IMG/VR virus record: IMGVR_UViG_3300017706_000806
Location: 1-55,825 of that record
Direction: 5' to 3' (one strand)
DNA: 55,825 nucleotides
Origin: a virus
Taxonomy: Duplodnaviria; Caudoviricetes
Below, one piece after another: positions 1 through 55,825 of this stretch. Numbering within the stretch: position 1 is the stretch's first letter; every line of letters begins with the position of its first letter. The notes beneath the pieces were generated by a model. The model had not been told where the DNA came from, did not search any database, and saw only the letters and a list, made by a program, of their open reading frames with translations. Position numbers and translations under genes: made by a program.

Positions 1-2
1 AA

Positions 3-572
3 ATATTAAAACAGAAAGTAACACCAAACCAAGCTCTAATTCTATTTGGGATGAAGCAAAAAATTTCATTGCCAACTAGTAATGGAGATGACAAAGATGC
101 CCTTGTTGCAAGAGGTTTTCTTATTTATGATGGTACTTTATATAAAATAACTCCAGAAGGCAGAGCTTTCTGTGCAACCTTAGATAATTACTTTGTTAAA
201 GCTAAGAAGAAGACTGATATACAACTGATGGGTAAAGACTTTGCTGATAATATTAATGTTTATAGGCAGGTATTTCCTAATCAAAAGTTACCAAGCGGTA
301 AACCTGCTAGAGTAAATGTAAAAATGTTATCAGAGTCATTCAGGTGGTTTTTTGAGACATATGACTATGAATGGTCTGATGTTATAAAAGCAACTAAGAT
401 GTACGTAAATGAGTACAGAGATGCAGGTTATATGTACATGCAGACAAGTCAGTACTTTATATGTAAACAAGATAAGCATAAAGTTAAGTCTTCTACGTTA
501 GCTGACTACTGTGATATGATTAGAGATGGTATTGATACAGAACAGAAAACATTTAAAGAAAAAGTAGTATGA
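3..572 (+). CDS. Hypothetical replication-associated protein, possible winged-helix N-terminus; 5'-truncated
   Basis: The frame is open from position 3 (ILKQKVTPNQALILFGM...), so the true start lies upstream of the window. LVARGFL...YKITPEG resembles a wHTH wing, and the gene sits next to DnaB. Confidence 0.6.
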   Translation: MLKQKVTPNQALILFGMKQKISLPTSNGDDKDALVARGFLIYDGTLYKITPEGRAFCATLDNYFVKAKKKTDIQLMGKDFADNINVYRQVFPNQKLPSGKPARVNVKMLSESFRWFFETYDYEWSDVIKATKMYVNEYRDAGYMYMQTSQYFICKQDKHKVKSSTLADYCDMIRDGIDTEQKTFKEKVV

Positions 573-727
573 CAGTAGAAGAACAGGAAGAAGCATTAAA
601 TAAATTAAACCTTATACTTGAGGATTTTCAAATGCTTAGAGATGGTGATTGGGTACCAGATACTGAATCATGTAATTCAAGTATAGACAATGTAACAAGT
701 ATTATATATATAATAGAGAATGGCTAA
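569..727 (+). CDS. 52-aa hypothetical protein (absent from the ORF track)
   Basis: MTVEEQEEALNKLNLILEDFQMLRDGDWVPDTESCNSSIDNVTSIIYIIENG*. It has an ATGA overlap with the upstream stop and overlaps the DnaB start. Confidence 0.65.
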   Translation: MTVEEQEEALNKLNLILEDFQMLRDGDWVPDTESCNSSIDNVTSIIYIIENG

Positions 728-1676
728 ACCAACAGAAGGTTGGGTGGGGCAGTATGCCGCATTCAATGAAGCATTGAAATATATGCAAGGCAGACAGAAT
801 GGGACTGAAAAGTCAATATATACACCTTGGCCTAAGTTTAATGATGCTGCCACTGATGGTTTAGAATGGAATACTCTAACGGTTATTGGTGGTAGGCCAG
901 GTTCAGGTAAAACTTTGATTAAAGATCAAATTATACGTGAGTCTTTTGCACTTAATCCAAATGATGACTTCAGAGTATTAGAATTTCAATTTGAGATGGT
1001 GGGTAGAACCTCAGCCATTAGAGAGTTTAGTTCTGTTACTGGTAAGACTTACAAAGAGTTATGTAGCGCAGGCAGTGTTTTAACTTCTGATGTACTAAAC
1101 ACATGTCATCAGTATGCTAAGGAAAGAGTTAAGAATCCGGTTGATATTATATCAACACCTATGACTGTAAATCAAATGCGTGAGCAAATTGATATGTATA
1201 TGAATATGCATAAAGGAAAAAAGACAATCATAACTCTTGATCATACTATGTTAGTAAAGAGAGCACCGTATCAGAATAGTACATTAGATATGTTATTTGA
1301 GTTAGGTGAGTTCTTTACACAATGTAAAAGAGATTATCCGTGTTTGTTTATTGCATTATCACAGCTTAATAGGAATATAGATAACCCAGACAGAGCAATC
1401 AATGGTAAGTATGGTAACTATATACTTGAGTCAGATATATTTGGTTCAGATGCTATGCTTCAACATGCTGACATGTTAATTGGTATCAATAGGCCTGCTA
1501 AACAGAAGATTGGATTCTATGGTCCTGACAGATATATCATTGAAAATGATAGAACTCTTGTATTACATTTTCTTAAAGCAAGAAATGGAGATGCAAGGAT
1601 GAGTTTTTTCAAGGCTAAGTTTGAACAGATGCAAATAGATGAAATGGCAACACCGGGACAACAAGAAAGAAGATAA
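720..1676 (+). CDS. dnaB: Replicative DNA helicase, DnaB/SF4 RecA-like core
   Basis: Walker A GGRPGSGKT, FEM, Walker B ITLDH, LSQLNR, SDxxGSDAMLQHAD and KARNG motifs. Confidence 0.92.
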   Translation: MAKPTEGWVGQYAAFNEALKYMQGRQNGTEKSIYTPWPKFNDAATDGLEWNTLTVIGGRPGSGKTLIKDQIIRESFALNPNDDFRVLEFQFEMVGRTSAIREFSSVTGKTYKELCSAGSVLTSDVLNTCHQYAKERVKNPVDIISTPMTVNQMREQIDMYMNMHKGKKTIITLDHTMLVKRAPYQNSTLDMLFELGEFFTQCKRDYPCLFIALSQLNRNIDNPDRAINGKYGNYILESDIFGSDAMLQHADMLIGINRPAKQKIGFYGPDRYIIENDRTLVLHFLKARNGDARMSFFKAKFEQMQIDEMATPGQQERR

Positions 1677-1695
1677 TAAATTAAAAAGTAAAACA

Positions 1696-2217
1696 ATGGG
1701 AATAACACCAGATCAACGTAAAAAGAAAGTAGCTGATTTAAGAGAAGAACATGAGGATTACTTTCAGACTGAAGGTAAAATTAATGCATTATATATTCCA
1801 AAGATGGCTTACAGGCCAGGAGGAAAAGATGAACTGCATATCAGTTTCTTTCCTAGTGAATTAGAAAAAGAAGAAAATATATATACAGAATTTGTAAGCA
1901 TAAGTTATGATTCTGAAGATCCTAAAAGGACACTGTATCTTTTGAAACATAATCCTCATTGGAGGGAAGAGTTTGAGCTTTCAACATCAAGCTCAGGGTT
2001 TCAAAGACATCTAGTGCCGGTAAGTGAACTGAAGGTAATTAATGATGTAACCAATAGAGGTAAATTAGATTTAGACTTTGCTGATTTACCAAATCCAGAT
2101 ACTAATAAACTTTCGGCAGGAACTGCTTCTGATAGTTCACTGGTAGATAAACTAGAGGAAATTAATCAAACATTAAAAACGTTAACCAAAGTAATAAATA
2201 ATAAATTAAATAAGTAA
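1696..2217 (+). CDS. Hypothetical protein
   Basis: Long ORF. ATG 1696 follows an A-rich leader and is preferred over 1639, which overlaps dnaB. Confidence 0.75.
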   Translation: MGITPDQRKKKVADLREEHEDYFQTEGKINALYIPKMAYRPGGKDELHISFFPSELEKEENIYTEFVSISYDSEDPKRTLYLLKHNPHWREEFELSTSSSGFQRHLVPVSELKVINDVTNRGKLDLDFADLPNPDTNKLSAGTASDSSLVDKLEEINQTLKTLTKVINNKLNK

Positions 2218-2218
2218 A

Positions 2219-2902
2219 ATGGCCCAAAGTGTATTAATCATTGCAGACTCAGGAACTGGTAAGTCTACATCAATTAGAAATTTAAATCCAGATGAAACGT
2301 TCATTATAAATATTGCTAATAAACCTTTACCATTCAAAGGATGGAAAACCAACTATACTTTAATAAGTAAAGAAAACAAAAAAGGAAACTTAGCATCAGC
2401 TTCATCTGCCGCAGGTATTATGAAAGCTATTAGTCATGTAGATCAAAACATGACACATATCAAAACGTTAGTTATAGATGACTGGCAGTATATGAGTTCT
2501 TTTGAGTACTTTGATAGAGCTAATGAGAAAGGTTATGACAAGTTTACTCAGATTGCAGCAAATCTTGCCCAAGTGGCTAAGATGCCTAAAGATCTAAGAG
2601 ATGACTTAACTGTTATATTCTTAACTCACTCTGAAGATTCAACTGATATCAATGGTAATAGAAAAATTAAAGCAAAAACCATTGGTAAAATGATAGACAA
2701 CACACTAACTTTGGAAGGTCTGTTCTCTATAGTTTTATTTGGAAAGGTAAATAAAAATGATGATGGTGAACTTGAATATGGTTTTGAGACTCAAAACAAT
2801 GGAGAGAACACATGTAAATCACCACAAGGTATGTTTGAAGATTTCTTCATCCCAAACAACCTGCAGTATGTAAAAGACTGTATTAAAAAGTATGAAGAGT
2901 AA
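2219..2902 (+). CDS. AAA_24/Sak4-like ATPase (ssDNA annealing recombinase)
   Basis: IIADSGTGKST Walker A, VIDD Walker B, LTH and KSPQGMF C-terminal motif. Followed by an SSB-like gene. Confidence 0.8.
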   Translation: MAQSVLIIADSGTGKSTSIRNLNPDETFIINIANKPLPFKGWKTNYTLISKENKKGNLASASSAAGIMKAISHVDQNMTHIKTLVIDDWQYMSSFEYFDRANEKGYDKFTQIAANLAQVAKMPKDLRDDLTVIFLTHSEDSTDINGNRKIKAKTIGKMIDNTLTLEGLFSIVLFGKVNKNDDGELEYGFETQNNGENTCKSPQGMFEDFFIPNNLQYVKDCIKKYEE

Positions 2903-2932
2903 AAAATCAAAATTAATTAAAAGAAAAAAATT

Positions 2933-3607
2933 ATGTTAAGTACAAGCGGAATGTCAGCCGGATCAGGCAAAGAAAAACCAGTAATTGAACCAGGTAATCA
3001 AGTAGTTAAAATTAACTCTGTTACTTTTGATCAAACACCATATGATGCAGATGCATATAATATTACATTAAACATTGAGAGTAAGCCTATGGATGGTGAA
3101 TTTCAAGGGTTTCTTGTAGATCAGAACAATCCTAACGGGCCACGTTATCAGGGTCAAGTTGGTAGAGTTAGATTTAGCCCTTATGCATATAAAGACACAA
3201 CTTTAGCTAACGGTAATGAAATTAGCCGTGACACAGAAGTTATGAAAGCAATGATCTTTTTATCTGAAGCACTAGGTAAAAGAGCTGAACTAGATAAGAT
3301 CAGTGCAAATACTATTGAAGAGTTTATGACAGCATGTAATTCATTGTTTTCTGGCTCAGAGTATGTAAATATGTGTTTAGGTTCACGTGAGTGGGAAAAC
3401 AAAGATGGTTATATAAACAATGATTTGTTTCTACCTAAGCTAAGTAAAGCTGGTGTACCCATTGAAGCATTGGGTACTGAACCAAGTAGACTCTTAACTT
3501 ATGACTCAAATAATAATAATCATTTGAGAAAAGTAATTAAGAAAGTTTCACCTACTACAAACAATTTTGAGCCTGCAAAGACAACAGGTGATGATTTTGA
3601 TTTGTAA
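2933..3607 (+). CDS. Putative single-stranded DNA-binding protein
   Basis: Follows the Sak4-like ATPase, has a beta-rich N-terminus and an acidic/hydrophobic tail (GDDFDL). Confidence 0.6.
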   Translation: MLSTSGMSAGSGKEKPVIEPGNQVVKINSVTFDQTPYDADAYNITLNIESKPMDGEFQGFLVDQNNPNGPRYQGQVGRVRFSPYAYKDTTLANGNEISRDTEVMKAMIFLSEALGKRAELDKISANTIEEFMTACNSLFSGSEYVNMCLGSREWENKDGYINNDLFLPKLSKAGVPIEALGTEPSRLLTYDSNNNNHLRKVIKKVSPTTNNFEPAKTTGDDFDL

Positions 3608-3629
3608 TAATTTGTATTGATAAAGCTTT

Positions 3630-3660
3630 AAGGGGAGTGTAGTGCTCCCCTTTTTGTTTT
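3630..3660 (+). terminator. Rho-independent terminator
   Basis: AAGGGGAG(tgtagtg)CTCCCCTT stem followed by a T-run. Confidence 0.8.
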
Positions 3661-3674
3661 ATAAACAGGACCTT

Positions 3675-4649
3675 ATGTTTAGCACTAAAAATTTAGTATT
3701 GGATATGGAAGATATACCTAGTTATTGGGTGTTTCAACATTATCTAAATTTATCAGAGTCATTGACTGGTCAAGATGTTAAAATAATTTCTGTATTTAAT
3801 CCTTCTGAAAAGACGGCAAGCTTATGTATTTATGTAGATACTAATCTACAACAGTATAAGTTTAAATGCTTTTCTACAGGTAAAAGTGGTAATAAGATTG
3901 ATTTGATAAAGCATATGTTTGACTTAAGTTATTCATTAGCCGCCATGAAGGTTGTTAGTGACTATAACTTATATGTAAAGACAGAAGACTTTAAAGAAGT
4001 AAAACTTAAACCTGCTGCTAAATGGCAGATAGATTTTATAAAACACAGACCGTGGAGTGAAGAAGATGGCCGCTATTGGCTGTCCTATAGAATAGGAATG
4101 TCTATACTTAATGAATATAATGTAAAACCTATTGAGTACTATAACATGATTAAAGAAGAGAATAATCAAGTTAGTGCTCTTAAAGTAGAGGGGTTGCATA
4201 TTTATGGTTACTTTGATAGATACGGTGAAGTATATAAAATATATCAACCAAAAAGCAAACATAAATTTCATAAAGTAAATTCACACCTGCAGGGACTTGA
4301 TCAACTAAAGTATGATAAACCGTACTTGGTAATATGTTCATCCCTTAAAGATGCATTATGTCTTAAATCAATAGGTTATAACCTTGAAGTATTAGCACCA
4401 GATAGTGAGAATACAATGATAAAACCTCATGTAATTCAATATCTGAAAAAGAAATATGATAAGGTAATTACACTATTTGATAATGATGAAGCAGGTAAAA
4501 CAGCAATTGAAAAGTATGCAAAAGCATATAAAATTAATGGTTGTGCTTTAACTATATGTAAAGACATATCAGATGCAATGAAGGAGTATGGTTTTGACAA
4601 AGTGCATGCTGAGTTAAAACCTTTAATTAAAAAAACATTAAATAAATAA
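3675..4649 (+). CDS. DNA primase (DnaG-like, Toprim)
   Basis: Relic Zn-binding domain (EKTASL...FKCFSTG), YKIYQP, Toprim LFDNDEAG and KDISD. ATG 3675 is preferred because 3642 falls inside the terminator. Confidence 0.85.
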   Translation: MFSTKNLVLDMEDIPSYWVFQHYLNLSESLTGQDVKIISVFNPSEKTASLCIYVDTNLQQYKFKCFSTGKSGNKIDLIKHMFDLSYSLAAMKVVSDYNLYVKTEDFKEVKLKPAAKWQIDFIKHRPWSEEDGRYWLSYRIGMSILNEYNVKPIEYYNMIKEENNQVSALKVEGLHIYGYFDRYGEVYKIYQPKSKHKFHKVNSHLQGLDQLKYDKPYLVICSSLKDALCLKSIGYNLEVLAPDSENTMIKPHVIQYLKKKYDKVITLFDNDEAGKTAIEKYAKAYKINGCALTICKDISDAMKEYGFDKVHAELKPLIKKTLNK

Positions 4650-4650
4650 T

Positions 4651-5052
4651 ATGGAAAAAAACTCAAATAGGAAATGGTTTATACCTGGTTCTGTACCCTC
4701 CAGTAAAAATGGAAGAAGGTGGACAGGTAAGTACTTTATAGCAAGTAAAACTGTAGTAAATTACAGAAAGCTCACTAAGGAATATTATCAAAAATATGCC
4801 AGTGAGTTCAAAGAAGAGTTAGCAAAGCATAAGATGCCCGCTAAGATATCTTTTACTTTTGTTAGAGGTACACGTCATAAGTTTGACTATATAAATCCAG
4901 CTCAGACTGTGCAGGATGATATGGTTAAAGCAGGATGGATAGAAGATGATAATGCAGAATTTATCTTACCTGTTTTTATTCAGTACACATATGATAAAAA
5001 GAATCCAGGTGTATGGATAGAGATATTAGATAGTGAGCCTGATGACAAGTAA
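4651..5052 (+). CDS. RusA-like Holliday junction resolvase
   Basis: VPSSKN N-terminal motif, FDYINPAQTVQD and GWIEDDN acidic catalytic pattern. Confidence 0.75.
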   Translation: MEKNSNRKWFIPGSVPSSKNGRRWTGKYFIASKTVVNYRKLTKEYYQKYASEFKEELAKHKMPAKISFTFVRGTRHKFDYINPAQTVQDDMVKAGWIEDDNAEFILPVFIQYTYDKKNPGVWIEILDSEPDDK

Positions 5053-5326
5053 AGAATTTTTTCAAATTGTTAGACTGTTAAATGGATTACCAGAAGATTT
5101 TGACTTAGGAGTTAGTTGTTATAATAGTTTTGAGTCTAAGTCACCCATGTTTGATTTACTGTTAACTAAAGCACTGAGGTATAAAAAGAGATCCAGATTT
5201 ATCAAAGAAATGGAACTTAAGTATACACCTATAGAACTTACAGTTAAGGTAATAAACAGGAAGATAAATGGTGAGAAACAGAATTCTGTATACAAAAACA
5301 TTTTATTAGAAATTATGAATAATTAG
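5033..5326 (+). CDS. Hypothetical helical protein; N-terminus related to 7773 and 8816 products
   Basis: Coupled to both neighbours. The MTSKEFFQIVRLLNGLPEDFDLG segment matches a motif in the two downstream paralogues. Start could be ATG 5042. Confidence 0.7.
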   Translation: MSLMTSKEFFQIVRLLNGLPEDFDLGVSCYNSFESKSPMFDLLLTKALRYKKRSRFIKEMELKYTPIELTVKVINRKINGEKQNSVYKNILLEIMNN

Positions 5327-5328
5327 AT

Positions 5329-6492
5329 ATGGTAAATATACAAGACTTAGTTGCTAAGACAACTAAAAATTTAATACTTAGTGAGCCCTTTTACGGGCTT
5401 TTTTTGATTGGTATAAATAAACAATTCAGTGATAAGATACCTACAGCAGGTGTTAGTAAACACGGTATTGGCATGCAGTTAACAGTTAATCCTGAGTTTT
5501 ACACTAGTTTAAGTGAGGATCACAGGTCAGGACTGATTAAGCATGAACTTTTACACATAGCGTTTGGGCATTTGATAATGAGAGATCTTTATTCAAATCA
5601 TAAGCTATTTAATATAGCTGCTGATTTAGAGATTAATCAATATATACCAGAGCATAAGTTACCAGAAGGTGGGTTATTACTTTCTAGTTTTCCAGAGTTG
5701 AATCTTCCTAATAAAGCAGGTACTAAAAAGTACTATGAGTTATTGGAACAGGCACAGGAGGATGGAAGTAGTCCATCTTTGGATAGCTTAATGGATGAAA
5801 TGGATGGTGATAGTCAGTATTGTCATGGTACATGGGATGAATTTGATGAACTATCTGAAGCAGATAAGAAACTGGTACAGAAGCAAGTTGATCATCAGCT
5901 TAAAGAAGCAACAGAAGAAACAATTAAGAAACAGGGTACTGTACCTGGAGAGTTATCTGAACTTATTGAAAGACTGATGCATATTGAACCTGCTAAGTTT
6001 GATTGGAAAGGGTACCTTAGAAGATTTGTTGGTAATTCTAGTATAATATACACTAAAAAACTAAGACGTAAGTACAACAAACGTTATTCAGAAAACCCTG
6101 GCCTTAAGATTAAATTCAAGAATCATATACTGGTTGGTGTTGATACAAGTGGGTCTGTAAACAATGATGAGCTAAAGGAATTCTTTAGTGAACTTACGCA
6201 TATGCATAAGACAGGTCACAAGATTACAGTTGCACAGTGTGATACTAGATTAAATAGTGTAAAAGAATTCAATCCAAAGAAGGATTGGGAAATACATGGT
6301 CGTGGTGGTACAAGTTTCCAACCAGTGGTTGATCACTTTAATGAAAAAAGAGGAGCTTATACAGCTCTTATATATTTAACAGATGGTGAAGCTTATCCGC
6401 CAGAAGACTGTCCAAAGAACACTTTGTGGGTACTAAGCAGTGTTTCTAGTATGAATGATAGCTTACCCGGTTTAGTAATAAAATTAAATTAA
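5329..6492 (+). CDS. Zincin-like metallopeptidase fused to vWA domain (DUF2201-like)
   Basis: HELLH and NIAADLEIN in the N-terminal half. MIDAS DTSGS, QCDT, GRGGTSF and YLTDG in the C-terminal half. Confidence 0.9.
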   Translation: MVNIQDLVAKTTKNLILSEPFYGLFLIGINKQFSDKIPTAGVSKHGIGMQLTVNPEFYTSLSEDHRSGLIKHELLHIAFGHLIMRDLYSNHKLFNIAADLEINQYIPEHKLPEGGLLLSSFPELNLPNKAGTKKYYELLEQAQEDGSSPSLDSLMDEMDGDSQYCHGTWDEFDELSEADKKLVQKQVDHQLKEATEETIKKQGTVPGELSELIERLMHIEPAKFDWKGYLRRFVGNSSIIYTKKLRRKYNKRYSENPGLKIKFKNHILVGVDTSGSVNNDELKEFFSELTHMHKTGHKITVAQCDTRLNSVKEFNPKKDWEIHGRGGTSFQPVVDHFNEKRGAYTALIYLTDGEAYPPEDCPKNTLWVLSSVSSMNDSLPGLVIKLN

Positions 6493-6501
6493 TAGAAAAA
6501 A

Positions 6502-7770
6502 ATGGCACAAGTAAATTTAAATGTAACTGAGTTAAAAGGATTTGTAAATCACATAATTACAAACAACAGATTTTTGCAAGAACAAGGTAAGAATTCTGTA
6601 TCAGTAGAGGTAGTTGGTGAATCAGGTATTGGTAAAACATCTACTATTGTTGAACTGGCAAAGGAAAATGGTTTAAACTTTGTGAAGTTAAACTTAGCAC
6701 AGATAGAAGAGCTAGGTGATCTAGTAGGTTTTCCTGTTAGACAATTTCAAATGTATAAAGAGACAAAAGTTTCACCAAAGGCAAATGACATGTCTTATAC
6801 TGCAGCACAAAGAACGGCTGCATCATCTAATCTAGCACAAATTCAACATCAGGTAACAAAGAAGGTTGGTTTATGGGTTGATGAACTTGCTGTACAGGAG
6901 TATCTTAAAACAGGATACAAAATGACAGGTAAGAACAGAATGTCTTATTGTCCACCAGAGTGGATTGCTGATAAAAAATCAGGTGGTATCTTATTACTAG
7001 ATGACTGGAACCGTGCTGATGTACGTTTCATTCAAGCTGTGATGGAACTGATTGATCGTCAGAGTTATATCTCATGGACTCTTCCAAAAGATTGGCATAT
7101 AATGCTAACTGCAAATCCGGATAACGGAGACTATATGGTTAACAGTGTAGATAGTGCACAGAAGACCAGATATGTAACTGCTAATCTGAAGTTTGATATT
7201 AATGTATGGGCCCAATGGGCGGAAGGTGCAGGTATAGATACAAGATGTATCAACTTCTTGCTTCTTCATCCTGAGCTTGTAACTCAAGAAACTAATGCAA
7301 GATCTATTACTACATTCTTTAATGCAATATCAAGTTTTGATAGCTTTGAAGATAACCTTTCACTGATTCAGATGATAGGTGAGGGTAGTGTAGGAGATGC
7401 ATTTGCTTCTATGTTTACCACATTTATTAATAATAAACTTGATAAGTTAGTAACACCAAAAGATCTATTGACACATGATAGTCAACAGTATATACTTGGT
7501 GAACTTAGAGGGTGTATTGGTAAAGATGATACTTACCGTGCAGATATTGCATCAACTCTAGCAACACGTTTAGCTAACTATGCGGTTGTTTACAGTAAAG
7601 ACAATACTATAAGTCAGAAGATAACAGATAGACTAAAGACTTTATGTACGGAAGACTATTTTACTAATGACCTGAAGTATTTGATTGTAAGATCAATATT
7701 TGGTGGTAACAAGAAAAAGTTTAATAAATTAATGATGATCCCAGAGATTGTTAAAATGACAATGAAATAA
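6502..7770 (+). CDS. MoxR-like AAA+ ATPase
   Basis: GESGIGKT, GDLVGFP, Walker B LLLDDWNRA, sensor TANP and DSAQKTRY. Paired with a vWA gene. Confidence 0.88.
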   Translation: MAQVNLNVTELKGFVNHIITNNRFLQEQGKNSVSVEVVGESGIGKTSTIVELAKENGLNFVKLNLAQIEELGDLVGFPVRQFQMYKETKVSPKANDMSYTAAQRTAASSNLAQIQHQVTKKVGLWVDELAVQEYLKTGYKMTGKNRMSYCPPEWIADKKSGGILLLDDWNRADVRFIQAVMELIDRQSYISWTLPKDWHIMLTANPDNGDYMVNSVDSAQKTRYVTANLKFDINVWAQWAEGAGIDTRCINFLLLHPELVTQETNARSITTFFNAISSFDSFEDNLSLIQMIGEGSVGDAFASMFTTFINNKLDKLVTPKDLLTHDSQQYILGELRGCIGKDDTYRADIASTLATRLANYAVVYSKDNTISQKITDRLKTLCTEDYFTNDLKYLIVRSIFGGNKKKFNKLMMIPEIVKMTMK

Positions 7771-7772
7771 TT

Positions 7773-8819
7773 ATGGCAAATAAATCAGTATATCAAGATT
7801 TTGATGCTGATGCTTTAACTTACTTTGCATTAGAGAGTGACACTGTTTACGGTGTCCTCTCTAGTTCAGGGGAGTGCAATAAAGTATTATGCACACAAGA
7901 TCACACAACGTATGATAAAATAAACAGTATATTAACGGTCCCCACAGAGGATGACCAAACTTTTAGAACTAAAAAGAAAGCTTTTATATTACCTAAATGT
8001 AATGTATCACAAGATAGATTAAAGGCTGCTCTTAAAGAGCACAGTATAACTGTAACAAATGATTATGAATTAGCAGATCTTATAATTGGACATGAGGATA
8101 TCAGTACTCATACATTACAAAATGCGGAAAACATTCCTTCTACAGTAATGATGAATAAGATATGGAATTATGAAACTACATTAGGTGATGCAACAAAAGA
8201 TGGTGTTCTTAAAAGCGTATCAGATTCCGGACTAGAGTGTATTGTTACACCTAAAATTACAGATCATGTAATGTACTATAATATAGATATAGAAAATAGT
8301 TTATATGATAACTGGATGATCACTGGTATGGCTTTGAATTTAGCTCATATAATTGATACTACAAACGTTAGTGTTATTGATCCTGAGACTGTACTTCATG
8401 CGTCTGCTACTAAAATGATTCTTGATGAAGAGTTGCTTGCAGACCTTAAGAGTCAGTTGGATTCGTATAGGGATGATAAAGCTTTAGCTCTTAAAATTAT
8501 ACCAACCTTGGATTATAAGACAAACTATCACTTACTGTGGCAGTTTGCCCAAGATTGTAGTCAGATAATATATGCTGACAATAGAGACAAAGACTTACAG
8601 TACTGGATAAAGGAATCTGACTTTCACAGTCTGATGCGCAGGAGTGCACAAGACATGATACTGTGGTTAGAGGAACAGGAAAAGCTAGATAAAGTAACAT
8701 TTAGATATTTGGAACCTATTGTAAGGAAAGAAATATCTATAGATAACAGAGATCTATATACGTTTAAAGTCTCTGTTAAAAAAGAGTATCAGAAATATTT
8801 AATAAAAGAAAAATTATGA
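7773..8819 (+). CDS. Hypothetical protein with BRCT-like segment (paralogue A)
   Basis: KKAFILPKCNVSQDRLKAALKEHSITVTNDYELADLII follows the BRCT beta-alpha-beta pattern. Aligns by eye with 8816..9946. Confidence 0.7.
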   Translation: MANKSVYQDFDADALTYFALESDTVYGVLSSSGECNKVLCTQDHTTYDKINSILTVPTEDDQTFRTKKKAFILPKCNVSQDRLKAALKEHSITVTNDYELADLIIGHEDISTHTLQNAENIPSTVMMNKIWNYETTLGDATKDGVLKSVSDSGLECIVTPKITDHVMYYNIDIENSLYDNWMITGMALNLAHIIDTTNVSVIDPETVLHASATKMILDEELLADLKSQLDSYRDDKALALKIIPTLDYKTNYHLLWQFAQDCSQIIYADNRDKDLQYWIKESDFHSLMRRSAQDMILWLEEQEKLDKVTFRYLEPIVRKEISIDNRDLYTFKVSVKKEYQKYLIKEKL

Positions 8820-9946
8820 AAAAATTATATAGAATGAATGCAGGATTGGAACAGCATCCTGTAATATTTAATAAACAAGCAAGTAAAGATTGGTTTAGGA
8901 TTGAAGAATCTGGTGACTATCATATGGGTGCTGCTGAGTATTGGCATCTTAGAGCGGAAGATATATCTGGGTTTAATATACCTATTAGAGATGTTAAAAA
9001 TTCTCCAATTGTTTTGCAAGGGAAAAAGATATACAGATATCCATCTTTAGATCTACCTAGACAAAAAGTTGATTTACTTAAAGAAAACTTTGATGTTAAA
9101 GTCACTAGAAATAGAGATAAAGCTGATCTTTGCATAACATCTTTTAAACATATTAAAAGTTTAATAGATATAAGCTGGATAGACATTGTATCATTTAGGG
9201 AGTTTTATTCTATATGTTTAGACATGAAAGAAGAAGACTTATTAGATAGTTTAGCATTGGATCAACTAAGGACTACGTTAAGTGAAATGGATAAAGATTC
9301 TGTTGTTGCCCTTCCCAAGTATCATTCTTATGGTAAGAGTGATGACGTGATAGAGTGGTATGATAAGTTTACAACAATTTGTCACAACCGGAAAAATGTT
9401 TACAAACATGCTAGCAGAAGTTTTATATTGCATGCTGAGGACTATTCATCTTACTTGGGCTTAATAGATCCAAGTAATGATACAGTATTTGACACTGATG
9501 TTTGTAATGTAATAGATGAAGATTTGGCTGTACTGGATAATTCGGAGTATGATACAATAGAGTCTATGATTTGTAATGATGGAATAGAAAACAGGACACT
9601 TGCATTAGAAATGCTAGCAAATTGTAATCTTAACAGTTCATTTGATGTAGTTTCTGGTATATTCTATTGGCATTATGAGTGGTGCAAATCCACAAGCAAT
9701 TGGAATACAGCCAATGTAAAGACGTTAAGAAATAGATTAGCTGAATATCAAGGTGATCATCCAAGAAACAGTGTTCATTCTCATGACAGATATATCATGG
9801 CATTACGTAACAGCAATAAACTTACAGAATTTGCAATTAACAAAACCAGAGAATCACTGTACAAAAATGTATTAGGTAATGTTGTTGGAAAAGATGCAAG
9901 CGTATTCAGCGTTGACTTTGAAAATTTAAAACTAAAAGAAGAATAA
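8816..9946 (+). CDS. Hypothetical protein with BRCT-like segment (paralogue B)
   Basis: LQGKKIYRYPSLDLPRQKVDLLKENFDVKVTRNRDKADLCI. ATGA overlap with paralogue A. Confidence 0.7.
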   Translation: MKKLYRMNAGLEQHPVIFNKQASKDWFRIEESGDYHMGAAEYWHLRAEDISGFNIPIRDVKNSPIVLQGKKIYRYPSLDLPRQKVDLLKENFDVKVTRNRDKADLCITSFKHIKSLIDISWIDIVSFREFYSICLDMKEEDLLDSLALDQLRTTLSEMDKDSVVALPKYHSYGKSDDVIEWYDKFTTICHNRKNVYKHASRSFILHAEDYSSYLGLIDPSNDTVFDTDVCNVIDEDLAVLDNSEYDTIESMICNDGIENRTLALEMLANCNLNSSFDVVSGIFYWHYEWCKSTSNWNTANVKTLRNRLAEYQGDHPRNSVHSHDRYIMALRNSNKLTEFAINKTRESLYKNVLGNVVGKDASVFSVDFENLKLKEE

Positions 9947-9947
9947 G

Positions 9948-10946
9948 ATGAATAGAAATTTAGAAAAAGAAGAGCAGTTTTACTTGAATGATAAGTTCAA
10001 GTTTAGCTACTCTTCATTAAACAAACTTTTGTTTTCACCATCCTTATTTTATAAGGACTATATTTTAAATGACCGTGAGGTTAGAACAGACAAACATCTT
10101 GTAGAAGGTAAACTTATACATTGTTTGGTGTTTGAACCTGAAGAACTGAATAATAAATTTAACATTGTTCCGGGTAAAAGCCCTAGTGACAATATTAGAA
10201 AGGTGCTAAAAGACATGTCTCTGCATACTGATGCAGAAACATTAGCAAGTTGTGAGGACTCTATAATTTTAGATTCTCTTAAGAACCTTAATTTGTTTCA
10301 GTCACTCAAAGCAGATGAGTCAAGAATTGCTAAAGTTAGAACAGAAGACAATGAGCCTTATTGGAAGTTTCTTAGTAACACTAACGTTGATGTTGTTGAT
10401 CAGGATACTTTATTAAAGTGTCAGGAGCAAGCAGATAACATCAAGAGTAATGGTGAAGTTATGTCTATATTTGGAGAAGTTGAAACTGATTTTGAGTTAG
10501 ATCCAATTGAAACCTACGCAGAAAAGTATCTGACGTCAGGCTTGTCTAACATGCCTTTTGGTTTACACGGTTACATAGATTACTATAAAGTTAATCATAA
10601 AGATAAACTGGTAACAATATGTGATCTTAAGACAACAAGCAAATCAATATCTGACTTTAAAGATACTGTTGACTATTATAACTATTGGTTGCAGGCAGCT
10701 ATATATTGCAAGTTAGTTTATGAAAATCTATCTAAGCAGGTAGATGACATTGACTCTTACAAAATATTGTTTAAGTTTGTTGTTGTAGACAAGTACAATC
10801 AAGTATATCCTTTTGATGTAAGTGAAGAAACACTAAACAACTGGGCAATGTCTCTATTAAATGTAATAAAAGCTGCTGAATATCATTATAATGAGAGAAA
10901 CTACTCTCTTCCCTATGAATTTCTAGTAGAAAAAGTTAAATTATAG
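9948..10946 (+). CDS. PD-(D/E)xK exonuclease (RecE/ExoVIII-like)
   Basis: SYSSL, GKLIH, GYID...DLKT and LQAAIY motifs. Confidence 0.85.
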   Translation: MNRNLEKEEQFYLNDKFKFSYSSLNKLLFSPSLFYKDYILNDREVRTDKHLVEGKLIHCLVFEPEELNNKFNIVPGKSPSDNIRKVLKDMSLHTDAETLASCEDSIILDSLKNLNLFQSLKADESRIAKVRTEDNEPYWKFLSNTNVDVVDQDTLLKCQEQADNIKSNGEVMSIFGEVETDFELDPIETYAEKYLTSGLSNMPFGLHGYIDYYKVNHKDKLVTICDLKTTSKSISDFKDTVDYYNYWLQAAIYCKLVYENLSKQVDDIDSYKILFKFVVVDKYNQVYPFDVSEETLNNWAMSLLNVIKAAEYHYNERNYSLPYEFLVEKVKL

Positions 10947-10947
10947 T

Positions 10948-11523
10948 ATGAGTTCTGTATACACAGATTATTTTCAAAAGAGTAAAGTCTTTTTATACCC
11001 TTTATTGCAGTTTAAAAAAGGCTTATCATATGTTCCTAGGCAAACATACATTGCTATGGATCATATGTACTCTTTTGATGATTATCGGTTCCTGTGTGAG
11101 TATCATGTTAAGATGTCAGAAAAGTTCAAGGAGTTCTTTAATACACATATTAAAAATCATCCCAGGTTTGATCATCATATTGATTTAGGGGATGATAAAC
11201 ATGTGTTTGTGTTTGACTTTGTTACCTTTAAAAGTGACTATAAAAGATTTCTAGTTGGTAAGTACTCACATTTTACATTAGAGTCTAAGTTAATTATCTT
11301 AGATTTTTTTAGTGAGGGTAAGTCATCTGAATATATAGAAGTCTTTTTATCACCTGATGGGTATCATGCAGACTACGCTGATGCATTGGATGTAGATATA
11401 GATATCATAGAAAAGGTATCTGAATTATGCAGTGTACCAGATCTTGATAAAGAGACCTTAATTAATAAAAATACACAATTACTTAGTTTATTAGAAACAT
11501 GTAATGTATATTTGTCTAAATAA
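10948..11523 (+). CDS. Hypothetical protein
   Basis: 191-aa ORF tightly packed in the operon. Confidence 0.8.
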   Translation: MSSVYTDYFQKSKVFLYPLLQFKKGLSYVPRQTYIAMDHMYSFDDYRFLCEYHVKMSEKFKEFFNTHIKNHPRFDHHIDLGDDKHVFVFDFVTFKSDYKRFLVGKYSHFTLESKLIILDFFSEGKSSEYIEVFLSPDGYHADYADALDVDIDIIEKVSELCSVPDLDKETLINKNTQLLSLLETCNVYLSK

Positions 11524-11532
11524 AAAATTAAT

Positions 11533-11949
11533 ATGGCACAAGTAGGACAAAATATGATGTTAGTAAATTCTAGTTTTAGAAATGCTAAATCATTTACAAT
11601 GATCCCTGTGAGTATTGACTCACCATATGTAGAAGCTATGTTTGATCCAACGTCAGGCATTTTAGCAGTTATCAGTAAAGTAATGAAGCAATCATATCAT
11701 ATGGTTGCTAAGTTAGATGATAACGGTCAACCAATAAGATTAAAAACTCCTAATCAGCAAACTGGTAAAACAGTTAAAGAAGAGAGAAGATTGGTTGATA
11801 CCTTTTCTGAGTTTTATTTATCTGATGAAAAGGATATTGAAAACTTTATCAATATATTTGCAATGAATGCATCAGCTTTTGATTACAAAAGTTTTTTCGT
11901 AGATGCTAAAGAGACAAAAGTTTCTAATATCATAATGCCTGGTTCATAA
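11533..11949 (+). CDS. Hypothetical protein
   Basis: 138-aa ORF with an A-rich leader. Confidence 0.8.
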   Translation: MAQVGQNMMLVNSSFRNAKSFTMIPVSIDSPYVEAMFDPTSGILAVISKVMKQSYHMVAKLDDNGQPIRLKTPNQQTGKTVKEERRLVDTFSEFYLSDEKDIENFINIFAMNASAFDYKSFFVDAKETKVSNIIMPGS

Positions 11950-11964
11950 TTACTCTCTAAGTAT

Positions 11965-11988
11965 TAAAGACCCCAACTCAGGTCTTTA
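11965..11988 (+). other. Intergenic RNA hairpin
   Basis: TAAAGACC-ccaactca-GGTCTTTA, a perfect 8-bp stem. Confidence 0.5.
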
Positions 11989-12007
11989 GTTTGTTAACAG
12001 GTATGAG

Positions 12008-12036
12008 AAGAGCCCATTGATTTGGGCTTTTTTTTT
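12008..12036 (+). terminator. Rho-independent terminator
   Basis: AAGAGCCCA-ttgatt-TGGGCTTTT followed by a long T-run. Confidence 0.85.
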
Positions 12037-12054
12037 GGCTCTAAATTTTAAATT

Positions 12055-12327
12055 ATGAAGAATCTTACCAATGAAGAAATAATAGATGTAAATATTTTAC
12101 TTGCGCTTGTTAAATGTACAAGTGAGATGTCACATAACTTACAGTACATGCATACTGAGAAAGAAAGATTGAGAATTAAGCAGGTTAAGAAGAGTACTGG
12201 TTTATATGAAACACAGTTAAGTAAGAGATTTAATTATTCTCAGAAAAATGCTGTAGAAGAAATATATGATGTAATCATGGACCTTATATTAGATGCTAGA
12301 CAGGTAAGTTTAGAAAATGCAAAATAA
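12055..12327 (+). CDS. Hypothetical protein
   Basis: 90-aa ORF upstream of PolB. Confidence 0.7.
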   Translation: MKNLTNEEIIDVNILLALVKCTSEMSHNLQYMHTEKERLRIKQVKKSTGLYETQLSKRFNYSQKNAVEEIYDVIMDLILDARQVSLENAK

Positions 12328-12341
12328 AAAAGAAAAAGAAG

Positions 12342-14351
12342 ATGGATAAAAAACACTGGGTAATGGATTATGAGACACTTTATGATTGTTTTACTGGTGT
12401 TTTTGAACATTATAAAACTAAAGAAACAAAGATTTTTGTAATAAGTAGACTTAGAAATGATCAAACTGAATTTTTAGAATTCCTTGATCAAAATATTAAA
12501 AATAAAGAGTGGCATATATCCTATAATGGATTAGCATTTGATGCACAGGTTACTCATTATATATTAGATAACATTAGTAACTGGAAAGATGAAGAGGGGT
12601 TGGATCTTGATGGTCATCTAGTTGCTAACCTCATCTATAAGTATGCACAACGTACTATAGATAAGAGCAACAGGAAAGAGTTTAGTGATTACCCGCAGTG
12701 GAAAATGGAGATAGGTCAAATTGATTTATTTAAAATGCATCACTGGGATAACCCTGCTAAACGTTCCAGTCTTAAATGGATTCAGTATAGCATGGATTGG
12801 CAGAACATATTAGATATGCCAATTCATCACAATACAGAAATTAGAACTCAAGATGAACTTGATACAATAATTGAATATTGTGTGAATGATGTTCAGTCAA
12901 CTAAGGAGATCTATAACAGATCAAAGTCTCAGGTAGCTTTAAGAAAAGAGCTTACTAAAAAGTATGGGATTAATATGTTTAGTGCATCTGAACCAAGGAT
13001 AAGCAAAGAGATATTTGGGTATTATTTATCTCAAAATCTTAATATTCCAAAGAGAGATCTCAAGAACATGAGAACTTATAGGGATAGCATTAAAGTTAAG
13101 GATATAATTCTTCCTTATATAAGCTTTACTTCTCCTGAATTTAATATGCTGCTGCAGCGTTTTTCTTCACTTGAGGTTGACGCAAGTAGTCTTAAGGGTA
13201 GTTTTAAGTATCACATTAACTACAAGAATGTTAAAACACATTTTGGTTTAGGTGGTGCACACGGTGCTAATAGTAAAGGTGTATATGAACCAGAGGATGG
13301 CATGATGATTATGTCTTCTGATGTTACTTCATTTTATCCTAATCTGGCTATCAAAAACAGATGGTCTCCAGGACACTTTCCTAAAGATGAGTTTTGTAAT
13401 CAGTATGAGTGGTTTTTTGAAGAGCGTAAGAAGATCCCTAAGAGCAATCCAATGAACTATGTATATAAGATTATACTTAATTCTACTTTTGGTCTTAGCA
13501 ATGATGAAAAGAGCTTCTTCTATGATCCTGAGCTCTGTATGAGAATTACTATTAACGGTCAGTTATCTCTTATGATGCTTTATGAGCAAATAATGGAAAG
13601 AATACCCGGTGCAATAGCTTTATTACAGAACACAGATGGTGTAGAAACTATAATTCCAAAAGACTATTATGATGAGTACATGCAGATATGCAAAGAATGG
13701 GAGGAGAAGACTAATCTCAATCTTGAGCATGATGAGTATCAGAAGATGGTCATTGGTGACGTAAACAACTACATCGGTATAAATAACTGGGTGGAAGTGG
13801 ATCTTTCTTCATGGAGAGATATTAAAGCTGAAAACCCGCATTACTTATTTAAAGTAGAAAATGATAAGTTTAGTTTTGCACCTGTGAAGCTGAAAGGTAG
13901 ATTTGATTTTCATAACCTTCAGTTGCATAAAAACAAATCTAAACTTGTAATACCTAAAGCAATCTATCATTATTTTGTACATAACGTTCTTCCTGATGAC
14001 TATCTTGATACTAATAAGAATATTCTAGATTATTGTATAGGAGCTAAATCAAAAGGTGACTGGAAACAAGTTGCAAGACAGATAAAAGAAGGTTCTTTTG
14101 ATGAAGAAGATTTGCAAAAGATCAACAGATATTTTATATCTAATGATGGAGTGAAGATTATAAAGGTAAACAAAAAAGATGCAAGAGAAATACAATTAGA
14201 ATCAGGCCGCTGGATGCAATCCATCTTTAACAAGATGCACATTAAACCAAAGTGGGAGGAATATAGTATCAACAAAAGATATTACTTGGATGCTATAGAG
14301 CAAGAGATTAATAGTATTATCACCGTATCAAATCAATTAACATTATTTTAA
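12342..14351 (+). CDS. DNA polymerase family B with 3'-5' exonuclease
   Basis: ExoI DYET, ExoII YNGLAFD, ExoIII YCVND. Polymerase motifs SDVTSFYP, KIILNSTFG and NTDG. Confidence 0.95.
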   Translation: MDKKHWVMDYETLYDCFTGVFEHYKTKETKIFVISRLRNDQTEFLEFLDQNIKNKEWHISYNGLAFDAQVTHYILDNISNWKDEEGLDLDGHLVANLIYKYAQRTIDKSNRKEFSDYPQWKMEIGQIDLFKMHHWDNPAKRSSLKWIQYSMDWQNILDMPIHHNTEIRTQDELDTIIEYCVNDVQSTKEIYNRSKSQVALRKELTKKYGINMFSASEPRISKEIFGYYLSQNLNIPKRDLKNMRTYRDSIKVKDIILPYISFTSPEFNMLLQRFSSLEVDASSLKGSFKYHINYKNVKTHFGLGGAHGANSKGVYEPEDGMMIMSSDVTSFYPNLAIKNRWSPGHFPKDEFCNQYEWFFEERKKIPKSNPMNYVYKIILNSTFGLSNDEKSFFYDPELCMRITINGQLSLMMLYEQIMERIPGAIALLQNTDGVETIIPKDYYDEYMQICKEWEEKTNLNLEHDEYQKMVIGDVNNYIGINNWVEVDLSSWRDIKAENPHYLFKVENDKFSFAPVKLKGRFDFHNLQLHKNKSKLVIPKAIYHYFVHNVLPDDYLDTNKNILDYCIGAKSKGDWKQVARQIKEGSFDEEDLQKINRYFISNDGVKIIKVNKKDAREIQLESGRWMQSIFNKMHIKPKWEEYSINKRYYLDAIEQEINSIITVSNQLTLF

Positions 14352-14359
14352 AAACAAAC

Positions 14360-14662
14360 ATGGATTATTTTGAATTAGAAGCAGTCATAGAAACATGGGC
14401 TCAAGAAAAAGGTATTCTTGCTAAAGCTACACCAATGGCCCAGGCACTGAAGACACTAGAAGAAACAACAGAGCTTTGTACGGCCATCAATAATGATGAC
14501 CGTGCAGAGATTATAGATGCTATGGGTGACATAATGGTCACCTTGATTATACAAGCAAAGATGCAAGATCTTTCTTTAGAAGGCTGTTTAGAGTCAGCTT
14601 ACAATGTCATATCCAAACGTACAGGTAAAATGGTTAATGGTCAATTTGTTAAAGACAATTGA
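14360..14662 (+). CDS. MazG-like NTP pyrophosphohydrolase
   Basis: KTLEETTEL...DAMGD acidic pattern and the AYNVISKRTGKMVNGQFVK tail typical of phage MazG-like proteins. Confidence 0.85.
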   Translation: MDYFELEAVIETWAQEKGILAKATPMAQALKTLEETTELCTAINNDDRAEIIDAMGDIMVTLIIQAKMQDLSLEGCLESAYNVISKRTGKMVNGQFVKDN

Positions 14663-15492
14663 TTAAGATCCAGAAGACTAAAACTTTAATTACTAAGACC
14701 AATAATAATAGTAGTAACTGCATAGCTCCCAATATCATCTATGGATGTTTTGGAGGCTGTGTAGATACCTATTGTTATATGTCAAGATACAATGGTAAAA
14801 GAGTTTTTGTAAATAAAAACGTTGATGACATTTATCAGTCTGTTGTAGAATGGGAAAAAGAATTTGTCAAAGTCCCTGATCAACAAGACCCTATATATAC
14901 TATGGTAGACATTGCTTGCAACTCAGATTTAGTTCTGATGCAGAAGCATATGCCTGAACCATTGATTGATTATCTTAAACGTTATGATGATCATCCTCAA
15001 CTAAATAGTACTATGGCTACTAAATATCCTGGTTTGTTGAACCTTAATGTAAAAACGTTCAACAAAAAACCAAGAGTACGTGTAAGTCTTATGCCTCAGA
15101 AGTATTCTAATATATTAGAACCTAAGATGCAAAAGATAGAGAGCCGTATAGCTGATGTTAACCGGCTCAAGGAGTTAGGATGGGAAGTTCATTTAAATTA
15201 TAGCCCTCTAGTTTTTTATCCTGGATGGAAAGAAGAATATGATAATCTTTTTTCTATGGTTAAAGATGCTGCTGGAGAAAACAAATGTGAAGTCATTGCT
15301 TTAACTAACCATGTTAAACAAATGAATAAAGCTAAACCAGAGGCAAGAGAGTTAATGAGAAGATCATATGAGATAAAGAATCAGTCAGGAGTTATGAGAT
15401 ATCCTTTAGAACATAAGGGAAGATTGTTGTCTGAATTTAAGGAAATTTATTCAAAGTATTTTTCTATAAAAACAATCAGATATATATTTTAA
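14659..15492 (+). CDS. Spore photoproduct lyase-like radical SAM protein (SplB family)
   Basis: IAPNIIYGCFGGCVDTYCY, VFVN, DIACNSD, ATK, RVRVSLMP, LEP and NYSPLV. TTG start overlaps the MazG stop. Confidence 0.8.
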   Translation: MIKIQKTKTLITKTNNNSSNCIAPNIIYGCFGGCVDTYCYMSRYNGKRVFVNKNVDDIYQSVVEWEKEFVKVPDQQDPIYTMVDIACNSDLVLMQKHMPEPLIDYLKRYDDHPQLNSTMATKYPGLLNLNVKTFNKKPRVRVSLMPQKYSNILEPKMQKIESRIADVNRLKELGWEVHLNYSPLVFYPGWKEEYDNLFSMVKDAAGENKCEVIALTNHVKQMNKAKPEARELMRRSYEIKNQSGVMRYPLEHKGRLLSEFKEIYSKYFSIKTIRYIF

Positions 15493-15523
15493 TTGGTTAT
15501 CCCATATAAAATAGTTACCTTTA
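15493..15523 (+). promoter_or_regulatory. Bacteroidota sigma-type promoter (-33/-7)
   Basis: TTG (15493) -N20- TACCTTTA (15516), intergenic, upstream of the DUF932 gene. Confidence 0.6.
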
Positions 15524-15542
15524 CACTTTAAAAGTTTAAATT

Positions 15543-16430
15543 ATGCGTTATAAAAGAGCAGTAGAAACAACACAAAATTATTTAGAAAGTCAACCTTTAC
15601 CTAAACATGGTAAGAGTTATACAGTCATATCACATAAACAGGTGATAGATGACACAAAAAATTTATTAGAGAATAGTGGATTTACTATTCGTAAAGAATT
15701 ATATAGAGCAAACATGAATGCCAATGTAGCACAAGGCATATATCATATCTATCCTTCACAGACTACTGATGAAGATATCTCTAAAGAAAGAGAATTAGGG
15801 ATGATGTTTGCCTGGACAAACTCTTATGATAAGAGCACAAGATTTCAGTGTGCAATTGGAGCATATGTTATGGTATGTAATAATGGTATGGTAGCTGGAG
15901 ATATGATGAACTTTAAAAGGAAACATACAGGATCCGCAGGTCATGATATTAAAATGCAGTTAAGCAATCAAATTAAGAATGGTGAAGTTCACTATTCACG
16001 TATTCTTAAAGACAGAAATGCTTTAAGGTCTACAGTATTAACTAAGACAGAGCAAGCAGCTTTGGTAGGTAGATTGTTTATAGATGAGGAGATTATAACT
16101 TCTTCACAGGTATCTGTCATTAAGAAGGAAATCAATAAACCTTCTTATGATTACTCAACAAATGATGATAATGCCTGGGCTTTCTATAATCATGTTACAC
16201 ATGCATTAAAACTGTCTACGCCAAGAGATTGGCTACAAGATACTCAGAACTTTCATGATTTCATGATGTCAAATGTTGTACCCAGCATTGATTTAAATGC
16301 TTTAGAAGAGATTTCACATAATAAAGATTACTTTAGTTGGGCCGTAGACTTCGGTGGTAACAATGGTATTGTTGAAATAGATGAAGAAGTACAAAATCCA
16401 TTTGGAATTGTAGACATTGCACAGATTTGA
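15543..16430 (+). CDS. DUF932/DUF945-family protein
   Basis: YTVISH and NSYDKS...GAYVMVCNNG...KRKHT signature, plus WAFYNHVT. Confidence 0.75.
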   Translation: MRYKRAVETTQNYLESQPLPKHGKSYTVISHKQVIDDTKNLLENSGFTIRKELYRANMNANVAQGIYHIYPSQTTDEDISKERELGMMFAWTNSYDKSTRFQCAIGAYVMVCNNGMVAGDMMNFKRKHTGSAGHDIKMQLSNQIKNGEVHYSRILKDRNALRSTVLTKTEQAALVGRLFIDEEIITSSQVSVIKKEINKPSYDYSTNDDNAWAFYNHVTHALKLSTPRDWLQDTQNFHDFMMSNVVPSIDLNALEEISHNKDYFSWAVDFGGNNGIVEIDEEVQNPFGIVDIAQI

Positions 16431-16433
16431 AGA

Positions 16434-16464
16434 TTGTTCTCTTAATTGTAGGTGCATATATTTG
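16434..16464 (+). promoter_or_regulatory. Bacteroidota sigma-type promoter
   Basis: TTG (16434) -N20- TATATTTG (16457), a perfect TAnnTTTG -7 element. Confidence 0.5.
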
Positions 16465-16502
16465 CATTTGTATGAGCAAGGGTAGTGAAAATCTTTGATT
16501 CA

Positions 16503-16555
16503 GGAAGACCAACCAACTAGAGGGAGTTTTATATTCCCTCTAGGTCTTCTTTTTT
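16503..16555 (+). terminator. Long bulged hairpin / terminator
   Basis: GGAAGACC...TAGAGGGAG-ttttata-TTCCCTCTA-GGTCTTCT followed by a T-run. Confidence 0.75.
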
Positions 16556-16575
16556 ACATTAAATAATAATAAAAA

Positions 16576-16818
16576 ATGACAGAACAAGAGTTACATGTAC
16601 TATTAGAGATACAGTATCTGAAAGGAAGGTTGGATGAGTTAGAGTATAAGGCACTACCTAATACTTTAAATCTACATAAAACTAGAGTGTTAGACCAGCG
16701 TATTTCTAAGTACTATAATAAATTAAAAAATACTTCTGAGCTTGCTTACCATTTACATATGGTAGAAAGATCAAACATAAAAGAAACTAAACGTAAGATT
16801 TTAAAAGAAGAACAATGA
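16576..16818 (+). CDS. Hypothetical protein
   Basis: 80-aa ORF with an A-rich leader and ATGA overlap with the next gene. Confidence 0.7.
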   Translation: MTEQELHVLLEIQYLKGRLDELEYKALPNTLNLHKTRVLDQRISKYYNKLKNTSELAYHLHMVERSNIKETKRKILKEEQ

Positions 16819-17174
16819 AAAAACATATAGAAGAAAAAGAACTCCCTGCTGTTACAGCTTGTGAAGCTTTGTATCCTGAAACAATTGCTGAGTTTAGAAA
16901 GATACAAGAAGAACAGTTAAAGTTGTTCTGCAGAAAACAGATGGACTACGGCCCTGAGAATATCACTCTTGGCAAAGATTTAGGAAAAGCTAAGAATCTT
17001 AAACTTAGTTTGCTAGGTGTATGGTTCCGTAGTAATGATAAAATACAAAGAATATTAAACCTGGTACAGTCAGATCGTAACCCGCAAAATGAAAGCTTAG
17101 AAGATTCATGGGTTGACTTATCTAATTACTCAATCATCTCTATGTTGATCAGTCGTAATAAATGGGGTAAATAA
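16815..17174 (+). CDS. Nucleotide modification associated domain 1 (Nmad1/DUF1599-like)
   Basis: KQMDYG, RSNDKIQR and NESLEDSWVDLSNYSII signature. Confidence 0.75.
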   Translation: MKKHIEEKELPAVTACEALYPETIAEFRKIQEEQLKLFCRKQMDYGPENITLGKDLGKAKNLKLSLLGVWFRSNDKIQRILNLVQSDRNPQNESLEDSWVDLSNYSIISMLISRNKWGK

Positions 17175-17192
17175 AAATAATATTTATAAACC

Positions 17193-17495
17193 ATGAGTTT
17201 AAAAAAGTTAAAAAAAGAATATCAAGAAACAGATAGTACTGAAATACGTAATGCTATATTAGAAAATGCAGTTTATGGTTTTCTTGGTTCTATACTTGTT
17301 GTCTTTATTGCTGAAAGAGTGGATATCCTTGTATTACTTGGATACATGACTTACTACTTTTATGTAGGTAAGGTAATCAACCGTCCCAAGTATGTTACAA
17401 GCCTTGGTAAATTTATAATATTTCCTGTCCCTACAGCTTTGGGTGCATTTGCTGGATACAAATTAGCATATGTGTTATCTTCTTTAATGGCATAA
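17193..17495 (+). CDS. Small membrane protein (about 3 TM)
   Basis: Three hydrophobic segments. Confidence 0.7.
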   Translation: MSLKKLKKEYQETDSTEIRNAILENAVYGFLGSILVVFIAERVDILVLLGYMTYYFYVGKVINRPKYVTSLGKFIIFPVPTALGAFAGYKLAYVLSSLMA

Positions 17496-17530
17496 AAAAA
17501 GGGTAATCATTTCTGACTACCCTTTCTGTT
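17494..17530. terminator. Bidirectional terminator between convergent modules
   Basis: A-run, then GGGTAATCA-tttc-TGACTACCC, then T-rich tail. Confidence 0.8.
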
Positions 17531-17559
17531 TATTTAGAGTTTATTCTCTTTATGATATA

Positions 17560-20500
17560 TTAAATTTGAACCACTTTATCACAACTAATCATGCTTAATC
17601 CTTTAAAGTTAGTGTTGTTGTAAACTAAGAACTTTAATAAGAATGTTTCATTGTTACCTACAGGAAGAACACTTATAGAACCATTTAGTACTTGCCATGC
17701 TTTATTTTGAATAGCTTCTGTACCATTTGATATTCTTTCCTGTTGTAAATAACCTATATGGAAAGGATCACTTCCTGCTGCAGATGTTACTTCTACTATT
17801 ACCTCTGTTCCAGCAGGATAGTTGGTTGGAGGCGTGAAGTATAAGTCATTTTTAGTTCCTACAGAAGCAGTACGATCTACATTATATCTGCTATAAGGTG
17901 CTGTTAAAGTTTCTACGTAATCAGAGTCAACTTCAAATTGGACTAGAGCACCTGTAGTAATGGTATTTGCATTAGGGCTTACTGAATCTACTATAATATC
18001 CACAAAACCACCAGCTACCACAGTTAACTGTCTAACAATAAAGTTTGCAGTAAATGGAGTTCCTCCAGCACTACCCAACGTAATCAAAGCTCCTACAGAT
18101 ATATTATCAAAAACAGTTTGTCTGCTTGTACTTCCACTATCTAATACATTTACTCTAAGACCTTCTACATTACTTATTGTGGCTGCTCCTGTATGCTGAA
18201 CACAAATTCCTCCAATAGGTGGGTTTGTTAAAGCTGCATTTGCAACAGTTGTTATACCATATGTATTTATATCAAAATATTGATTATAAGTTAATGCTGT
18301 TCCAGTACCAGGTCTTACAATAGGAGCAACAACATCCTCTTCAATTATTTCACCTGATGATGTAACACCAAGCATTTTTGTTGCTGTACCATTAAATTTA
18401 CCGGTACCGTACTCATTGGCAATTAGTTCCCCATCATTTTTTATTTCAAGTTTAGTAGTTGGAGAAGCAGTACCATCCGGTGTTGTTGTAAATTCTATTC
18501 TAGTAGGATAATCTCCACCTCCTGATGCACCATCTCCTTTGAAGAGAATACTTGCAATATCTGCACTAAATACAGAAGAACGGGCTATAAGCTCTGCTAT
18601 TTCTGATCCATCAAATAAACTAGGAGTTGAATTTTCTAATTTAAGTGCTGGAGCATTATTACTTCCTTTTAATGTTAAGAAGTTTGAGGCTGCATTCCAA
18701 TTAAAGTTTGCTTCAGCACCAAATGCACCACTGTTGTTATATTGAACATCTCCATTTGCTCCTGCTGGAGCAGCTGTAGTAGCATTTATAGTTAGTGTAC
18801 TACCAGATAATGCTGTAGTAACGTTTGTACCACCAGCAATTGTAACAAAACCACCACTTGTTACAGGGTCAATATCTCCTGTATCAGCAAATAAACTCCA
18901 ATCGTATGAAGAGCCTGAACTTCCGTTTGCAACAGCTGTAATTCTACCTTGTTGATCAACTGTTAGGTTTGCATTAGTATATGCACCTGGTGTTACAGCT
19001 GTATCATTTAAGTCTATAGTTAATGTATCTGTTGCGGATGCTGTTGATGTTAAACCAACACCTCCAGCTACCAGTACAGTGTTTCCACTTGAAATTGTTT
19101 GTGCACCACCTAAATCTCCAGTTAAATTCCAACCAGTATAAGATCCAGGTATAGCTGCCCAAGTATTATCTCCTCTTAAGAAAGTAGAAGCACTTGGTGT
19201 TCCAGTTGCTGATAGATCAATTATGCCTGTACTAACGGCTCCTGTAGCTGCAGTATTTACTGTAGCTGCAGATATAAATGTTCCATTAGCGTTTGTAAAT
19301 GAATCAACTCCTGTACCACTTGCTGGTAAAGTAACTGTTTTAACATTTACTGCTGTAGGATGACCTGTTGCATCTTGTGTAATAGAATCTACTACTGTAA
19401 ATGTACCACCTGCAGCAGGAGATGCTGTAGATGTTGTGTCAGTTCTTGTTGTGTTATCATGCTCAATAGATAATTGTTTATCAGATCCAATAGTACCTAC
19501 TTGTGTAGTAATTTTATCTCCACCTCTAAATTCAACCTCTACTCCATTTGTTACAGCTTCAATACCTGTACCATCACCAACTGTCCAACTAGACATAGTA
19601 CCTACAGTAGGGAATGTTACTAAATCACCTGCACCATCTACATACTGAGAATTATTTCCTGCCCATGTAAGTGATATTGCGGGTGTACTAGATGCATTTG
19701 CTACTGCCACATCTAAGGCTGTACCTGCAGTTGAAGCAGAAACAAGAGTAACACTACCTCCACCACCTCCGGAGTATATAGGTATGTTTAACACTCCGCC
19801 TACTAAAGTAGCAGCGCCACTTCCACCTGTAGTAGTAAGACTAGTAACTAATCCACCTCCACCAGAGACCCATGGTACATTGACAACTAACTGTTGAGCA
19901 GCATTAAACTGAACACCATATGTTCTAGCAGCTGTACTAGTTACTGCAGCAGCGGCAATAGGTTGTGCTGTGTTATCCCAAAGTTTACCTGTTCCAGTAA
20001 CAGTGTCTGTCATTACTGGTACTGCAGAAGGTATAGAAGGAAAAGTTTGTAAAGCACCTGTTCCATCTATGTACTCTGCTGCTGTACCTGCTCCTGATAA
20101 TGTTATTACCCCAGAACCCGTTATTGGTGAGCCAGCAACAGTAAATGCAGAAGGAGCTGACAAACCAACGCTTGTAACACTCCCTACACCAGCAGATCCC
20201 CAAATCAGTTGACTGCTACCATTAGCTACTAATACCTGACCAGCTACCCCAGGATTACTTGCTGAATCTGTTACAGGACCTTGAATATTAAGTGTACTTT
20301 CTATAACAGTTGTCTGAGTATCTGAAGTTCCTATTGTTAGAAAACCTGGTCCACCAGGAGTTTGTACCATTGGTACTAAAGCACTATCACCTATTGTATT
20401 AGGACCAGTCCACATTGTCATATGGTTTGGAGTACCTGTACCGGCTACACCTGGTGCTGCCCAATTTGCAGTAGTTCCATCTGATGTTAACACTTGTCCT

Positions 20501-21099
20501 GCGGCTCCAATAGCTAACTCTTCTTTAACATCTGTAGAGCTACCTCTCCAAATACTTCCATATGAAAGAGCTACAACAGGATCATCGTCAGACCAAACAA
20601 CTCTACCATCTGCAAGAGATCTTAGAATTCTATTTGCTGTTCCAGCTGGATTACCTGTTGAATCATGTATGACATTAAATAAAGACGTTGATTTAACTAC
20701 ATCTCCTGATGTACCTAATTCTACACGTCCAGATAATCTAGAATCTACATTTACTGTTAAACTTCCGTTTACTGTTATTAAAGTATCTGTAGCATCTTGA
20801 CTTACAATACTATCTTTTAATGCATCTAATGAACAGATTCCATTTTTTACAGTGTATACAGGCAATCTGCCTTCTACTCCTGAACCTGCTATAGTTACCG
20901 TAAGATCCTGTCTTACATCACAGAAAAAATCCTCATACTTAATAGTATAAGGTTGCATTTTAGGATTGTAACTTGCACCTGTATTTAGAGTGCTAGATGT
21001 TAATCTACCAAATTCAAGCCAATCATGTTTTGGCTTTAAGGTAGTCTTTATTTGTTTTCTTTGTATAAGTCCTAAGACTTCTTGTATAAAATTGCTCAT
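17560..21099 (-). CDS. Tail fibre / receptor-binding-like virion protein
   Basis: 1179 aa, rich in Gly/Thr/Ala/Ser. Recurrent fibre motifs GQVL(T/V), SVTSV, TFLRGDNTWA, GAYTNANLTVDQQGRITA and VQYNNSGAFG. Confidence 0.75.
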   Translation of the reverse strand: MSNFIQEVLGLIQRKQIKTTLKPKHDWLEFGRLTSSTLNTGASYNPKMQPYTIKYEDFFCDVRQDLTVTIAGSGVEGRLPVYTVKNGICSLDALKDSIVSQDATDTLITVNGSLTVNVDSRLSGRVELGTSGDVVKSTSLFNVIHDSTGNPAGTANRILRSLADGRVVWSDDDPVVALSYGSIWRGSSTDVKEELAIGAAGQVLTSDGTTANWAAPGVAGTGTPNHMTMWTGPNTIGDSALVPMVQTPGGPGFLTIGTSDTQTTVIESTLNIQGPVTDSASNPGVAGQVLVANGSSQLIWGSAGVGSVTSVGLSAPSAFTVAGSPITGSGVITLSGAGTAAEYIDGTGALQTFPSIPSAVPVMTDTVTGTGKLWDNTAQPIAAAAVTSTAARTYGVQFNAAQQLVVNVPWVSGGGGLVTSLTTTGGSGAATLVGGVLNIPIYSGGGGGSVTLVSASTAGTALDVAVANASSTPAISLTWAGNNSQYVDGAGDLVTFPTVGTMSSWTVGDGTGIEAVTNGVEVEFRGGDKITTQVGTIGSDKQLSIEHDNTTRTDTTSTASPAAGGTFTVVDSITQDATGHPTAVNVKTVTLPASGTGVDSFTNANGTFISAATVNTAATGAVSTGIIDLSATGTPSASTFLRGDNTWAAIPGSYTGWNLTGDLGGAQTISSGNTVLVAGGVGLTSTASATDTLTIDLNDTAVTPGAYTNANLTVDQQGRITAVANGSSGSSYDWSLFADTGDIDPVTSGGFVTIAGGTNVTTALSGSTLTINATTAAPAGANGDVQYNNSGAFGAEANFNWNAASNFLTLKGSNNAPALKLENSTPSLFDGSEIAELIARSSVFSADIASILFKGDGASGGGDYPTRIEFTTTPDGTASPTTKLEIKNDGELIANEYGTGKFNGTATKMLGVTSSGEIIEEDVVAPIVRPGTGTALTYNQYFDINTYGITTVANAALTNPPIGGICVQHTGAATISNVEGLRVNVLDSGSTSRQTVFDNISVGALITLGSAGGTPFTANFIVRQLTVVAGGFVDIIVDSVSPNANTITTGALVQFEVDSDYVETLTAPYSRYNVDRTASVGTKNDLYFTPPTNYPAGTEVIVEVTSAAGSDPFHIGYLQQERISNGTEAIQNKAWQVLNGSISVLPVGNNETFLLKFLVYNNTNFKGLSMISCDKVVQI

Positions 21100-21103
21100 A
21101 ATG

Positions 21104-21448
21104 TTATATATATAATGCTGCTACTGTAACCGAAGCTGCAGCAGTATAATTAATTGTTAATTGTCCAGATGCATCATTGAATGCGCTTGTTTCAAATGGT
21201 CCTAAAAAACCTTCTTCTCCTGCTGCAAGTGTTAGGCTTGCCGTTTCCTTTACAAGATCACCTAATAAAGGATCAACTACTGTCGTTATAACAGGAACAA
21301 CAGATGAAGTAACAGATACACCACTTCCATTTTTAACATGAAAATACTGAATACCTGTATTAACCAATATATCTCCAGCTACAGTAGCTGCACTATAGAC
21401 TGGTTTTAAACCAGCTTGTGTAATTTCTTGTGCTGTTAATATTGCCAT
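21104..21448 (-). CDS. Putative small beta-sandwich virion protein
   Basis: 114 aa, beta-rich (HVKNGSG...LAAGEEGFLGPF), adjacent to the fibre gene. Confidence 0.6.
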   Translation of the reverse strand: MAILTAQEITQAGLKPVYSAATVAGDILVNTGIQYFHVKNGSGVSVTSSVVPVITTVVDPLLGDLVKETASLTLAAGEEGFLGPFETSAFNDASGQLTINYTAAASVTVAALYI

Positions 21449-21453
21449 GGTTA

Positions 21454-21693
21454 TTATTTGTTAGCCTTTCTATATTCGTTAGCATAGCCGTTTTTAAATG
21501 CAGCTGACTGTTGAGGTTCTACAGCTTTAGTAGATACTTGTGAAGCCTGAAAACCTTGCGCAGCTAGTCTTTCTCTAGCAGCAGTTGCAGTTGCATTCTT
21601 TTTTGCTTGAATCTTTGCAGGAATACATGTTGGATCATAATAATGATTTTCAACTATTCCATCTCCCATAGGGAATGATATCTTTTTTGCCAT
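21454..21693 (-). CDS. Small hypothetical protein
   Basis: 79-aa ORF in the late cluster. Confidence 0.7.
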   Translation of the reverse strand: MAKKISFPMGDGIVENHYYDPTCIPAKIQAKKNATATAARERLAAQGFQASQVSTKAVEPQQSAAFKNGYANEYRKANK

Positions 21694-21697
21694 AATA

Positions 21698-21778
21698 TTA
21701 TTTATTTAAATGTGAACCATCACAGTTTCCATTAGGATCCTGAGTATTTCCACATAAACATGTTGTTTTCTTTTCCAT
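21698..21778 (-). CDS. 26-aa CDGSH iron-sulfur peptide (absent from the ORF track)
   Basis: MEKKTTCLCGNTQDPNGNCDGSHLNK*. It fills the gap between two genes with 4 nt spacing on each side. Confidence 0.75.
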   Translation of the reverse strand: MEKKTTCLCGNTQDPNGNCDGSHLNK

Positions 21779-21782
21779 AATC

Positions 21783-22040
21783 TTAATACATTTTAGATTT
21801 TTTCATGCGGGCGCTCTTTGGTGGCACCATCATGCCGTTTTGAGCTTTCTCTTTACCATACATCATTTTCTCTCTGCCATATTTAGCTTTTTGAGAATAA
21901 GTTACAGAATCTGATGAACCACCATTCATCATCATGTTTGTGTAGTCCATAGCATCACCACCATCCTGCATTCCTAATAGACCTGCAGTAAGATCTCCAT
22001 CACCAGCACCTCTAGTGCTTTTATAATTCTTGTCTTTCAT
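21783..22040 (-). CDS. Small Met/Lys/Gly-rich protein with repeated xxG(G) motifs
   Basis: MQDGG, MMNGG, KAKYG, KMMYG and KAQNG. Confidence 0.7.
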   Translation of the reverse strand: MKDKNYKSTRGAGDGDLTAGLLGMQDGGDAMDYTNMMMNGGSSDSVTYSQKAKYGREKMMYGKEKAQNGMMVPPKSARMKKSKMY

Positions 22041-22059
22041 TTTTTCTGTTTTTAAAATT

Positions 22060-22518
22060 TTATCTTTTATTATCTATTGCTTTAAATTTTTCAACACCCC
22101 TAGAACCAAAGTATGCTACATAAACAGTTATAAGTAATGACTTTAATAAGTCAACCCATTGTGGTTCTACCTGGAATCCCCAATCAAAACTATCTAACAA
22201 CATAAATATGATCATTGATATTGTTAAAAATATCAAAGCCATTGGTCTTGTATTTTTACTAAGCCATGAGTCTGATGTCATATCACTAGACCAACGCTTA
22301 CTAATTTCTTGCATCTCAACCATGTCTTGCTCTAATAACTTTAAAGCAATTTCTTTATCTTCAGGTGAAATATTAGCATCTTTTGAAATAAGATTTTTAA
22401 CAATACCCAATACACCTTTGTCCGGTAATAAATCACCTGCAACATCAAGTACTGCTGGAGCAGTTTTGCTTAAAAACTTACCCAACTTGGTATCTCTAAA
22501 TTTCTTTTTCTTATCCAC
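22060..22518 (-). CDS. Holin (3TM/GTA-holin-like)
   Basis: RWSSDMTSDSWLSKNTRP followed by TM helices and a YFGSRGVEK C-terminal motif. Confidence 0.7.
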   Translation of the reverse strand: MDKKKKFRDTKLGKFLSKTAPAVLDVAGDLLPDKGVLGIVKNLISKDANISPEDKEIALKLLEQDMVEMQEISKRWSSDMTSDSWLSKNTRPMALIFLTISMIIFMLLDSFDWGFQVEPQWVDLLKSLLITVYVAYFGSRGVEKFKAIDNKR

Positions 22519-22844
22519 TACTTTCTTTTTTTAGGCTTACCACTAAATGTATTATGTGTTCCGCCACCCAATTTATATTCTTGATAAGAATCTCTTCCTG
22601 TTTCATTATTACGTGCCGTTCTTTTAGCATTAGCACCCTTTCTCATTTTTTCAGTAAAAGAACCCAACATCATTTGATCTAGTTCTGCTCCTGATTTCAT
22701 TAGTAACTTAGACTGTTGTCTAGTTAACTTTTGAGATGGCATAGAACCTCCACCTTTAAAATAACCCATTTTCTTAACAACACCAGGAGCTTCCTTTTTT
22801 AAGGCAGCTAATCCGGGTTGTGCTTTTGCGTTTATCTTTTTCAT
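22518..22844 (-). CDS. Small basic protein with xxGG motifs
   Basis: Probable start MKKINAK at 22844. Contains FKGGG, MKSG, MMLG and YKLGGG. Confidence 0.65.
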   Translation of the reverse strand: MKKINAKAQPGLAALKKEAPGVVKKMGYFKGGGSMPSQKLTRQQSKLLMKSGAELDQMMLGSFTEKMRKGANAKRTARNNETGRDSYQEYKLGGGTHNTFSGKPKKRK

Positions 22845-22854
22845 CACTATAAAA

Positions 22855-22998
22855 TTAAAAATTAAGTGTAAATGTTGCAATCAACAAATACAACTTAAGT
22901 GTCCTGTAATCATACTCTTCATCCACATCCATAAATTCCCAACCTAATGCAAATCTATTATGAGGATAATGGAAGCATACTTCTAGAGTCCAATTCAT
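22855..22998 (-). CDS. 47-aa hypothetical protein (absent from the ORF track)
   Basis: MNWTLEVCFHYPHNRFALGWEFMDVDEEYDYRTLKLYLLIATFTLNF*. A-rich leader; fills an intergenic gap. Confidence 0.65.
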   Translation of the reverse strand: MNWTLEVCFHYPHNRFALGWEFMDVDEEYDYRTLKLYLLIATFTLNF

Positions 22999-23003
22999 TT
23001 TTT

Positions 23004-23168
23004 TTACTTTAAGTCTCCTTTTATAGCTTTTTTAACAGCTTTAACTCTTGACTTAGTTTCTTTAGCTGCAGCAATTGCCTTTTCATCTACTTCAGTCTTA
23101 GACCATAAGTAAACCCAAAGGTCCTGCAAACTACTGCTCCACAACAAATAAAAAAATCTCTTAATCAT
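23004..23168 (-). CDS. Small hypothetical protein
   Basis: Probable start MIKRFF at 23168, because the track start (23207) lies inside the promoter motif. Confidence 0.6.
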   Translation of the reverse strand: MIKRFFYLLWSSSLQDLWVYLWSKTEVDEKAIAAAKETKSRVKAVKKAIKGDLK

Positions 23169-23197
23169 AATTTCTATTTCTTTACATATTACACTAA

Positions 23198-23227
23198 TAA
23201 TATACAAAATTTTAATAACTTAAACAA
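23198..23227 (-). promoter_or_regulatory. Putative late promoter (TTTGTATATTA)
   Basis: An exact 11-mer also found at 23686 and 55804. TTG lies 20 nt upstream of TATATTA. Confidence 0.55.
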
Positions 23228-23239
23228 ACTTCAAAATGC

Positions 23240-23551
23240 CTAAACATTTTTTAATCTCTGATTCTCAGTTTCTAAAAATTCCACCTTAACTCTCAAGCTG
23301 TTAACTTCAGCTGTTAACTCAAGCACAAAATTTCTTAATTCATCTTTTTCATCAGCTGATTTAGCCAGAAGTGTTTCAAGATTCCTAACTCTATCTTTTA
23401 AATCATCTCTATATTGCACTCCGTCATTGTTTTGTAGTTCAAATTTTCTGTTGTCTGATTTATCTTTAAGTCTGGCTTCAAAATATTTCCATATAGAAGC
23501 TGAGCCTAAAACTCCTATTACTGTTACAATTATCTGTACAACCGGATCCAT
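23240..23551 (-). CDS. N-terminal TM plus coiled-coil protein (lysis-associated candidate)
   Basis: Hydrophobic N-terminus (VVQIIVTVIGVLGSASIW) followed by heptad repeats; near the holin. Confidence 0.65.
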   Translation of the reverse strand: MDPVVQIIVTVIGVLGSASIWKYFEARLKDKSDNRKFELQNNDGVQYRDDLKDRVRNLETLLAKSADEKDELRNFVLELTAEVNSLRVKVEFLETENQRLKNV

Positions 23552-23628
23552 TATTCTGTAATTAAGTTATTAGTGTGTGTAGAGACAACAATACTCCACG
23601 GAAAACTAGAATACTTGAAGAATTTCAT
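23551..23628 (-). CDS. Possible 25-aa leader peptide
   Basis: MKFFKYSSFPWSIVVSTHTNNLITE*. A-rich leader and TAATG coupling to the next gene. Confidence 0.4.
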   Translation of the reverse strand: MKFFKYSSFPWSIVVSTHTNNLITE

Positions 23629-23658
23629 AATTTTTTTTCTAGTCTTGATCATAAATAG

Positions 23659-23666
23659 TACCTTTG
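23659..23666 (+). promoter_or_regulatory. Bacteroidota -7 element for the RNR island
   Basis: TACCTTTG, a perfect TAnnTTTG, upstream of 23707. Confidence 0.6.
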
Positions 23667-23685
23667 TAATTATTGGTATATAATA

Positions 23686-23696
23686 TAATATACAAA
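23686..23696 (-). promoter_or_regulatory. Putative late promoter (TTTGTATATTA)
   Basis: Second exact copy, at the head of the minus-strand cluster. Confidence 0.55.
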
Positions 23697-23706
23697 AATT
23701 CATTAA

Positions 23707-23895
23707 ATGAAAAAAGTAAATCCAGCAATTTTTAAAAATAAACTAGCCATAGAGTTTTTACCAACAGAGACTCTAATAGGACTCAAACTTGTTAATTGTG
23801 AAGTGTTATGTGATGATGACACTTACCACCCAGTAATTGGAATAGAAATGGGTTTCATATTTTTTACACTTACTTATGTAAATATGTCACAATAG
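23707..23895 (+). CDS. Small hypothetical protein
   Basis: 62-aa ORF downstream of the -7 element. Confidence 0.6.
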   Translation: MKKVNPAIFKNKLAIEFLPTETLIGLKLVNCEVLCDDDTYHPVIGIEMGFIFFTLTYVNMSQ

Positions 23896-23933
23896 TTTTC
23901 TAATTACGTTTAAATTTACTAAATTGAATATGG

Positions 23934-23964
23934 AGCTGCATTTCTCACAAGAGGTGCAGCTTTT
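23934..23964 (+). terminator. Hairpin upstream of nrdB (terminator or 5'-UTR structure)
   Basis: AGCTGCATTTCT-caca-AGAGGTGCAGCT, a 12-bp stem with 2 G-U pairs, followed by TTT. Confidence 0.55.
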
Positions 23965-23991
23965 ATATCTCATATAAACTCAAATAAGCAA

Positions 23992-24972
23992 ATGAACAAA
24001 AACATTTTTTTACCCAGAATTAATATTTTACCATATGAATACCCACAACTCCTAGCATATAAAGATGCTATTAGACATTCCTATTGGATTGACACTGAGT
24101 TTAATTTTACAACAGACATACAGGACTTTAAAGTAACTATCAGCAATGAAGAGAGAGATGTAATTAAAAAGACTATGCTTGCAATTGCACAGATAGAAGT
24201 CAACGTAAAGACATTCTGGGCTGATATGTATAAGCGTATGCCCATCACAGAAGTAGGTGATGTAGGTATGACCTTTGCTGAATCAGAGGTTAGACATAAA
24301 GATGCTTATGCAAAACTTCTTAGGATACTTGGTCTAGAAAAGGAATTTGAAAAAGTAATTGAAGTACCTGCAATAGCTGAAAGACTTAAGTATCTGAAAA
24401 AGTATTTAGATGGTACACGCAGCAGAGAAGATAAAATGTATACTAAATCAGTGTTATTATTTTCTCTATTTATTGAACATGTAAGTCTTTTTAGTCAGTT
24501 TCTAATTATGATGTCTTTCAACAAAGAAAAGAATTTGTTTAAAGGAATATCAAATGTAGTTGAAGCAACATCTAAAGAAGAAGAGATTCACGGTAATTTT
24601 GGAGTTGAAATAATTAACATTATTAAGTCAGAAAATCCAGAATGGTTTGATGATGAGTTTGAAGAGTTAATATATTCTGCATGCAGAAAAGCATATAGAG
24701 CTGAATGTAAAATTATAGATTGGATCTTTGAGAAAGGTGAATTAAGTTTCTTACCAAAGTATACAATATATCAATTTATCAAAAACAGATTCAATAACTC
24801 TCTCAGTAAAATTGGAATGACTCCAATCTTTGAGGTAGATAAAAAAGCATTAAAAGTTACAGAATGGTTTGATATAGAAATCACCGGTACTAAAGAAGGT
24901 GACTTCTTTTACAAAAAGTCTGTAGATTATAATAAGAAAAGCAAGTCTATCACAGCAGATGACTTATTTTAA
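23992..24972 (+). CDS. nrdB: Ribonucleotide reductase beta subunit, class Id (NrdBi-like)
   Basis: AIAQIEVNVKTFW, ESEVRHKDAY, IEHVSLFSQF, KEEEIHG, GDFF and SITADDLF. Confidence 0.93.
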   Translation: MNKNIFLPRINILPYEYPQLLAYKDAIRHSYWIDTEFNFTTDIQDFKVTISNEERDVIKKTMLAIAQIEVNVKTFWADMYKRMPITEVGDVGMTFAESEVRHKDAYAKLLRILGLEKEFEKVIEVPAIAERLKYLKKYLDGTRSREDKMYTKSVLLFSLFIEHVSLFSQFLIMMSFNKEKNLFKGISNVVEATSKEEEIHGNFGVEIINIIKSENPEWFDDEFEELIYSACRKAYRAECKIIDWIFEKGELSFLPKYTIYQFIKNRFNNSLSKIGMTPIFEVDKKALKVTEWFDIEITGTKEGDFFYKKSVDYNKKSKSITADDLF

Positions 24973-25156
24973 AAAGTTCATTTCATTCTTTCTAGTTTGG
25001 TATAGTCAGCAAATGGCTATACCATTCTGGATTGTGGGTCACGTACACCTTCACTTCGTAAGTTGGCATGATCTATATGAGTATATACTATCAATCATAT
25101 TACACTTAATGGTGGCAATAGGATTCTGGATAGATTGGAAAAAAAGCAAAAAATAA
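24959..25156 (+). CDS. Small His/Trp-rich membrane protein
   Basis: Two to three hydrophobic stretches, with GHVHLH, WHD and LHL. Confidence 0.6.
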   Translation: MTYFKKFISFFLVWYSQQMAIPFWIVGHVHLHFVSWHDLYEYILSIILHLMVAIGFWIDWKKSKK

Positions 25157-25163
25157 AAATAAT

Positions 25164-26789
25164 ATGGAATATAATAAATATTACTGGCTAAATGAAGACA
25201 GCCGCACATTTCTATCAAGAGGATATATAACAGAAAGTCCTGAGCAAAGGATAAAAGATATTGCTATTAAAGCAGAAAAGTATTTAAATATAAAAGGGTT
25301 TGCTGAAAAGTTTGAGGATTATATGGCAAAAGGGTTTTACTCTTTGTCTACTCCTGTATGGATTAACTTTGGCAAGCAAAAAGGTCTACCTATTAGTTGT
25401 TATGGATCTAACGTTGATGATAATTTAGACAGCATTTTAAATGCAGGTCGTGAAATAGGGATGATGTCTAAGTATGGAGGAGGTACAAGTGCCTTTCTTG
25501 GAAACATTAGAGCTAGAGGAACTGAAATATCTACAGGAGGTAATGCTGATGGACCAATTCATTATGCTAAAATTTATGATACTGTAGTAGACGTTTGCAA
25601 GCAGTCTGAGGCCAGACGTGGTGCTTGTGCAGTATACCTACCAGTTGAGCATGCAGATATCTTAGAGTTCTTAGATATTGGCACAGAGGGTAATCCTATA
25701 CAGAATTTACAGTATGGTGTTACAGTCACTGACCAATGGATGAATGAAATGAAAGAGGGGGACAAAGCTAAACGTAAAGTATGGGCCAGGATTATTCAGA
25801 ACAGAAGTGAGTTTGGTTTTCCTTATGTTATGTTTAAAGATAACTCTAATAACAACTCTCCTTATAAAGAGCTTGGAATGGATATTACAGCATCTAATCT
25901 GTGTTCAGAGATCCAGCTTCCTACTGATAGTTATAACTCTTTTGTATGTTGTTTGGGTTCTATAAACCTATTGCACTGGGATCAGATAAAAGAAACTGAT
26001 GCAATTGAAACATATGTGTATTTCTTAAATGCAGTAATGGATGAATTCATTATTAAGTCTGAGACTATGCCAGGTATGAAGAGAGCATTTAACTTTGCTG
26101 AAAAACATAGAGCAATTGGTCTTGGTGTATTAGGTTATCACTCTTTGTTTCAATCTAAGCTTCTTGAGTTTGACTCATTGGAAGCTAAAGGATTAAATAG
26201 TGAAATCTTTAGAACGCTTAAAGACAGAAGTGAAATTGCTTCTAGAGAGTTACATAATGAGCATGGATACACATCTCTTAGAGAAGGGTATGCTAACACC
26301 ACTCTTATGGCCATTGCTCCTACTAAGTCTAGTTCATTTATACACGGTGCTGTGTCTATGGGTATAGAGCCTATCAAGTCTAATTACTTTATCAAGGATC
26401 TTGCTAAGTCTAAGACTATTTACAAGAACCCATTTTTAGAAGAGGAGCTTGAGAAGTATGGTCTAAATACAGACAAGACTTGGAAGTCTATCCTAAAGAA
26501 AGATGGTAGCGTACAACACTTAGATTTTCCTAGTAAGGCAGTGTTCAAGTCTTTTGTTGAGATATCTCCTAAAGAGATCGTGTTACAAGCAGCACAAAGA
26601 CAAAAATACATTGATCAATCGCAGTCATTAAACTTAATGATTGATCCATCCGTATCAGCTAAAGATGTTAATAAACTTTATATATACGCATGGGAGGAAG
26701 GTGTAAAGACTCTGTACTATCAGTTTAGTAAGAGTAGTGCACAAGACTTTGCTCGTAATATATTAGAATGCTCTAGCTGTGAAGGTTAA
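25164..26789 (+). CDS. nrdA: Ribonucleotide reductase alpha subunit (class I, no ATP-cone)
   Basis: LPISC, GGGT, SNLCSEI, CCLGSIN, AIAPT, KTLYY and C-terminal CSSCEG. Confidence 0.95.
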   Translation: MEYNKYYWLNEDSRTFLSRGYITESPEQRIKDIAIKAEKYLNIKGFAEKFEDYMAKGFYSLSTPVWINFGKQKGLPISCYGSNVDDNLDSILNAGREIGMMSKYGGGTSAFLGNIRARGTEISTGGNADGPIHYAKIYDTVVDVCKQSEARRGACAVYLPVEHADILEFLDIGTEGNPIQNLQYGVTVTDQWMNEMKEGDKAKRKVWARIIQNRSEFGFPYVMFKDNSNNNSPYKELGMDITASNLCSEIQLPTDSYNSFVCCLGSINLLHWDQIKETDAIETYVYFLNAVMDEFIIKSETMPGMKRAFNFAEKHRAIGLGVLGYHSLFQSKLLEFDSLEAKGLNSEIFRTLKDRSEIASRELHNEHGYTSLREGYANTTLMAIAPTKSSSFIHGAVSMGIEPIKSNYFIKDLAKSKTIYKNPFLEEELEKYGLNTDKTWKSILKKDGSVQHLDFPSKAVFKSFVEISPKEIVLQAAQRQKYIDQSQSLNLMIDPSVSAKDVNKLYIYAWEEGVKTLYYQFSKSSAQDFARNILECSSCEG

Positions 26790-26994
26790 ATTCTTATTGC
26801 TCTTGATTTGCCTAGGTTGCAGATCGGAGCAGGGTCTAGATAAAAGTCCCTTGCGGAATGATCTAGATAAAGATACTAATATACTAGACTGGTACGTAGA
26901 TGGTCAAGACACAATCATCTATACTAAGCAAGACTCTATAAGAGATGAACGTGAAAGACGTATCTTTATAGACTCACTATATCATGCAGAATAA
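26779..26994 (+). CDS. Putative lipoprotein
   Basis: MKVKFLLLLICLGC: basic n-region, hydrophobic core and lipobox Cys. Confidence 0.6.
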   Translation: MKVKFLLLLICLGCRSEQGLDKSPLRNDLDKDTNILDWYVDGQDTIIYTKQDSIRDERERRIFIDSLYHAE

Positions 26995-27030
26995 AAAGAA
27001 TCCCCGGCAATTACACCGGGGATTTTATAT
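26993..27030. terminator. Bidirectional terminator
   Basis: AATCCCCGG-caattaca-CCGGGGATT flanked by A- and T-runs, between convergent genes. Confidence 0.85.
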
Positions 27031-30000
27031 TTAGTATCTAATATTATACTTCTGTTCTTCAATTAAGTTATTCCATTTTTCTATACTATATAAAATTGGA
27101 ATGACATCTTTCCACTCTTTCCAAAGCTTCAGTTGACCTTTTCTATACCCTCTTTGATAAACATATGTTTTGTTGCTGCGGAACTCTTCATCAGTTTTTG
27201 TTATTAAACCAAGAGGTGTTCGTCCTGTTATTAGCAATGCATCAACCAAATTTTCAACATTTTTTGATGCAGAAATTGGATTGTTTACAAAACCAACTAA
27301 TTGATCAAATCCTGCTGCAGGAAAAAGAGGTACAAACTGTGTAGTCTCTGCAACTAATCTACCAGACTGTTTCTTCAATGCGTTTTTTAATTTTCTTACA
27401 TAAGGGCTATCATCATCATCTCCAGCAAGTGCTGAATCAAGAACTAGATTTATAGCCATAACAGATAGGATAATACCTAATTCACCCATACTTCTATAGA
27501 CACCTAATATTTTATTTGTTGCATATTGATCTCTATTACCACCCTCACCAACAAAACCTTGTTCTTTTAAAAATGAATCTTTATATTTTGCAATATCTAA
27601 ATTGCCTTTATAGATTTGTTCTTTAGCATGTCCTAAAAATTTCCAAAAAGATCTGTATCTTCCTTCCATATGACCTAAATTTTCATCAAAGTATTCTCTT
27701 TGAAATCTAGATCTTATTGCTGGTGCAACCCACTTCTTAAATTGAGCTGCAAGATTACCCAATACATAACTTTGTAAAACCATTTTATCATCGCTAGAAT
27801 AGTTACCATGTATTTGTTTATTGACTTCTCTTATTTCTTGGGTTATTATTGCTTTTGTTGTTTCATTGTAGTCTCTCTCAGTACCATTTTTAAAAATTAC
27901 TTTATCATATCCTTCTTTTAATCTAGTCTTATGAGTTTTAGTATCAAAGACATGAGCATCATAATAAGATAATGTCTCTCCAGTCTCTGAGTTTTTCATC
28001 ATATAGTTTTGAGAACTCATGATGATTGCCATTCCAACCTTAGTTTGGACATTATATTCAGCAGCATCTTGCATTACATAACCAACTCTTTTAAATCTTT
28101 GCCAGATGGTTTCAGCATCTTTGCTTTTATTACCAGACTCACGGAGATCACTAGAAGGATCCATCATGCGTAACTCCTCTACAAAGGCTTCATATAAGTT
28201 ATTTGCTAAATCTGGATCATAGGTTGATGTTTTAATACCGGCCTTTCCAAGTGTAGCTATATCTGCTAATTCAACAGTAGCAGATCCAAGTCTCTGAAAA
28301 AGACCAGACTGTAATCCCTGTAGATTAAACTCTTTGCTTGCTCGGATGTAAGCACTTTTATCAAAAAATCTTCCACCAAGCATTTCAATGTTATTGTTAA
28401 TCCTACCCATCAAGTAGTTATTAAGGTTACCCAAAGGGTTAAATGCAACATAGGTTAAAGAAGAAAGAGATATTAACTTTGAAGCAATCTTGCTAGCTGC
28501 TCCTTTTGAAACAAGTTCGTTATCATAGAACACCATAGACATATACTTCCTTGCTCTCTTTTCTACATTGGATGCATCTCCTGATTCCTGTCTTGAAACA
28601 CCAGTTGTTCTTAAAACACCATCAACACCTTTTTGAAACCAAGTTTCATTTGAGTTACTTGATTGATAATCTTTATCTGAAATAACTTTTACAAAGGCAT
28701 TTAAGGTATCTTCAATTTGACCCATCACCTCATAATGCTCTGCCATTGCACTAAACTGTAATAAACTTGAAGCCATATCTGTGCTTACTTCACCCACAGC
28801 TGGCTTATTCCTTAGTGAATTAGCTTTACCATTTAACAAAGCTATCTGTTGTTTGTAATTAGCTTTTGTTATTTTATCTTGTTTATAATCATCTTTCAAA
28901 GCTCTAATATCAGCCTCTACAGTTTCAAGTGCTCCATCTACGGCTGCAGATCCGGTTAAGAATACAGGTAACCCTTTATATATACTACCATCTTCGTTAG
29001 CTAACAAAGTCTTTTCACTGGCCGTTCTTTCAGTAAGGTTCTTCCAACTCCTAACTGTATTTGAATATAGTTTAGTAAATAGTGATCCCTCTTCTTTTAA
29101 TGTAGACACCAACTCATTTCTAACTAATGGCACTCTACCAAGCATCTGATTCTGTTGCTGTTCTGGTAGCTTCTTTAACAGTTCATCTTCATAGTACTGA
29201 ACATACATCTCATAAAACTCTCTTTGAGCTAAAGTTAATGCATCTGTTTTGCTAGGATCATATAGAGCTTCATACTTTTCACTACGCATGCTTTCTCCAT
29301 TTCCTGACACCTCTCTTGGTTCTATATAGTCTCTCTTAACTCCTTTATTATACTCTTGATTTAAGATAACTGCACCTGTAGCCGCTCCATCAACTCTTAT
29401 AGCTTTTGTATATGTTCTGTTTTCATAATACTTTGCTTTATAAGCAGTGTACTCTGCTAAGTCAACGTTATTTCTAACAATCCAATATCCATTGCTTAAA
29501 ATTTCAAACTTATTTCTAGCATCTATGAATTCCTGAGTATACTTATGGTATACACCATCTAGTCTATTTCCATTATCATCAATGATTTCTGCCCTCATAA
29601 AGTCAGAGTATGCCTTCTTCTTATCCGCTAAATCTTTATTAAAAGCTAACTCTTCAGCTGTACCATCTTCTACATTTAGTATAGGATTATAATCATAAGG
29701 AGTTCCATTATTGTCAGACAATTCTTTATACAGGTCTTGAGCCATAGTATAATACTTCTGGCCTATTTTCTTTGTGTAAAATCCTGTAAATTTATTATCA
29801 GAATCAAACTCAAGCATAAAATCAAAAATTCTTTGTTTGTCAGAACCTGGAGATAGCTTAAATAATTTTTCTCCAGTCTTTCTAATAACTTCTTCTCTAA
29901 CACCTATCTTATTTAAAAGAACTTGCTTTTGTCTTTTGTAGATCTTGTCCATAATAGTTAACAAGGTCTCTCCTGAAGTAGCCATGTCTTTTGTCATTAG

Positions 30001-32661
30001 TTCAGTAAGACTTATGTCCCTAGAGAACTTTACCCCACCACCTTCTATTATTTCTTTTAAATCTTCTTCTGTGAACAAACTGTTCTCAGCACCAAATTCT
30101 TTATTAGAAAGCTCTCTTACTTTTTCTGTAACAAAATCTACAACAGCAGTATTTATTATACCCTCTCTTTTCTTCGTACCCACTAATTGATTATACAAAG
30201 AATTCATTTGGAGAACCATTGATGTCTGGGTTGCATTAAGCTCATTACTTTCTGATAAATTAAAGAGATCTTTATAGGTAGTTAGAAATCTCTGAAAGTT
30301 CATAACATAGCTTATATACTCAGGCTTGTTAATATTTTTAGGATTTTCAACATACTCTTGGAATTCTCTAATTTCTCTTAAAGCATATCTTAACATAGCT
30401 GTATAAGTTCGTGATCTTTGAATTGATCCTTCTCCCATAGTTAAAGATATAAGTCCTATTGCTTTAGATATCTCATCTCGTGTTGCTTTTTCACTCTGTT
30501 TTAAAAATACTTTATTATCAATCTGTTCTAGACCTTTCAGTTTCTTTGTTAGACCTTCTCTAAATGCAGCCAGTGCATTAAAGATTGTATTGTATTCAGG
30601 ATATTCTGCAGCTGTACCCTCCTCTGTATTAACAGATTCATCATCTCTACCTACATAAGGTTGTTCAGGATCATTCTTAATCTTTTCATTTAATATATCT
30701 TGCTGAAAATTATCTATCTGATAAGGAAGTAATTCATTAACAAGATTAATATTTTCACTTGGCGCATGTTGATGCACACCATCTATATCAATCTTACCAT
30801 TAAACTTTTGATTCTTACCTTGACCACTAACACCTGATATAACATGAATGGTGGCAGCACCATGATAGTCTGCTTGGATCTTATAACCCATGTTTTCAAG
30901 CATGCGTCTTTGCAGTCCTACCTTTAAGTTATGTTTAGCCCTAGCAGAAAGTTTGTTTTTATTTTTTAATCCTTTTAAAGAAAATATATCACTGAAGCTG
31001 CTTGAGGTGCTCATTAAATCAATAACCTTTATTGCACCAGTAGGATCCATTATAACAACATCAGCTTTTGTAGCAACTTTCTTTTCAGAATCAAATAAAA
31101 CAACTTGAGGAATAGCTACAGACCCCATAGGTTTCAAAACTTTCAATTGATACGTAAACTTCTTGTACATTTCTGCAGCCTCTTCTTGACTTAAAACTTT
31201 CATTGTGTCAGCTGCAAAGTCAGATCCAATAATTGCAGCACTCAATAAAGTATTTAAATCATCTTTGATGTTTAAATCTAATTGTGTTTCTTTTTGATCA
31301 ACTGATGTATCTTCAATTAATTGATCTACTGATTTATACACTTCACCTGTAGTGATATTATAATATGTATTATCTGATTTATTTAATACTACAATATCAC
31401 TTCCTTCTGCTGCCACGTTTATATTTGCTGATAAACTATCAATTTTAGTTTTATCTTTTGTTACAGAATTAAACATCTGCTGAATAATAGTCTTCTGTGT
31501 AGGATTATCTCCTGCTTGTTCTAATAAAGAATCATAGACTTTCTGCTTTTCTGGTGTAAGAGAATATCTTATTTTACCATTAGCAACTTTTTCTAATTTA
31601 AACCTTATACCTTCAGTATTCAAAAGCTTTGCTAAATCACTAAATGTACTTTGGCTATTAATTGCAGTAACAGGCAATGTCCCACCTGTTATATACTTAC
31701 TCAAATCTTTTATGACATTCATAAACCACTCTAAAGCTTCTTGAATTCTATTTAAGAAAGATTTAGTAGGTTGATTTTCATATTCATTTTTAAAATGTCT
31801 AGTTAGTGCTTGAGTTACTATTTCAAGATCTCTTTCTAACTGAGTAAAGTTTCTTCTTTTGTTATAAGCATCAGTAATTTGTTGAGCTAGCTCAGGAAAA
31901 TTTTTCTTTGCTTCAGCAAGTAACCCATCAAATAATTCTGAATTATCTACTTTAATTGCATCAATGAATGGATGCAACATTTCTTCTATTGCTGTTTCAT
32001 CAGTGACTCTACCTCTAATTAAATACGCAGTTCCATCAACATAAAAAGAATTAACCTCAGAAAAGTTAGCCGTTGTCTTCTTCCATTGTGGCAATCTAGC
32101 ATATAATGCTTCAGCATCAGAAACAGATAACATCTTTACTCTAATCTGCGGAAACATTTTCATTAGATGTGTAACTACAGCCCTTGATCTATTAGTATCC
32201 CATGATCTAGAACCAGGTAATACATCTCTAACAGTAAAAAGATCACTATCAACTTTAACTTTATAACTTAATGGAGTTCTTGTTATGCGTACTGACTCAA
32301 GAGGAATATTATTTATTTCTAAATATCTAGTTAGTCTATTAAGATTGTTCTGTAAAAATCTTTCATCATACTCTCTAGTTTCAGGATTGGAATTATTAAT
32401 TAAATAAGTATCTTGATACTTATGAATTATCTTTTCTCTTCTTAAGTTATTTAATACACTTTCCCCAAAGCTTCTTTGCTTTAATGCAAAAGATGTTTTA
32501 TTAGTTTTAACAAAGTCCTTTGCTTCAACAACAGTTGGAAACACATCAGTATCATTTGTATTTTGCCAAGAAATAATAACATTATTAGTAACTAATTCGC
32601 TACCATAAACCTTTTGTAGTGCTTTATATTCTGCAGTATTTTTATTTGGACATGTTGCCAT
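27031..32661 (-). CDS. Large virion cargo protein (vRNAP-associated) with degenerate zincin and PD-(D/E)xK domains
   Basis: 1876 aa, directly after the vRNAP gene. Contains EEMLH, KADVVI...IDLMS and a C-terminal IHGNY...QFKKW...EGRY region. Confidence 0.8.
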   Translation of the reverse strand: MATCPNKNTAEYKALQKVYGSELVTNNVIISWQNTNDTDVFPTVVEAKDFVKTNKTSFALKQRSFGESVLNNLRREKIIHKYQDTYLINNSNPETREYDERFLQNNLNRLTRYLEINNIPLESVRITRTPLSYKVKVDSDLFTVRDVLPGSRSWDTNRSRAVVTHLMKMFPQIRVKMLSVSDAEALYARLPQWKKTTANFSEVNSFYVDGTAYLIRGRVTDETAIEEMLHPFIDAIKVDNSELFDGLLAEAKKNFPELAQQITDAYNKRRNFTQLERDLEIVTQALTRHFKNEYENQPTKSFLNRIQEALEWFMNVIKDLSKYITGGTLPVTAINSQSTFSDLAKLLNTEGIRFKLEKVANGKIRYSLTPEKQKVYDSLLEQAGDNPTQKTIIQQMFNSVTKDKTKIDSLSANINVAAEGSDIVVLNKSDNTYYNITTGEVYKSVDQLIEDTSVDQKETQLDLNIKDDLNTLLSAAIIGSDFAADTMKVLSQEEAAEMYKKFTYQLKVLKPMGSVAIPQVVLFDSEKKVATKADVVIMDPTGAIKVIDLMSTSSSFSDIFSLKGLKNKNKLSARAKHNLKVGLQRRMLENMGYKIQADYHGAATIHVISGVSGQGKNQKFNGKIDIDGVHQHAPSENINLVNELLPYQIDNFQQDILNEKIKNDPEQPYVGRDDESVNTEEGTAAEYPEYNTIFNALAAFREGLTKKLKGLEQIDNKVFLKQSEKATRDEISKAIGLISLTMGEGSIQRSRTYTAMLRYALREIREFQEYVENPKNINKPEYISYVMNFQRFLTTYKDLFNLSESNELNATQTSMVLQMNSLYNQLVGTKKREGIINTAVVDFVTEKVRELSNKEFGAENSLFTEEDLKEIIEGGGVKFSRDISLTELMTKDMATSGETLLTIMDKIYKRQKQVLLNKIGVREEVIRKTGEKLFKLSPGSDKQRIFDFMLEFDSDNKFTGFYTKKIGQKYYTMAQDLYKELSDNNGTPYDYNPILNVEDGTAEELAFNKDLADKKKAYSDFMRAEIIDDNGNRLDGVYHKYTQEFIDARNKFEILSNGYWIVRNNVDLAEYTAYKAKYYENRTYTKAIRVDGAATGAVILNQEYNKGVKRDYIEPREVSGNGESMRSEKYEALYDPSKTDALTLAQREFYEMYVQYYEDELLKKLPEQQQNQMLGRVPLVRNELVSTLKEEGSLFTKLYSNTVRSWKNLTERTASEKTLLANEDGSIYKGLPVFLTGSAAVDGALETVEADIRALKDDYKQDKITKANYKQQIALLNGKANSLRNKPAVGEVSTDMASSLLQFSAMAEHYEVMGQIEDTLNAFVKVISDKDYQSSNSNETWFQKGVDGVLRTTGVSRQESGDASNVEKRARKYMSMVFYDNELVSKGAASKIASKLISLSSLTYVAFNPLGNLNNYLMGRINNNIEMLGGRFFDKSAYIRASKEFNLQGLQSGLFQRLGSATVELADIATLGKAGIKTSTYDPDLANNLYEAFVEELRMMDPSSDLRESGNKSKDAETIWQRFKRVGYVMQDAAEYNVQTKVGMAIIMSSQNYMMKNSETGETLSYYDAHVFDTKTHKTRLKEGYDKVIFKNGTERDYNETTKAIITQEIREVNKQIHGNYSSDDKMVLQSYVLGNLAAQFKKWVAPAIRSRFQREYFDENLGHMEGRYRSFWKFLGHAKEQIYKGNLDIAKYKDSFLKEQGFVGEGGNRDQYATNKILGVYRSMGELGIILSVMAINLVLDSALAGDDDDSPYVRKLKNALKKQSGRLVAETTQFVPLFPAAGFDQLVGFVNNPISASKNVENLVDALLITGRTPLGLITKTDEEFRSNKTYVYQRGYRKGQLKLWKEWKDVIPILYSIEKWNNLIEEQKYNIRY

Positions 32662-32687
32662 AACTTATATATCTTATTATTTTTGAT

Positions 32688-35600
32688 TTATAAACATCCT
32701 AAAGATTCAAGAAACTGTTCATCTGAAGTATAAATATTATTATTCTTACGTGACTCAATTAAATCATTCAAAGATAATATATTTTGTGCTTTTAATTTAG
32801 TCAACAAATCAGCATTATTTTTAATGTTTTTGTTCCAATAATCTACTATCTCTGTATATGGATCCTCAAGCTGTAATTTTAATTGATTATACAACTGTGA
32901 ATCCAATGATGTAACAGATTCTTCTGTCTCTAACAGTTCATTTTTAGTTCCACTAATTGGTTGAACTAACTTTAAAACAGCTTTTCTATTTCCGTTATCT
33001 TCACCCCATTTCATTATTTTACCTGTTGTTACAGACATTATTTTATTGTCTTTATTAACAAGATATTTCTTGCCAAGATATTCAACAACTTGAGCCTGCC
33101 CTCTTTGTACAGCTAAGTTTCCAGCAAGCTTATTTCTATCAACACTGCTTTCTTTAAATACCTCAACTCCTTTTTTATTGAAAAATTTATTACCCCTTAC
33201 AGTATAGGTTTGTTTTTCTTTACCTTTAGGTGTATACGTTATTGTTTCAACCTCACTAGCTTGTTGTGTTGGTTGTGCTGGTGAATTTAAAAGATCCATT
33301 AAACCAGCAGCTGATACAGAATTGTCCTCTACATCTGTTTCTGTAACTTCATCTATAGGTTTACCATTAACTTTTAATGTATCAGATGTAGCTTCAATGT
33401 TTGCACTTTCATCTTTTAACAGTCTTTCCCGTATCTGATCTTGTTGACTTTCTTGATCTTCAGTAAACGTTTGATCTTGGACAGGTTGATTAGGACTTAA
33501 ATTCTTTTCAGACACATATGCTCTATTTTCAGCATACGTTGGTCTTTTACCAAACATAAATCCTATACCGCTTTGTTGATTAGACCCATACGTTGAAACT
33601 TCTACAAAAGTATCTGTAATGCCTCCTTCATTTAATTGTTCACCAGTGTCAACTTCTGACCTAATATATGTTACATAAAAACTTGAAACGTTATCTGTGT
33701 AATTTACTCGGATGTAATTAAATCCTTCAGATTCATTTCTTTCAAATACAAGTGATTTATCCTTTCTGTTTATCTTTCTTATTGTACTTGTTGTATCTTT
33801 ATTTGCATCCATGTTAGTTACAACAGTGTATGTATTTAATAAAGCATTATTAACATTAGATTGCATATAACCATCAACAAACTCTTTTTCAAATTCATCA
33901 AAAGTTAAACCAAAGGTTGACATCATCTTTTCATCTGATGCATCTCTTAATCCTTGATTTGCAGTATCAATTTGAGATAGAAAATCATTCATTATAAAAG
34001 GACTAACAGCATCTAGTAATGAACCATACTTTAATTGCAAACCATCTTTAACCATCATGTAATTAACAATAGACAAAGCATCACTTCTAGTATCTGCTGT
34101 ACCATATATTTTAGCAAATGAAGTTTGAAGATCTACTTTTTGTAATGGGTTCATACTTAAAAAAGTATTTGCCTCAGCTAAGTTCATTCCTGTTTGATTA
34201 CTTATATCATTAGCACTTTTCACTTGAACAAAAGAGTTTAAGAAAAAGTTATCTTGCATATCTTCTCTTGCCCTAAGCTTATCAACTAACTTAACAATTG
34301 AATTAACTGACTCTATTTCAGGAAGAGGGTATATAAAATTATTATCTAAGTTGGCTACAAACTGTGAGTTATTTTCAGACTTTAATTGATTATGTTGATA
34401 TGCTTTAATTGTAACATATGATAATAAGTCTCTTGATACTGCAGCAAGAGCTTCTTCATTAAATTCAATATTATTTTGATTTACATCCTGTAATGTAGTA
34501 TTTAATATTGACTGGAAAGGTGTACTAGCAGACAAGAATGTTGCTGGTAAGATCTGATCAACTACTTGATTAAATATTTCAATGTACTTAGATTGCCAAG
34601 TTTCACTTTTGTAGATCTTAGACAAATCCATCATTGGCTTAATTTGTTTTGTTTTACCACTTTTTGATAATAGAATTTGTGGCTCAAGTAAAGAATTTAT
34701 ATCAGCTTTCTTTTTATTTACAGCTGAAATATCTTTACCAAGACCAGTAGTAAGATTTGACACAGATGACATCTTTCTTGTAAACTCTTGAATCTCAACT
34801 CCTTTTAAAAATTCAGTTAATATAGAAATTTTCTCAATATCACTGAGGTCTTCTTCATTTTCAATAGCTTCATATAGTAGTTCATCTGTTAATGGAACCA
34901 AAGATAAATCTCTATTAGCTGGTGTTCTCAACTCTTCTATTGCTGCTGTTGCTAACTTCTTAACTCCAGGATCTAACTTTTCTACTTTATTTAACGCCTT
35001 ATCATAAATCTTTTGTATAGTAGGATTATTGACCAATAACAAAGAGGTGCGGATTGGCACTCCCAATGCAGTAAGATTTCCTACTAAGTTTAATGCTGAT
35101 CTATTAAGACCAAGTTTTGCAACTAATCTTTCTTTTGCATCATCTGTAGCCATAGTAATTAAAGAAGAAATAATATCTTGCTTTCTAAGGCCATCTTTGT
35201 CTTTAGTTATCTTTTCTCTAAGAACACCAAAGTTATCATATGAAACACCATTAATATTGATAATCTTGCTTTTATCTTCAATTGAAACATCATACTCAGT
35301 CAATAAACTTAAATTGACATTAGGAGATACAATGGCTCCAATAGCAGCCCCTTTGTTATTTTTAAATGCATTTATTTTTCCTAGTAAGTTGTTTATATCA
35401 ATAGAATCTTCAGCATCTCTTTTCGCAAATAAATTTCTTGTCTCACCTGTACTAAGATTAATTAATCCTTGTAACTCACTTTTTAATATATCTAAAGCAG
35501 CAGGCTGGTAAGAAATAGGTAACTCTTCACCTACTGTATCTTCAGTAACTGCAGTGTTCCCCATTAATGCATACTTGTAATCTAAGATCCTGTTATTCAT

Positions 35601-38600
35601 TGGAGCTTGATAGGGTTCCCCATACTTTTCTAAATACTTTTTATACTCTTCTAAAGATATAGGTAGTCCTAATATTCGTAATGCTTTTATTCCTGATTCA
35701 CTTAAACCAGCTTCAGATGCAACTTCATCTTCAGCTGTATCTTCAATGTTTTGCATTTCAGCTGATTGTTCACTTTTATTAAATAGATTGTATGCCTCAG
35801 AATAAGTTGTCCCTGGTTTACCTACCTTTTCATTTACATAATTAATATACTCATCATACTTATCTTCAGTATTCTCAGCTTTACCGTATTCAACAAACTT
35901 TCTATCTTTAACATAAAAGTCTTTAATTTGAGCATATACTTTATCAATATCAAAATCCGCTCCTGATATTTCTACAAGCTCCTGAGCAAATGATGCAGAA
36001 GAACCATAAAATGCTGGTAAAAAATCTACATGTTTTATATTAACAGTTGAATGATTATCTTGAGATGGAATACGTATACCAAACATCTTAGATAATACAT
36101 CTGGCATTTCCATTCCTCCATTTTCTATTAAGTCCATTACACTTTGGAAATGAGCAGGCATAAGCATTTCAGTATATCTTAAGCCGGTAAACTCTCCATT
36201 GCTGTCATACTCTTTGACATCTGATCTTAAACGGTCAATTACAACAAGCCCTTCTTTAGGAAAGTTGCTTCTAGATAAAGTGTCAAACTCAACAATATCT
36301 GGTTTATTAGTAATCTTGTCCCAAACCTTTTCTCTTATGATTTCAGATCTATCTGGAATACCGTTTTCATCTACAGAGAAAACTCTTCTATAAACTTTCA
36401 TTCCAAAATCAGAAACTAATGTCAAGCTTAATCCAGGTTGCTTTTCAGCTAGAGAACCTTTACTCAGATAACTCAAAAACAACTGTTCAAACTTATTTAC
36501 AGTAATTGGATTATTTAAATTATATTTTTGTTCTCCTTCTTCAGTTGAGAAGAACTCTAATAATTGTGAGCTAGATTGAGAAGCTTTTAATCCTTCTGTT
36601 GCATATCTTAAAAAAGCTGTCAGATTAGGTGTAAGCTCACCTTTATCTTTTGAGATTGCTAATTCATCCATGGCACCATTAAAAGTAAAAATAAGGTTTC
36701 TCTTATTCTTAAAGTTTATCTCAACTCTCCTTGAAATGGCTTCATTATATAATCTTCTTACATCACCAACTTTCATCACCTCACCCTTTTCATTTAAACC
36801 CATTCCAGGTATTGGTGTTGAATCTATTTGTTCAGAAGTAACAAGTGCTTTAATTTGTGTTGGATCAATAGACTCTAATTTATTAGACGGTGTGGCAGAC
36901 TGAAGACCCATGTCCATTGCAGAAAGAGTTGTATAGTCTTTCTCATTAAATGGTTTATCTTGATTAATTCTGTCTAAAGGTTGAACTCTTTGCTTTAACA
37001 TCTTCAACGCACTTTCAGGTGCAGCTATACCAAGAGTTTCCTTTTTAGATTCAATCTCTTCAAGTCTATTTAAAAGATTATGTAGTCCTTCTCTATTTGG
37101 TTTAGCTTCATAAATAGTAGTACCATTTTCATCTGTCCCAATTGGGTTAGAAGTAAGCTGACGAGACAACATAAAAGCAGACATCTTTATAAAAGTAGTG
37201 CCATCAAAATACACAAGCTTCTTAGAATTAAGCATTGCATTATCTTGATTGACATAACCATCTAACCTAATAGGTTTCTCTTTTTTTGCTAATTCAAGTA
37301 CTTCAGTTCTAGCTTTGCTATCATCTATAAGTACTTCAACATTATCATTATCAAAAATCTTTTTACCTTTAACTATATATGTTTCTTCTTCTAACTTAAC
37401 AACCTTAGCGCTTTCTCCAAACATCTGCCAAGAAGTTACTTCCTCTCCCTGATCTATTTTGTCATATAAAGCTGCTATACTAGGTGTCAATTGACCAAAA
37501 CCAAAAGACATATATCTGCTAGCTTTGGGAGTCATCCACATCTGTGCATCAGCTACATCAATATTGTTTCCTGTTAATGCAGAAATCTCCTTAATCTCTT
37601 CTATTGCTATTAAGCTTATATCATCTACACTATGATTAATGCCTTGCTCAGGTGCACTGATAGAGCTGTATGCGCTTATGTATGCTGCATTTTGTGCCTT
37701 TGCTCTTTTAATTGCATCAACACCATTTTTTAAAGTAACTGCTTGATCACCCAAAAATATTTCATTTATTGCTTGAGTATTAATCCAGTCATTCAAAAAT
37801 ATTTGCTTCAAATTATAATCAAAATCATCAGTAAGATTTAACAAGTAGTTAGACTCTACTAATGCAGGAGTAGCTTTGCCACTTTTTCCAATCAAACCTT
37901 GTTTAATCTTTTGGCTAATTTGCATATCTACACCAAGACCTTCTAGCTCAGATTTGAACTCCTCAAACTGTAAATCTAATTTTTCTCTAACCTCAGATTT
38001 AAGCTGGTCCATTGTCACATCCCGTTCAAGTAATGCTTGCTCTAATGTGGTTCCATCAAAACGCTTAGCAATTTCCTCTAAGTTATTTTTCAAATCTGAA
38101 GTTAACAACAAAGAAGAATTATGTAATGTGTAAGCTTTCATTGGAAGAGGCTTTCCTTCCTCATTATATCCTTCTATATTATATCCAACAATTTGCTCCT
38201 CTGTTTTAGTATCAGGATTTGACTCTCTTTGAATACGCTTATATTCTGTATCAATACTATTTATATAAACATCAATTGCGTTATCAGTAATTTTAACAGC
38301 ACCAGAATTTCCACTTTCAAATTCTACAGCTCTAATGATAGGCATGTACATCATGTCTCCAGTGTTAGAAGACTCAAGTACTCTAATTAAACTTGGCGCT
38401 AATGCCACCTTTAATCTTTCATTTGTTATTGGATCAATTACTTCAACATAATCAACTTTATTTGATTTAGTATTGACCAGTGCTGTATAACTGTTTATTA
38501 AACTTGATGCAAACTCTTGAGGCGTAAAGTTTCCATAAGTAGATTTATATGATACACCTGATATATTTTCATTAATCTCTTCCTCTGTACTATTAAGTTC

Positions 38601-41600
38601 TCCAACTTTAGTACCTGCAACTCTTATTACACGCTGTCTTTTTTGATTAGACATCTCTATAAAAGCAGGATTATTTAAAAGATGATTGTTTTCTAAATAC
38701 AAATCTTCTTTTTTAGATTCTAATGTTGCGGGGTTATTTAATGCTTCAATTTGTTTTAAATGGAATGTTGGTTTCTGATGAGCATATACTAAATTACCTT
38801 CAGTATTTCTAAATACAGATAGTCCAATTGTTTCATCAAATGGAGCATTTCCCTGAGCAATCTTTACTAATCTAGATCTCATTCCATCTTCACCATCACT
38901 AAAGATATTTTCTTTATCTCTAACTAAAGTATACATCTCTCTAATAACTTGAGATGTAAGCGGTTCATCTTCATACTTGTGAAGATCAACCAATGCTTTT
39001 TGTTCATGATCTACTTCAGTTGTTTTTGTACCATCTTCATTTTCAATAGTTTCTGAAAAAACGTTACCTGCTTCAACTCTATTATATAAAATACTATACT
39101 TTAAATACTGAGCACTTATCCTTATACCTGTTAAATCAAATAATAATTTGCTATATTTTCTAGCATCTTCAGTGGCCGCTCTACTACTTTTTTTATCTGT
39201 TTGATTCAACAGCCCTATTAATTCTACTAATGTCTTTTCAGCTTTGCTTGCTGTAGAAGTATTTGACTTAATCTTCTTAAAAGCATCATTCCATGCCTGA
39301 GACCATTCATCTACTTGAGAGTTAATATCATCTCTTTGTGCAGCAGAATAAGTTATAATATTACCTAGTAAATCTCTTTGTGTAAATAAATAATCTACTC
39401 TAAAGTTTTCAAATGCTTTAGTAATAGATTGGAACAACAAAGGATCTTGCATCTTTGGTAAAGGGCTATCATTCAATAGTGTTTCTGTAGATACTCCTAT
39501 ATCTTGTAATATTCTAGCAACTACAGCACCTGTTGCTGCATTTTCCTGTCCAAAGAAATACATTGTTTGTAGCATCTTTTTTGGATCAGTAATGTTTTTA
39601 ACTGATTTTAAAAGGCCGTTGTATACTTCTGTAAAAGGAACAGGTATAATTAAAGGTTCTTTATCTTTAATCAGTTCTTTATTACCAAAGAAATCTGTTG
39701 CATCCATAGTAGTAGTAGCAATATATGCCCTAATCATTCTTGGTGTAGAATTTATTCCTCCAATTAAAGAGGCATCTGTATTCCATTGACTAGAAGCTCT
39801 AACACCAACAGCATCTTCAAAGTACTCAGTGTTATATTCCTCTTCAGCAATTTGACCATCTATAACATTTAATATATCATAAACCTGATCTTTAATAGAA
39901 TCATCATAATTATCAAATGCATTTGTTATGCTATCTAATATTTCTTTTTGTGTTTCAGATCTTTCTTTATTTACGTCACTTTCAGAATTATATAATTGAT
40001 AAAAATCATCAATTACCTCTTCCAAAATATCACCCCTGTTTGTGTTAGGTTTTGTAACTTTAGAAACTCTAGATAGATACATTGCTGCAATACTTCTAAT
40101 TAAAGGATCAGCTATTGAGCTATCTAAATAAAGGTAACCTTCATTATTACTATCTTTATCTGTAATCTTCTTATATGGTATTAATGCATTAGCTTCTAAT
40201 GTTACACCTGAAGATAAACCAGTAGTAAATTGATTTAACATTGTTGCTGAAGTTCTATATTTTCCTCCATCAATGTTTTCAAATAAAGTAAGCAGTTCAT
40301 TTTTATTATATGAATTGAAGAAAGATTTAATCCATTCTAAAATTCTAGTAAAGAAAGATTTAACAGAAGAGTCTGTTTTAGATGATCTTGGATTTGCTTT
40401 AAATTTTTCAAATTCATTTGCTAAATACTCTTCATAGTATTCTTGCTCTAATCTAGACCTACTCATATTTGAGTATGTGTCAGCTGATTTTCTAAACTTG
40501 TTGAGTTCTTGCTCAAAGTTTTTACCTTCAGCTCTTAAGTTAGCTCTAACTTCCTTTCTTGCAAATGATAAATATTTATTAATCTCTGCATCAGTTAATA
40601 GCATTCTAAAGACACCGTGAAATGCTTCATGGTATCTATATGGTGAATTAGCTCCTGTATACAATGTACCTGAAATATTCAAGCCTCCAGCTAAGTGATT
40701 TAGATTTAAACCAAATGCACCAACTCTTACCCCACCAGATTTCATATTATTACCTAAAGTATTAATATCTTCAATGCTAATAAAGTCAGGCAAATTTTCA
40801 CTAGCCCAAGCTACAAAGACATCAATATCTTCAACATCTTTTTGTGTTAATGCAGGTGCTATCTTATTGGCTATATTACCAAAGTTTTTAATTTCTTTAA
40901 GAAGTTTTTGGTACTCAGCACTTTTCTTTAATATCTTTCTATGCTTCTTTATGTCTTCACCAGCAACAAGTTTATCTTTAAGAGTATCTAGTTTCTGATT
41001 AAGCTTTTCTAATTCTGTAACCTCACTGCTAGTTGTATCTTCTTTTAAAATTTCTTCTACTTGCTCTGCCTTTTCTTCTCGCATAGCCTGCTCTTGAGCA
41101 GTAAGTTCTTTACCTGCTTTAATCTTATTTGCTATAGCATTAATACGGGCATCTGATACTGTAGCATTATCAGTAAATTCTCTAAACTCTTTCTCTGTAA
41201 CCTCACTAGTAAGTGTTTCTACTGTTTCTATACCTAGCTTTTGTTTTTGTTCAATAGTTAATTGAGCTATTTTTTTAGGATTGTTTATTTCAGCACCACT
41301 TATCTCTGATGTCTTTTTAACAATACCACCAAATGCAGCTACAACCAGTTCTTCAGCAGTTAATCCATCTCTAATAACTATATCATTGTCTGCAAGTCTT
41401 TGTTTAGTTTCTCTATCTTTATTTCCGTCTGCATCAAAAAACACAGATTCAGCTCTATCAAGTGAACCATCTAAGTAAGTTTTTACAGTTACCTCTACTG
41501 TAAAACCATTTTCTTGATTTACAGTAAATGTTTCTTTCTTTAAAACAACATTATCATCTTCAAACTTTTTTTCACTATTTATCTCAGCTGTATTACTTTC

Positions 41601-44600
41601 TTCAGCTATCTGCTCAAGAGTTTTAGTACTTTGTGTAGCTGTAGCAATCTTTTTAGCTTGTATAGATGCTGAGTCTGCACCTATCTCTATTTTAGATACT
41701 CCAGCTACTTGAGGTTTAGCATTCGTTCCAGTCTTTTCTATTAACTCATTAATACCAACTTCTCTTCCATATGACTTTTTAAAATTATTAGTTGATAATA
41801 CTAAACCTTTTTTGTTTCCTGCTTCAGCACTACTTGTTGAATTTTTAAATAAATCACTTTGATTTGCCTTAGCAAGTAAAGTATTTAATTTTGCCTTTAA
41901 TGTAGCTTTGCTATTAACTTCTGATTTGTCTAATGTAAAGTAAAAACGTTGCTCTCCGGTTAAAACTTGAAGCTGAACTTTACCATACATATCTACTTGC
42001 AAGCTAATATTAAGATTTCCATAGCCAGAAATAAATAACCCATCTCTTATAATCTGATTGGTCTTTGGATCTATTTTATCCTTTCTAAGTTCTTCATTAA
42101 ACTGGTTGTTGAATGTAGGATTTTTACCGTCTTTATTTTCCTTTTGAGTAAGTTGTGCTCTTTCAAACACTTCAACTAATAATGTATCTAATGATTCAGG
42201 AGAAAGAAATTGTGACTTTAAAGGAACCATTCTGTAAGTTCCGTCTGGTAAAAGAACTACTGCTTTGTATGCATCTGATCCTTGTAGTAAATTACTATTT
42301 AATTCTGATTTTCCTATAGCATTTTCTACTTTATTTTCTAAAGCTTCTAATTCAGTTCCTGATAAATTACTAATAGGAATTCTACCTCTTCCTGTACTTC
42401 CTTGTTCTAGCTGATAAATTAAATAGTTTCCTGAGTTATCTGCAGCACCTTCATTTACTAAATCTTTAATGCTTCTAGCTTCTTTATCATAAACAACATT
42501 ACCCAATATGGAATTAAAAAATAATCCTTCTGATAAATCATTTTGAGTGATAGTTAAAAATGATCCGTCTGGAACATTTTCCATTAACCTATCTACTTCA
42601 GATATCAACAAACCCTGCTTTGTCCAATTATCTCTAACCTTATCTAATATTTGAGCTTTAGTAAGTTTACTCTTTAATTTTTCTGTACTACCAATTACCT
42701 GATTTAACTGTTGTCTAGTCAAAGCCATTGGGTCTACACCTCCAAAAAACTGAAAGCTATCATTGGGCATATAAGCAAAAATCTTTGTATCTACACCATC
42801 ATTATCTAACTTAACAAACGCATTTGGTTTTCCATCTGAATCATTTGATGAAAACAAAGCATCAATCTTACTTTGTACAGCAGAACTACTGGTTCTAATA
42901 CCTATTTGATACTTTGATTTTTTATTAATAATATATGGATTAGGTTCAAGATTTCCATTACTATACTGAGTAGTTGTTAAACCTCCTTCAGGATCTTTCA
43001 TTACAACAAACTCTAACGTCTTTATATCCTCATAACTCAAGACATTTAAAATCTTATAATACCTATCCTTAGCCGCAGCCCAGTTATTCTCTCCTGGATT
43101 TTTACCACCATAGGGTGTAACAGGTTCTGAATATGTTATCCTAGAAACACTTGCTGGTAAAAGTTGAAAATCTTTGTCTTCAAGTTGATAAAACTCACCA
43201 AACTGACCAGCTTTTAAATTTATATATACACCATTATCTTTTTTCTCTTGTGAACTTAATGATACAGCAGATGCAGGTATTAATGTTAATCTTTCTCTTC
43301 GTATAACATTATCAGAATTGCTAAAAATAATATACTCTGCAGGGTTACCATTATCATCTTTTTCAGTTAGGCTATATACTTTTGTACCAAAAGATAAACC
43401 TTCAATACCATCAAAATCAAATGTGCCATCACTTGGCATATTTATCTTAAGTAGTTTCCAAGCATCTTTTGCTTTATCTTTTTCATTAAAAAAGTTAATG
43501 TCAGATGCTACACCTGCAGCTTGAAGCATGTCACCAGATATTTTTTCTCCTGTCTTAGAGTCAATAATCTCATATACATCACTTATGTTGCCTTCTGCAT
43601 CAGCCATCTTTTTAGTACGTACTGAAATAACAGAACCTCTTAACTCTGGCTCAATTCTATAATTGCTATTGCCTTCAAGATTTTCTCCAGTTTCAGATAA
43701 CGTTATATCCTGACCTGAGATATCTGCCAATGATATATTTAATGTATCTAATACTTGACCAACTAAATCATTATTTCTACCTTCTAAAGATGTTAACCAG
43801 TTCATCAAACCAGCATCATTATTTATCTGTTCTTGTGTAAGCTGTCTATCTGCACTTAAAACCTCTCTATCATTATTTATCCATATTTTTTTAATAGCAG
43901 TATATGCTTCTCTATAGGCTTCACCTTCTTGAGTATTAACCCAATCTTTATACTTAAGTGATTTTTTACGGATTATTGCTTGAGTGCGTTCATACTTTCT
44001 ATAAGCCCTTTTTAATATACTAGTTAAAACTTTTGATTCACCTGCAGGAATTTCAACATCAATATCTTTTATAATATCTTGAATGTCCTGTCTGTTTTCA
44101 GCTGTCTGAGCTTCCTCTGTTGCAGACTTTACTTCTTCTTGAGTTGGTGCCGCTGCTTTAGCGTATATAGCTTTTAATCTATTAATTTCATTAAATGCTA
44201 CAGGGTCATTTTGAGGACTTATTATACCTCGCTCATTATAAAAAACTGCTAAATCTTCTACGTTGTTTGTGCTAGCAAATTGAATAACGTCTTGAATCTC
44301 AGGAATAGGTGTTCCAAATTCTCCTTCTACTGAATCAATCTCATTAAACAATCTATTTTGCTCTACAGTATTTAAATATTTATCTAAAGACTCTCTAAAG
44401 ATTTTTTCTTTATTTCTATATATTGCTTTTATTTCTGTTTTGCTTCTTTCAAAAACTTCTTTAAATTTCTCAGGATTAGCTAAAGCCTCAATAGTTTTAT
44501 TATAAACTTTTGCTCTTCCTTCTAATGCACCATGATCAACAATTAATTTTAATGCTTCATCTATAGCGTCTTGATTAACAAATGATCCTGACTTCTTAGC

Positions 44601-47312
44601 CATAAACTTGACATAAGCACTAAAATCATTTCTAAGCTTTGCTATTTTTCTTCTATCAAAAGAACCATCTTTAGTTAAATTTTTTGGATCACTTAAAATT
44701 TCTTTAATTGCTGATAGTTTTTTTATTTTTTCTTGTTTTTCTTTAACAAGATCTGTTTGAGATTTATCCTCTTTTAAGTTATCTATTTCAACCGCCAGAA
44801 AACTTAATTCCTTATCAATAGAGTCTTTATCTAATAATACAGTAATATCACTAGCACCCATATTCTCAAAAAGTGGATCTTTAGCAAGAGTTTCAAAAAT
44901 ACTATTTGATCTTTCTAGAGCTCTTTCAAAACCATCACGTGTAAACATAGCTAAGTAAGTGGCATGATCCCAACCTAACCTTGCTGTTAATTCTTCATTA
45001 TATTCTGTCTGCTGAGTTTTTCTATTGAATGCAGATTCATTAAAAGGATTTGGAAATTTATCTCTTAACTGAGTATAGTTTTCTTCCATCTTACCAATTT
45101 GACCAATCATATCCTGAAAACGCTCTCTTGTCTTACCAGACTTAATATCTTTTTTAGAAGTTGGAAAGGCTTCTGCTAATTCTTCATCTGAAAGCTTCAT
45201 GTAATCTTTCATTTGTTGCTCAAAATATTGCGCACCTCCTGTACTAATTACATCATATATTTGTTGAAACTTAGCATAATCTGCTTCATCAATATGATCA
45301 TAGATGCTTGCCATTGCTGCAGCTGTAGTTTGACCTTTAGAAATTTGATTTTGAATTAAAAAGCTAAACTTTTTTTGATCAAAAAGTTCTCCTTTTGTAG
45401 TGTATGCATCATTATAAGATTTTACAACACTATCAACAAATGCTTGCCTGTTTTCTTTATGCTTTTGATATCCTGCAGAATCAGTGGTTCTTTTATATAT
45501 AGCAGGTATACCTTGAAAAAATATTCTCTGAGGTACAGAAACAACACCACCCATTAAAAATCCTGACATGAATGTATCAAAACCTTGTGCGCTAAATTGA
45601 GAACGTACAGCAGAACTAAAGTTTTCATTAAACAAATCCATACCGCCAGCTAAAGGATCTTTTAATAAAGTAGTATAATAACCTTTTGTACCAACAGAAA
45701 TTGCTTCTTGCCCTAGTTCTTGTATCCCTTCTCCAAAGTTAGCAGCAAAATATCTAACAGTTCCACTAGCTGCCTTTTTTAAATTTCCTTTGACACCTGC
45801 ACTAATAAATGTTCTATATGCACCTCCTATACCAGTACCTGCATCTTTAAATGGATTTGTAACTGATTTAGTTTTAATAATTCTTCTTCCTACATCTGAT
45901 ACTTTATCATTCATCATTCTTGCAAATGACTTATTAAATCCTCCAAATGCATTACCTAATACAAGTTGATTTGTAGCAAATATAAGAGGTCCATTTATTA
46001 ATGTAGTTTTAAACGCAGCCTTAGATGCTTTATCCTGAATGTTAGTCATTTGCTCAGGAGTAATAGGTCTTCCAAAATTTTCTTGAGATAAGAGATCTGA
46101 ATTTTCTCTAATCATATCATTGTAAACCATACCTGCTTCAAGCTTGCTTTCTGCTAAGGCAAGGTTAAGTGATCTAAGATCCCTATAAAATCCACCAAAC
46201 AAAGTTGACTGTTTAGCTAAATTAGCTGCGTTCTGAGCACTATTGGCAGTGCTCTTTAACTTTCTAATAGCAGCAACTGTCTCAGGAGCAAAGAAGTTTA
46301 AAGCTGAGCCTGCAGTTACACCTTTTTGCATTGACCAAAAATCTCTAGCATTGTCTACTGACTTTAAAGATCTGACCATGTTTCTAGTTTGGCTAGCCAT
46401 TCTACCAACACTAAAACTATTTGCTATAGTTGAACCTATTTTTTTTAATCTTAACACATTCCTTGCGGTAGCAGTCATTAATGCTGCATCAGATACAGGA
46501 TTTAATCCTCCTTGTAAACCAGCAGCTGCTGCTAATGCTATTTCTTCTACTGCTATAGAAGATATGATACCCATAGTGTAAGCTGAATTTAATAACATAT
46601 TATTAGTCCACGCTAAAGCACCACCTCTTGTAGAATTACCAATAGCCATTGCATCAGCAAATTCATCAGCTGATTCCAAATCTGGACTAAAAGAACCACC
46701 GGTAAAATAATCTGCAATTGATCTGTAAGTGCTTTTAAAGCCAACTGCAGCTAAGGTGTAATACTCGCCCCACATTCTAGCATTATCTTCATATGCAGTA
46801 GTGTTAGCATTATAGTATGTTTCCATATCTGAATATGGAGTAAATCCTAATTCATTAAATTTTGGATGACTGTAGTATCTTAGAAAATTTGATTGACGTA
46901 TACCCGCATATACAGGAGCTACAATTTTTTTACCAGGTGCAGGTTCCTTATATACATCTGATGCATCCATTTCCATCAACCTGTTAAAGTATTCTGGATC
47001 TTGTTCATTAAGAGGATTCTGTTGTAATACAGGATCATATGTGTCTGTGGCTAGAGTTGGTCTCTTTAAACTCATATTACCATAAGAACCGCTTAAAGCA
47101 TACTCATTAATAAAAGGTTCTACTTCAGCCATTTCTTGTATTACAGAAAGATCTGCTGAGTCTATATATGCATCATACTCAGGAGTATTAAACATTTCCT
47201 CAATAGGAATGAATGGTAAGTCTTTATTTATTACACCACTAGTAACTTGACTATCCTTTATAGTTTGATCTAAACTATTATCTTGTGACTGATTATCCAT
47301 CTGCATATCCAA
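32688..47312 (-). CDS. Giant virion polyprotein containing crAss-type virion DNA-dependent RNA polymerase and zincin protease domain
   Basis: 4874 aa. RIPSQ...GADFDIDK catalytic loop (35943-35957), DAQ and TDDAK motifs, HEAFH...EEYLA (40617-40631), and hydrophobic Gly/Ala-rich N-terminal segments. Confidence 0.92.
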   Translation of the reverse strand: MDMQMDNQSQDNSLDQTIKDSQVTSGVINKDLPFIPIEEMFNTPEYDAYIDSADLSVIQEMAEVEPFINEYALSGSYGNMSLKRPTLATDTYDPVLQQNPLNEQDPEYFNRLMEMDASDVYKEPAPGKKIVAPVYAGIRQSNFLRYYSHPKFNELGFTPYSDMETYYNANTTAYEDNARMWGEYYTLAAVGFKSTYRSIADYFTGGSFSPDLESADEFADAMAIGNSTRGGALAWTNNMLLNSAYTMGIISSIAVEEIALAAAAGLQGGLNPVSDAALMTATARNVLRLKKIGSTIANSFSVGRMASQTRNMVRSLKSVDNARDFWSMQKGVTAGSALNFFAPETVAAIRKLKSTANSAQNAANLAKQSTLFGGFYRDLRSLNLALAESKLEAGMVYNDMIRENSDLLSQENFGRPITPEQMTNIQDKASKAAFKTTLINGPLIFATNQLVLGNAFGGFNKSFARMMNDKVSDVGRRIIKTKSVTNPFKDAGTGIGGAYRTFISAGVKGNLKKAASGTVRYFAANFGEGIQELGQEAISVGTKGYYTTLLKDPLAGGMDLFNENFSSAVRSQFSAQGFDTFMSGFLMGGVVSVPQRIFFQGIPAIYKRTTDSAGYQKHKENRQAFVDSVVKSYNDAYTTKGELFDQKKFSFLIQNQISKGQTTAAAMASIYDHIDEADYAKFQQIYDVISTGGAQYFEQQMKDYMKLSDEELAEAFPTSKKDIKSGKTRERFQDMIGQIGKMEENYTQLRDKFPNPFNESAFNRKTQQTEYNEELTARLGWDHATYLAMFTRDGFERALERSNSIFETLAKDPLFENMGASDITVLLDKDSIDKELSFLAVEIDNLKEDKSQTDLVKEKQEKIKKLSAIKEILSDPKNLTKDGSFDRRKIAKLRNDFSAYVKFMAKKSGSFVNQDAIDEALKLIVDHGALEGRAKVYNKTIEALANPEKFKEVFERSKTEIKAIYRNKEKIFRESLDKYLNTVEQNRLFNEIDSVEGEFGTPIPEIQDVIQFASTNNVEDLAVFYNERGIISPQNDPVAFNEINRLKAIYAKAAAPTQEEVKSATEEAQTAENRQDIQDIIKDIDVEIPAGESKVLTSILKRAYRKYERTQAIIRKKSLKYKDWVNTQEGEAYREAYTAIKKIWINNDREVLSADRQLTQEQINNDAGLMNWLTSLEGRNNDLVGQVLDTLNISLADISGQDITLSETGENLEGNSNYRIEPELRGSVISVRTKKMADAEGNISDVYEIIDSKTGEKISGDMLQAAGVASDINFFNEKDKAKDAWKLLKINMPSDGTFDFDGIEGLSFGTKVYSLTEKDDNGNPAEYIIFSNSDNVIRRERLTLIPASAVSLSSQEKKDNGVYINLKAGQFGEFYQLEDKDFQLLPASVSRITYSEPVTPYGGKNPGENNWAAAKDRYYKILNVLSYEDIKTLEFVVMKDPEGGLTTTQYSNGNLEPNPYIINKKSKYQIGIRTSSSAVQSKIDALFSSNDSDGKPNAFVKLDNDGVDTKIFAYMPNDSFQFFGGVDPMALTRQQLNQVIGSTEKLKSKLTKAQILDKVRDNWTKQGLLISEVDRLMENVPDGSFLTITQNDLSEGLFFNSILGNVVYDKEARSIKDLVNEGAADNSGNYLIYQLEQGSTGRGRIPISNLSGTELEALENKVENAIGKSELNSNLLQGSDAYKAVVLLPDGTYRMVPLKSQFLSPESLDTLLVEVFERAQLTQKENKDGKNPTFNNQFNEELRKDKIDPKTNQIIRDGLFISGYGNLNISLQVDMYGKVQLQVLTGEQRFYFTLDKSEVNSKATLKAKLNTLLAKANQSDLFKNSTSSAEAGNKKGLVLSTNNFKKSYGREVGINELIEKTGTNAKPQVAGVSKIEIGADSASIQAKKIATATQSTKTLEQIAEESNTAEINSEKKFEDDNVVLKKETFTVNQENGFTVEVTVKTYLDGSLDRAESVFFDADGNKDRETKQRLADNDIVIRDGLTAEELVVAAFGGIVKKTSEISGAEINNPKKIAQLTIEQKQKLGIETVETLTSEVTEKEFREFTDNATVSDARINAIANKIKAGKELTAQEQAMREEKAEQVEEILKEDTTSSEVTELEKLNQKLDTLKDKLVAGEDIKKHRKILKKSAEYQKLLKEIKNFGNIANKIAPALTQKDVEDIDVFVAWASENLPDFISIEDINTLGNNMKSGGVRVGAFGLNLNHLAGGLNISGTLYTGANSPYRYHEAFHGVFRMLLTDAEINKYLSFARKEVRANLRAEGKNFEQELNKFRKSADTYSNMSRSRLEQEYYEEYLANEFEKFKANPRSSKTDSSVKSFFTRILEWIKSFFNSYNKNELLTLFENIDGGKYRTSATMLNQFTTGLSSGVTLEANALIPYKKITDKDSNNEGYLYLDSSIADPLIRSIAAMYLSRVSKVTKPNTNRGDILEEVIDDFYQLYNSESDVNKERSETQKEILDSITNAFDNYDDSIKDQVYDILNVIDGQIAEEEYNTEYFEDAVGVRASSQWNTDASLIGGINSTPRMIRAYIATTTMDATDFFGNKELIKDKEPLIIPVPFTEVYNGLLKSVKNITDPKKMLQTMYFFGQENAATGAVVARILQDIGVSTETLLNDSPLPKMQDPLLFQSITKAFENFRVDYLFTQRDLLGNIITYSAAQRDDINSQVDEWSQAWNDAFKKIKSNTSTASKAEKTLVELIGLLNQTDKKSSRAATEDARKYSKLLFDLTGIRISAQYLKYSILYNRVEAGNVFSETIENEDGTKTTEVDHEQKALVDLHKYEDEPLTSQVIREMYTLVRDKENIFSDGEDGMRSRLVKIAQGNAPFDETIGLSVFRNTEGNLVYAHQKPTFHLKQIEALNNPATLESKKEDLYLENNHLLNNPAFIEMSNQKRQRVIRVAGTKVGELNSTEEEINENISGVSYKSTYGNFTPQEFASSLINSYTALVNTKSNKVDYVEVIDPITNERLKVALAPSLIRVLESSNTGDMMYMPIIRAVEFESGNSGAVKITDNAIDVYINSIDTEYKRIQRESNPDTKTEEQIVGYNIEGYNEEGKPLPMKAYTLHNSSLLLTSDLKNNLEEIAKRFDGTTLEQALLERDVTMDQLKSEVREKLDLQFEEFKSELEGLGVDMQISQKIKQGLIGKSGKATPALVESNYLLNLTDDFDYNLKQIFLNDWINTQAINEIFLGDQAVTLKNGVDAIKRAKAQNAAYISAYSSISAPEQGINHSVDDISLIAIEEIKEISALTGNNIDVADAQMWMTPKASRYMSFGFGQLTPSIAALYDKIDQGEEVTSWQMFGESAKVVKLEEETYIVKGKKIFDNDNVEVLIDDSKARTEVLELAKKEKPIRLDGYVNQDNAMLNSKKLVYFDGTTFIKMSAFMLSRQLTSNPIGTDENGTTIYEAKPNREGLHNLLNRLEEIESKKETLGIAAPESALKMLKQRVQPLDRINQDKPFNEKDYTTLSAMDMGLQSATPSNKLESIDPTQIKALVTSEQIDSTPIPGMGLNEKGEVMKVGDVRRLYNEAISRRVEINFKNKRNLIFTFNGAMDELAISKDKGELTPNLTAFLRYATEGLKASQSSSQLLEFFSTEEGEQKYNLNNPITVNKFEQLFLSYLSKGSLAEKQPGLSLTLVSDFGMKVYRRVFSVDENGIPDRSEIIREKVWDKITNKPDIVEFDTLSRSNFPKEGLVVIDRLRSDVKEYDSNGEFTGLRYTEMLMPAHFQSVMDLIENGGMEMPDVLSKMFGIRIPSQDNHSTVNIKHVDFLPAFYGSSASFAQELVEISGADFDIDKVYAQIKDFYVKDRKFVEYGKAENTEDKYDEYINYVNEKVGKPGTTYSEAYNLFNKSEQSAEMQNIEDTAEDEVASEAGLSESGIKALRILGLPISLEEYKKYLEKYGEPYQAPMNNRILDYKYALMGNTAVTEDTVGEELPISYQPAALDILKSELQGLINLSTGETRNLFAKRDAEDSIDINNLLGKINAFKNNKGAAIGAIVSPNVNLSLLTEYDVSIEDKSKIININGVSYDNFGVLREKITKDKDGLRKQDIISSLITMATDDAKERLVAKLGLNRSALNLVGNLTALGVPIRTSLLLVNNPTIQKIYDKALNKVEKLDPGVKKLATAAIEELRTPANRDLSLVPLTDELLYEAIENEEDLSDIEKISILTEFLKGVEIQEFTRKMSSVSNLTTGLGKDISAVNKKKADINSLLEPQILLSKSGKTKQIKPMMDLSKIYKSETWQSKYIEIFNQVVDQILPATFLSASTPFQSILNTTLQDVNQNNIEFNEEALAAVSRDLLSYVTIKAYQHNQLKSENNSQFVANLDNNFIYPLPEIESVNSIVKLVDKLRAREDMQDNFFLNSFVQVKSANDISNQTGMNLAEANTFLSMNPLQKVDLQTSFAKIYGTADTRSDALSIVNYMMVKDGLQLKYGSLLDAVSPFIMNDFLSQIDTANQGLRDASDEKMMSTFGLTFDEFEKEFVDGYMQSNVNNALLNTYTVVTNMDANKDTTSTIRKINRKDKSLVFERNESEGFNYIRVNYTDNVSSFYVTYIRSEVDTGEQLNEGGITDTFVEVSTYGSNQQSGIGFMFGKRPTYAENRAYVSEKNLSPNQPVQDQTFTEDQESQQDQIRERLLKDESANIEATSDTLKVNGKPIDEVTETDVEDNSVSAAGLMDLLNSPAQPTQQASEVETITYTPKGKEKQTYTVRGNKFFNKKGVEVFKESSVDRNKLAGNLAVQRGQAQVVEYLGKKYLVNKDNKIMSVTTGKIMKWGEDNGNRKAVLKLVQPISGTKNELLETEESVTSLDSQLYNQLKLQLEDPYTEIVDYWNKNIKNNADLLTKLKAQNILSLNDLIESRKNNNIYTSDEQFLESLGCL
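41014..41207. repeat. 14-bp direct repeat flanking a 180-bp in-frame module
   Basis: TCTGTAACCTCACT at 41014-41027 and 41194-41207. Confidence 0.8.
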
Positions 47313-47323
47313 GTTATTTCTTA

Positions 47324-50300
47324 TTATTGTTTTTTAGCATTTAGCTTATGATCTTTAGACTTAGCAAGGCTATATCTTTTACCTGCTTGAGTAAAAACAC
47401 CTTGGACCCATTCAGACTCTAAACGAAGTGCTTCTGCAGGACCTTGCTCATCTATCTTAATATTTTTAGATAATGGTTGTGATGTTGTAAATGTACCACC
47501 TTGTACATAATTATTAAACTGCCAATTTAATTGGTATTCCATATCACCATTTCTAACAAATCTATATGTACCAATCACATCACCGTCCTCATTAAGAAAT
47601 GCTGGTGGTTCATAGTAATTATTAGGGTTAGCTGCAATTTCAGCTAATATAGGTGAACTAAACTCTAAAGATTGCATGTTAGACCTAGGACTTACATCAT
47701 CTATTTGTTCAAATACAACAGATACACCATTTTCAAGTTTTTCAAAATCACTAGATTTAATAGAACCATATTGTTTTTCAGGATCAGCTCCTCCTTTAAC
47801 TTTAGAAGCTAACCAATCTTTATTAAATATAATTCTATAACCTGCTGTAGTTTTATCACCATCAGCCGGTGCACCATAAACTGGTGAATATTCTATTGTG
47901 GCTCTTGGTATTGATGACAATGTATTAGAAGCTTTTGGATTTGAAAGGTAACTCACTAAATCCGCTCTAAACATTCTTAAAACCTCTTCACCTACATTAA
48001 AAGCTTCAGCATCTGAAAGATCTGAATCTTTAAAATCATTAAGAGATCCTTGTATATATTTTGGTGCTATACCACGTGCTTCTAATTCTGACATTTGTCT
48101 AAATAAATCTGCTGCCATTTGGTCTGCAAAAGGATTAAGTCCTTTAGCATCAATATCAGCAATGTATGTAGGATTACTAGATAAACCTGCATTACTTTCA
48201 GAAGCTCCCCTCATCATACTTTCAAGAGTAGCTGTCTTATAAGCATCACCATAGTTACCAGTAAGGGCCTGATTCATATTCTTTTTTTCTGCCTTATAAA
48301 ACATACCTGCCTCATTTCTTATACTTTTTTCATCAATTTCTTTTGCACGTGTATAATTTCCTCTTGGTTTTCTTTCTGGAGCTCTAACTCTTTCTCCTGT
48401 GTCATCATCTATAAAATATACAACACCTGTTTTAAAGGATTGATCAGTTGATCCTTTAAGTCGTCCTTCTTCTAAGGTTGAATAAACATGATTCATAACA
48501 GTCCTAGTTTTACCATTAGGTAATGTCACTGTCTCTGGCACAAAATTATACCACTCCATCTGTTTACGTTCATCCTTTAAATATTTTTTGTTATTATTAT
48601 TATCCCACCCAGTTGAATTGTAATTAGTAAGTTTGCCTTCCTTAGCTAGTTTAACTGCCATATCTCCATGCTGTGTTCTAGTCATTGGAAAAAATGTACC
48701 ATCATCTAACTTTTCCCATATACCAGGCATTCCATTTTTGTCAAATCCTGCAGCGTCAGAATTCTCTGCAAATGTTTTAGTTCTAGCTGCATCATAAGTT
48801 TGTTTCTGAATTCTTAATGCACCTTTTAGAAATTGACTAAGTTTAACTTCCTCTCCATCTAAAGCCTGCATCCCTTGTCTAAGACTAAGAAAAGATTTTG
48901 ACTTTTGAATATCTGGATACTTTGCCTCTAAACCATCTTTATCGGCTGAGTTATACATTTTATTTGAATAGTCCTTATAAAGCTCATTAATAAGTTTTTC
49001 ATTAGCTGTAGCTGCAAAATCCTTTTCTTGTCTAGAAACACCACCCATTCCTGATGAAGCACTTGCTATCTGAGTAGGAGCTATTAATGTTGTTTTAACC
49101 TCCTCAATAGTTCCGGTAAATACTTTACCACTAGCGTCTGTATATGAATATCTTTGACTACCGTCATTACCATTTGGTTCTAACATCGTCATGTATTTTG
49201 CTATAGCATCAACTTTATCTGAATAAAGCCTATCTGTTTTTGTATTATACGCTTTTATAGTCTCCTCATAAACTACATCAAAATCAGGGTTTGGCTTACC
49301 ATCTTTTGATTTAGCATCAGTAGCAGCCGGATCACCAGCTCTCTTTCTTTCATCTTTAAGAACCTTAGATAAAGAATTACCCTCTTCATCAAACATCAGT
49401 TCTCCCTTTTCTTTTGCTAGTTGTCTTCTATTAACTTGTTTAATGGCTTCTAAATTTCTAGCATTTCTAGCTGCATTATCTTGCAAAGTCTTTTTATACC
49501 TATACTTTGAATATGGTGTCTCTACTAGTTTTGCTTCAAACTCCCGCATACTAAATATTTTAGCAGCCGTTATCATGTCACCCATCATGTTAGCACCCAT
49601 CAACAATTGATAAGCTCTATTTAGTGAAGCTTGTGAACCTTCCCCAATAGGCTTGCGAGCAAGATCTTGAACTTGCATCTGATTGTTTAATTCAGCTTTC
49701 ATTGCTTCATAAGCATTCATCTGCTTCTTCATTGTTTTGTCCTGATCAGAACCAGGAATAATACCATTGTTCTTATGATAATCATCCCATCTAAGATTTA
49801 TATTTTCTAATTCTTGTACCTTAGCTTGAGTTTTAGATAAACGTGCATTATTATTTGCTTCTATTCTACTGATGGTTTCTGCAGCCCATGCTTGTTGTCC
49901 TTCTTGAACAGATGTAAAATCTCCAGCAGCAATACCTTCTGCTGCAAAATCTCTACTTTGTACATATGATTGAGTCTGATATGCTCTTTGTATTCTGGGA
50001 TCATCTTGTAAAGTCTTCATCAAATATTCTTTAGCTGGACCTACAACTAAATCACCATTTTGCTGTTCAATATTCCACATTGGATCAATTGTGCCATCAG
50101 GATTTTTTTTAGTGACAGTAACCTTCATTTTTAAAGGAGGCTTCATTTCACCTAAAATCTTCTGAGCAGTTTCAACTAAGTCTGCATCTTCAACATATTT
50201 TGGTAATCCAAAATTTAATGCCTGATCAGGAGTAGCATTTACAAAATCATCCATTTTATATTGCAATGCTTTTACACCAGGACCCCACCATTTTTCTCTT

Positions 50301-50698
50301 TGCTCTCTATTTTGGCTATCTAATAATCTATTAGCATAATCCATTTCTTTTCTATAAGCAGAAGTAAAAACTACATCTCTAACCATTAGTTTATCTTCAA
50401 AGAAAGGTGCAAAAACTGCTTTAGCAGAATCTGCATTTTGAGCAAGTGACAAATCCATGCCAGCAATTTTTTCAAGAGAGGGTGCTAAATTGTCAACATA
50501 CTGATCTCTACGTTCTTTATTATCTTCTCTAGACAAATCAGCATACACTACTTTGTTATAAACATCATTAGTAGCCTTAAAATTAGTAGAGTACTTATCT
50601 TGTCTAACATCTAAAACAGCAGACAAAAATTTATAATCCGGTGTAAACGGTTGAATGTCTGGTAAAATATTTTTTGCTCCTGGTACGTATGTTGCCAT
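47324..50698 (-). CDS. Virion cargo/ejection protein
   Basis: 1124 aa, helical, no Cys found, immediately upstream of the vRNAP gene. N-terminal QPFTPD motif. Confidence 0.7.
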   Translation of the reverse strand: MATYVPGAKNILPDIQPFTPDYKFLSAVLDVRQDKYSTNFKATNDVYNKVVYADLSREDNKERRDQYVDNLAPSLEKIAGMDLSLAQNADSAKAVFAPFFEDKLMVRDVVFTSAYRKEMDYANRLLDSQNREQREKWWGPGVKALQYKMDDFVNATPDQALNFGLPKYVEDADLVETAQKILGEMKPPLKMKVTVTKKNPDGTIDPMWNIEQQNGDLVVGPAKEYLMKTLQDDPRIQRAYQTQSYVQSRDFAAEGIAAGDFTSVQEGQQAWAAETISRIEANNNARLSKTQAKVQELENINLRWDDYHKNNGIIPGSDQDKTMKKQMNAYEAMKAELNNQMQVQDLARKPIGEGSQASLNRAYQLLMGANMMGDMITAAKIFSMREFEAKLVETPYSKYRYKKTLQDNAARNARNLEAIKQVNRRQLAKEKGELMFDEEGNSLSKVLKDERKRAGDPAATDAKSKDGKPNPDFDVVYEETIKAYNTKTDRLYSDKVDAIAKYMTMLEPNGNDGSQRYSYTDASGKVFTGTIEEVKTTLIAPTQIASASSGMGGVSRQEKDFAATANEKLINELYKDYSNKMYNSADKDGLEAKYPDIQKSKSFLSLRQGMQALDGEEVKLSQFLKGALRIQKQTYDAARTKTFAENSDAAGFDKNGMPGIWEKLDDGTFFPMTRTQHGDMAVKLAKEGKLTNYNSTGWDNNNNKKYLKDERKQMEWYNFVPETVTLPNGKTRTVMNHVYSTLEEGRLKGSTDQSFKTGVVYFIDDDTGERVRAPERKPRGNYTRAKEIDEKSIRNEAGMFYKAEKKNMNQALTGNYGDAYKTATLESMMRGASESNAGLSSNPTYIADIDAKGLNPFADQMAADLFRQMSELEARGIAPKYIQGSLNDFKDSDLSDAEAFNVGEEVLRMFRADLVSYLSNPKASNTLSSIPRATIEYSPVYGAPADGDKTTAGYRIIFNKDWLASKVKGGADPEKQYGSIKSSDFEKLENGVSVVFEQIDDVSPRSNMQSLEFSSPILAEIAANPNNYYEPPAFLNEDGDVIGTYRFVRNGDMEYQLNWQFNNYVQGGTFTTSQPLSKNIKIDEQGPAEALRLESEWVQGVFTQAGKRYSLAKSKDHKLNAKKQ

Positions 50699-50702
50699 AA
50701 TG

Positions 50703-50733
50703 TAAAATTACTATAATTTATTAAGTTTAACAA
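50703..50733 (-). promoter_or_regulatory. Bacteroidota-type promoter for the cargo/vRNAP operon
   Basis: TTG (50733-31) -N20- TAATTTTA (50710-03). Confidence 0.55.
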
Positions 50734-50757
50734 GATCAATTTTAAAACCCTTAAGGT

Positions 50758-53607
50758 TTATGATCCCATCTTTCCTGTATAAAATGGTACTGCCATTTTT
50801 TTAATTTTTTTGCCTTTTGAACCCACTTCTAATCCTTTCTTTACTGTTGGGTATGAAAGAGGCATTCCTTTTCTTTGTGCTTCTGCTGCAGCATTAGTTA
50901 TATCACGTGGGTTACTATTATCCATACCCATATATAACTTTAAAAAATCCATATCAATTTTTTGATCTGGAGGTAGGTTTTTTCTTAAATCACTGTAAGC
51001 GTCTAATAAAGCTTTTTGATTGTCTGATCCAGGCCCAACTTTTTTTAATGCATTGGGATTAGTAAAGTTAATCATACCCCCAGTTAAAGGATTTACTGCA
51101 TAGTTATCATACATAGAATTCATATTAAATGTATTAGCTCTATTTGTAAGTGCAGTATTTTGGAGTAGAGCATTCTTCATAATTTTATTATTTCTAAAAG
51201 TCTGAGCATTCTGCAATGTTGCATTAGTATCATCATACGTCTTGATATTTCTTTTGTCATTTTCAAGATTTATAGCCATGTCTAGTTGCGGTTGCATTGC
51301 AGCCACTCTATTCATTATACCAACATTATTTGTATTAGTCTGCCCAATAGCTTTCATATTTGCATCTAACGTCTTTCCTTGTACGTTAGACATAGCAGCA
51401 ACAGCACCTGGACCTCCTATAGTACCTGCTATTCCTGCATTCATTGTATTAGCTGCAGCAGTATTAGCATTAGCTCTTGCTCTCCAATCATCTAAAGTAT
51501 AATCTATTTTTAATCTTTCAGCGTCTGGTGACCATGGACCAAAATAGTCGTCATTCATTAAATTTAATGCTATTAAATTATTTTGATCTTGTCTCCAAAA
51601 CTCAGGTTTAGCAGGCATATATTCTTCTGGTATAACTGTATCTATTTGATCTTGTTCTTCTGTTATAGCATCAATGAGAACAGTATCACTATCTAAATCC
51701 ATCTTCTTTAAACGTGGAGTATTAAAAGTATGAAGACCTTCAACTCCATCATATCTAGATCCACTTACACCATCCTCAGAAAAATAAGGAACATAACTAT
51801 CCAAACTTCCAAATTGCTCTAGATGTTCTTTTTTTCTAGTTTTCTCAGCAAGAACTTGGAATTTTTTCCATTGTGGATCATTAGCATCATTATCAAAACT
51901 AAACCCATCAATCTGTTCTATAACATCACCCCATCTATTTTTAAAATCTTTTATGGATGCTTCACTTCTAATTTCGGGAGAACCATAGGCATATACACCA
52001 CTGCTTTTAATTCCTTTAATATTCTTATCATATTCACCATTTACTATTTGATTATTGTAAATAGCTCCTTGTCTCAACGGTCTATTTCCACCCGAAAGTA
52101 TACCAGGTAAATATTGATAACCACTATCACTACGCTCCTCAATTGCTCTTTGTTGACCTGCAATATCTTCATTATATATAGGTGTACTGCCGCTTCCTCT
52201 TTGATTTCCTGCAGATGTAGCCTGAGAAGGTTTATAACTTCCTCTAGATTGTATTAATTTAATTTCAGTTTTACCATCAGGACGTACTACAGTTGTTGTA
52301 GTATAGTTACCTGTATTAAGTTTTTTATTCCACTCTTCATATTTTGGATGGTCTTTCTTTAAAGGATTATCAGGAATAACTATTTCTCTCTCCTCAGTCT
52401 CATTAACTTCAGTCTCATTAACTTCAATCTCTCGTTCAGAAGTATCAATTTCAGGTTCTCTGCTAGGATCATATATAATCCTAGGCTGCTGTGGTGGAGC
52501 AGATGCAGGTTCAGGTTGAAATCTGTAGTCATAATTCATACCCATAGGGGTTATGTCTATATTATTAGGAATACCATCACCATCAAAATCTTGGCCTGTA
52601 GGAAAAATATTTGAGCCTGGATATAAGCCGGGGTTTGATAGACCCAGACCCATAGTTCCAAACAAAGGATTATTACCCAATTGAGCTTTAGGTAACTCTA
52701 CACCATCTTGTGCCATAACAACAGTATCTTCTACAACTTCTTCCATAGGTTCTTCCATAGGTTGTTGCATAGCTTGTCCTCCTTCCATAGGTTGTTGCTC
52801 TTGCATTCCCTGTGTAGCACGTTGATCAGCTTGAGCCATCATTTGTTGAAGCATCATTATTTGTTCTTGCTGTTCAGGTGGAAGAGCTGCAATAGCATTC
52901 ATTTGTGCTTGCTCTCTACTAATCTGTTCAACTTGTGCAGTAAACTCAATTGGATCAATACCTTGTTGTATTAAATATGGATGAGCTGCTAATGGTACAC
53001 CATTTTCAAATTTCTTTTTTACTTCCTGCCCATAAGCTAATTCAGATAACTTATTCATGTTTTTGTTTAACATTAGCTCTGCACTTCTCATTTGTATATC
53101 ATCAGCAAATTGATCTTCCATTGCCCCATAATATTTATTTAAATCATACTTTCTAGAAATTGTTGCTGGAGTTTTCTTCTTTTTGCTTTCAATACCAAAC
53201 ATGGCCATTTCATTTCTAGTAAACTTCATTTTATCTGTATCAGAATAAATAAAAGATTGCTCCGGTAAAAACATTGGAACACCACCACTTGAATGACGTG
53301 GACCTTTAATACCATAAAGACCAAATCTACCATCATTAGTTAAATCAGTAAGGACTGTTTCTCCTCCTTCTGCTTCAATATTAGCTTTATCTCTTGGAAC
53401 ACTAGAAAGACTATATCTAACGTCTTCATCAAGATCATCATTAAAATTAGTATTACTACTACTATAACCTTGTGGTGTTGTAACTAAACCATAATCAAAC
53501 TGATCACCTGTCACATAACCACCATCTCTCATTGATTGGTCTTTTTGTATTTTACCATCAACAAGTTTAAAGCCTTCAGGTAGCTTATTTATTTTAATCT
53601 TTGCCAT
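50758..53607 (-). CDS. Virion cargo protein
   Basis: 949 aa. NIEAEGGETV...GPRHSSGGVP...FIYSD N-terminal domain, Q/M-rich linker and Ala/Asn-rich helical C-terminus. Confidence 0.7.
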   Translation of the reverse strand: MAKIKINKLPEGFKLVDGKIQKDQSMRDGGYVTGDQFDYGLVTTPQGYSSSNTNFNDDLDEDVRYSLSSVPRDKANIEAEGGETVLTDLTNDGRFGLYGIKGPRHSSGGVPMFLPEQSFIYSDTDKMKFTRNEMAMFGIESKKKKTPATISRKYDLNKYYGAMEDQFADDIQMRSAELMLNKNMNKLSELAYGQEVKKKFENGVPLAAHPYLIQQGIDPIEFTAQVEQISREQAQMNAIAALPPEQQEQIMMLQQMMAQADQRATQGMQEQQPMEGGQAMQQPMEEPMEEVVEDTVVMAQDGVELPKAQLGNNPLFGTMGLGLSNPGLYPGSNIFPTGQDFDGDGIPNNIDITPMGMNYDYRFQPEPASAPPQQPRIIYDPSREPEIDTSEREIEVNETEVNETEEREIVIPDNPLKKDHPKYEEWNKKLNTGNYTTTTVVRPDGKTEIKLIQSRGSYKPSQATSAGNQRGSGSTPIYNEDIAGQQRAIEERSDSGYQYLPGILSGGNRPLRQGAIYNNQIVNGEYDKNIKGIKSSGVYAYGSPEIRSEASIKDFKNRWGDVIEQIDGFSFDNDANDPQWKKFQVLAEKTRKKEHLEQFGSLDSYVPYFSEDGVSGSRYDGVEGLHTFNTPRLKKMDLDSDTVLIDAITEEQDQIDTVIPEEYMPAKPEFWRQDQNNLIALNLMNDDYFGPWSPDAERLKIDYTLDDWRARANANTAAANTMNAGIAGTIGGPGAVAAMSNVQGKTLDANMKAIGQTNTNNVGIMNRVAAMQPQLDMAINLENDKRNIKTYDDTNATLQNAQTFRNNKIMKNALLQNTALTNRANTFNMNSMYDNYAVNPLTGGMINFTNPNALKKVGPGSDNQKALLDAYSDLRKNLPPDQKIDMDFLKLYMGMDNSNPRDITNAAAEAQRKGMPLSYPTVKKGLEVGSKGKKIKKMAVPFYTGKMGS
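52394..52423. repeat. 15-bp tandem repeat (EVNET x2)
   Basis: TCAGTCTCATTAACT twice, followed by a partial third copy. Confidence 0.8.
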
Positions 53608-53609
53608 AA

Positions 53610-55784
53610 TTATAAAATTTCTATATCTGCTCCAGCTGCAATTAACGCAGCTAAAGTATCATTATCTACATTTATTTCTCCACCTTCAGCCTTCATTTCA
53701 CTTCCATACTTGGTTGTAGCAAACAAACCAGTAACTTTATCTGCATCAGAACCATAACGCCCACTATTAACATCTGGTCCTAAACCTCTTTTAAAATTAG
53801 GATCTTCATATGTACCGTATATATTATCTGCTAACAGACTATTATACTGATCTACTTTAGCATTGTTAATGTTGACGTCATCAAAAAAATCATTTGCCGT
53901 ATCTGCAAGATTAACCGCAAACTCTGAGGCATCTGCATAAGCATTAACAATATTACTATCCTTAAGTCTTTCTAAATTTCCTGCAAATCTATTTTTTCTT
54001 TTTACTTTAGGATCATCATATTCAAGTGTTTCTGTAGGTGTTGCTTGTCCAGCATTATTTGCCTCAAAAGATTCCAATAACTCCTTAAGGTTTAATTCAT
54101 CCATCCATATACGTCCCATTTGAGCTTTAGGTAAACTTCCACCATCTTCAAATGATGTGTTATTATACATTTGACGGGCTTGAGATAAAGGAGTGCTTTG
54201 CAACATAACTGCATTCTTTATTCTCCATTCTTCAAAAGTAGGAACGTTTCTTGGTGGTTGCTTAGATGTATTAGTCATTGCAGGTGCACTTGGTATCATT
54301 GCTAAAGGAGCTGCAACAATAGGAGCAACAGCTTGATTAATTGCAGGAGAATTACCTGTTGCAGATCTATTATAACCCATCATTGTATTATACTGATTAG
54401 GATTATCTGTATCTGGATCTACATAACTTACTGCACCGGTATCTGGATCAATACTAAGTGTTGTTCCTTCTGGTGCATTTTTTAAATCTTCTCCATAATC
54501 TAAAATGGTTTGTCTAGTTGTATCATCTACACGGTTAAAGTAATTTAAATTTTCACCTTCCAATGCATTTTCTATTGACTTGTTACCATCTAATAAACTT
54601 TTCTTTTTTAAACCAAATCTATCTCTATACTCATATTCTTCTGGTCCTCTACTAGATGCAAATACATCATATTTTCCAGTTTCCGTATTAAAGTTAGCAT
54701 ATGAATTTTCATTAACATCATCTGTAAAATCTTGTAAAGATCTTAACTTACCTTTTCCAATTCTTTTTGATGCATTAAACAAATCTAAATTATCAAATCC
54801 ATAATCATTAGGATCATTTAGATCTGTTTTAATCTCATAATCATAATAGTTACCCTTGTTTAATTGATTTGCTTTCTTTTTTCTTTTCCAATCTCTAAAA
54901 GAACCATCCTTAGTTCCATCTTCATTTTTGTCACCAGCAAACATTCTACCAAAACCTTGACCCAAAACATTGACAAGTTTACCAACACTAAAATTATCAG
55001 AACTTTCAAAAGCTAATGGATTAATATAATTAGGAGCAAATGTAACTTTATCTTGTTTATTTATTATTCCTGTACCCATTTGTGCTTTAGGAGCATCATG
55101 TCCGTAACCGGCTTCTTTAAGTCTAAGATGTGTCTCCATATCTTTAGCTCTAATCTTTCTATCACCTTTATACATAAAGTGTGGTTCAAAAGTTTTCTGT
55201 TCACCACCTTCTTCTTTTTTCCATCCTGCAGCATTCTTTGCAAAATTAGCCATCTTAACTACAGACGGTGGATATGCATCAGTATTGCTCATAACTTTAT
55301 TATAAGCTTCAGATACTGACATACCACGTGCTTTAGCCCATCTAGTAAACTTACCTTTATTCTTAGGATCTATTTCTATACCAGACTTTGCTTGAAGTTG
55401 TTGAGCCATTGCATCTTGTTGAGCAACCATTGATTGCTGTTGTTGCATCTCCGCTTCTTCAATCATTGACTCATTTCTAGCAATCTCCTGTGGATTTTTA
55501 GTTTGTTGCTCTGGAGTTGATGGAGGTGCAGGTTGAGAATTTTCTTGAACCTTATTAAATAATGCAATAACATCTTCCTCTTGATAACCCAATTGCATAA
55601 ATGCTTGAGCAATCATTTGCTGATCTACTTCTTGTTGCATTAAACTCATAACAACATCTGTTGGATCCTGCCCTTCATTTACAGATGTACTTACAAATTC
55701 TGTAATTTGTTGAATAGCGGGATCAACTGATTGATTTGTAGCAGGTCCACCCATCTGTTTTAAACTTAATTTGTTTACTTTCAC
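53610..55784 (-). CDS. Modular virion cargo protein
   Basis: 724 aa, GTG start. Q-rich N-terminus and mini-domains separated by xxGG/KAQMG motifs. Confidence 0.7.
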   Translation of the reverse strand: MKVNKLSLKQMGGPATNQSVDPAIQQITEFVSTSVNEGQDPTDVVMSLMQQEVDQQMIAQAFMQLGYQEEDVIALFNKVQENSQPAPPSTPEQQTKNPQEIARNESMIEEAEMQQQQSMVAQQDAMAQQLQAKSGIEIDPKNKGKFTRWAKARGMSVSEAYNKVMSNTDAYPPSVVKMANFAKNAAGWKKEEGGEQKTFEPHFMYKGDRKIRAKDMETHLRLKEAGYGHDAPKAQMGTGIINKQDKVTFAPNYINPLAFESSDNFSVGKLVNVLGQGFGRMFAGDKNEDGTKDGSFRDWKRKKKANQLNKGNYYDYEIKTDLNDPNDYGFDNLDLFNASKRIGKGKLRSLQDFTDDVNENSYANFNTETGKYDVFASSRGPEEYEYRDRFGLKKKSLLDGNKSIENALEGENLNYFNRVDDTTRQTILDYGEDLKNAPEGTTLSIDPDTGAVSYVDPDTDNPNQYNTMMGYNRSATGNSPAINQAVAPIVAAPLAMIPSAPAMTNTSKQPPRNVPTFEEWRIKNAVMLQSTPLSQARQMYNNTSFEDGGSLPKAQMGRIWMDELNLKELLESFEANNAGQATPTETLEYDDPKVKRKNRFAGNLERLKDSNIVNAYADASEFAVNLADTANDFFDDVNINNAKVDQYNSLLADNIYGTYEDPNFKRGLGPDVNSGRYGSDADKVTGLFATTKYGSEMKAEGGEINVDNDTLAALIAAGADIEIL

Positions 55785-55803
55785 AACAATTATTTTATAA
55801 TAT

Positions 55804-55814
55804 TAATATACAAA
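55804..55814 (-). promoter_or_regulatory. Putative late promoter (TTTGTATATTA)
   Basis: Third exact copy, 20 nt upstream of the 55784 start. Confidence 0.55.
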
Positions 55815-55825
55815 TAAATCCAGAG

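What the first reader, a model, noticed from the sequence alone, without database searches (positions are those of the whole stretch)
5033..9946. Five-gene MoxR / vWA-peptidase cluster with three related partner proteins
Seen: an unbroken run of 97-aa protein, HExxH+vWA, MoxR AAA+, paralogue A and paralogue B, with gaps of 9 nt or less, inserted between the resolvase and the exonuclease. Established: MoxR-vWA pairs act as ATP-driven chaperones or remodellers, and zincin-fused vWA partners occur in phages. Inference: the three flanking genes are dedicated adaptors or substrates, forming a phage-encoded remodelling/proteolysis machine. It might disable host defence or repair complexes during replication. 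I know of no functional description of this five-part arrangement.
Basis: partly seen in the sequence, partly recalled or inferred. Interest (0 to 1): 0.8.

Follow-up and report, generated by a model that had tools for sequence, protein, structure and literature searches.

The report
Phage MoxR-vWA pair with three related partners
An uncultivated marine phage carries the ATPase plus peptidase-vWA gene pair known from N4-like phages, flanked by three proteins that share one new helical domain, inside its DNA-replication operon; what the set does is still unknown.

Summary
Five co-directional ORFs (5033-9946) with gaps of -20 to +9 nt lie between a RusA resolvase and a PD-(D/E)XK exonuclease.

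**The known pair.** ORF2 is a DUF2201 zincin plus vWA/MIDAS protein. ORF3 is a divergent MoxR/dynein-type AAA+ ATPase. Together they match the N4 gp25/gp24 core pair of Schitoviridae. All catalytic motifs are invariant, and the two are the best conserved genes of the module.

**The three partners.** Their relatedness is real but only visible with profiles. The 97-aa protein is a free copy of a helical (ARM/HEAT-like) domain found in the C-terminal half of A and B. A and B also share a BRCT-like domain. B evolves fast. In 38 of 122 distinct relatives B ends in the bacterial SSB tip motif (DLPF).

**Conservation.** The block is kept in all 122 distinct gene sets of a clade of about 110-125 kb marine phages. 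The whole primase-to-polymerase module is kept too, so synteny cannot isolate a five-gene machine. None of 459 phage records with the peptidase-vWA gene has a detectable A or B.

**Verdict.** This is a new clade-specific variant of a known phage pair. A physical link between the partners and the pair is inferred, not shown. The one complex prediction gave no verdict.

The parts
5033..5326 (+). p97: small helical protein, a stand-alone copy of the helical domain ('X domain') found in A and B. Fast-evolving.
   Evidence: ORF. No Pfam, PHROG, NCBIfam or PADLOC family. Alignment A3 of 36 sequences. Median 27% identity to the window across 104 unique relatives. The clade p97 HMM hits B at about residues 220-360 and A at about 215-275 with up to 30 bits, against at most 6.3 bits for shuffled or reversed targets.
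5329..6492 (+). Zincin-like metallopeptidase (DUF2201_N, aa 11-236) fused to a vWA/MIDAS domain (DUF2201, aa 268-372); N4 gp25-type.
   Evidence: Pfam, both domains above cut-off. phrog_1314 at E 4e-64. tblastn matches 459 phage records, one annotated 'N4 gp25-like protein'.
5542..5571 (+). HELLHIAFGH: HExxH motif (H72, E73, H76) plus G80 and H81.
   Evidence: H72, E73, H76, G80 and H81 are invariant in 117 of 117 sequences.
6142..6156 (+). MIDAS motif DxSxS (D272, S274, S276).
   Evidence: D272, T273, S274 and S276 are invariant in 117 of 117 sequences.
6502..7770 (+). Divergent MoxR/dynein-related (AAA_5-like) AAA+ ATPase; N4 gp24-type.
   Evidence: phrog_1297 at E 5.5e-35. Pfam AAA families all below cut-off. 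Best solved-structure sequence match is the Midasin AAA domains, E 1.5e-9. BLASTP E 8e-11 to the Shigella phage B2 'MoxR-like ATPase' and 4e-10 to the AD45-P1 COG0714 protein. Median 86% identity in the clade.
6616..6639 (+). Walker A GESGIGKT (aa 39-46).
   Evidence: Invariant in 108 of 108 sequences.
6991..7017 (+). Walker B and following residues, LLLDDWNRA (aa 164-172).
   Evidence: Kept in 106-107 of 108 sequences.
7773..8819 (+). A: clade-specific protein with a BRCT-like motif (aa ~67-105) and the X helical domain (aa ~214-324); distant paralogue of B.
   Evidence: ORF; no family. The A profile hits 15 of 150 distant B representatives at E <= 1e-3, collinearly in two regions. AlphaFold model is poor (pLDDT 55; only aa ~214-324 confident). 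Its top BFVD hit is the same protein as for B, at E 0.018.
8816..9946 (+). B: N-terminal beta domain, BRCT-like domain (aa ~66-140), alpha/beta insert, ARM/HEAT-like X domain (aa ~238-316) and C-terminal helices with an acidic tip. Fast-evolving.
   Evidence: Model pLDDT 87. VIA-align: aa 66-237 match BRCT domains at Z 5-6.3; aa 238-316 match ARM/HEAT repeats at Z about 5. 694 representatives at E <= 1e-3. Median 33% identity. Tails.
4651..5052 (+). Upstream flank: RusA-like Holliday junction resolvase. Overlaps p97 by 20 nt.
9948..10946 (+). Downstream flank: PD-(D/E)XK exonuclease. Starts 1 nt after B.
3642..11949 (+). The tightly packed stretch that contains the five genes: primase, RusA, p97, vWA, MoxR, A, B, exonuclease, 191-aa gene, 138-aa gene.
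   Evidence: Junctions of at most 9 nt throughout. Terminator-like hairpins on the + strand at 3630-3652 (upstream end) and 12024-12041 (weak, downstream). Same order in related loci.

Best explanation
**What is shown.**
- The cluster is a clade-specific elaboration of the N4 gp24/gp25-type phage pair: a MoxR/dynein-type AAA+ ATPase plus a zincin-peptidase-vWA(MIDAS) protein.
- Both enzymes keep every catalytic motif and are the slowest-evolving genes of the module.
- The pair is bracketed by three members of one new domain family. p97 is the helical X domain alone. A is a BRCT-like domain plus X. B is a beta domain, a BRCT-like domain, an alpha/beta insert, X, and a conserved extreme C-terminal tip.
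- In about a third of lineages the B tip is DLPF, the motif of the bacterial SSB C-terminal tip.
- The block sits in the middle of a replication/recombination operon.

**What is inferred.**
- The ATPase ring powers the vWA-peptidase as in other MoxR-vWA systems: the MIDAS site grips an acidic ligand and the zincin cleaves.
- The X domain is the shared handle by which p97, A and B meet this engine.
- A and B use their BRCT-like domains, and the SSB-like tip of B, to point the engine at DNA-bound or SSB-associated protein complexes during the replication phase.
- p97, lacking any targeting part, would act as a regulator or competitor.
- Whether A and B are adaptors or clients is open.
For: **Identity of the pair.** Searches identify it. 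gp24 and gp25 are core genes of N4-like phages, are middle transcripts in N4 (PMC4193335), and have no stated function there (PMC4193335 and PMC7650795, passages read).

**Motifs and conservation.** HExxH, MIDAS, Walker A and Walker B are invariant. Median identity to the window: MoxR 86%, vWA 81%, polymerase 77%, primase 62%, A 60%, B 33%, p97 27%.

**p97, A and B are related.**
- The clade p97 HMM scores up to 30 bits on the same region of B and A, against at most 6.3 bits on shuffled or reversed targets. 333 of 396 targets are above the best control: A 71 of 122, B 124 of 124, B representatives 138 of 150.
- An HMM from the close lineage only (A3) puts 95 of 396 above control.
- The p97 set is clean: 84-157 aa ORFs, all just upstream of vWA.
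- The A profile hits 15 of 150 B representatives at E <= 1e-3 in two collinear regions.
- Domain-wise hhalign against column shuffles: A_N-B_N reached by 1 of 60 shuffles, p97-A_C by 0 of 60, p97-B_C by 1 of 60.

**Folds.** BRCT-like and ARM/HEAT-like (20 of 50 rows carry 'BRCT' in the title).

**Linkage.**
- All five genes, in order, in 157 of 168 loci that span RusA to exonuclease.
- 115 of 122 distinct gene sets have all five.
- The arrangement persists in two far relatives with MoxR at 47-49% identity.
- Related proteins lie on both sides of the pair, and the A/B start and stop codons overlap by 4 nt.

**SSB tip.** 38 of 122 distinct B proteins end in [LIMV][PA]F, 31 of them in DLPF. DDDIPF and DDDLPF are the SSB tips that bind partner proteins (PMC5531588, passages read).

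**Replication context elsewhere.**
- A DNA helicase lies next to the pair in Moorella phage MTATph1.
- In AR9 the pair follows an early promoter and lies about 2 kb from a topoisomerase II gene.
- A helicase lies about 4.6 kb downstream in Shigella phage B2.
Against: - No binding is shown.
- Linkage is uninformative, because primase, RusA, exonuclease, the 191-aa and 138-aa genes and the polymerase are just as syntenic.
- The pair works without A, B or p97 in every other phage group examined. That was 5 of 5 neighbourhoods, 314 ORFs, best E 0.07. A and B gave no tblastn match in 50,697 phage records.
- The window's own B lacks the DLPF tip; it ends KLKEE.
- In the two most distant loci A is barely detectable (a 167-aa ORF at E 3e-9) or not detectable.
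- BRCT and ARM matches are at Z 5-6.3, below the level the tool calls clear, and no Pfam BRCT hit exists.
- The A_C-B_C hhalign score was reached by 9 of 60 shuffles.
- Iyer et al. propose a virion-assembly role for such pairs in jumbo phages (PMC7824862).
- In roseophage RPP1, virion protein genes lie near the gp24/gp25 homologues (PMC4193335).
Confidence: 0.4

Rival explanations
1. There are two independent functions that merely share an operon. The MoxR-vWA-peptidase pair does whatever N4 gp24/gp25 do. A, B and p97 are separate replication or recombination accessory proteins (BRCT-like scaffolds with an SSB-like tip) with no physical link to the pair.
For: - The whole module is syntenic, so adjacency proves nothing.
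- The pair is widespread without A, B or p97.
- BRCT-like folds and an SSB-tip motif point to DNA transactions by themselves (PMC5531588).
- B abuts the exonuclease gene.
Against: - Three members of one domain family bracket the pair on both sides, rather than sitting together elsewhere in the module.
- This exact order holds in 115 of 122 distinct gene sets and in relatives with MoxR at only 47-49% identity, while RusA is not detected there.
Confidence: 0.3
2. This is an assembly chaperone. The pair, with the X-domain proteins as co-chaperones, folds or processes a large phage protein or virion part, for example the giant 4874-aa and 1876-aa proteins encoded in the same window. Iyer et al. 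proposed this role for jumbo-phage MoxR-vWA-peptidase pairs.
For: - PMC7824862 (passage read) proposes virion assembly with peptidolytic processing.
- An archaeal-virus MoxR-vWA system is cited there for tail assembly.
- PMC4193335 (passage read) reports virion protein genes near the gp24/gp25 homologues of roseophage RPP1.
- The window encodes very large ORFs with no family match.
Against: - Here the pair lies on the opposite strand and about 17 kb from the large ORFs, inside replication genes.
- In N4 the genes are middle transcripts (PMC4193335). In AR9 they follow an annotated early promoter.
- BRCT-like domains and an SSB-like tip are not expected of capsid or tail chaperones.
Confidence: 0.15
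3. One reading: a counter-defence or host-takeover protease that removes host defence or repair complexes, with the fast-evolving B and p97 as host-specific targeting subunits.
For: - B (median 33%) and p97 (27%) diverge far faster than the enzymes (86% and 81%), as expected at a host interface.
- The DLPF tip copies the bacterial SSB tip, not the tail (G[DS]DF[DE]L) of the phage's own putative SSB-like protein. This could serve to engage host SSB-binding enzymes.
Against: - No match to any defence-related model.
- No target is known.
- Fast evolution also fits relaxed constraint.
- The tip is missing in about two thirds of lineages, including this window.
Confidence: 0.1
4. An auxiliary metabolic gene pair of the CobS/CobT cobalt-chelatase kind, or an 'HNH endonuclease' as the PHROG and RefSeq labels say.
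For: - Weak match of the ATPase to phrog_249 'porphyrin biosynthesis' (E 7.7e-4).
- phrog_1314 and many RefSeq records label the vWA protein 'HNH endonuclease'.
Against: - The partner protein carries a zincin HExxH domain and passes both DUF2201 models.
- Pfam listed no other family for it except a weak PhageMetallopep match, so no HNH family came up.
- The phrog_249 match is 30 orders of magnitude weaker than the phrog_1297 match.
Confidence: 0.02

Closest known systems
N4 gp24 (AAA+ ATPase) / gp25 (vWFA) core pair of N4-like phages (Schitoviridae)
   Same: The peptidase-vWA protein matches 459 phage records, most of the named ones N4-like; one is annotated 'N4 gp25-like protein'. The ATPase matches the adjacent 'MoxR-like ATPase' of N4-like Shigella phage B2 at E 8e-11. 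The genes are adjacent and lie among early or middle DNA-metabolism genes.
   Different: Identity is only 23-30%. Gene order here is vWA then ATPase, as in Alteromonas phage AD45-P1; it is reversed in B2, AR9 and the Moorella phage. The ATPase carries an insert of about 70 residues between Walker A and Walker B, also seen in AD45-P1. No N4-like neighbourhood examined has p97, A or B.
MoxR-vWA chaperone pair with N-terminal metallopeptidase on the vWA protein, in group 2.2 jumbo phages (Iyer et al. 2021, PMC7824862)
   Same: Same two-protein architecture. Jumbo phages (RaK2-like, AR9/PBS1) are among the tblastn matches.
   Different: That paper proposes virion assembly and describes no accessory family. 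Here the pair is inside a replication operon of an estimated 110-125 kb phage genome and is bracketed by three related proteins.
Cellular MoxR-vWA systems (RavA-ViaA, CbbQ-CbbO, NorQ-NorD, Midasin/Rea1), as listed in PMC7159879
   Same: AAA+ ring plus a MIDAS-bearing adaptor. The best solved-structure sequence match of the ATPase is Midasin.
   Different: No cellular client gene is nearby. The vWA protein carries a zincin. The ATPase fails the Pfam AAA_5 cut-off.
vWA-MoxR-VMAP ternary conflict systems (Kaur et al. 2020, PMC7159879)
   Same: A MoxR-vWA core with additional dedicated, fast-diversifying partner proteins, occasionally with a metallopeptidase fused to the vWA protein.
   Different: Those are cellular defence systems defined by a VMAP protein. 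A, B and p97 match no known family, there was no PADLOC hit, and the context is a phage replication module.
BRCT-domain scaffolds and the bacterial SSB C-terminal tip
   Same: B aa 66-237 align to BRCT domains (Z 5-6.3, about 75 residues). 31 of 122 distinct B relatives end in DLPF, like the DDDLPF tip of Gram-positive SSB (PMC5531588).
   Different: No sequence-level BRCT match. No OB fold. The tip is absent from the window's own B.

Membership tests
DUF2201 metallopeptidase-vWA proteins (Pfam PF13203 + PF09967; N4 gp25-like) | Both Pfam domains above the gathering score, in N- to C-terminal order | tested here: met
   71.3 bits against 23.2 and 60.6 bits against 26.4; residues 11-236 and 268-372.
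DUF2201 metallopeptidase-vWA proteins (Pfam PF13203 + PF09967; N4 gp25-like) | Zincin HExxH motif present and conserved | tested here: met
   H72, E73 and H76 (plus H81) in 117 of 117 sequences.
DUF2201 metallopeptidase-vWA proteins (Pfam PF13203 + PF09967; N4 gp25-like) | MIDAS DxSxS motif in the vWA domain | tested here: met
   D272, S274 and S276 in 117 of 117 sequences. The motif definition is recalled.
MoxR / dynein-related AAA+ ATPases (Pfam AAA_5 / AAA_3; COG0714) | Pfam AAA_5 or AAA_3 above the gathering score | tested here: not met
   AAA_5 scores 14.5 bits against a cut-off of 22, and AAA scores 19.2 against 21.2. I therefore file it as MoxR-like and divergent, not as a curated member.
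MoxR / dynein-related AAA+ ATPases (Pfam AAA_5 / AAA_3; COG0714) | Walker A, and Walker B followed by NR (DExNR-type; recalled) | tested here: met
   GESGIGKT and LLLDDWNRA, kept in 106-108 of 108 sequences.
MoxR / dynein-related AAA+ ATPases (Pfam AAA_5 / AAA_3; COG0714) | Significant similarity to recognised members | tested here: met
   Midasin AAA domains at E 1.5e-9. Shigella phage B2 'MoxR-like ATPase' (IPR011704) at E 8e-11. AD45-P1 COG0714 protein at E 4e-10.
MoxR / dynein-related AAA+ ATPases (Pfam AAA_5 / AAA_3; COG0714) | Adjacent gene for a vWA/MIDAS partner | tested here: met
   9 nt apart. Adjacent in the related loci shown.
BRCT domain (for A and B) | Sequence match to a BRCT family model | tested here: not met
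   No Pfam BRCT hit for A or B or for four distant B relatives. No solved-structure sequence match.
BRCT domain (for A and B) | BRCT fold | tested here: inconclusive
   B model aa 66-237 against BRCT chains: Z 5-6.3, rmsd about 3 A, 70-80 residues aligned. 20 of 50 rows carry 'BRCT' in the title, but Z is under 8. The model of A is too poor in this part.
ARM/HEAT helical repeat (X domain) | Fold match to ARM/HEAT repeats | tested here: inconclusive
   B aa 238-316 against AP-complex, beta-catenin and cohesin SA2 repeats: Z 4.6-5.4. This is below the level the tool treats as clear for helical proteins.
SSB C-terminal tip motif (DDD[IL]PF) | Extreme C-terminus ends in D-[IL]-P-F | tested here: not met
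   The window's B ends KLKEE. The motif is met in 31 (DLPF) of 122 distinct relatives and in many of the 150 representatives.
vWA-MoxR-VMAP ternary systems (PMC7159879) | Presence of a VMAP protein with a VMAP-C domain | not testable with these tools
   No VMAP model is in the libraries at hand. A, B and p97 hit nothing in Pfam, NCBIfam or PADLOC.

The most novel reading that the evidence does not exclude
The five genes form a phage 'segregase-protease' for DNA-bound proteins, analogous in logic to eukaryotic Cdc48/p97 with the Wss1/Spartan zincins. An AAA+ ring (MoxR) and a zincin-vWA subunit are steered by a private family of adaptors. The shared X domain docks on the engine. The BRCT-like domains and the SSB-mimicking tip of the adaptors take the engine to replication forks or to host SSB-partner enzymes. 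There it extracts and cleaves host or stalled complexes so that phage replication can proceed. p97 is the adaptor-less competitor that sets the level of activity.
Probability: 0.1. Interest if true: 0.85.

Novelty: new variant of a known kind. Interest (0 to 1): 0.55.

Why it matters
- **An unexplained core pair.** gp24 and gp25 are core genes of N4-like phages, listed without a function in both papers I read (PMC4193335, PMC7650795). Homologues also occur in several jumbo phages. The papers I could search gave no tested function for this pair.
- **A new lead.** This marine clade adds a family of three related partners. Two of them have BRCT-like domains, and one often carries the SSB tip. This points to DNA replication or repair as the place to look, rather than virion assembly, and it gives concrete mutants and peptides to test.
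- **An undescribed family.** The A/B/p97 family has at least 694 representatives at the 50% identity level for B alone. It has no Pfam, PHROG or NCBIfam model.
- **A common phage.** Close relatives of A were found on hundreds of contigs, many from marine surveys.

Tried and rejected
**Pairwise and whole-profile comparisons.** BLASTP and whole-profile hhalign of p97, A and B were not significant. Only domain-wise and clade-wide profiles gave signal.

**Searches for close relatives in known phages.**
- megablast of the region against phages: no match.
- tblastn of A, B and the distant B relative P0345 against phages: no match.

**Homologue searches.**
- The search for homologous proteins with the A and B profiles listed only close relatives.
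- The 'longer' search for fused forms of B found none. The tool itself calls that weak evidence.

**Other look-ups.**
- ESM Atlas for A and B: nothing usable.
- Solved-structure sequence searches with the A, B and p97 profiles and with the vWA protein: nothing significant.
- Foldseek of the B model against PDB: no match at E <= 0.001.
- PADLOC: no hits.

**Binding test.** Complex prediction of the vWA protein (alignment A8) with p97 (alignment A3) returned 'no answer', score 0.00 against a mark of 0.32, and the controls were not run. This is no evidence either way.

**Structure of A.** The model of A was poor (pLDDT 55), so its N-terminal half is not interpreted.

**Host.** The genome-contig scan gave phage-sized contigs binned into MAGs labelled Pseudomonadales, Campylobacteraceae, Rickettsiales, Micavibrio and Bathyarchaeia. 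These labels contradict each other, so I draw no host from them.

**Extra gene between RusA and p97.** I checked whether the B tail type goes with the extra gene of about 650 nt that some loci carry there. It does not; both gap classes occur with both tail types.

**Contexts I could not obtain.** The genome contexts of the four BFVD structural relatives of B could not be fetched with the tools at hand. Whether the clade is crAss-like was not tested.

**Papers.**
- Passages read with 'find': PMC7824862, PMC7159879, PMC4193335, PMC7650795, PMC5531588.
- PMC5143411 (a DDLPF-bearing ClpXP degron) was seen only in a search listing and is not used as evidence.
- No supplements were opened. Supplementary gene tables of the N4-like and jumbo-phage papers may hold more on gp24/gp25 neighbours.

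Full report
**1. The observation.**

One search lists five + strand ORFs at the stated coordinates: p97 at 5033-5326, a 387-aa protein at 5329-6492, a 422-aa protein at 6502-7770, A at 7773-8819 and B at 8816-9946. They are joined by -20, +2, +9, +2, -4 and +1 nt to each other and to the flanking RusA (4651-5052) and PD-(D/E)XK exonuclease (9948-10946). The flanks are identified.

The same packing continues on both sides, from the primase (3642) to the 138-aa gene ending at 11949. Terminator-like hairpins on the + strand lie at 3630-3652, weakly at 12024-12041, and at 16517-16543. So the five genes are the middle of a longer unit, not an operon of their own.

The window is a 55.8 kb IMG/VR viral contig estimated at 49% complete. 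Contigs bearing close relatives reach about 112-125 kb.

**2. The two recognisable genes.**

The 387-aa protein passes both Pfam models of the DUF2201 family: a putative metallopeptidase domain (residues 11-236) and a VWA-like domain (residues 268-372). It matches phrog_1314 at E 4e-64. The PHROG label 'HNH endonuclease' is not borne out by Pfam.

The 422-aa protein matches phrog_1297 'ATPase' at E 5.5e-35. It reaches no Pfam AAA cut-off (AAA_5 scores 14.5 bits against 22). Other evidence places it as a divergent MoxR/dynein-type AAA+ ATPase:
- Its best solved-structure sequence match is the AAA domains of Midasin (E 1.5e-9).
- It aligns to the 'MoxR-like ATPase' (IPR011704) of N4-like Shigella phage B2 at E 8e-11.
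- It aligns to the COG0714 protein of Alteromonas phage AD45-P1 at E 4e-10.

tblastn with the vWA protein finds 459 phage records at E <= 1e-3 (368 at 1e-5). Most are N4-like podoviruses. Others include RaK2-like and AR9/PBS1 jumbo phages, cyanophage S-TIM5, the AD45 phages, a Thermus phage and a Moorella phage. One record is annotated 'N4 gp25-like protein'.

[quoted passage not shown] They are middle transcripts in N4, and no function is given (PMC4193335 and PMC7650795, passages). Iyer et al. noted the MoxR-vWA pair with an N-terminal metallopeptidase in group 2.2 jumbo phages and proposed a role in virion assembly (PMC7824862, passage).

**3. The clade.**

Pattern scans with A found 123 relatives in viral contigs, of which 80 were kept. 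Scans with distant B groups gave 112 more loci.

All of them show the same order wherever the locus reaches: primase, RusA, sometimes one or two extra small genes, p97, vWA, MoxR, A, B, exonuclease, the 191-aa gene, the 138-aa gene, polymerase.

- Of 168 loci that contain both RusA and the exonuclease, 157 have all five genes in order. 11 lack a p97 HMM hit (loci not deduplicated).
- After deduplication there are 122 distinct MoxR+A+B sets. 115 have a p97 hit. 6 of the other 7 have an unassigned small ORF at the same place.

Median identity to the window:

| Gene | Median identity |
|---|---|
| MoxR | 86% |
| vWA | 81% |
| polymerase | 77% |
| 138-aa gene | 73% |
| RusA | 71% |
| exonuclease | 65% |
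| primase | 62% |
| A | 60% |
| 191-aa gene | 48% |
| B | 33% |
| p97 | 27% |

HExxH (plus H81), the MIDAS DxSxS, Walker A and Walker B are invariant or nearly so. The two enzymes are therefore under the strongest constraint in the module, and two of their three neighbours under the weakest.

Two MAG contigs with MoxR at only 47-49% identity still have p97, vWA, MoxR, B and the exonuclease in order. In one of them A is only weakly detected, and in the other it is not detected.

**4. Are the three partners related?**

Direct comparisons say no. Three further tests say yes.

- **Intermediates between A and B.** The B profile finds 694 representatives at E <= 1e-3 among 1.84 billion cluster representatives. 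The A profile hits 15 of the best 150 of these at E <= 1e-3 (best 6.8e-7, for a set of 150). The hits fall in two collinear regions: A 43-116 on B-family about 41-114, and A 195-272 on B-family about 203-283.
- **Domain-wise hhalign against column-shuffled profiles.** The N-terminal motif of A and B was reached by 1 of 60 shuffles, p97 against the C-terminal half of A by 0 of 60, and p97 against that of B by 1 of 60. The A-B C-terminal comparison was weak (9 of 60).
- **A clade-wide p97 HMM.**
  - It scores up to 30 bits on B (residues about 220-360) and A (about 215-275). The best shuffled or reversed target reaches 6.3 bits.
  - 333 of 396 targets exceed the best control: A 71 of 122, B 124 of 124, B representatives 138 of 150.
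  - With the HMM of the close lineage alone, 95 of 396 do.
  - The p97 training set consists only of 84-157 aa ORFs directly upstream of vWA, so it is not contaminated by B.

I conclude that p97 is a free-standing copy of a helical domain (here called 'X') that forms the C-terminal half of A and B. A and B are distant paralogues that also share an N-terminal motif of about 40 residues.

**5. Folds.**

B folds with confidence (pLDDT 87).

- Foldseek against PDB finds nothing significant.
- The wide VIA-align search puts residues 66-237 on BRCT domains (Z 5-6.3, rmsd about 3 A, 70-80 residues). 20 of the 50 rows shown carry 'BRCT' in their title.
- It puts residues 238-316 on ARM/HEAT repeats (Z about 5). 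These Z values are below what the tool regards as clear, so I call the folds BRCT-like and ARM/HEAT-like.
- Against predicted viral structures, B has four significant matches (E 3e-10 to 1.5e-6). All are uncharacterised proteins of 360-396 residues. One is from a crAss-like virus, and two are from one and the same Podoviridae sp. genome, which looks like another A/B-type pair.

The model of A is poor (pLDDT 55). Its top viral hit is the same protein as for B, but only at E 0.018.

**6. The tip of B.**

Many distant B representatives end in DDLPF or DLPF. Among the 122 distinct gene sets, 38 end in [LIMV][PA]F, 31 of them in DLPF. Most others end in I-x-[ND]-[ED]. The window's own B ends KLKEE.

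DDDIPF and DDDLPF are the C-terminal tips of bacterial SSB, through which SSB binds its partner proteins (PMC5531588, passages).

The phage's own 224-aa protein between the Sak4-like annealing protein and the primase has a different tail. That tail is G[DS]DF[DE]L, in 122 of 123 distinct sequences. This protein matches no family; I take it to be a possible SSB only from its position and acidic tail. The DLPF tip therefore resembles the bacterial tip rather than this phage tail. That it serves to reach host SSB partners is an inference.

**7. Does the set travel together outside the clade?**

No.
- A, B and the distant relative P0345 have no tblastn match in the 50,697 phage records.
- The neighbourhoods of the pair in AD45-P1, Moorella phage MTATph1, Vibrio phage 1.150.O, AR9 and Shigella phage B2 hold no ORF matching the A, B or p97 HMMs (314 ORFs, best E 0.07).

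In those phages the pair is followed or preceded by unannotated proteins of 175-669 residues. I could not fold them, so analogous partners cannot be excluded.

Replication genes are often close by:
- a helicase directly next to the pair in the Moorella phage;
- in AR9, an early promoter just before the pair and a topoisomerase II gene about 2 kb upstream;
- a helicase about 4.6 kb downstream in B2.

**8. Reading.**

Shown: the identities, the motifs, the family relation of p97, A and B, the invariance of the block, and its place in a replication operon.

Inferred: that the X domain is a common handle to the MoxR-vWA-peptidase engine, and that the BRCT-like parts and the SSB-like tip aim it at DNA-associated complexes.

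- The main support for a functional unit is that three members of one family bracket the pair on both sides. This arrangement survives where other module genes change.
- The main weakness is that all of it lies in one syntenic module, and that no binding evidence exists; one search gave no verdict.

I rate the functional-unit reading at 0.4. The rivals are independent functions at 0.3, an assembly-chaperone role at 0.15, a counter-defence role at 0.1, and metabolic or HNH readings at 0.02.

**9. Novelty.**

The pair is known. Its partners are not. I found no Pfam, PHROG, NCBIfam or PADLOC family for them. I found no paper on the arrangement in these searches: 'DUF2201' gave 4 papers, none on function; 'MoxR, vWA, phage, metallopeptidase' gave 5; 'COG3864' gave 0; 'crAss-like, MoxR' gave 0; and the N4-like/gp25 search gave 6. 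I therefore class it as a new variant of a known kind.

Noticed in passing
window 27031-55784, minus strand: A run of very large ORFs of 1876, 4874, 1124, 949 and 724 aa (27031-32661, 32688-47312, 47324-50698, 50758-53607, 53610-55784), none with a PHROG match. Their size and arrangement recall the giant virion proteins or virion RNA polymerases of N4-like and crAss-like phages. This resemblance is recalled, not tested.
   Followed up: partly
window 2933-3607 (+): A 224-aa protein between the Sak4-like annealing protein and the primase, with no family match. Its extreme C-terminus G[DS]DF[DE]L is kept in 122 of 123 distinct relatives. It may be the phage's own SSB-like protein with an acidic tail.
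   Followed up: partly
window 5329-6492 and public records: phrog_1314 and many RefSeq phage records label this metallopeptidase-vWA protein 'HNH endonuclease'. Pfam gives DUF2201_N plus DUF2201 and lists no HNH family for it. The label looks like a propagated misannotation.
   Followed up: partly
window 5383-5400 (+): A terminator-like hairpin followed by a T run lies inside the first 25 codons of the vWA gene. It could be chance or an attenuator.
   Followed up: no
window 14659-15492 and 15543-16430 (+): A spore-photoproduct-lyase-like protein (Pfam SPL, E 3.7e-17) and a DUF932 protein (E 8.4e-17) follow the DNA polymerase.
   Followed up: no
window 720-2902, 23992-26789 (+): The rest of the replication and nucleotide module: DnaB-like helicase, Sak4-like annealing protein, and ribonucleotide reductase small and large subunits. 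The DNA polymerase is at most 35% identical to that of any phage in the collection, the best matches being Vibrio phages.
   Followed up: partly
L200, L203 (MAG contigs of 114,697 and 120,283 bases): Whole-phage-sized contigs of this clade are binned into bacterial MAGs labelled Pseudomonadales and Rickettsiales. Other fragments sit in MAGs labelled Campylobacteraceae, Micavibrio and Bathyarchaeia. The labels disagree, so these are probably binning errors and give no host.
   Followed up: no
L204 5986-7650; L205 7223-8281: In the two most divergent loci the ATPase ORF is 555 aa (about 130 aa longer), or A is replaced by two short ORFs of 185 and 167 aa. A may be fused, split or decaying there, or these may be assembly errors.
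   Followed up: no
L086-L197, between RusA and p97: Many relatives carry one to three extra small ORFs (gaps of about 530-1130 nt) between RusA and p97 that the window lacks. Their presence does not track the tail type of B.
   Followed up: partly

Follow-up and report, generated by a model that had tools for sequence, protein, structure and literature searches.

The giant RNA polymerase protein encoded in the window (the whole stretch of DNA analysed, 55,825 nucleotides of the Caudoviricetes record IMGVR_UViG_3300017706_000806) and the protein encoded by the adjacent gene each carry a single Cys, and these lie at facing ends, within five residues of the C-terminus of the 4874-aa polymerase and among the first five residues of the 1876-aa protein. 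We think it somewhat better than an even bet that selection maintains both Cys as paired terminal thiols at the sole gene break of the RNA-polymerase cargo module, and the best reading of this pair, slightly favored on sequence, modelling and analogy, is a predicted end-to-end disulfide joining the polymerase to the next protein. The five consecutive minus-strand ORFs to which both belong hold 2 Cys in 9547 aa, a frequency of 0.02% that is far below the 1.03% of the 19 other window ORFs that reach 150 aa or more (72 Cys among 6980 residues); given this background, ~98 Cys would be expected. Between the two Cys codons there are a Leu codon, the stop codon, a 26-nt spacer and the codons of M-A-T. 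Under random placement of 2 Cys, the probability that both fall within 5 residues of the facing ends at any one of the four junctions is 2.2e-6. The earlier note, which had counted two Cys in the block and placed them tail to head within 32650-32696, was right on the count, the facing position and the coordinates, since the codons map to 32694-32696 and 32650-32652. The features of the block are:

53610-55784, minus strand: 724-aa protein, 0 Cys
50758-53607, minus strand: 949-aa protein, 0 Cys
47324-50698, minus strand: 1124-aa protein, 0 Cys
47324-55784, minus strand: block of these three Cys-free proteins (1124, 949 and 724 aa), no terminal Cys, presumed cargo
32688-47312, minus strand: 4874-aa protein, 1 Cys at residue 4873 (ending ESLGCL, then stop)
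32694-32696, minus strand: TGT codon of Cys4873, the penultimate residue of the 4874-aa polymerase protein
32662-32687: 26-nt intergenic spacer between the 4874-aa and 1876-aa genes
32650-32652, minus strand: TGT codon of Cys4 of the 1876-aa protein
27031-32661, minus strand: 1876-aa protein, 1 Cys at residue 4 (MATCPN)

By alignment, the 4874-aa protein is a fusion of a module like gp47 of crAss001 (module A) with an RNA polymerase module like gp50 (module B), and module C, the 1876-aa protein, is homologous to crAss001 gp49. For module A, residues 2156-2290 of crAss001 gp47 gave a weak, collinear BLASTP alignment to aa 2227-2352 (E 3e-5), and the gp47 homologue of cr85_1 a weak match to the 4874-aa protein (E 1e-3). 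For module B, residues 1231-1801 of crAss001 gp50 aligned to aa 3463-4102 (BLASTP, E 5e-17) and residues 855-1004 of phi14:2 gp077 to aa 3163-3297 (BLASTP, E 6e-9), while tblastn with the polymerase matched 64 phage records, the named ones being putative RNAP or RNAP catalytic subunit. Module C matched crAss001 gp49 in three collinear stretches (phmmer, E 5.9e-22) and, by BLASTP, the C-terminal parts of seven fused polymerases; phmmer gave zero matches between module C proteins and the fused polymerases although BLASTP matched, and the BLASTP result was used. The listed start of the 4874-aa protein is TTG, with alternative Met starts at residues 3 and 5, and the giant polymerase was a single frame of 4517-5161 aa in all five relatives searched. 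With A and B fused, one break and one Cys pair are left in the source lineage. The features of the fused protein are:

40113-40625, minus strand: projected A-B fusion point (~aa 2230-2400), without Cys, a coarse projection from alignment offsets
35007-36926, minus strand: RNA polymerase catalytic region, aa 3463-4102 (motif, tblastn, BLASTP)
35943-35957, minus strand: DFDID, an acidic D-x-D-x-D metal motif, aa 3786-3790

No PHROGs or Pfam family was found for any of the five giant proteins, a PDB sequence search with the two Cys-bearing ones gave no match at E ≤ 0.01, and the junction DNA had no match in the phage collection. Judged by these searches and the module alignments, the source phage carries a Crassvirales-type cargo block and belongs to a divergent lineage, without a DNA, PHROG or Pfam match. 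The 724-, 949- and 1124-aa proteins are presumed to be cargo from their position and absence of Cys; homology to crAss001 gp45 and gp46 was not found for them, and the three-protein block is retained in the two complete relatives, G004 and G005. Given that these three proteins have no terminal Cys, the proposed chain would comprise two proteins and not five.

Conservation of the pair was followed in 80 relative loci fetched from IMG/VR, of which L066 and L078, cut by contig ends, were left out. Both tip Cys were present in all 78 informative loci (43-73% identity, 24 distinct junction types), at residue 3-4 of the downstream protein and 2-5 residues from the C-end of the upstream one, which bears out the co-conservation anticipated in the earlier note within a lineage that has no single-Cys cases; given that both Cys are always present there, co-variation is not measurable inside it. 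A single extra Cys, in L087, was found in the ~1330 and ~1730 aa read beside the junction across these loci, and the complete relatives had one Cys in each full-length protein (4769 and 1969 aa in one, 5156 and 1927 aa in the other). The polymerase evolves fast over its final 110 aa (mean column identity 28% among 23 representatives), and there the Cys was the sole invariant column, and in the 23-row N-terminal alignment of the 1876-aa protein (A3; mean column identity 58%) C4, N6, N8 and Y12 were invariant. The spacer varied from -1 to 24 nt in the relatives, and the two Cys codons are thus not coupled by a fixed element in the DNA. The ATG of the downstream gene lies 1-5 codons past the previous in-frame stop in the 78 loci, which pins its start. 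TGT encoded the N-end Cys in 78/78 loci and the C-end Cys in 73/78 in this AT-rich genome, and synonymous variation thus gives little support.

The same rule was seen in a set of 13 named Crassvirales genomes from four families. A facing Cys pair occurred at the B-C break in 6/6 genomes and at the A-B break in 11 of 12 as annotated; in the twelfth, crAss002, MSC lies in frame at residues 33-35 of the annotated ORF. phi14:2 has exactly four Cys in 5398 aa, every one at facing tips: Cys1797 of gp078 faces Cys3 of gp077, and Cys2179 of gp077 faces Cys3 of gp076. In crAss001, Cys2339 of gp47 faces Cys5 of gp50, and Cys2404 of gp50 faces Cys5 of gp49. Modules A and B are on opposite strands in crAss001, cr85_1, cr128_1 and IAS virus and the pair is still kept, indicating that it is a property of the proteins and not of the gene junction. 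Across families, the C-end Cys ranges from the last to the 9th-from-last residue, and a tip Cys was never seen at the two outer chain termini, N-terminal in A and C-terminal in C, of the 13 genomes or the window. Where modules are fused, no pair was found: the fused A+B protein of the window has no Cys in residues 1-4872, and the seven fused B+C polymerases have no Cys in their last 75 residues and 0-1 Cys, never a pair, in a wide projected junction interval, with a single Cys inside the widened interval in five of the seven. This B+C projection is coarse (intervals of ~600 aa), and the contrast between fused and split forms comes from distant families; fused B+C forms were absent from the 78 loci, so that the comparison for the source lineage leans on those families and on coarse mapping. 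Within the limits of these coarsely projected junctions, the suggestion that the Cys would disappear where the genes are fused was borne out, with a pair at every split of the RNA polymerase modules and none at fused junctions.

A precedent for such a bond exists, and the earlier view that a linkage of this kind had not been described was too strong. In the cryo-EM structure of phage A4, which shows an ordered complex before ejection, a C-terminal helix sits in the partner protein and is held there by a disulfide between gp27 Cys1715 and gp26 Cys5 (PNAS 2025, PMC12002296). In the record KF356198 (Anabaena phage A-4L), gp27 (1717 aa) and gp26 (1114 aa) are adjacent with one Cys each, the third residue from the C-end of gp27 (NPCQF, then stop) and residue 5 of gp26 (MSKHC). 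As in our window, two adjacent genes in the same order encode large internal or ejection proteins whose sole Cys lie at facing tips. In contrast, A4, a small T7-like podophage, has no virion RNA polymerase, and the passages of PMC12002296 on the bond give it as a lone structural detail, with no order-wide rule and no equivalence of fused and split forms. Homology of the window proteins to A4 gp27 or gp26 was not found with BLASTP or with Foldseek of the N-domain model against the PDB, and hhalign with the N-domain profile gave 0.3% probability against gp26. Therefore, we do not file the window pair in the A4 family; the likeness lies in the possible working only, and A4 serves as an analogy for the disulfide.

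If the disulfide reading holds, the polymerase Cys that follows the last helix of the C-terminal domain would bond to Cys4 at the N-terminal tip of the 1876-aa protein in the particle. This C-end-to-N-end bond would join the two proteins into a linear 6750-residue chain that has the polarity of a single polypeptide, and would substitute for the peptide bond of lineages with fused genes. Because the link is tip to tip, the chain would stay unbranched and could pass through a narrow tail in single file, with the order and the ratio of its proteins fixed; every other Cys has been purged, as in other ejected phage proteins. The bond itself, the timing of its formation and any reduction after entry are what we infer. 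Release on reduction in the cytoplasm, also put forward in the earlier note, is conjecture and would not be required, given the natural fusions represented by the 4874-aa protein of the window and the fused polymerases of Intestiviridae.

Alternatively, the tip Cys may not be bonded to each other, forming homodimers or linking to a Cys-bearing portal-vertex or tail-barrel protein, which seems unlikely to us. Particles of crAss001 do contain many structural disulfides in the tail and portal vertex (PMC10172136), and some cargo proteins have orphan tip Cys. Counted from the C-end, examples are the second residue of p-crAssphage gp47 (followed by gp46, which is without any Cys), the 8th of crAss002 gp30 and the 11th of Rudgehvirus g49; further cases are Cys5 of cr8_1 19920 and, at the gp055/gp056 boundary of IAS virus, a partnerless Cys 4 residues from the end of gp055 in a stretch with ambiguous bases. 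Loss of both Cys on fusion fits any role of a free end, and the disulfide reading is weakened to the extent that this loss would also be expected under another end-specific role. However, bonding to other partners does not sit well with facing pairs in 78/78 loci, at 6/6 B-C breaks and at 11/12 A-B breaks as annotated, with outer chain ends that never carry a tip Cys, or with the hetero-pair in the A4 structure (PMC12002296).

Structure models were made of the two domains that bear the tips:

32691-32900, minus strand: C-terminal domain (~70 aa) of the polymerase, predicted by AlphaFold2 to form a bundle of five helices that follows a disordered linker
31462-32661, minus strand: N-terminal domain (aa 1-400) of the 1876-aa protein, from alignment and model (mean pLDDT 70)

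With alignment A4 (an alignment label, unrelated to the phage), 10-residue-block pLDDT means from AlphaFold2 were 39-40 over residues 1-30 and 85-95 from residue 51. The polymerase Cys sits past the last helix of its modelled domain, and Cys4 in a coil (residues 1-9) ahead of the first helix, so the models place each Cys at an accessible tip, as the linkage first proposed for them would have it. Complex prediction for the two end domains scored 0.40, against 0.02 for the best of three controls, a weak result by the calibration of the tool; three runs shared at least 37% of contacts, with partner pLDDT of at least 55. In that calibration, whose counts are only rough given that our own alignments were used, the mark was reached by 58/80 solved complexes and 2/110 mismatched pairs, and at scores of 0.60 or lower by only 7/80 solved complexes plus both passing mismatches. 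This prediction lends weak support to a docking of the two end domains. For the N-domain model, Foldseek returned nothing from the PDB at E ≤ 0.001, a likeness to zincin-type proteases (rows at E 0.15-0.3) was not significant, and in hhalign the N-domain profile showed no homology to the middle part of p-crAssphage gp44.

The weakly favored docking (0.40 versus 0.02 for the best control) would also suit a second alternative, improbable in our estimate, that the two Cys form no disulfide and instead make up a shared metal site or simply belong to a docking surface of non-covalent kind. Thiolates are good metal ligands. On the other hand, only two thiols are available, no conserved His or further Cys lies by either tip, the invariant neighbors are N6, N8 and Y12, and the C-tail has no other invariant column; a C-end Cys that shifts between the last and the 9th-from-last residue is also easier to reconcile with a flexible tether than with a fixed metal site.

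The cytoplasm in which assembly takes place is reducing, and the gut inhabited by many relatives is anoxic, which puts the timing and the occurrence of oxidation in doubt and counts against the disulfide reading. The thiols could act after entry, as a redox or assembly switch in the host cytoplasm, and a disulfide in the particle could be a by-product of air oxidation, an explanation we hold to be of low probability. Cytoplasmic assembly, the strict anaerobes named as hosts of many relatives in the host lines of their records, and the fused forms, in which the modules function as a single unit, would agree with it. Yet marine phi14:2 and gut phages obey the same rule, a cytoplasmic thiol switch needs no strictly terminal placement, and the A4 bond lies inside an ordered complex that precedes ejection (PMC12002296). 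An origin by chance, by looser constraint on protein termini or by faulty annotation (a misplaced start codon, for example) is extremely improbable, because, even with synonymous variation uninformative under near-exclusive TGT usage, it is contradicted by the P value of 2.2e-6 for the window alone, an invariant pair across 24 junction types at 43-73% identity, the sole invariant column of the C-tail, and a pinned downstream start, and re-annotation cannot shift the C-end Cys.

Other sequence signals considered for the tips were ruled out: a lipoprotein signal, as a signal peptide is lacking and residue 3-5 is where the Cys lies; a split intein, as the ends have no intein-sized domains; a CaaX-type tail, as the Cys slides between the last and 9th-from-last residue; and a conserved junction DNA element, as the spacer varies and the genes are on opposite strands in four named genomes.

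Returning to the proposed disulfide-linked chain, the closest known counterparts are crAss001 gp47, gp50 and gp49 and phi14:2 gp078, gp077 and gp076 (KC821624), which are homologous modules with the same terminal Cys rule. Their presence in virions is known, from mass spectrometry of crAss001 for gp47, gp49 and gp50 (PMC10172136) and from record notes that annotate the phi14:2 homologues as structural by MS/MS, and the uncultured source phage probably packs and injects its own two; it has A and B in one 4874-aa protein, hence one break and one pair. The cargo proteins are not resolved in the crAss001 cryo-EM maps, and reduced and unreduced samples of crAss001 virions have both already been run for mass spectrometry (PMC10172136). 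The word 'cysteine' is absent from the main text of that paper, and its passages on disulfides have none on cargo proteins of the gp47, gp50 or gp49 type; we found no literature on a tip Cys pair in Crassvirales, a statement that covers sources other than the supplementary and extended-data tables of PMC10172136 on disulfides and mass spectrometry.

Among Schitoviridae (N4 gp50; DEV gp71, gp72 and gp73), a giant ejected virion RNA polymerase and its neighbors are likewise almost Cys-free; the Cys-free state of the N4 vRNAP, given in the earlier note, is stated in PMC11445570, where the scarcity of Cys in these ejection proteins is related to passage through the periplasm. They differ in having no tip pair and, in the relevant passages of that paper, no reported functional Cys, the few Cys being judged annotation errors (PMC11445570); the N4 polymerase is also of a different enzyme type, and Foldseek gave one insignificant row to N4 gp50 (E 0.3), with the N-domain of the 1876-aa protein as the only query concerned. 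The ejected gp15 and gp16 of T7 (NC_001604) similarly have no Cys and gp14 has one, at residue 2; in contrast to the window, T7 has no facing pair, and no Cys lies at the C-end of gp13 or at the gp14/gp15 and gp15/gp16 junctions.

Taken more broadly, the three polymerase modules across Crassvirales may constitute a 'stitched polyprotein', in which a peptide bond would be freely swapped for a tip disulfide where genes are split, opposite strands included, the whole would be ejected N to C as one unbranched thread, and the host cytoplasm might cut the stitches; this wider proposal we put at a little under an even chance. The question addressed is how crAss-like phages, more abundant in the human gut than any others, keep polymerase proteins of ~0.7 MDa in the particle and pass them down a narrow tail before the DNA follows. 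In crAss001, the three have masses of 262.5 kDa (gp47), 276.9 kDa (gp50) and 154.5 kDa (gp49), about 0.69 MDa together. The source window adds a divergent lineage that retains a single break and therefore a single pair, and the idea is directly testable in the cultured phages phi14:2 and crAss001. A conserved tip link, if true, would mean that the modules travel as one thread with order and direction fixed, and would account for their being fused in certain families yet split in others, and a stitched polyprotein, if true, would amount to a general rule, coded by redox chemistry, that sets both the order of protein ejection and its stoichiometry.

A scripted count found only two cysteines in the five giant open reading frames (ORFs) of the window (55,825 bases, 33% GC, zero N), which form a consecutive run on the minus strand, and confirmed the positions that the earlier note had read from the translations.

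53610-55784, minus strand: 724-aa ORF, 0 Cys
50758-53607, minus strand: 949-aa ORF, 0 Cys
47324-50698, minus strand: 1124-aa ORF, 0 Cys
32688-47312, minus strand: 4874-aa ORF, 1 Cys, residue 4873 (ending ..ESLGCL)
32694-32696, minus strand: codon of Cys4873 of the 4874-aa protein
32650-32652, minus strand: codon of Cys4 of the 1876-aa protein
27031-32661, minus strand: 1876-aa ORF, 1 Cys, residue 4 (MATCPN)

The genes for the 4874-aa and 1876-aa proteins are separated by a 26-nt spacer. Given a window background of 72 Cys in 6980 aa (1.03%; 19 other ORFs of at least 150 aa), approximately 98 cysteines would be expected in the 9547 aa of the five proteins, versus the 2 observed, and random placement of two cysteines would put both within 5 residues of facing ends, at any of the four junctions, with P = 2.2e-6. 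The start of the 4874-aa ORF (47300-47312, minus strand) is listed as TTG, with ATG at residues 3 and 5 as alternatives, and no choice among the three adds a cysteine.

None of the five giant proteins matched PHROGs or Pfam, the 4874-aa and 1876-aa proteins had no match among PDB sequences, and the junction DNA had none among 50,697 phage records; as judged by sequence, the window lineage is divergent. The 4874-aa protein carries a DFDID motif at aa 3786-3790, and its aa 3101-4300 gave tblastn matches in 64 phage records, of which the named ones were all crAss-like and the annotated ones were putative RNAP or RNAP catalytic subunits. BLASTP aligned crAss001 gp50 (1231-1801) to aa 3463-4102 (E 5e-17), phi14:2 gp077, a 2180-aa virion polymerase (record KC821624; 1259-1830), to aa 3689-4272 (E 6e-9), and crAss001 gp47 (2156-2290) to aa 2227-2352 (E 3e-5), while phmmer matched crAss001 gp49 to the 1876-aa protein in three collinear stretches (E 5.9e-22). 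By homology, the 4874-aa protein is a fusion of module A (gp47-like) and module B (gp50-like RNA polymerase), with a size close to the crAss001 sum (2341 + 2412 = 4753 aa), and the 1876-aa protein is module C (gp49-like). Position and composition suggest that the 724-, 949-, and 1124-aa proteins are also cargo; crAss001 gp45 and gp46 showed no similarity to them. The plus-strand genes constitute a replication set (DnaB-like helicase, AAA_24 ATPase, primase, PD-(D/E)XK nuclease, DNA polymerase, and ribonucleotide reductase) similar to that of crAss-like genomes.

Elsewhere in the window, a ribonucleotide reductase large-subunit homologue (25164-26789, plus strand) ends in ..LECSSCEG, with Cys 536 and 539 of 541 residues, a pair that we take to be of the kind used by such enzymes for re-reduction. 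A Cys-poor 1179-aa ORF (17560-21099, minus strand; 4 Cys, 0.34%), with plus-strand genes lying between it and the cargo block, has one Cys 7 residues from its C-end and no PHROG or Pfam family. Pfam and PHROG scans covering part of the ORFs revealed no thioredoxin-like protein in the window; record annotations place thioredoxin-like genes near the polymerase block in several gut crAss-like genomes (loci L089, p-crAssphage; L099, Rudgehvirus; L100, cr8_1; and L102), examples being gp39 and gp37 in p-crAssphage, a thioredoxin in cr8_1, and a thiol-disulfide isomerase in cr128_1.

Both terminal cysteines were kept throughout the lineage. A profile of the module C N-terminal 400 aa gathered 80 IMG/VR loci at 43-73% identity, 78 of them informative (L066 and L078 are truncated where their contigs stop), many being near-duplicates that represent 24 distinct junction types. 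The downstream protein had a Cys at residue 3 or 4 and the upstream protein one 2-5 residues from its C-end in 78/78 loci, and no further Cys turned up in the stretches read to either side (approximately 1330 and 1730 aa), apart from one in locus L087 (residue 399 of 400 read). The downstream start is pinned, because its ATG lies only 1-5 codons past the preceding in-frame stop; spacers ranged from -1 to 24 nt. In alignments of the window and 22 of the 78 loci, picked by eye as about one per junction type, Cys was the sole invariant column of the polymerase's last 110 aa (mean column identity 28%), and C4, N6, N8, and Y12 were invariant in the module C N-terminal domain. Codon use adds little support, since TGT is near-exclusive (78/78 N-end and 73/78 C-end cases). 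The polymerase was a single open frame of 4517-5161 aa in five relatives, and two complete relatives, G004 and G005, had the whole five-gene block.

Five-gene blocks of two complete relatives
G004: 848 / 842 / 1116 / 4769 / 1969 aa; Cys 0 / 0 / 0 / 1 / 1
G005: 667 / 836 / 1052 / 5156 / 1927 aa; Cys 0 / 4 / 0 / 1 / 1

The 836-aa protein of G005 (contig of loci L093/L094), homologous to the window's 949-aa protein, has a tight four-Cys cluster (524, 526, 535, 536), perhaps a metal-binding knuckle acquired by insertion, that is missing in the window and G004 copies.

The same arrangement extended to a non-random sample of 13 named Crassvirales genomes, 11 read via hit lists and 2 by accession. 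Where A and B are split, a facing pair was present as annotated in 11/12 genomes: crAss001 (gp47 ..LRCNS, gp50 MSKRC), phi14:2 (gp078 ..NTIC, gp077 MAC), p-crAssphage (gp45 ..SFSCM, gp44 MSC), cr85_1, cr128_1, IAS virus, cr11_1, Rudgehvirus, cr3_1, cr8_1, and cr127_1. In the twelfth, crAss002, gp32 ends in ..FVCS and gp33 has an annotated start without Cys and an in-frame MSC at residues 33-35; this Met gives MSCTP.., in line with the MSC at the start of other Intestiviridae polymerases, and the annotated start (MN917146, 15750-15860) probably lies 32 codons upstream of the true one. Where B and C are split, the pair was present in 6/6 genomes (crAss001, cr85_1, cr128_1, IAS virus, phi14:2, and cr118_1); the crAss001 pair consists of gp50 Cys2404, 9th from the C-end, and the Cys in the gp49 start, MAKKC. 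The cleanest case was phi14:2, with 4 Cys in 5398 aa, every one at a facing tip. The outer ends of the chain (A N-end and C C-end) lacked Cys in 13/13 genomes and the window. In IAS virus, the gp055 and gp056 ORFs overlap by 11 nt and ambiguous bases put X residues into both translations, and the break in the polymerase between them may reflect a sequencing artefact.

As the earlier note had expected, no pair was seen at the projected junction where genes are fused. The window's A+B fusion has zero Cys in residues 1-4872, its A|B junction projecting to approximately aa 2230-2400, and cr118_1, likewise A+B fused, has none between approximately 1700 and 2040, its projected junction. The seven polymerases with B and C fused, from Intestiviridae and Crevaviridae, lacked Cys in their last 75 residues and had 0 or 1, never 2, in projected junction intervals, which are coarse (approximately 600 aa wide) because module lengths vary between lineages; in 5/7, a single Cys lay within the interval extended by 150 aa on either side.

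Structure predictions put each of the two cysteines at an accessible tip, and weakly supported docking of the two end domains. In the module C N-terminal 400-aa model (mean pLDDT 70), residues 1-9 are coil followed by the first helix; in the polymerase last-110-aa model, the first 35 residues or so are disordered (10-residue-block pLDDT means 39-40 for residues 1-30), and the remainder forms a bundle of five helices predicted with confidence (helices 41-108; from residue 51 on, block means are 85-95), the Cys coming immediately past the last helix. The complex prediction, run on self-built alignments, scored 0.40 for the domain pair, with no contacts reported, versus 0.02 for the best of 3 controls (contact agreement between runs at least 37%, partner pLDDT at least 55). 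The mark for this score is reached by 58/80 solved complexes and 2/110 mismatched pairs, scores at or below 0.60 comprising 7/80 solved complexes and both passing mismatches. The module C N-domain, which contains the conserved stretch GRVTDETAIEEMLHPF, gave no significant Foldseek match (31462-32661, minus strand); top rows included zincin-type proteases (Pro-Pro endopeptidase and lethal-factor-like folds; E 0.15-0.3).

The earlier note had not seen such a linkage described, but a precedent exists. In cyanophage A4, the gp27 C-terminal helix sits in a gp26 cleft, fixed by a Cys1715-Cys5 disulfide, according to passages of PMC12002296. The two are adjacent in that order (KF356198), with sole cysteines at 1715 of 1717 (..NPCQF) and at residue 5 of 1114, the same signature as the window's pair; homology between the window and A4 proteins was not found. 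The A4 bond is the one solved analogue. The earlier note's statement that the N4 polymerase is Cys-free is borne out by passages of PMC11445570, which report N4 gp50 and DEV gp71 to be without Cys and describe suppression of this residue in ejection proteins throughout the Schitoviridae. Unlike the window, T7 has no facing pair: gp15 and gp16 have zero Cys, and the sole Cys in the 2261 aa of gp14, gp15, and gp16 is gp14 residue 2 (MCW..).

Module A lies on the strand opposite to B in crAss001, cr85_1, cr128_1, and IAS virus with the pair still kept, which rules out a DNA-level explanation. A tip-to-tip disulfide between facing cysteines is the best reading, which we hold with somewhat more belief than doubt. 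Against it stand cytoplasmic assembly, the many anaerobic hosts, and the orphan near-terminal cysteines of non-polymerase cargo (p-crAssphage gp47, crAss002 gp30, Rudgehvirus g49, and cr8_1 19920), for which the neighboring protein offers no facing partner. The intermolecular disulfide proposed earlier is partly supported: the count, the conservation, the split/fused rule, and the A4 analogue favor it. The first three and the module homologies are shown directly, and we infer the bond itself, its timing, and its fate. Release on reduction may occur but need not, since some lineages have the modules permanently joined by fusion.

The article texts consulted contained no description of a terminal-Cys rule for Crassvirales; the word "cysteine" is absent from the main text of the crAss001 paper, and the disulfide passages seen there do not concern cargo proteins. 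Passages of that study report that both reduced and unreduced virion samples were run in mass spectrometry, and argue for partial unfolding of cargo proteins and N-to-C exit of gp45. In split lineages, a tip-to-tip disulfide would restore the covalent continuity that a peptide bond supplies in fused ones, and with cysteines strictly at the tips, the joined chain would be unbranched and in N-to-C register, which would suit passage through a narrow tail.
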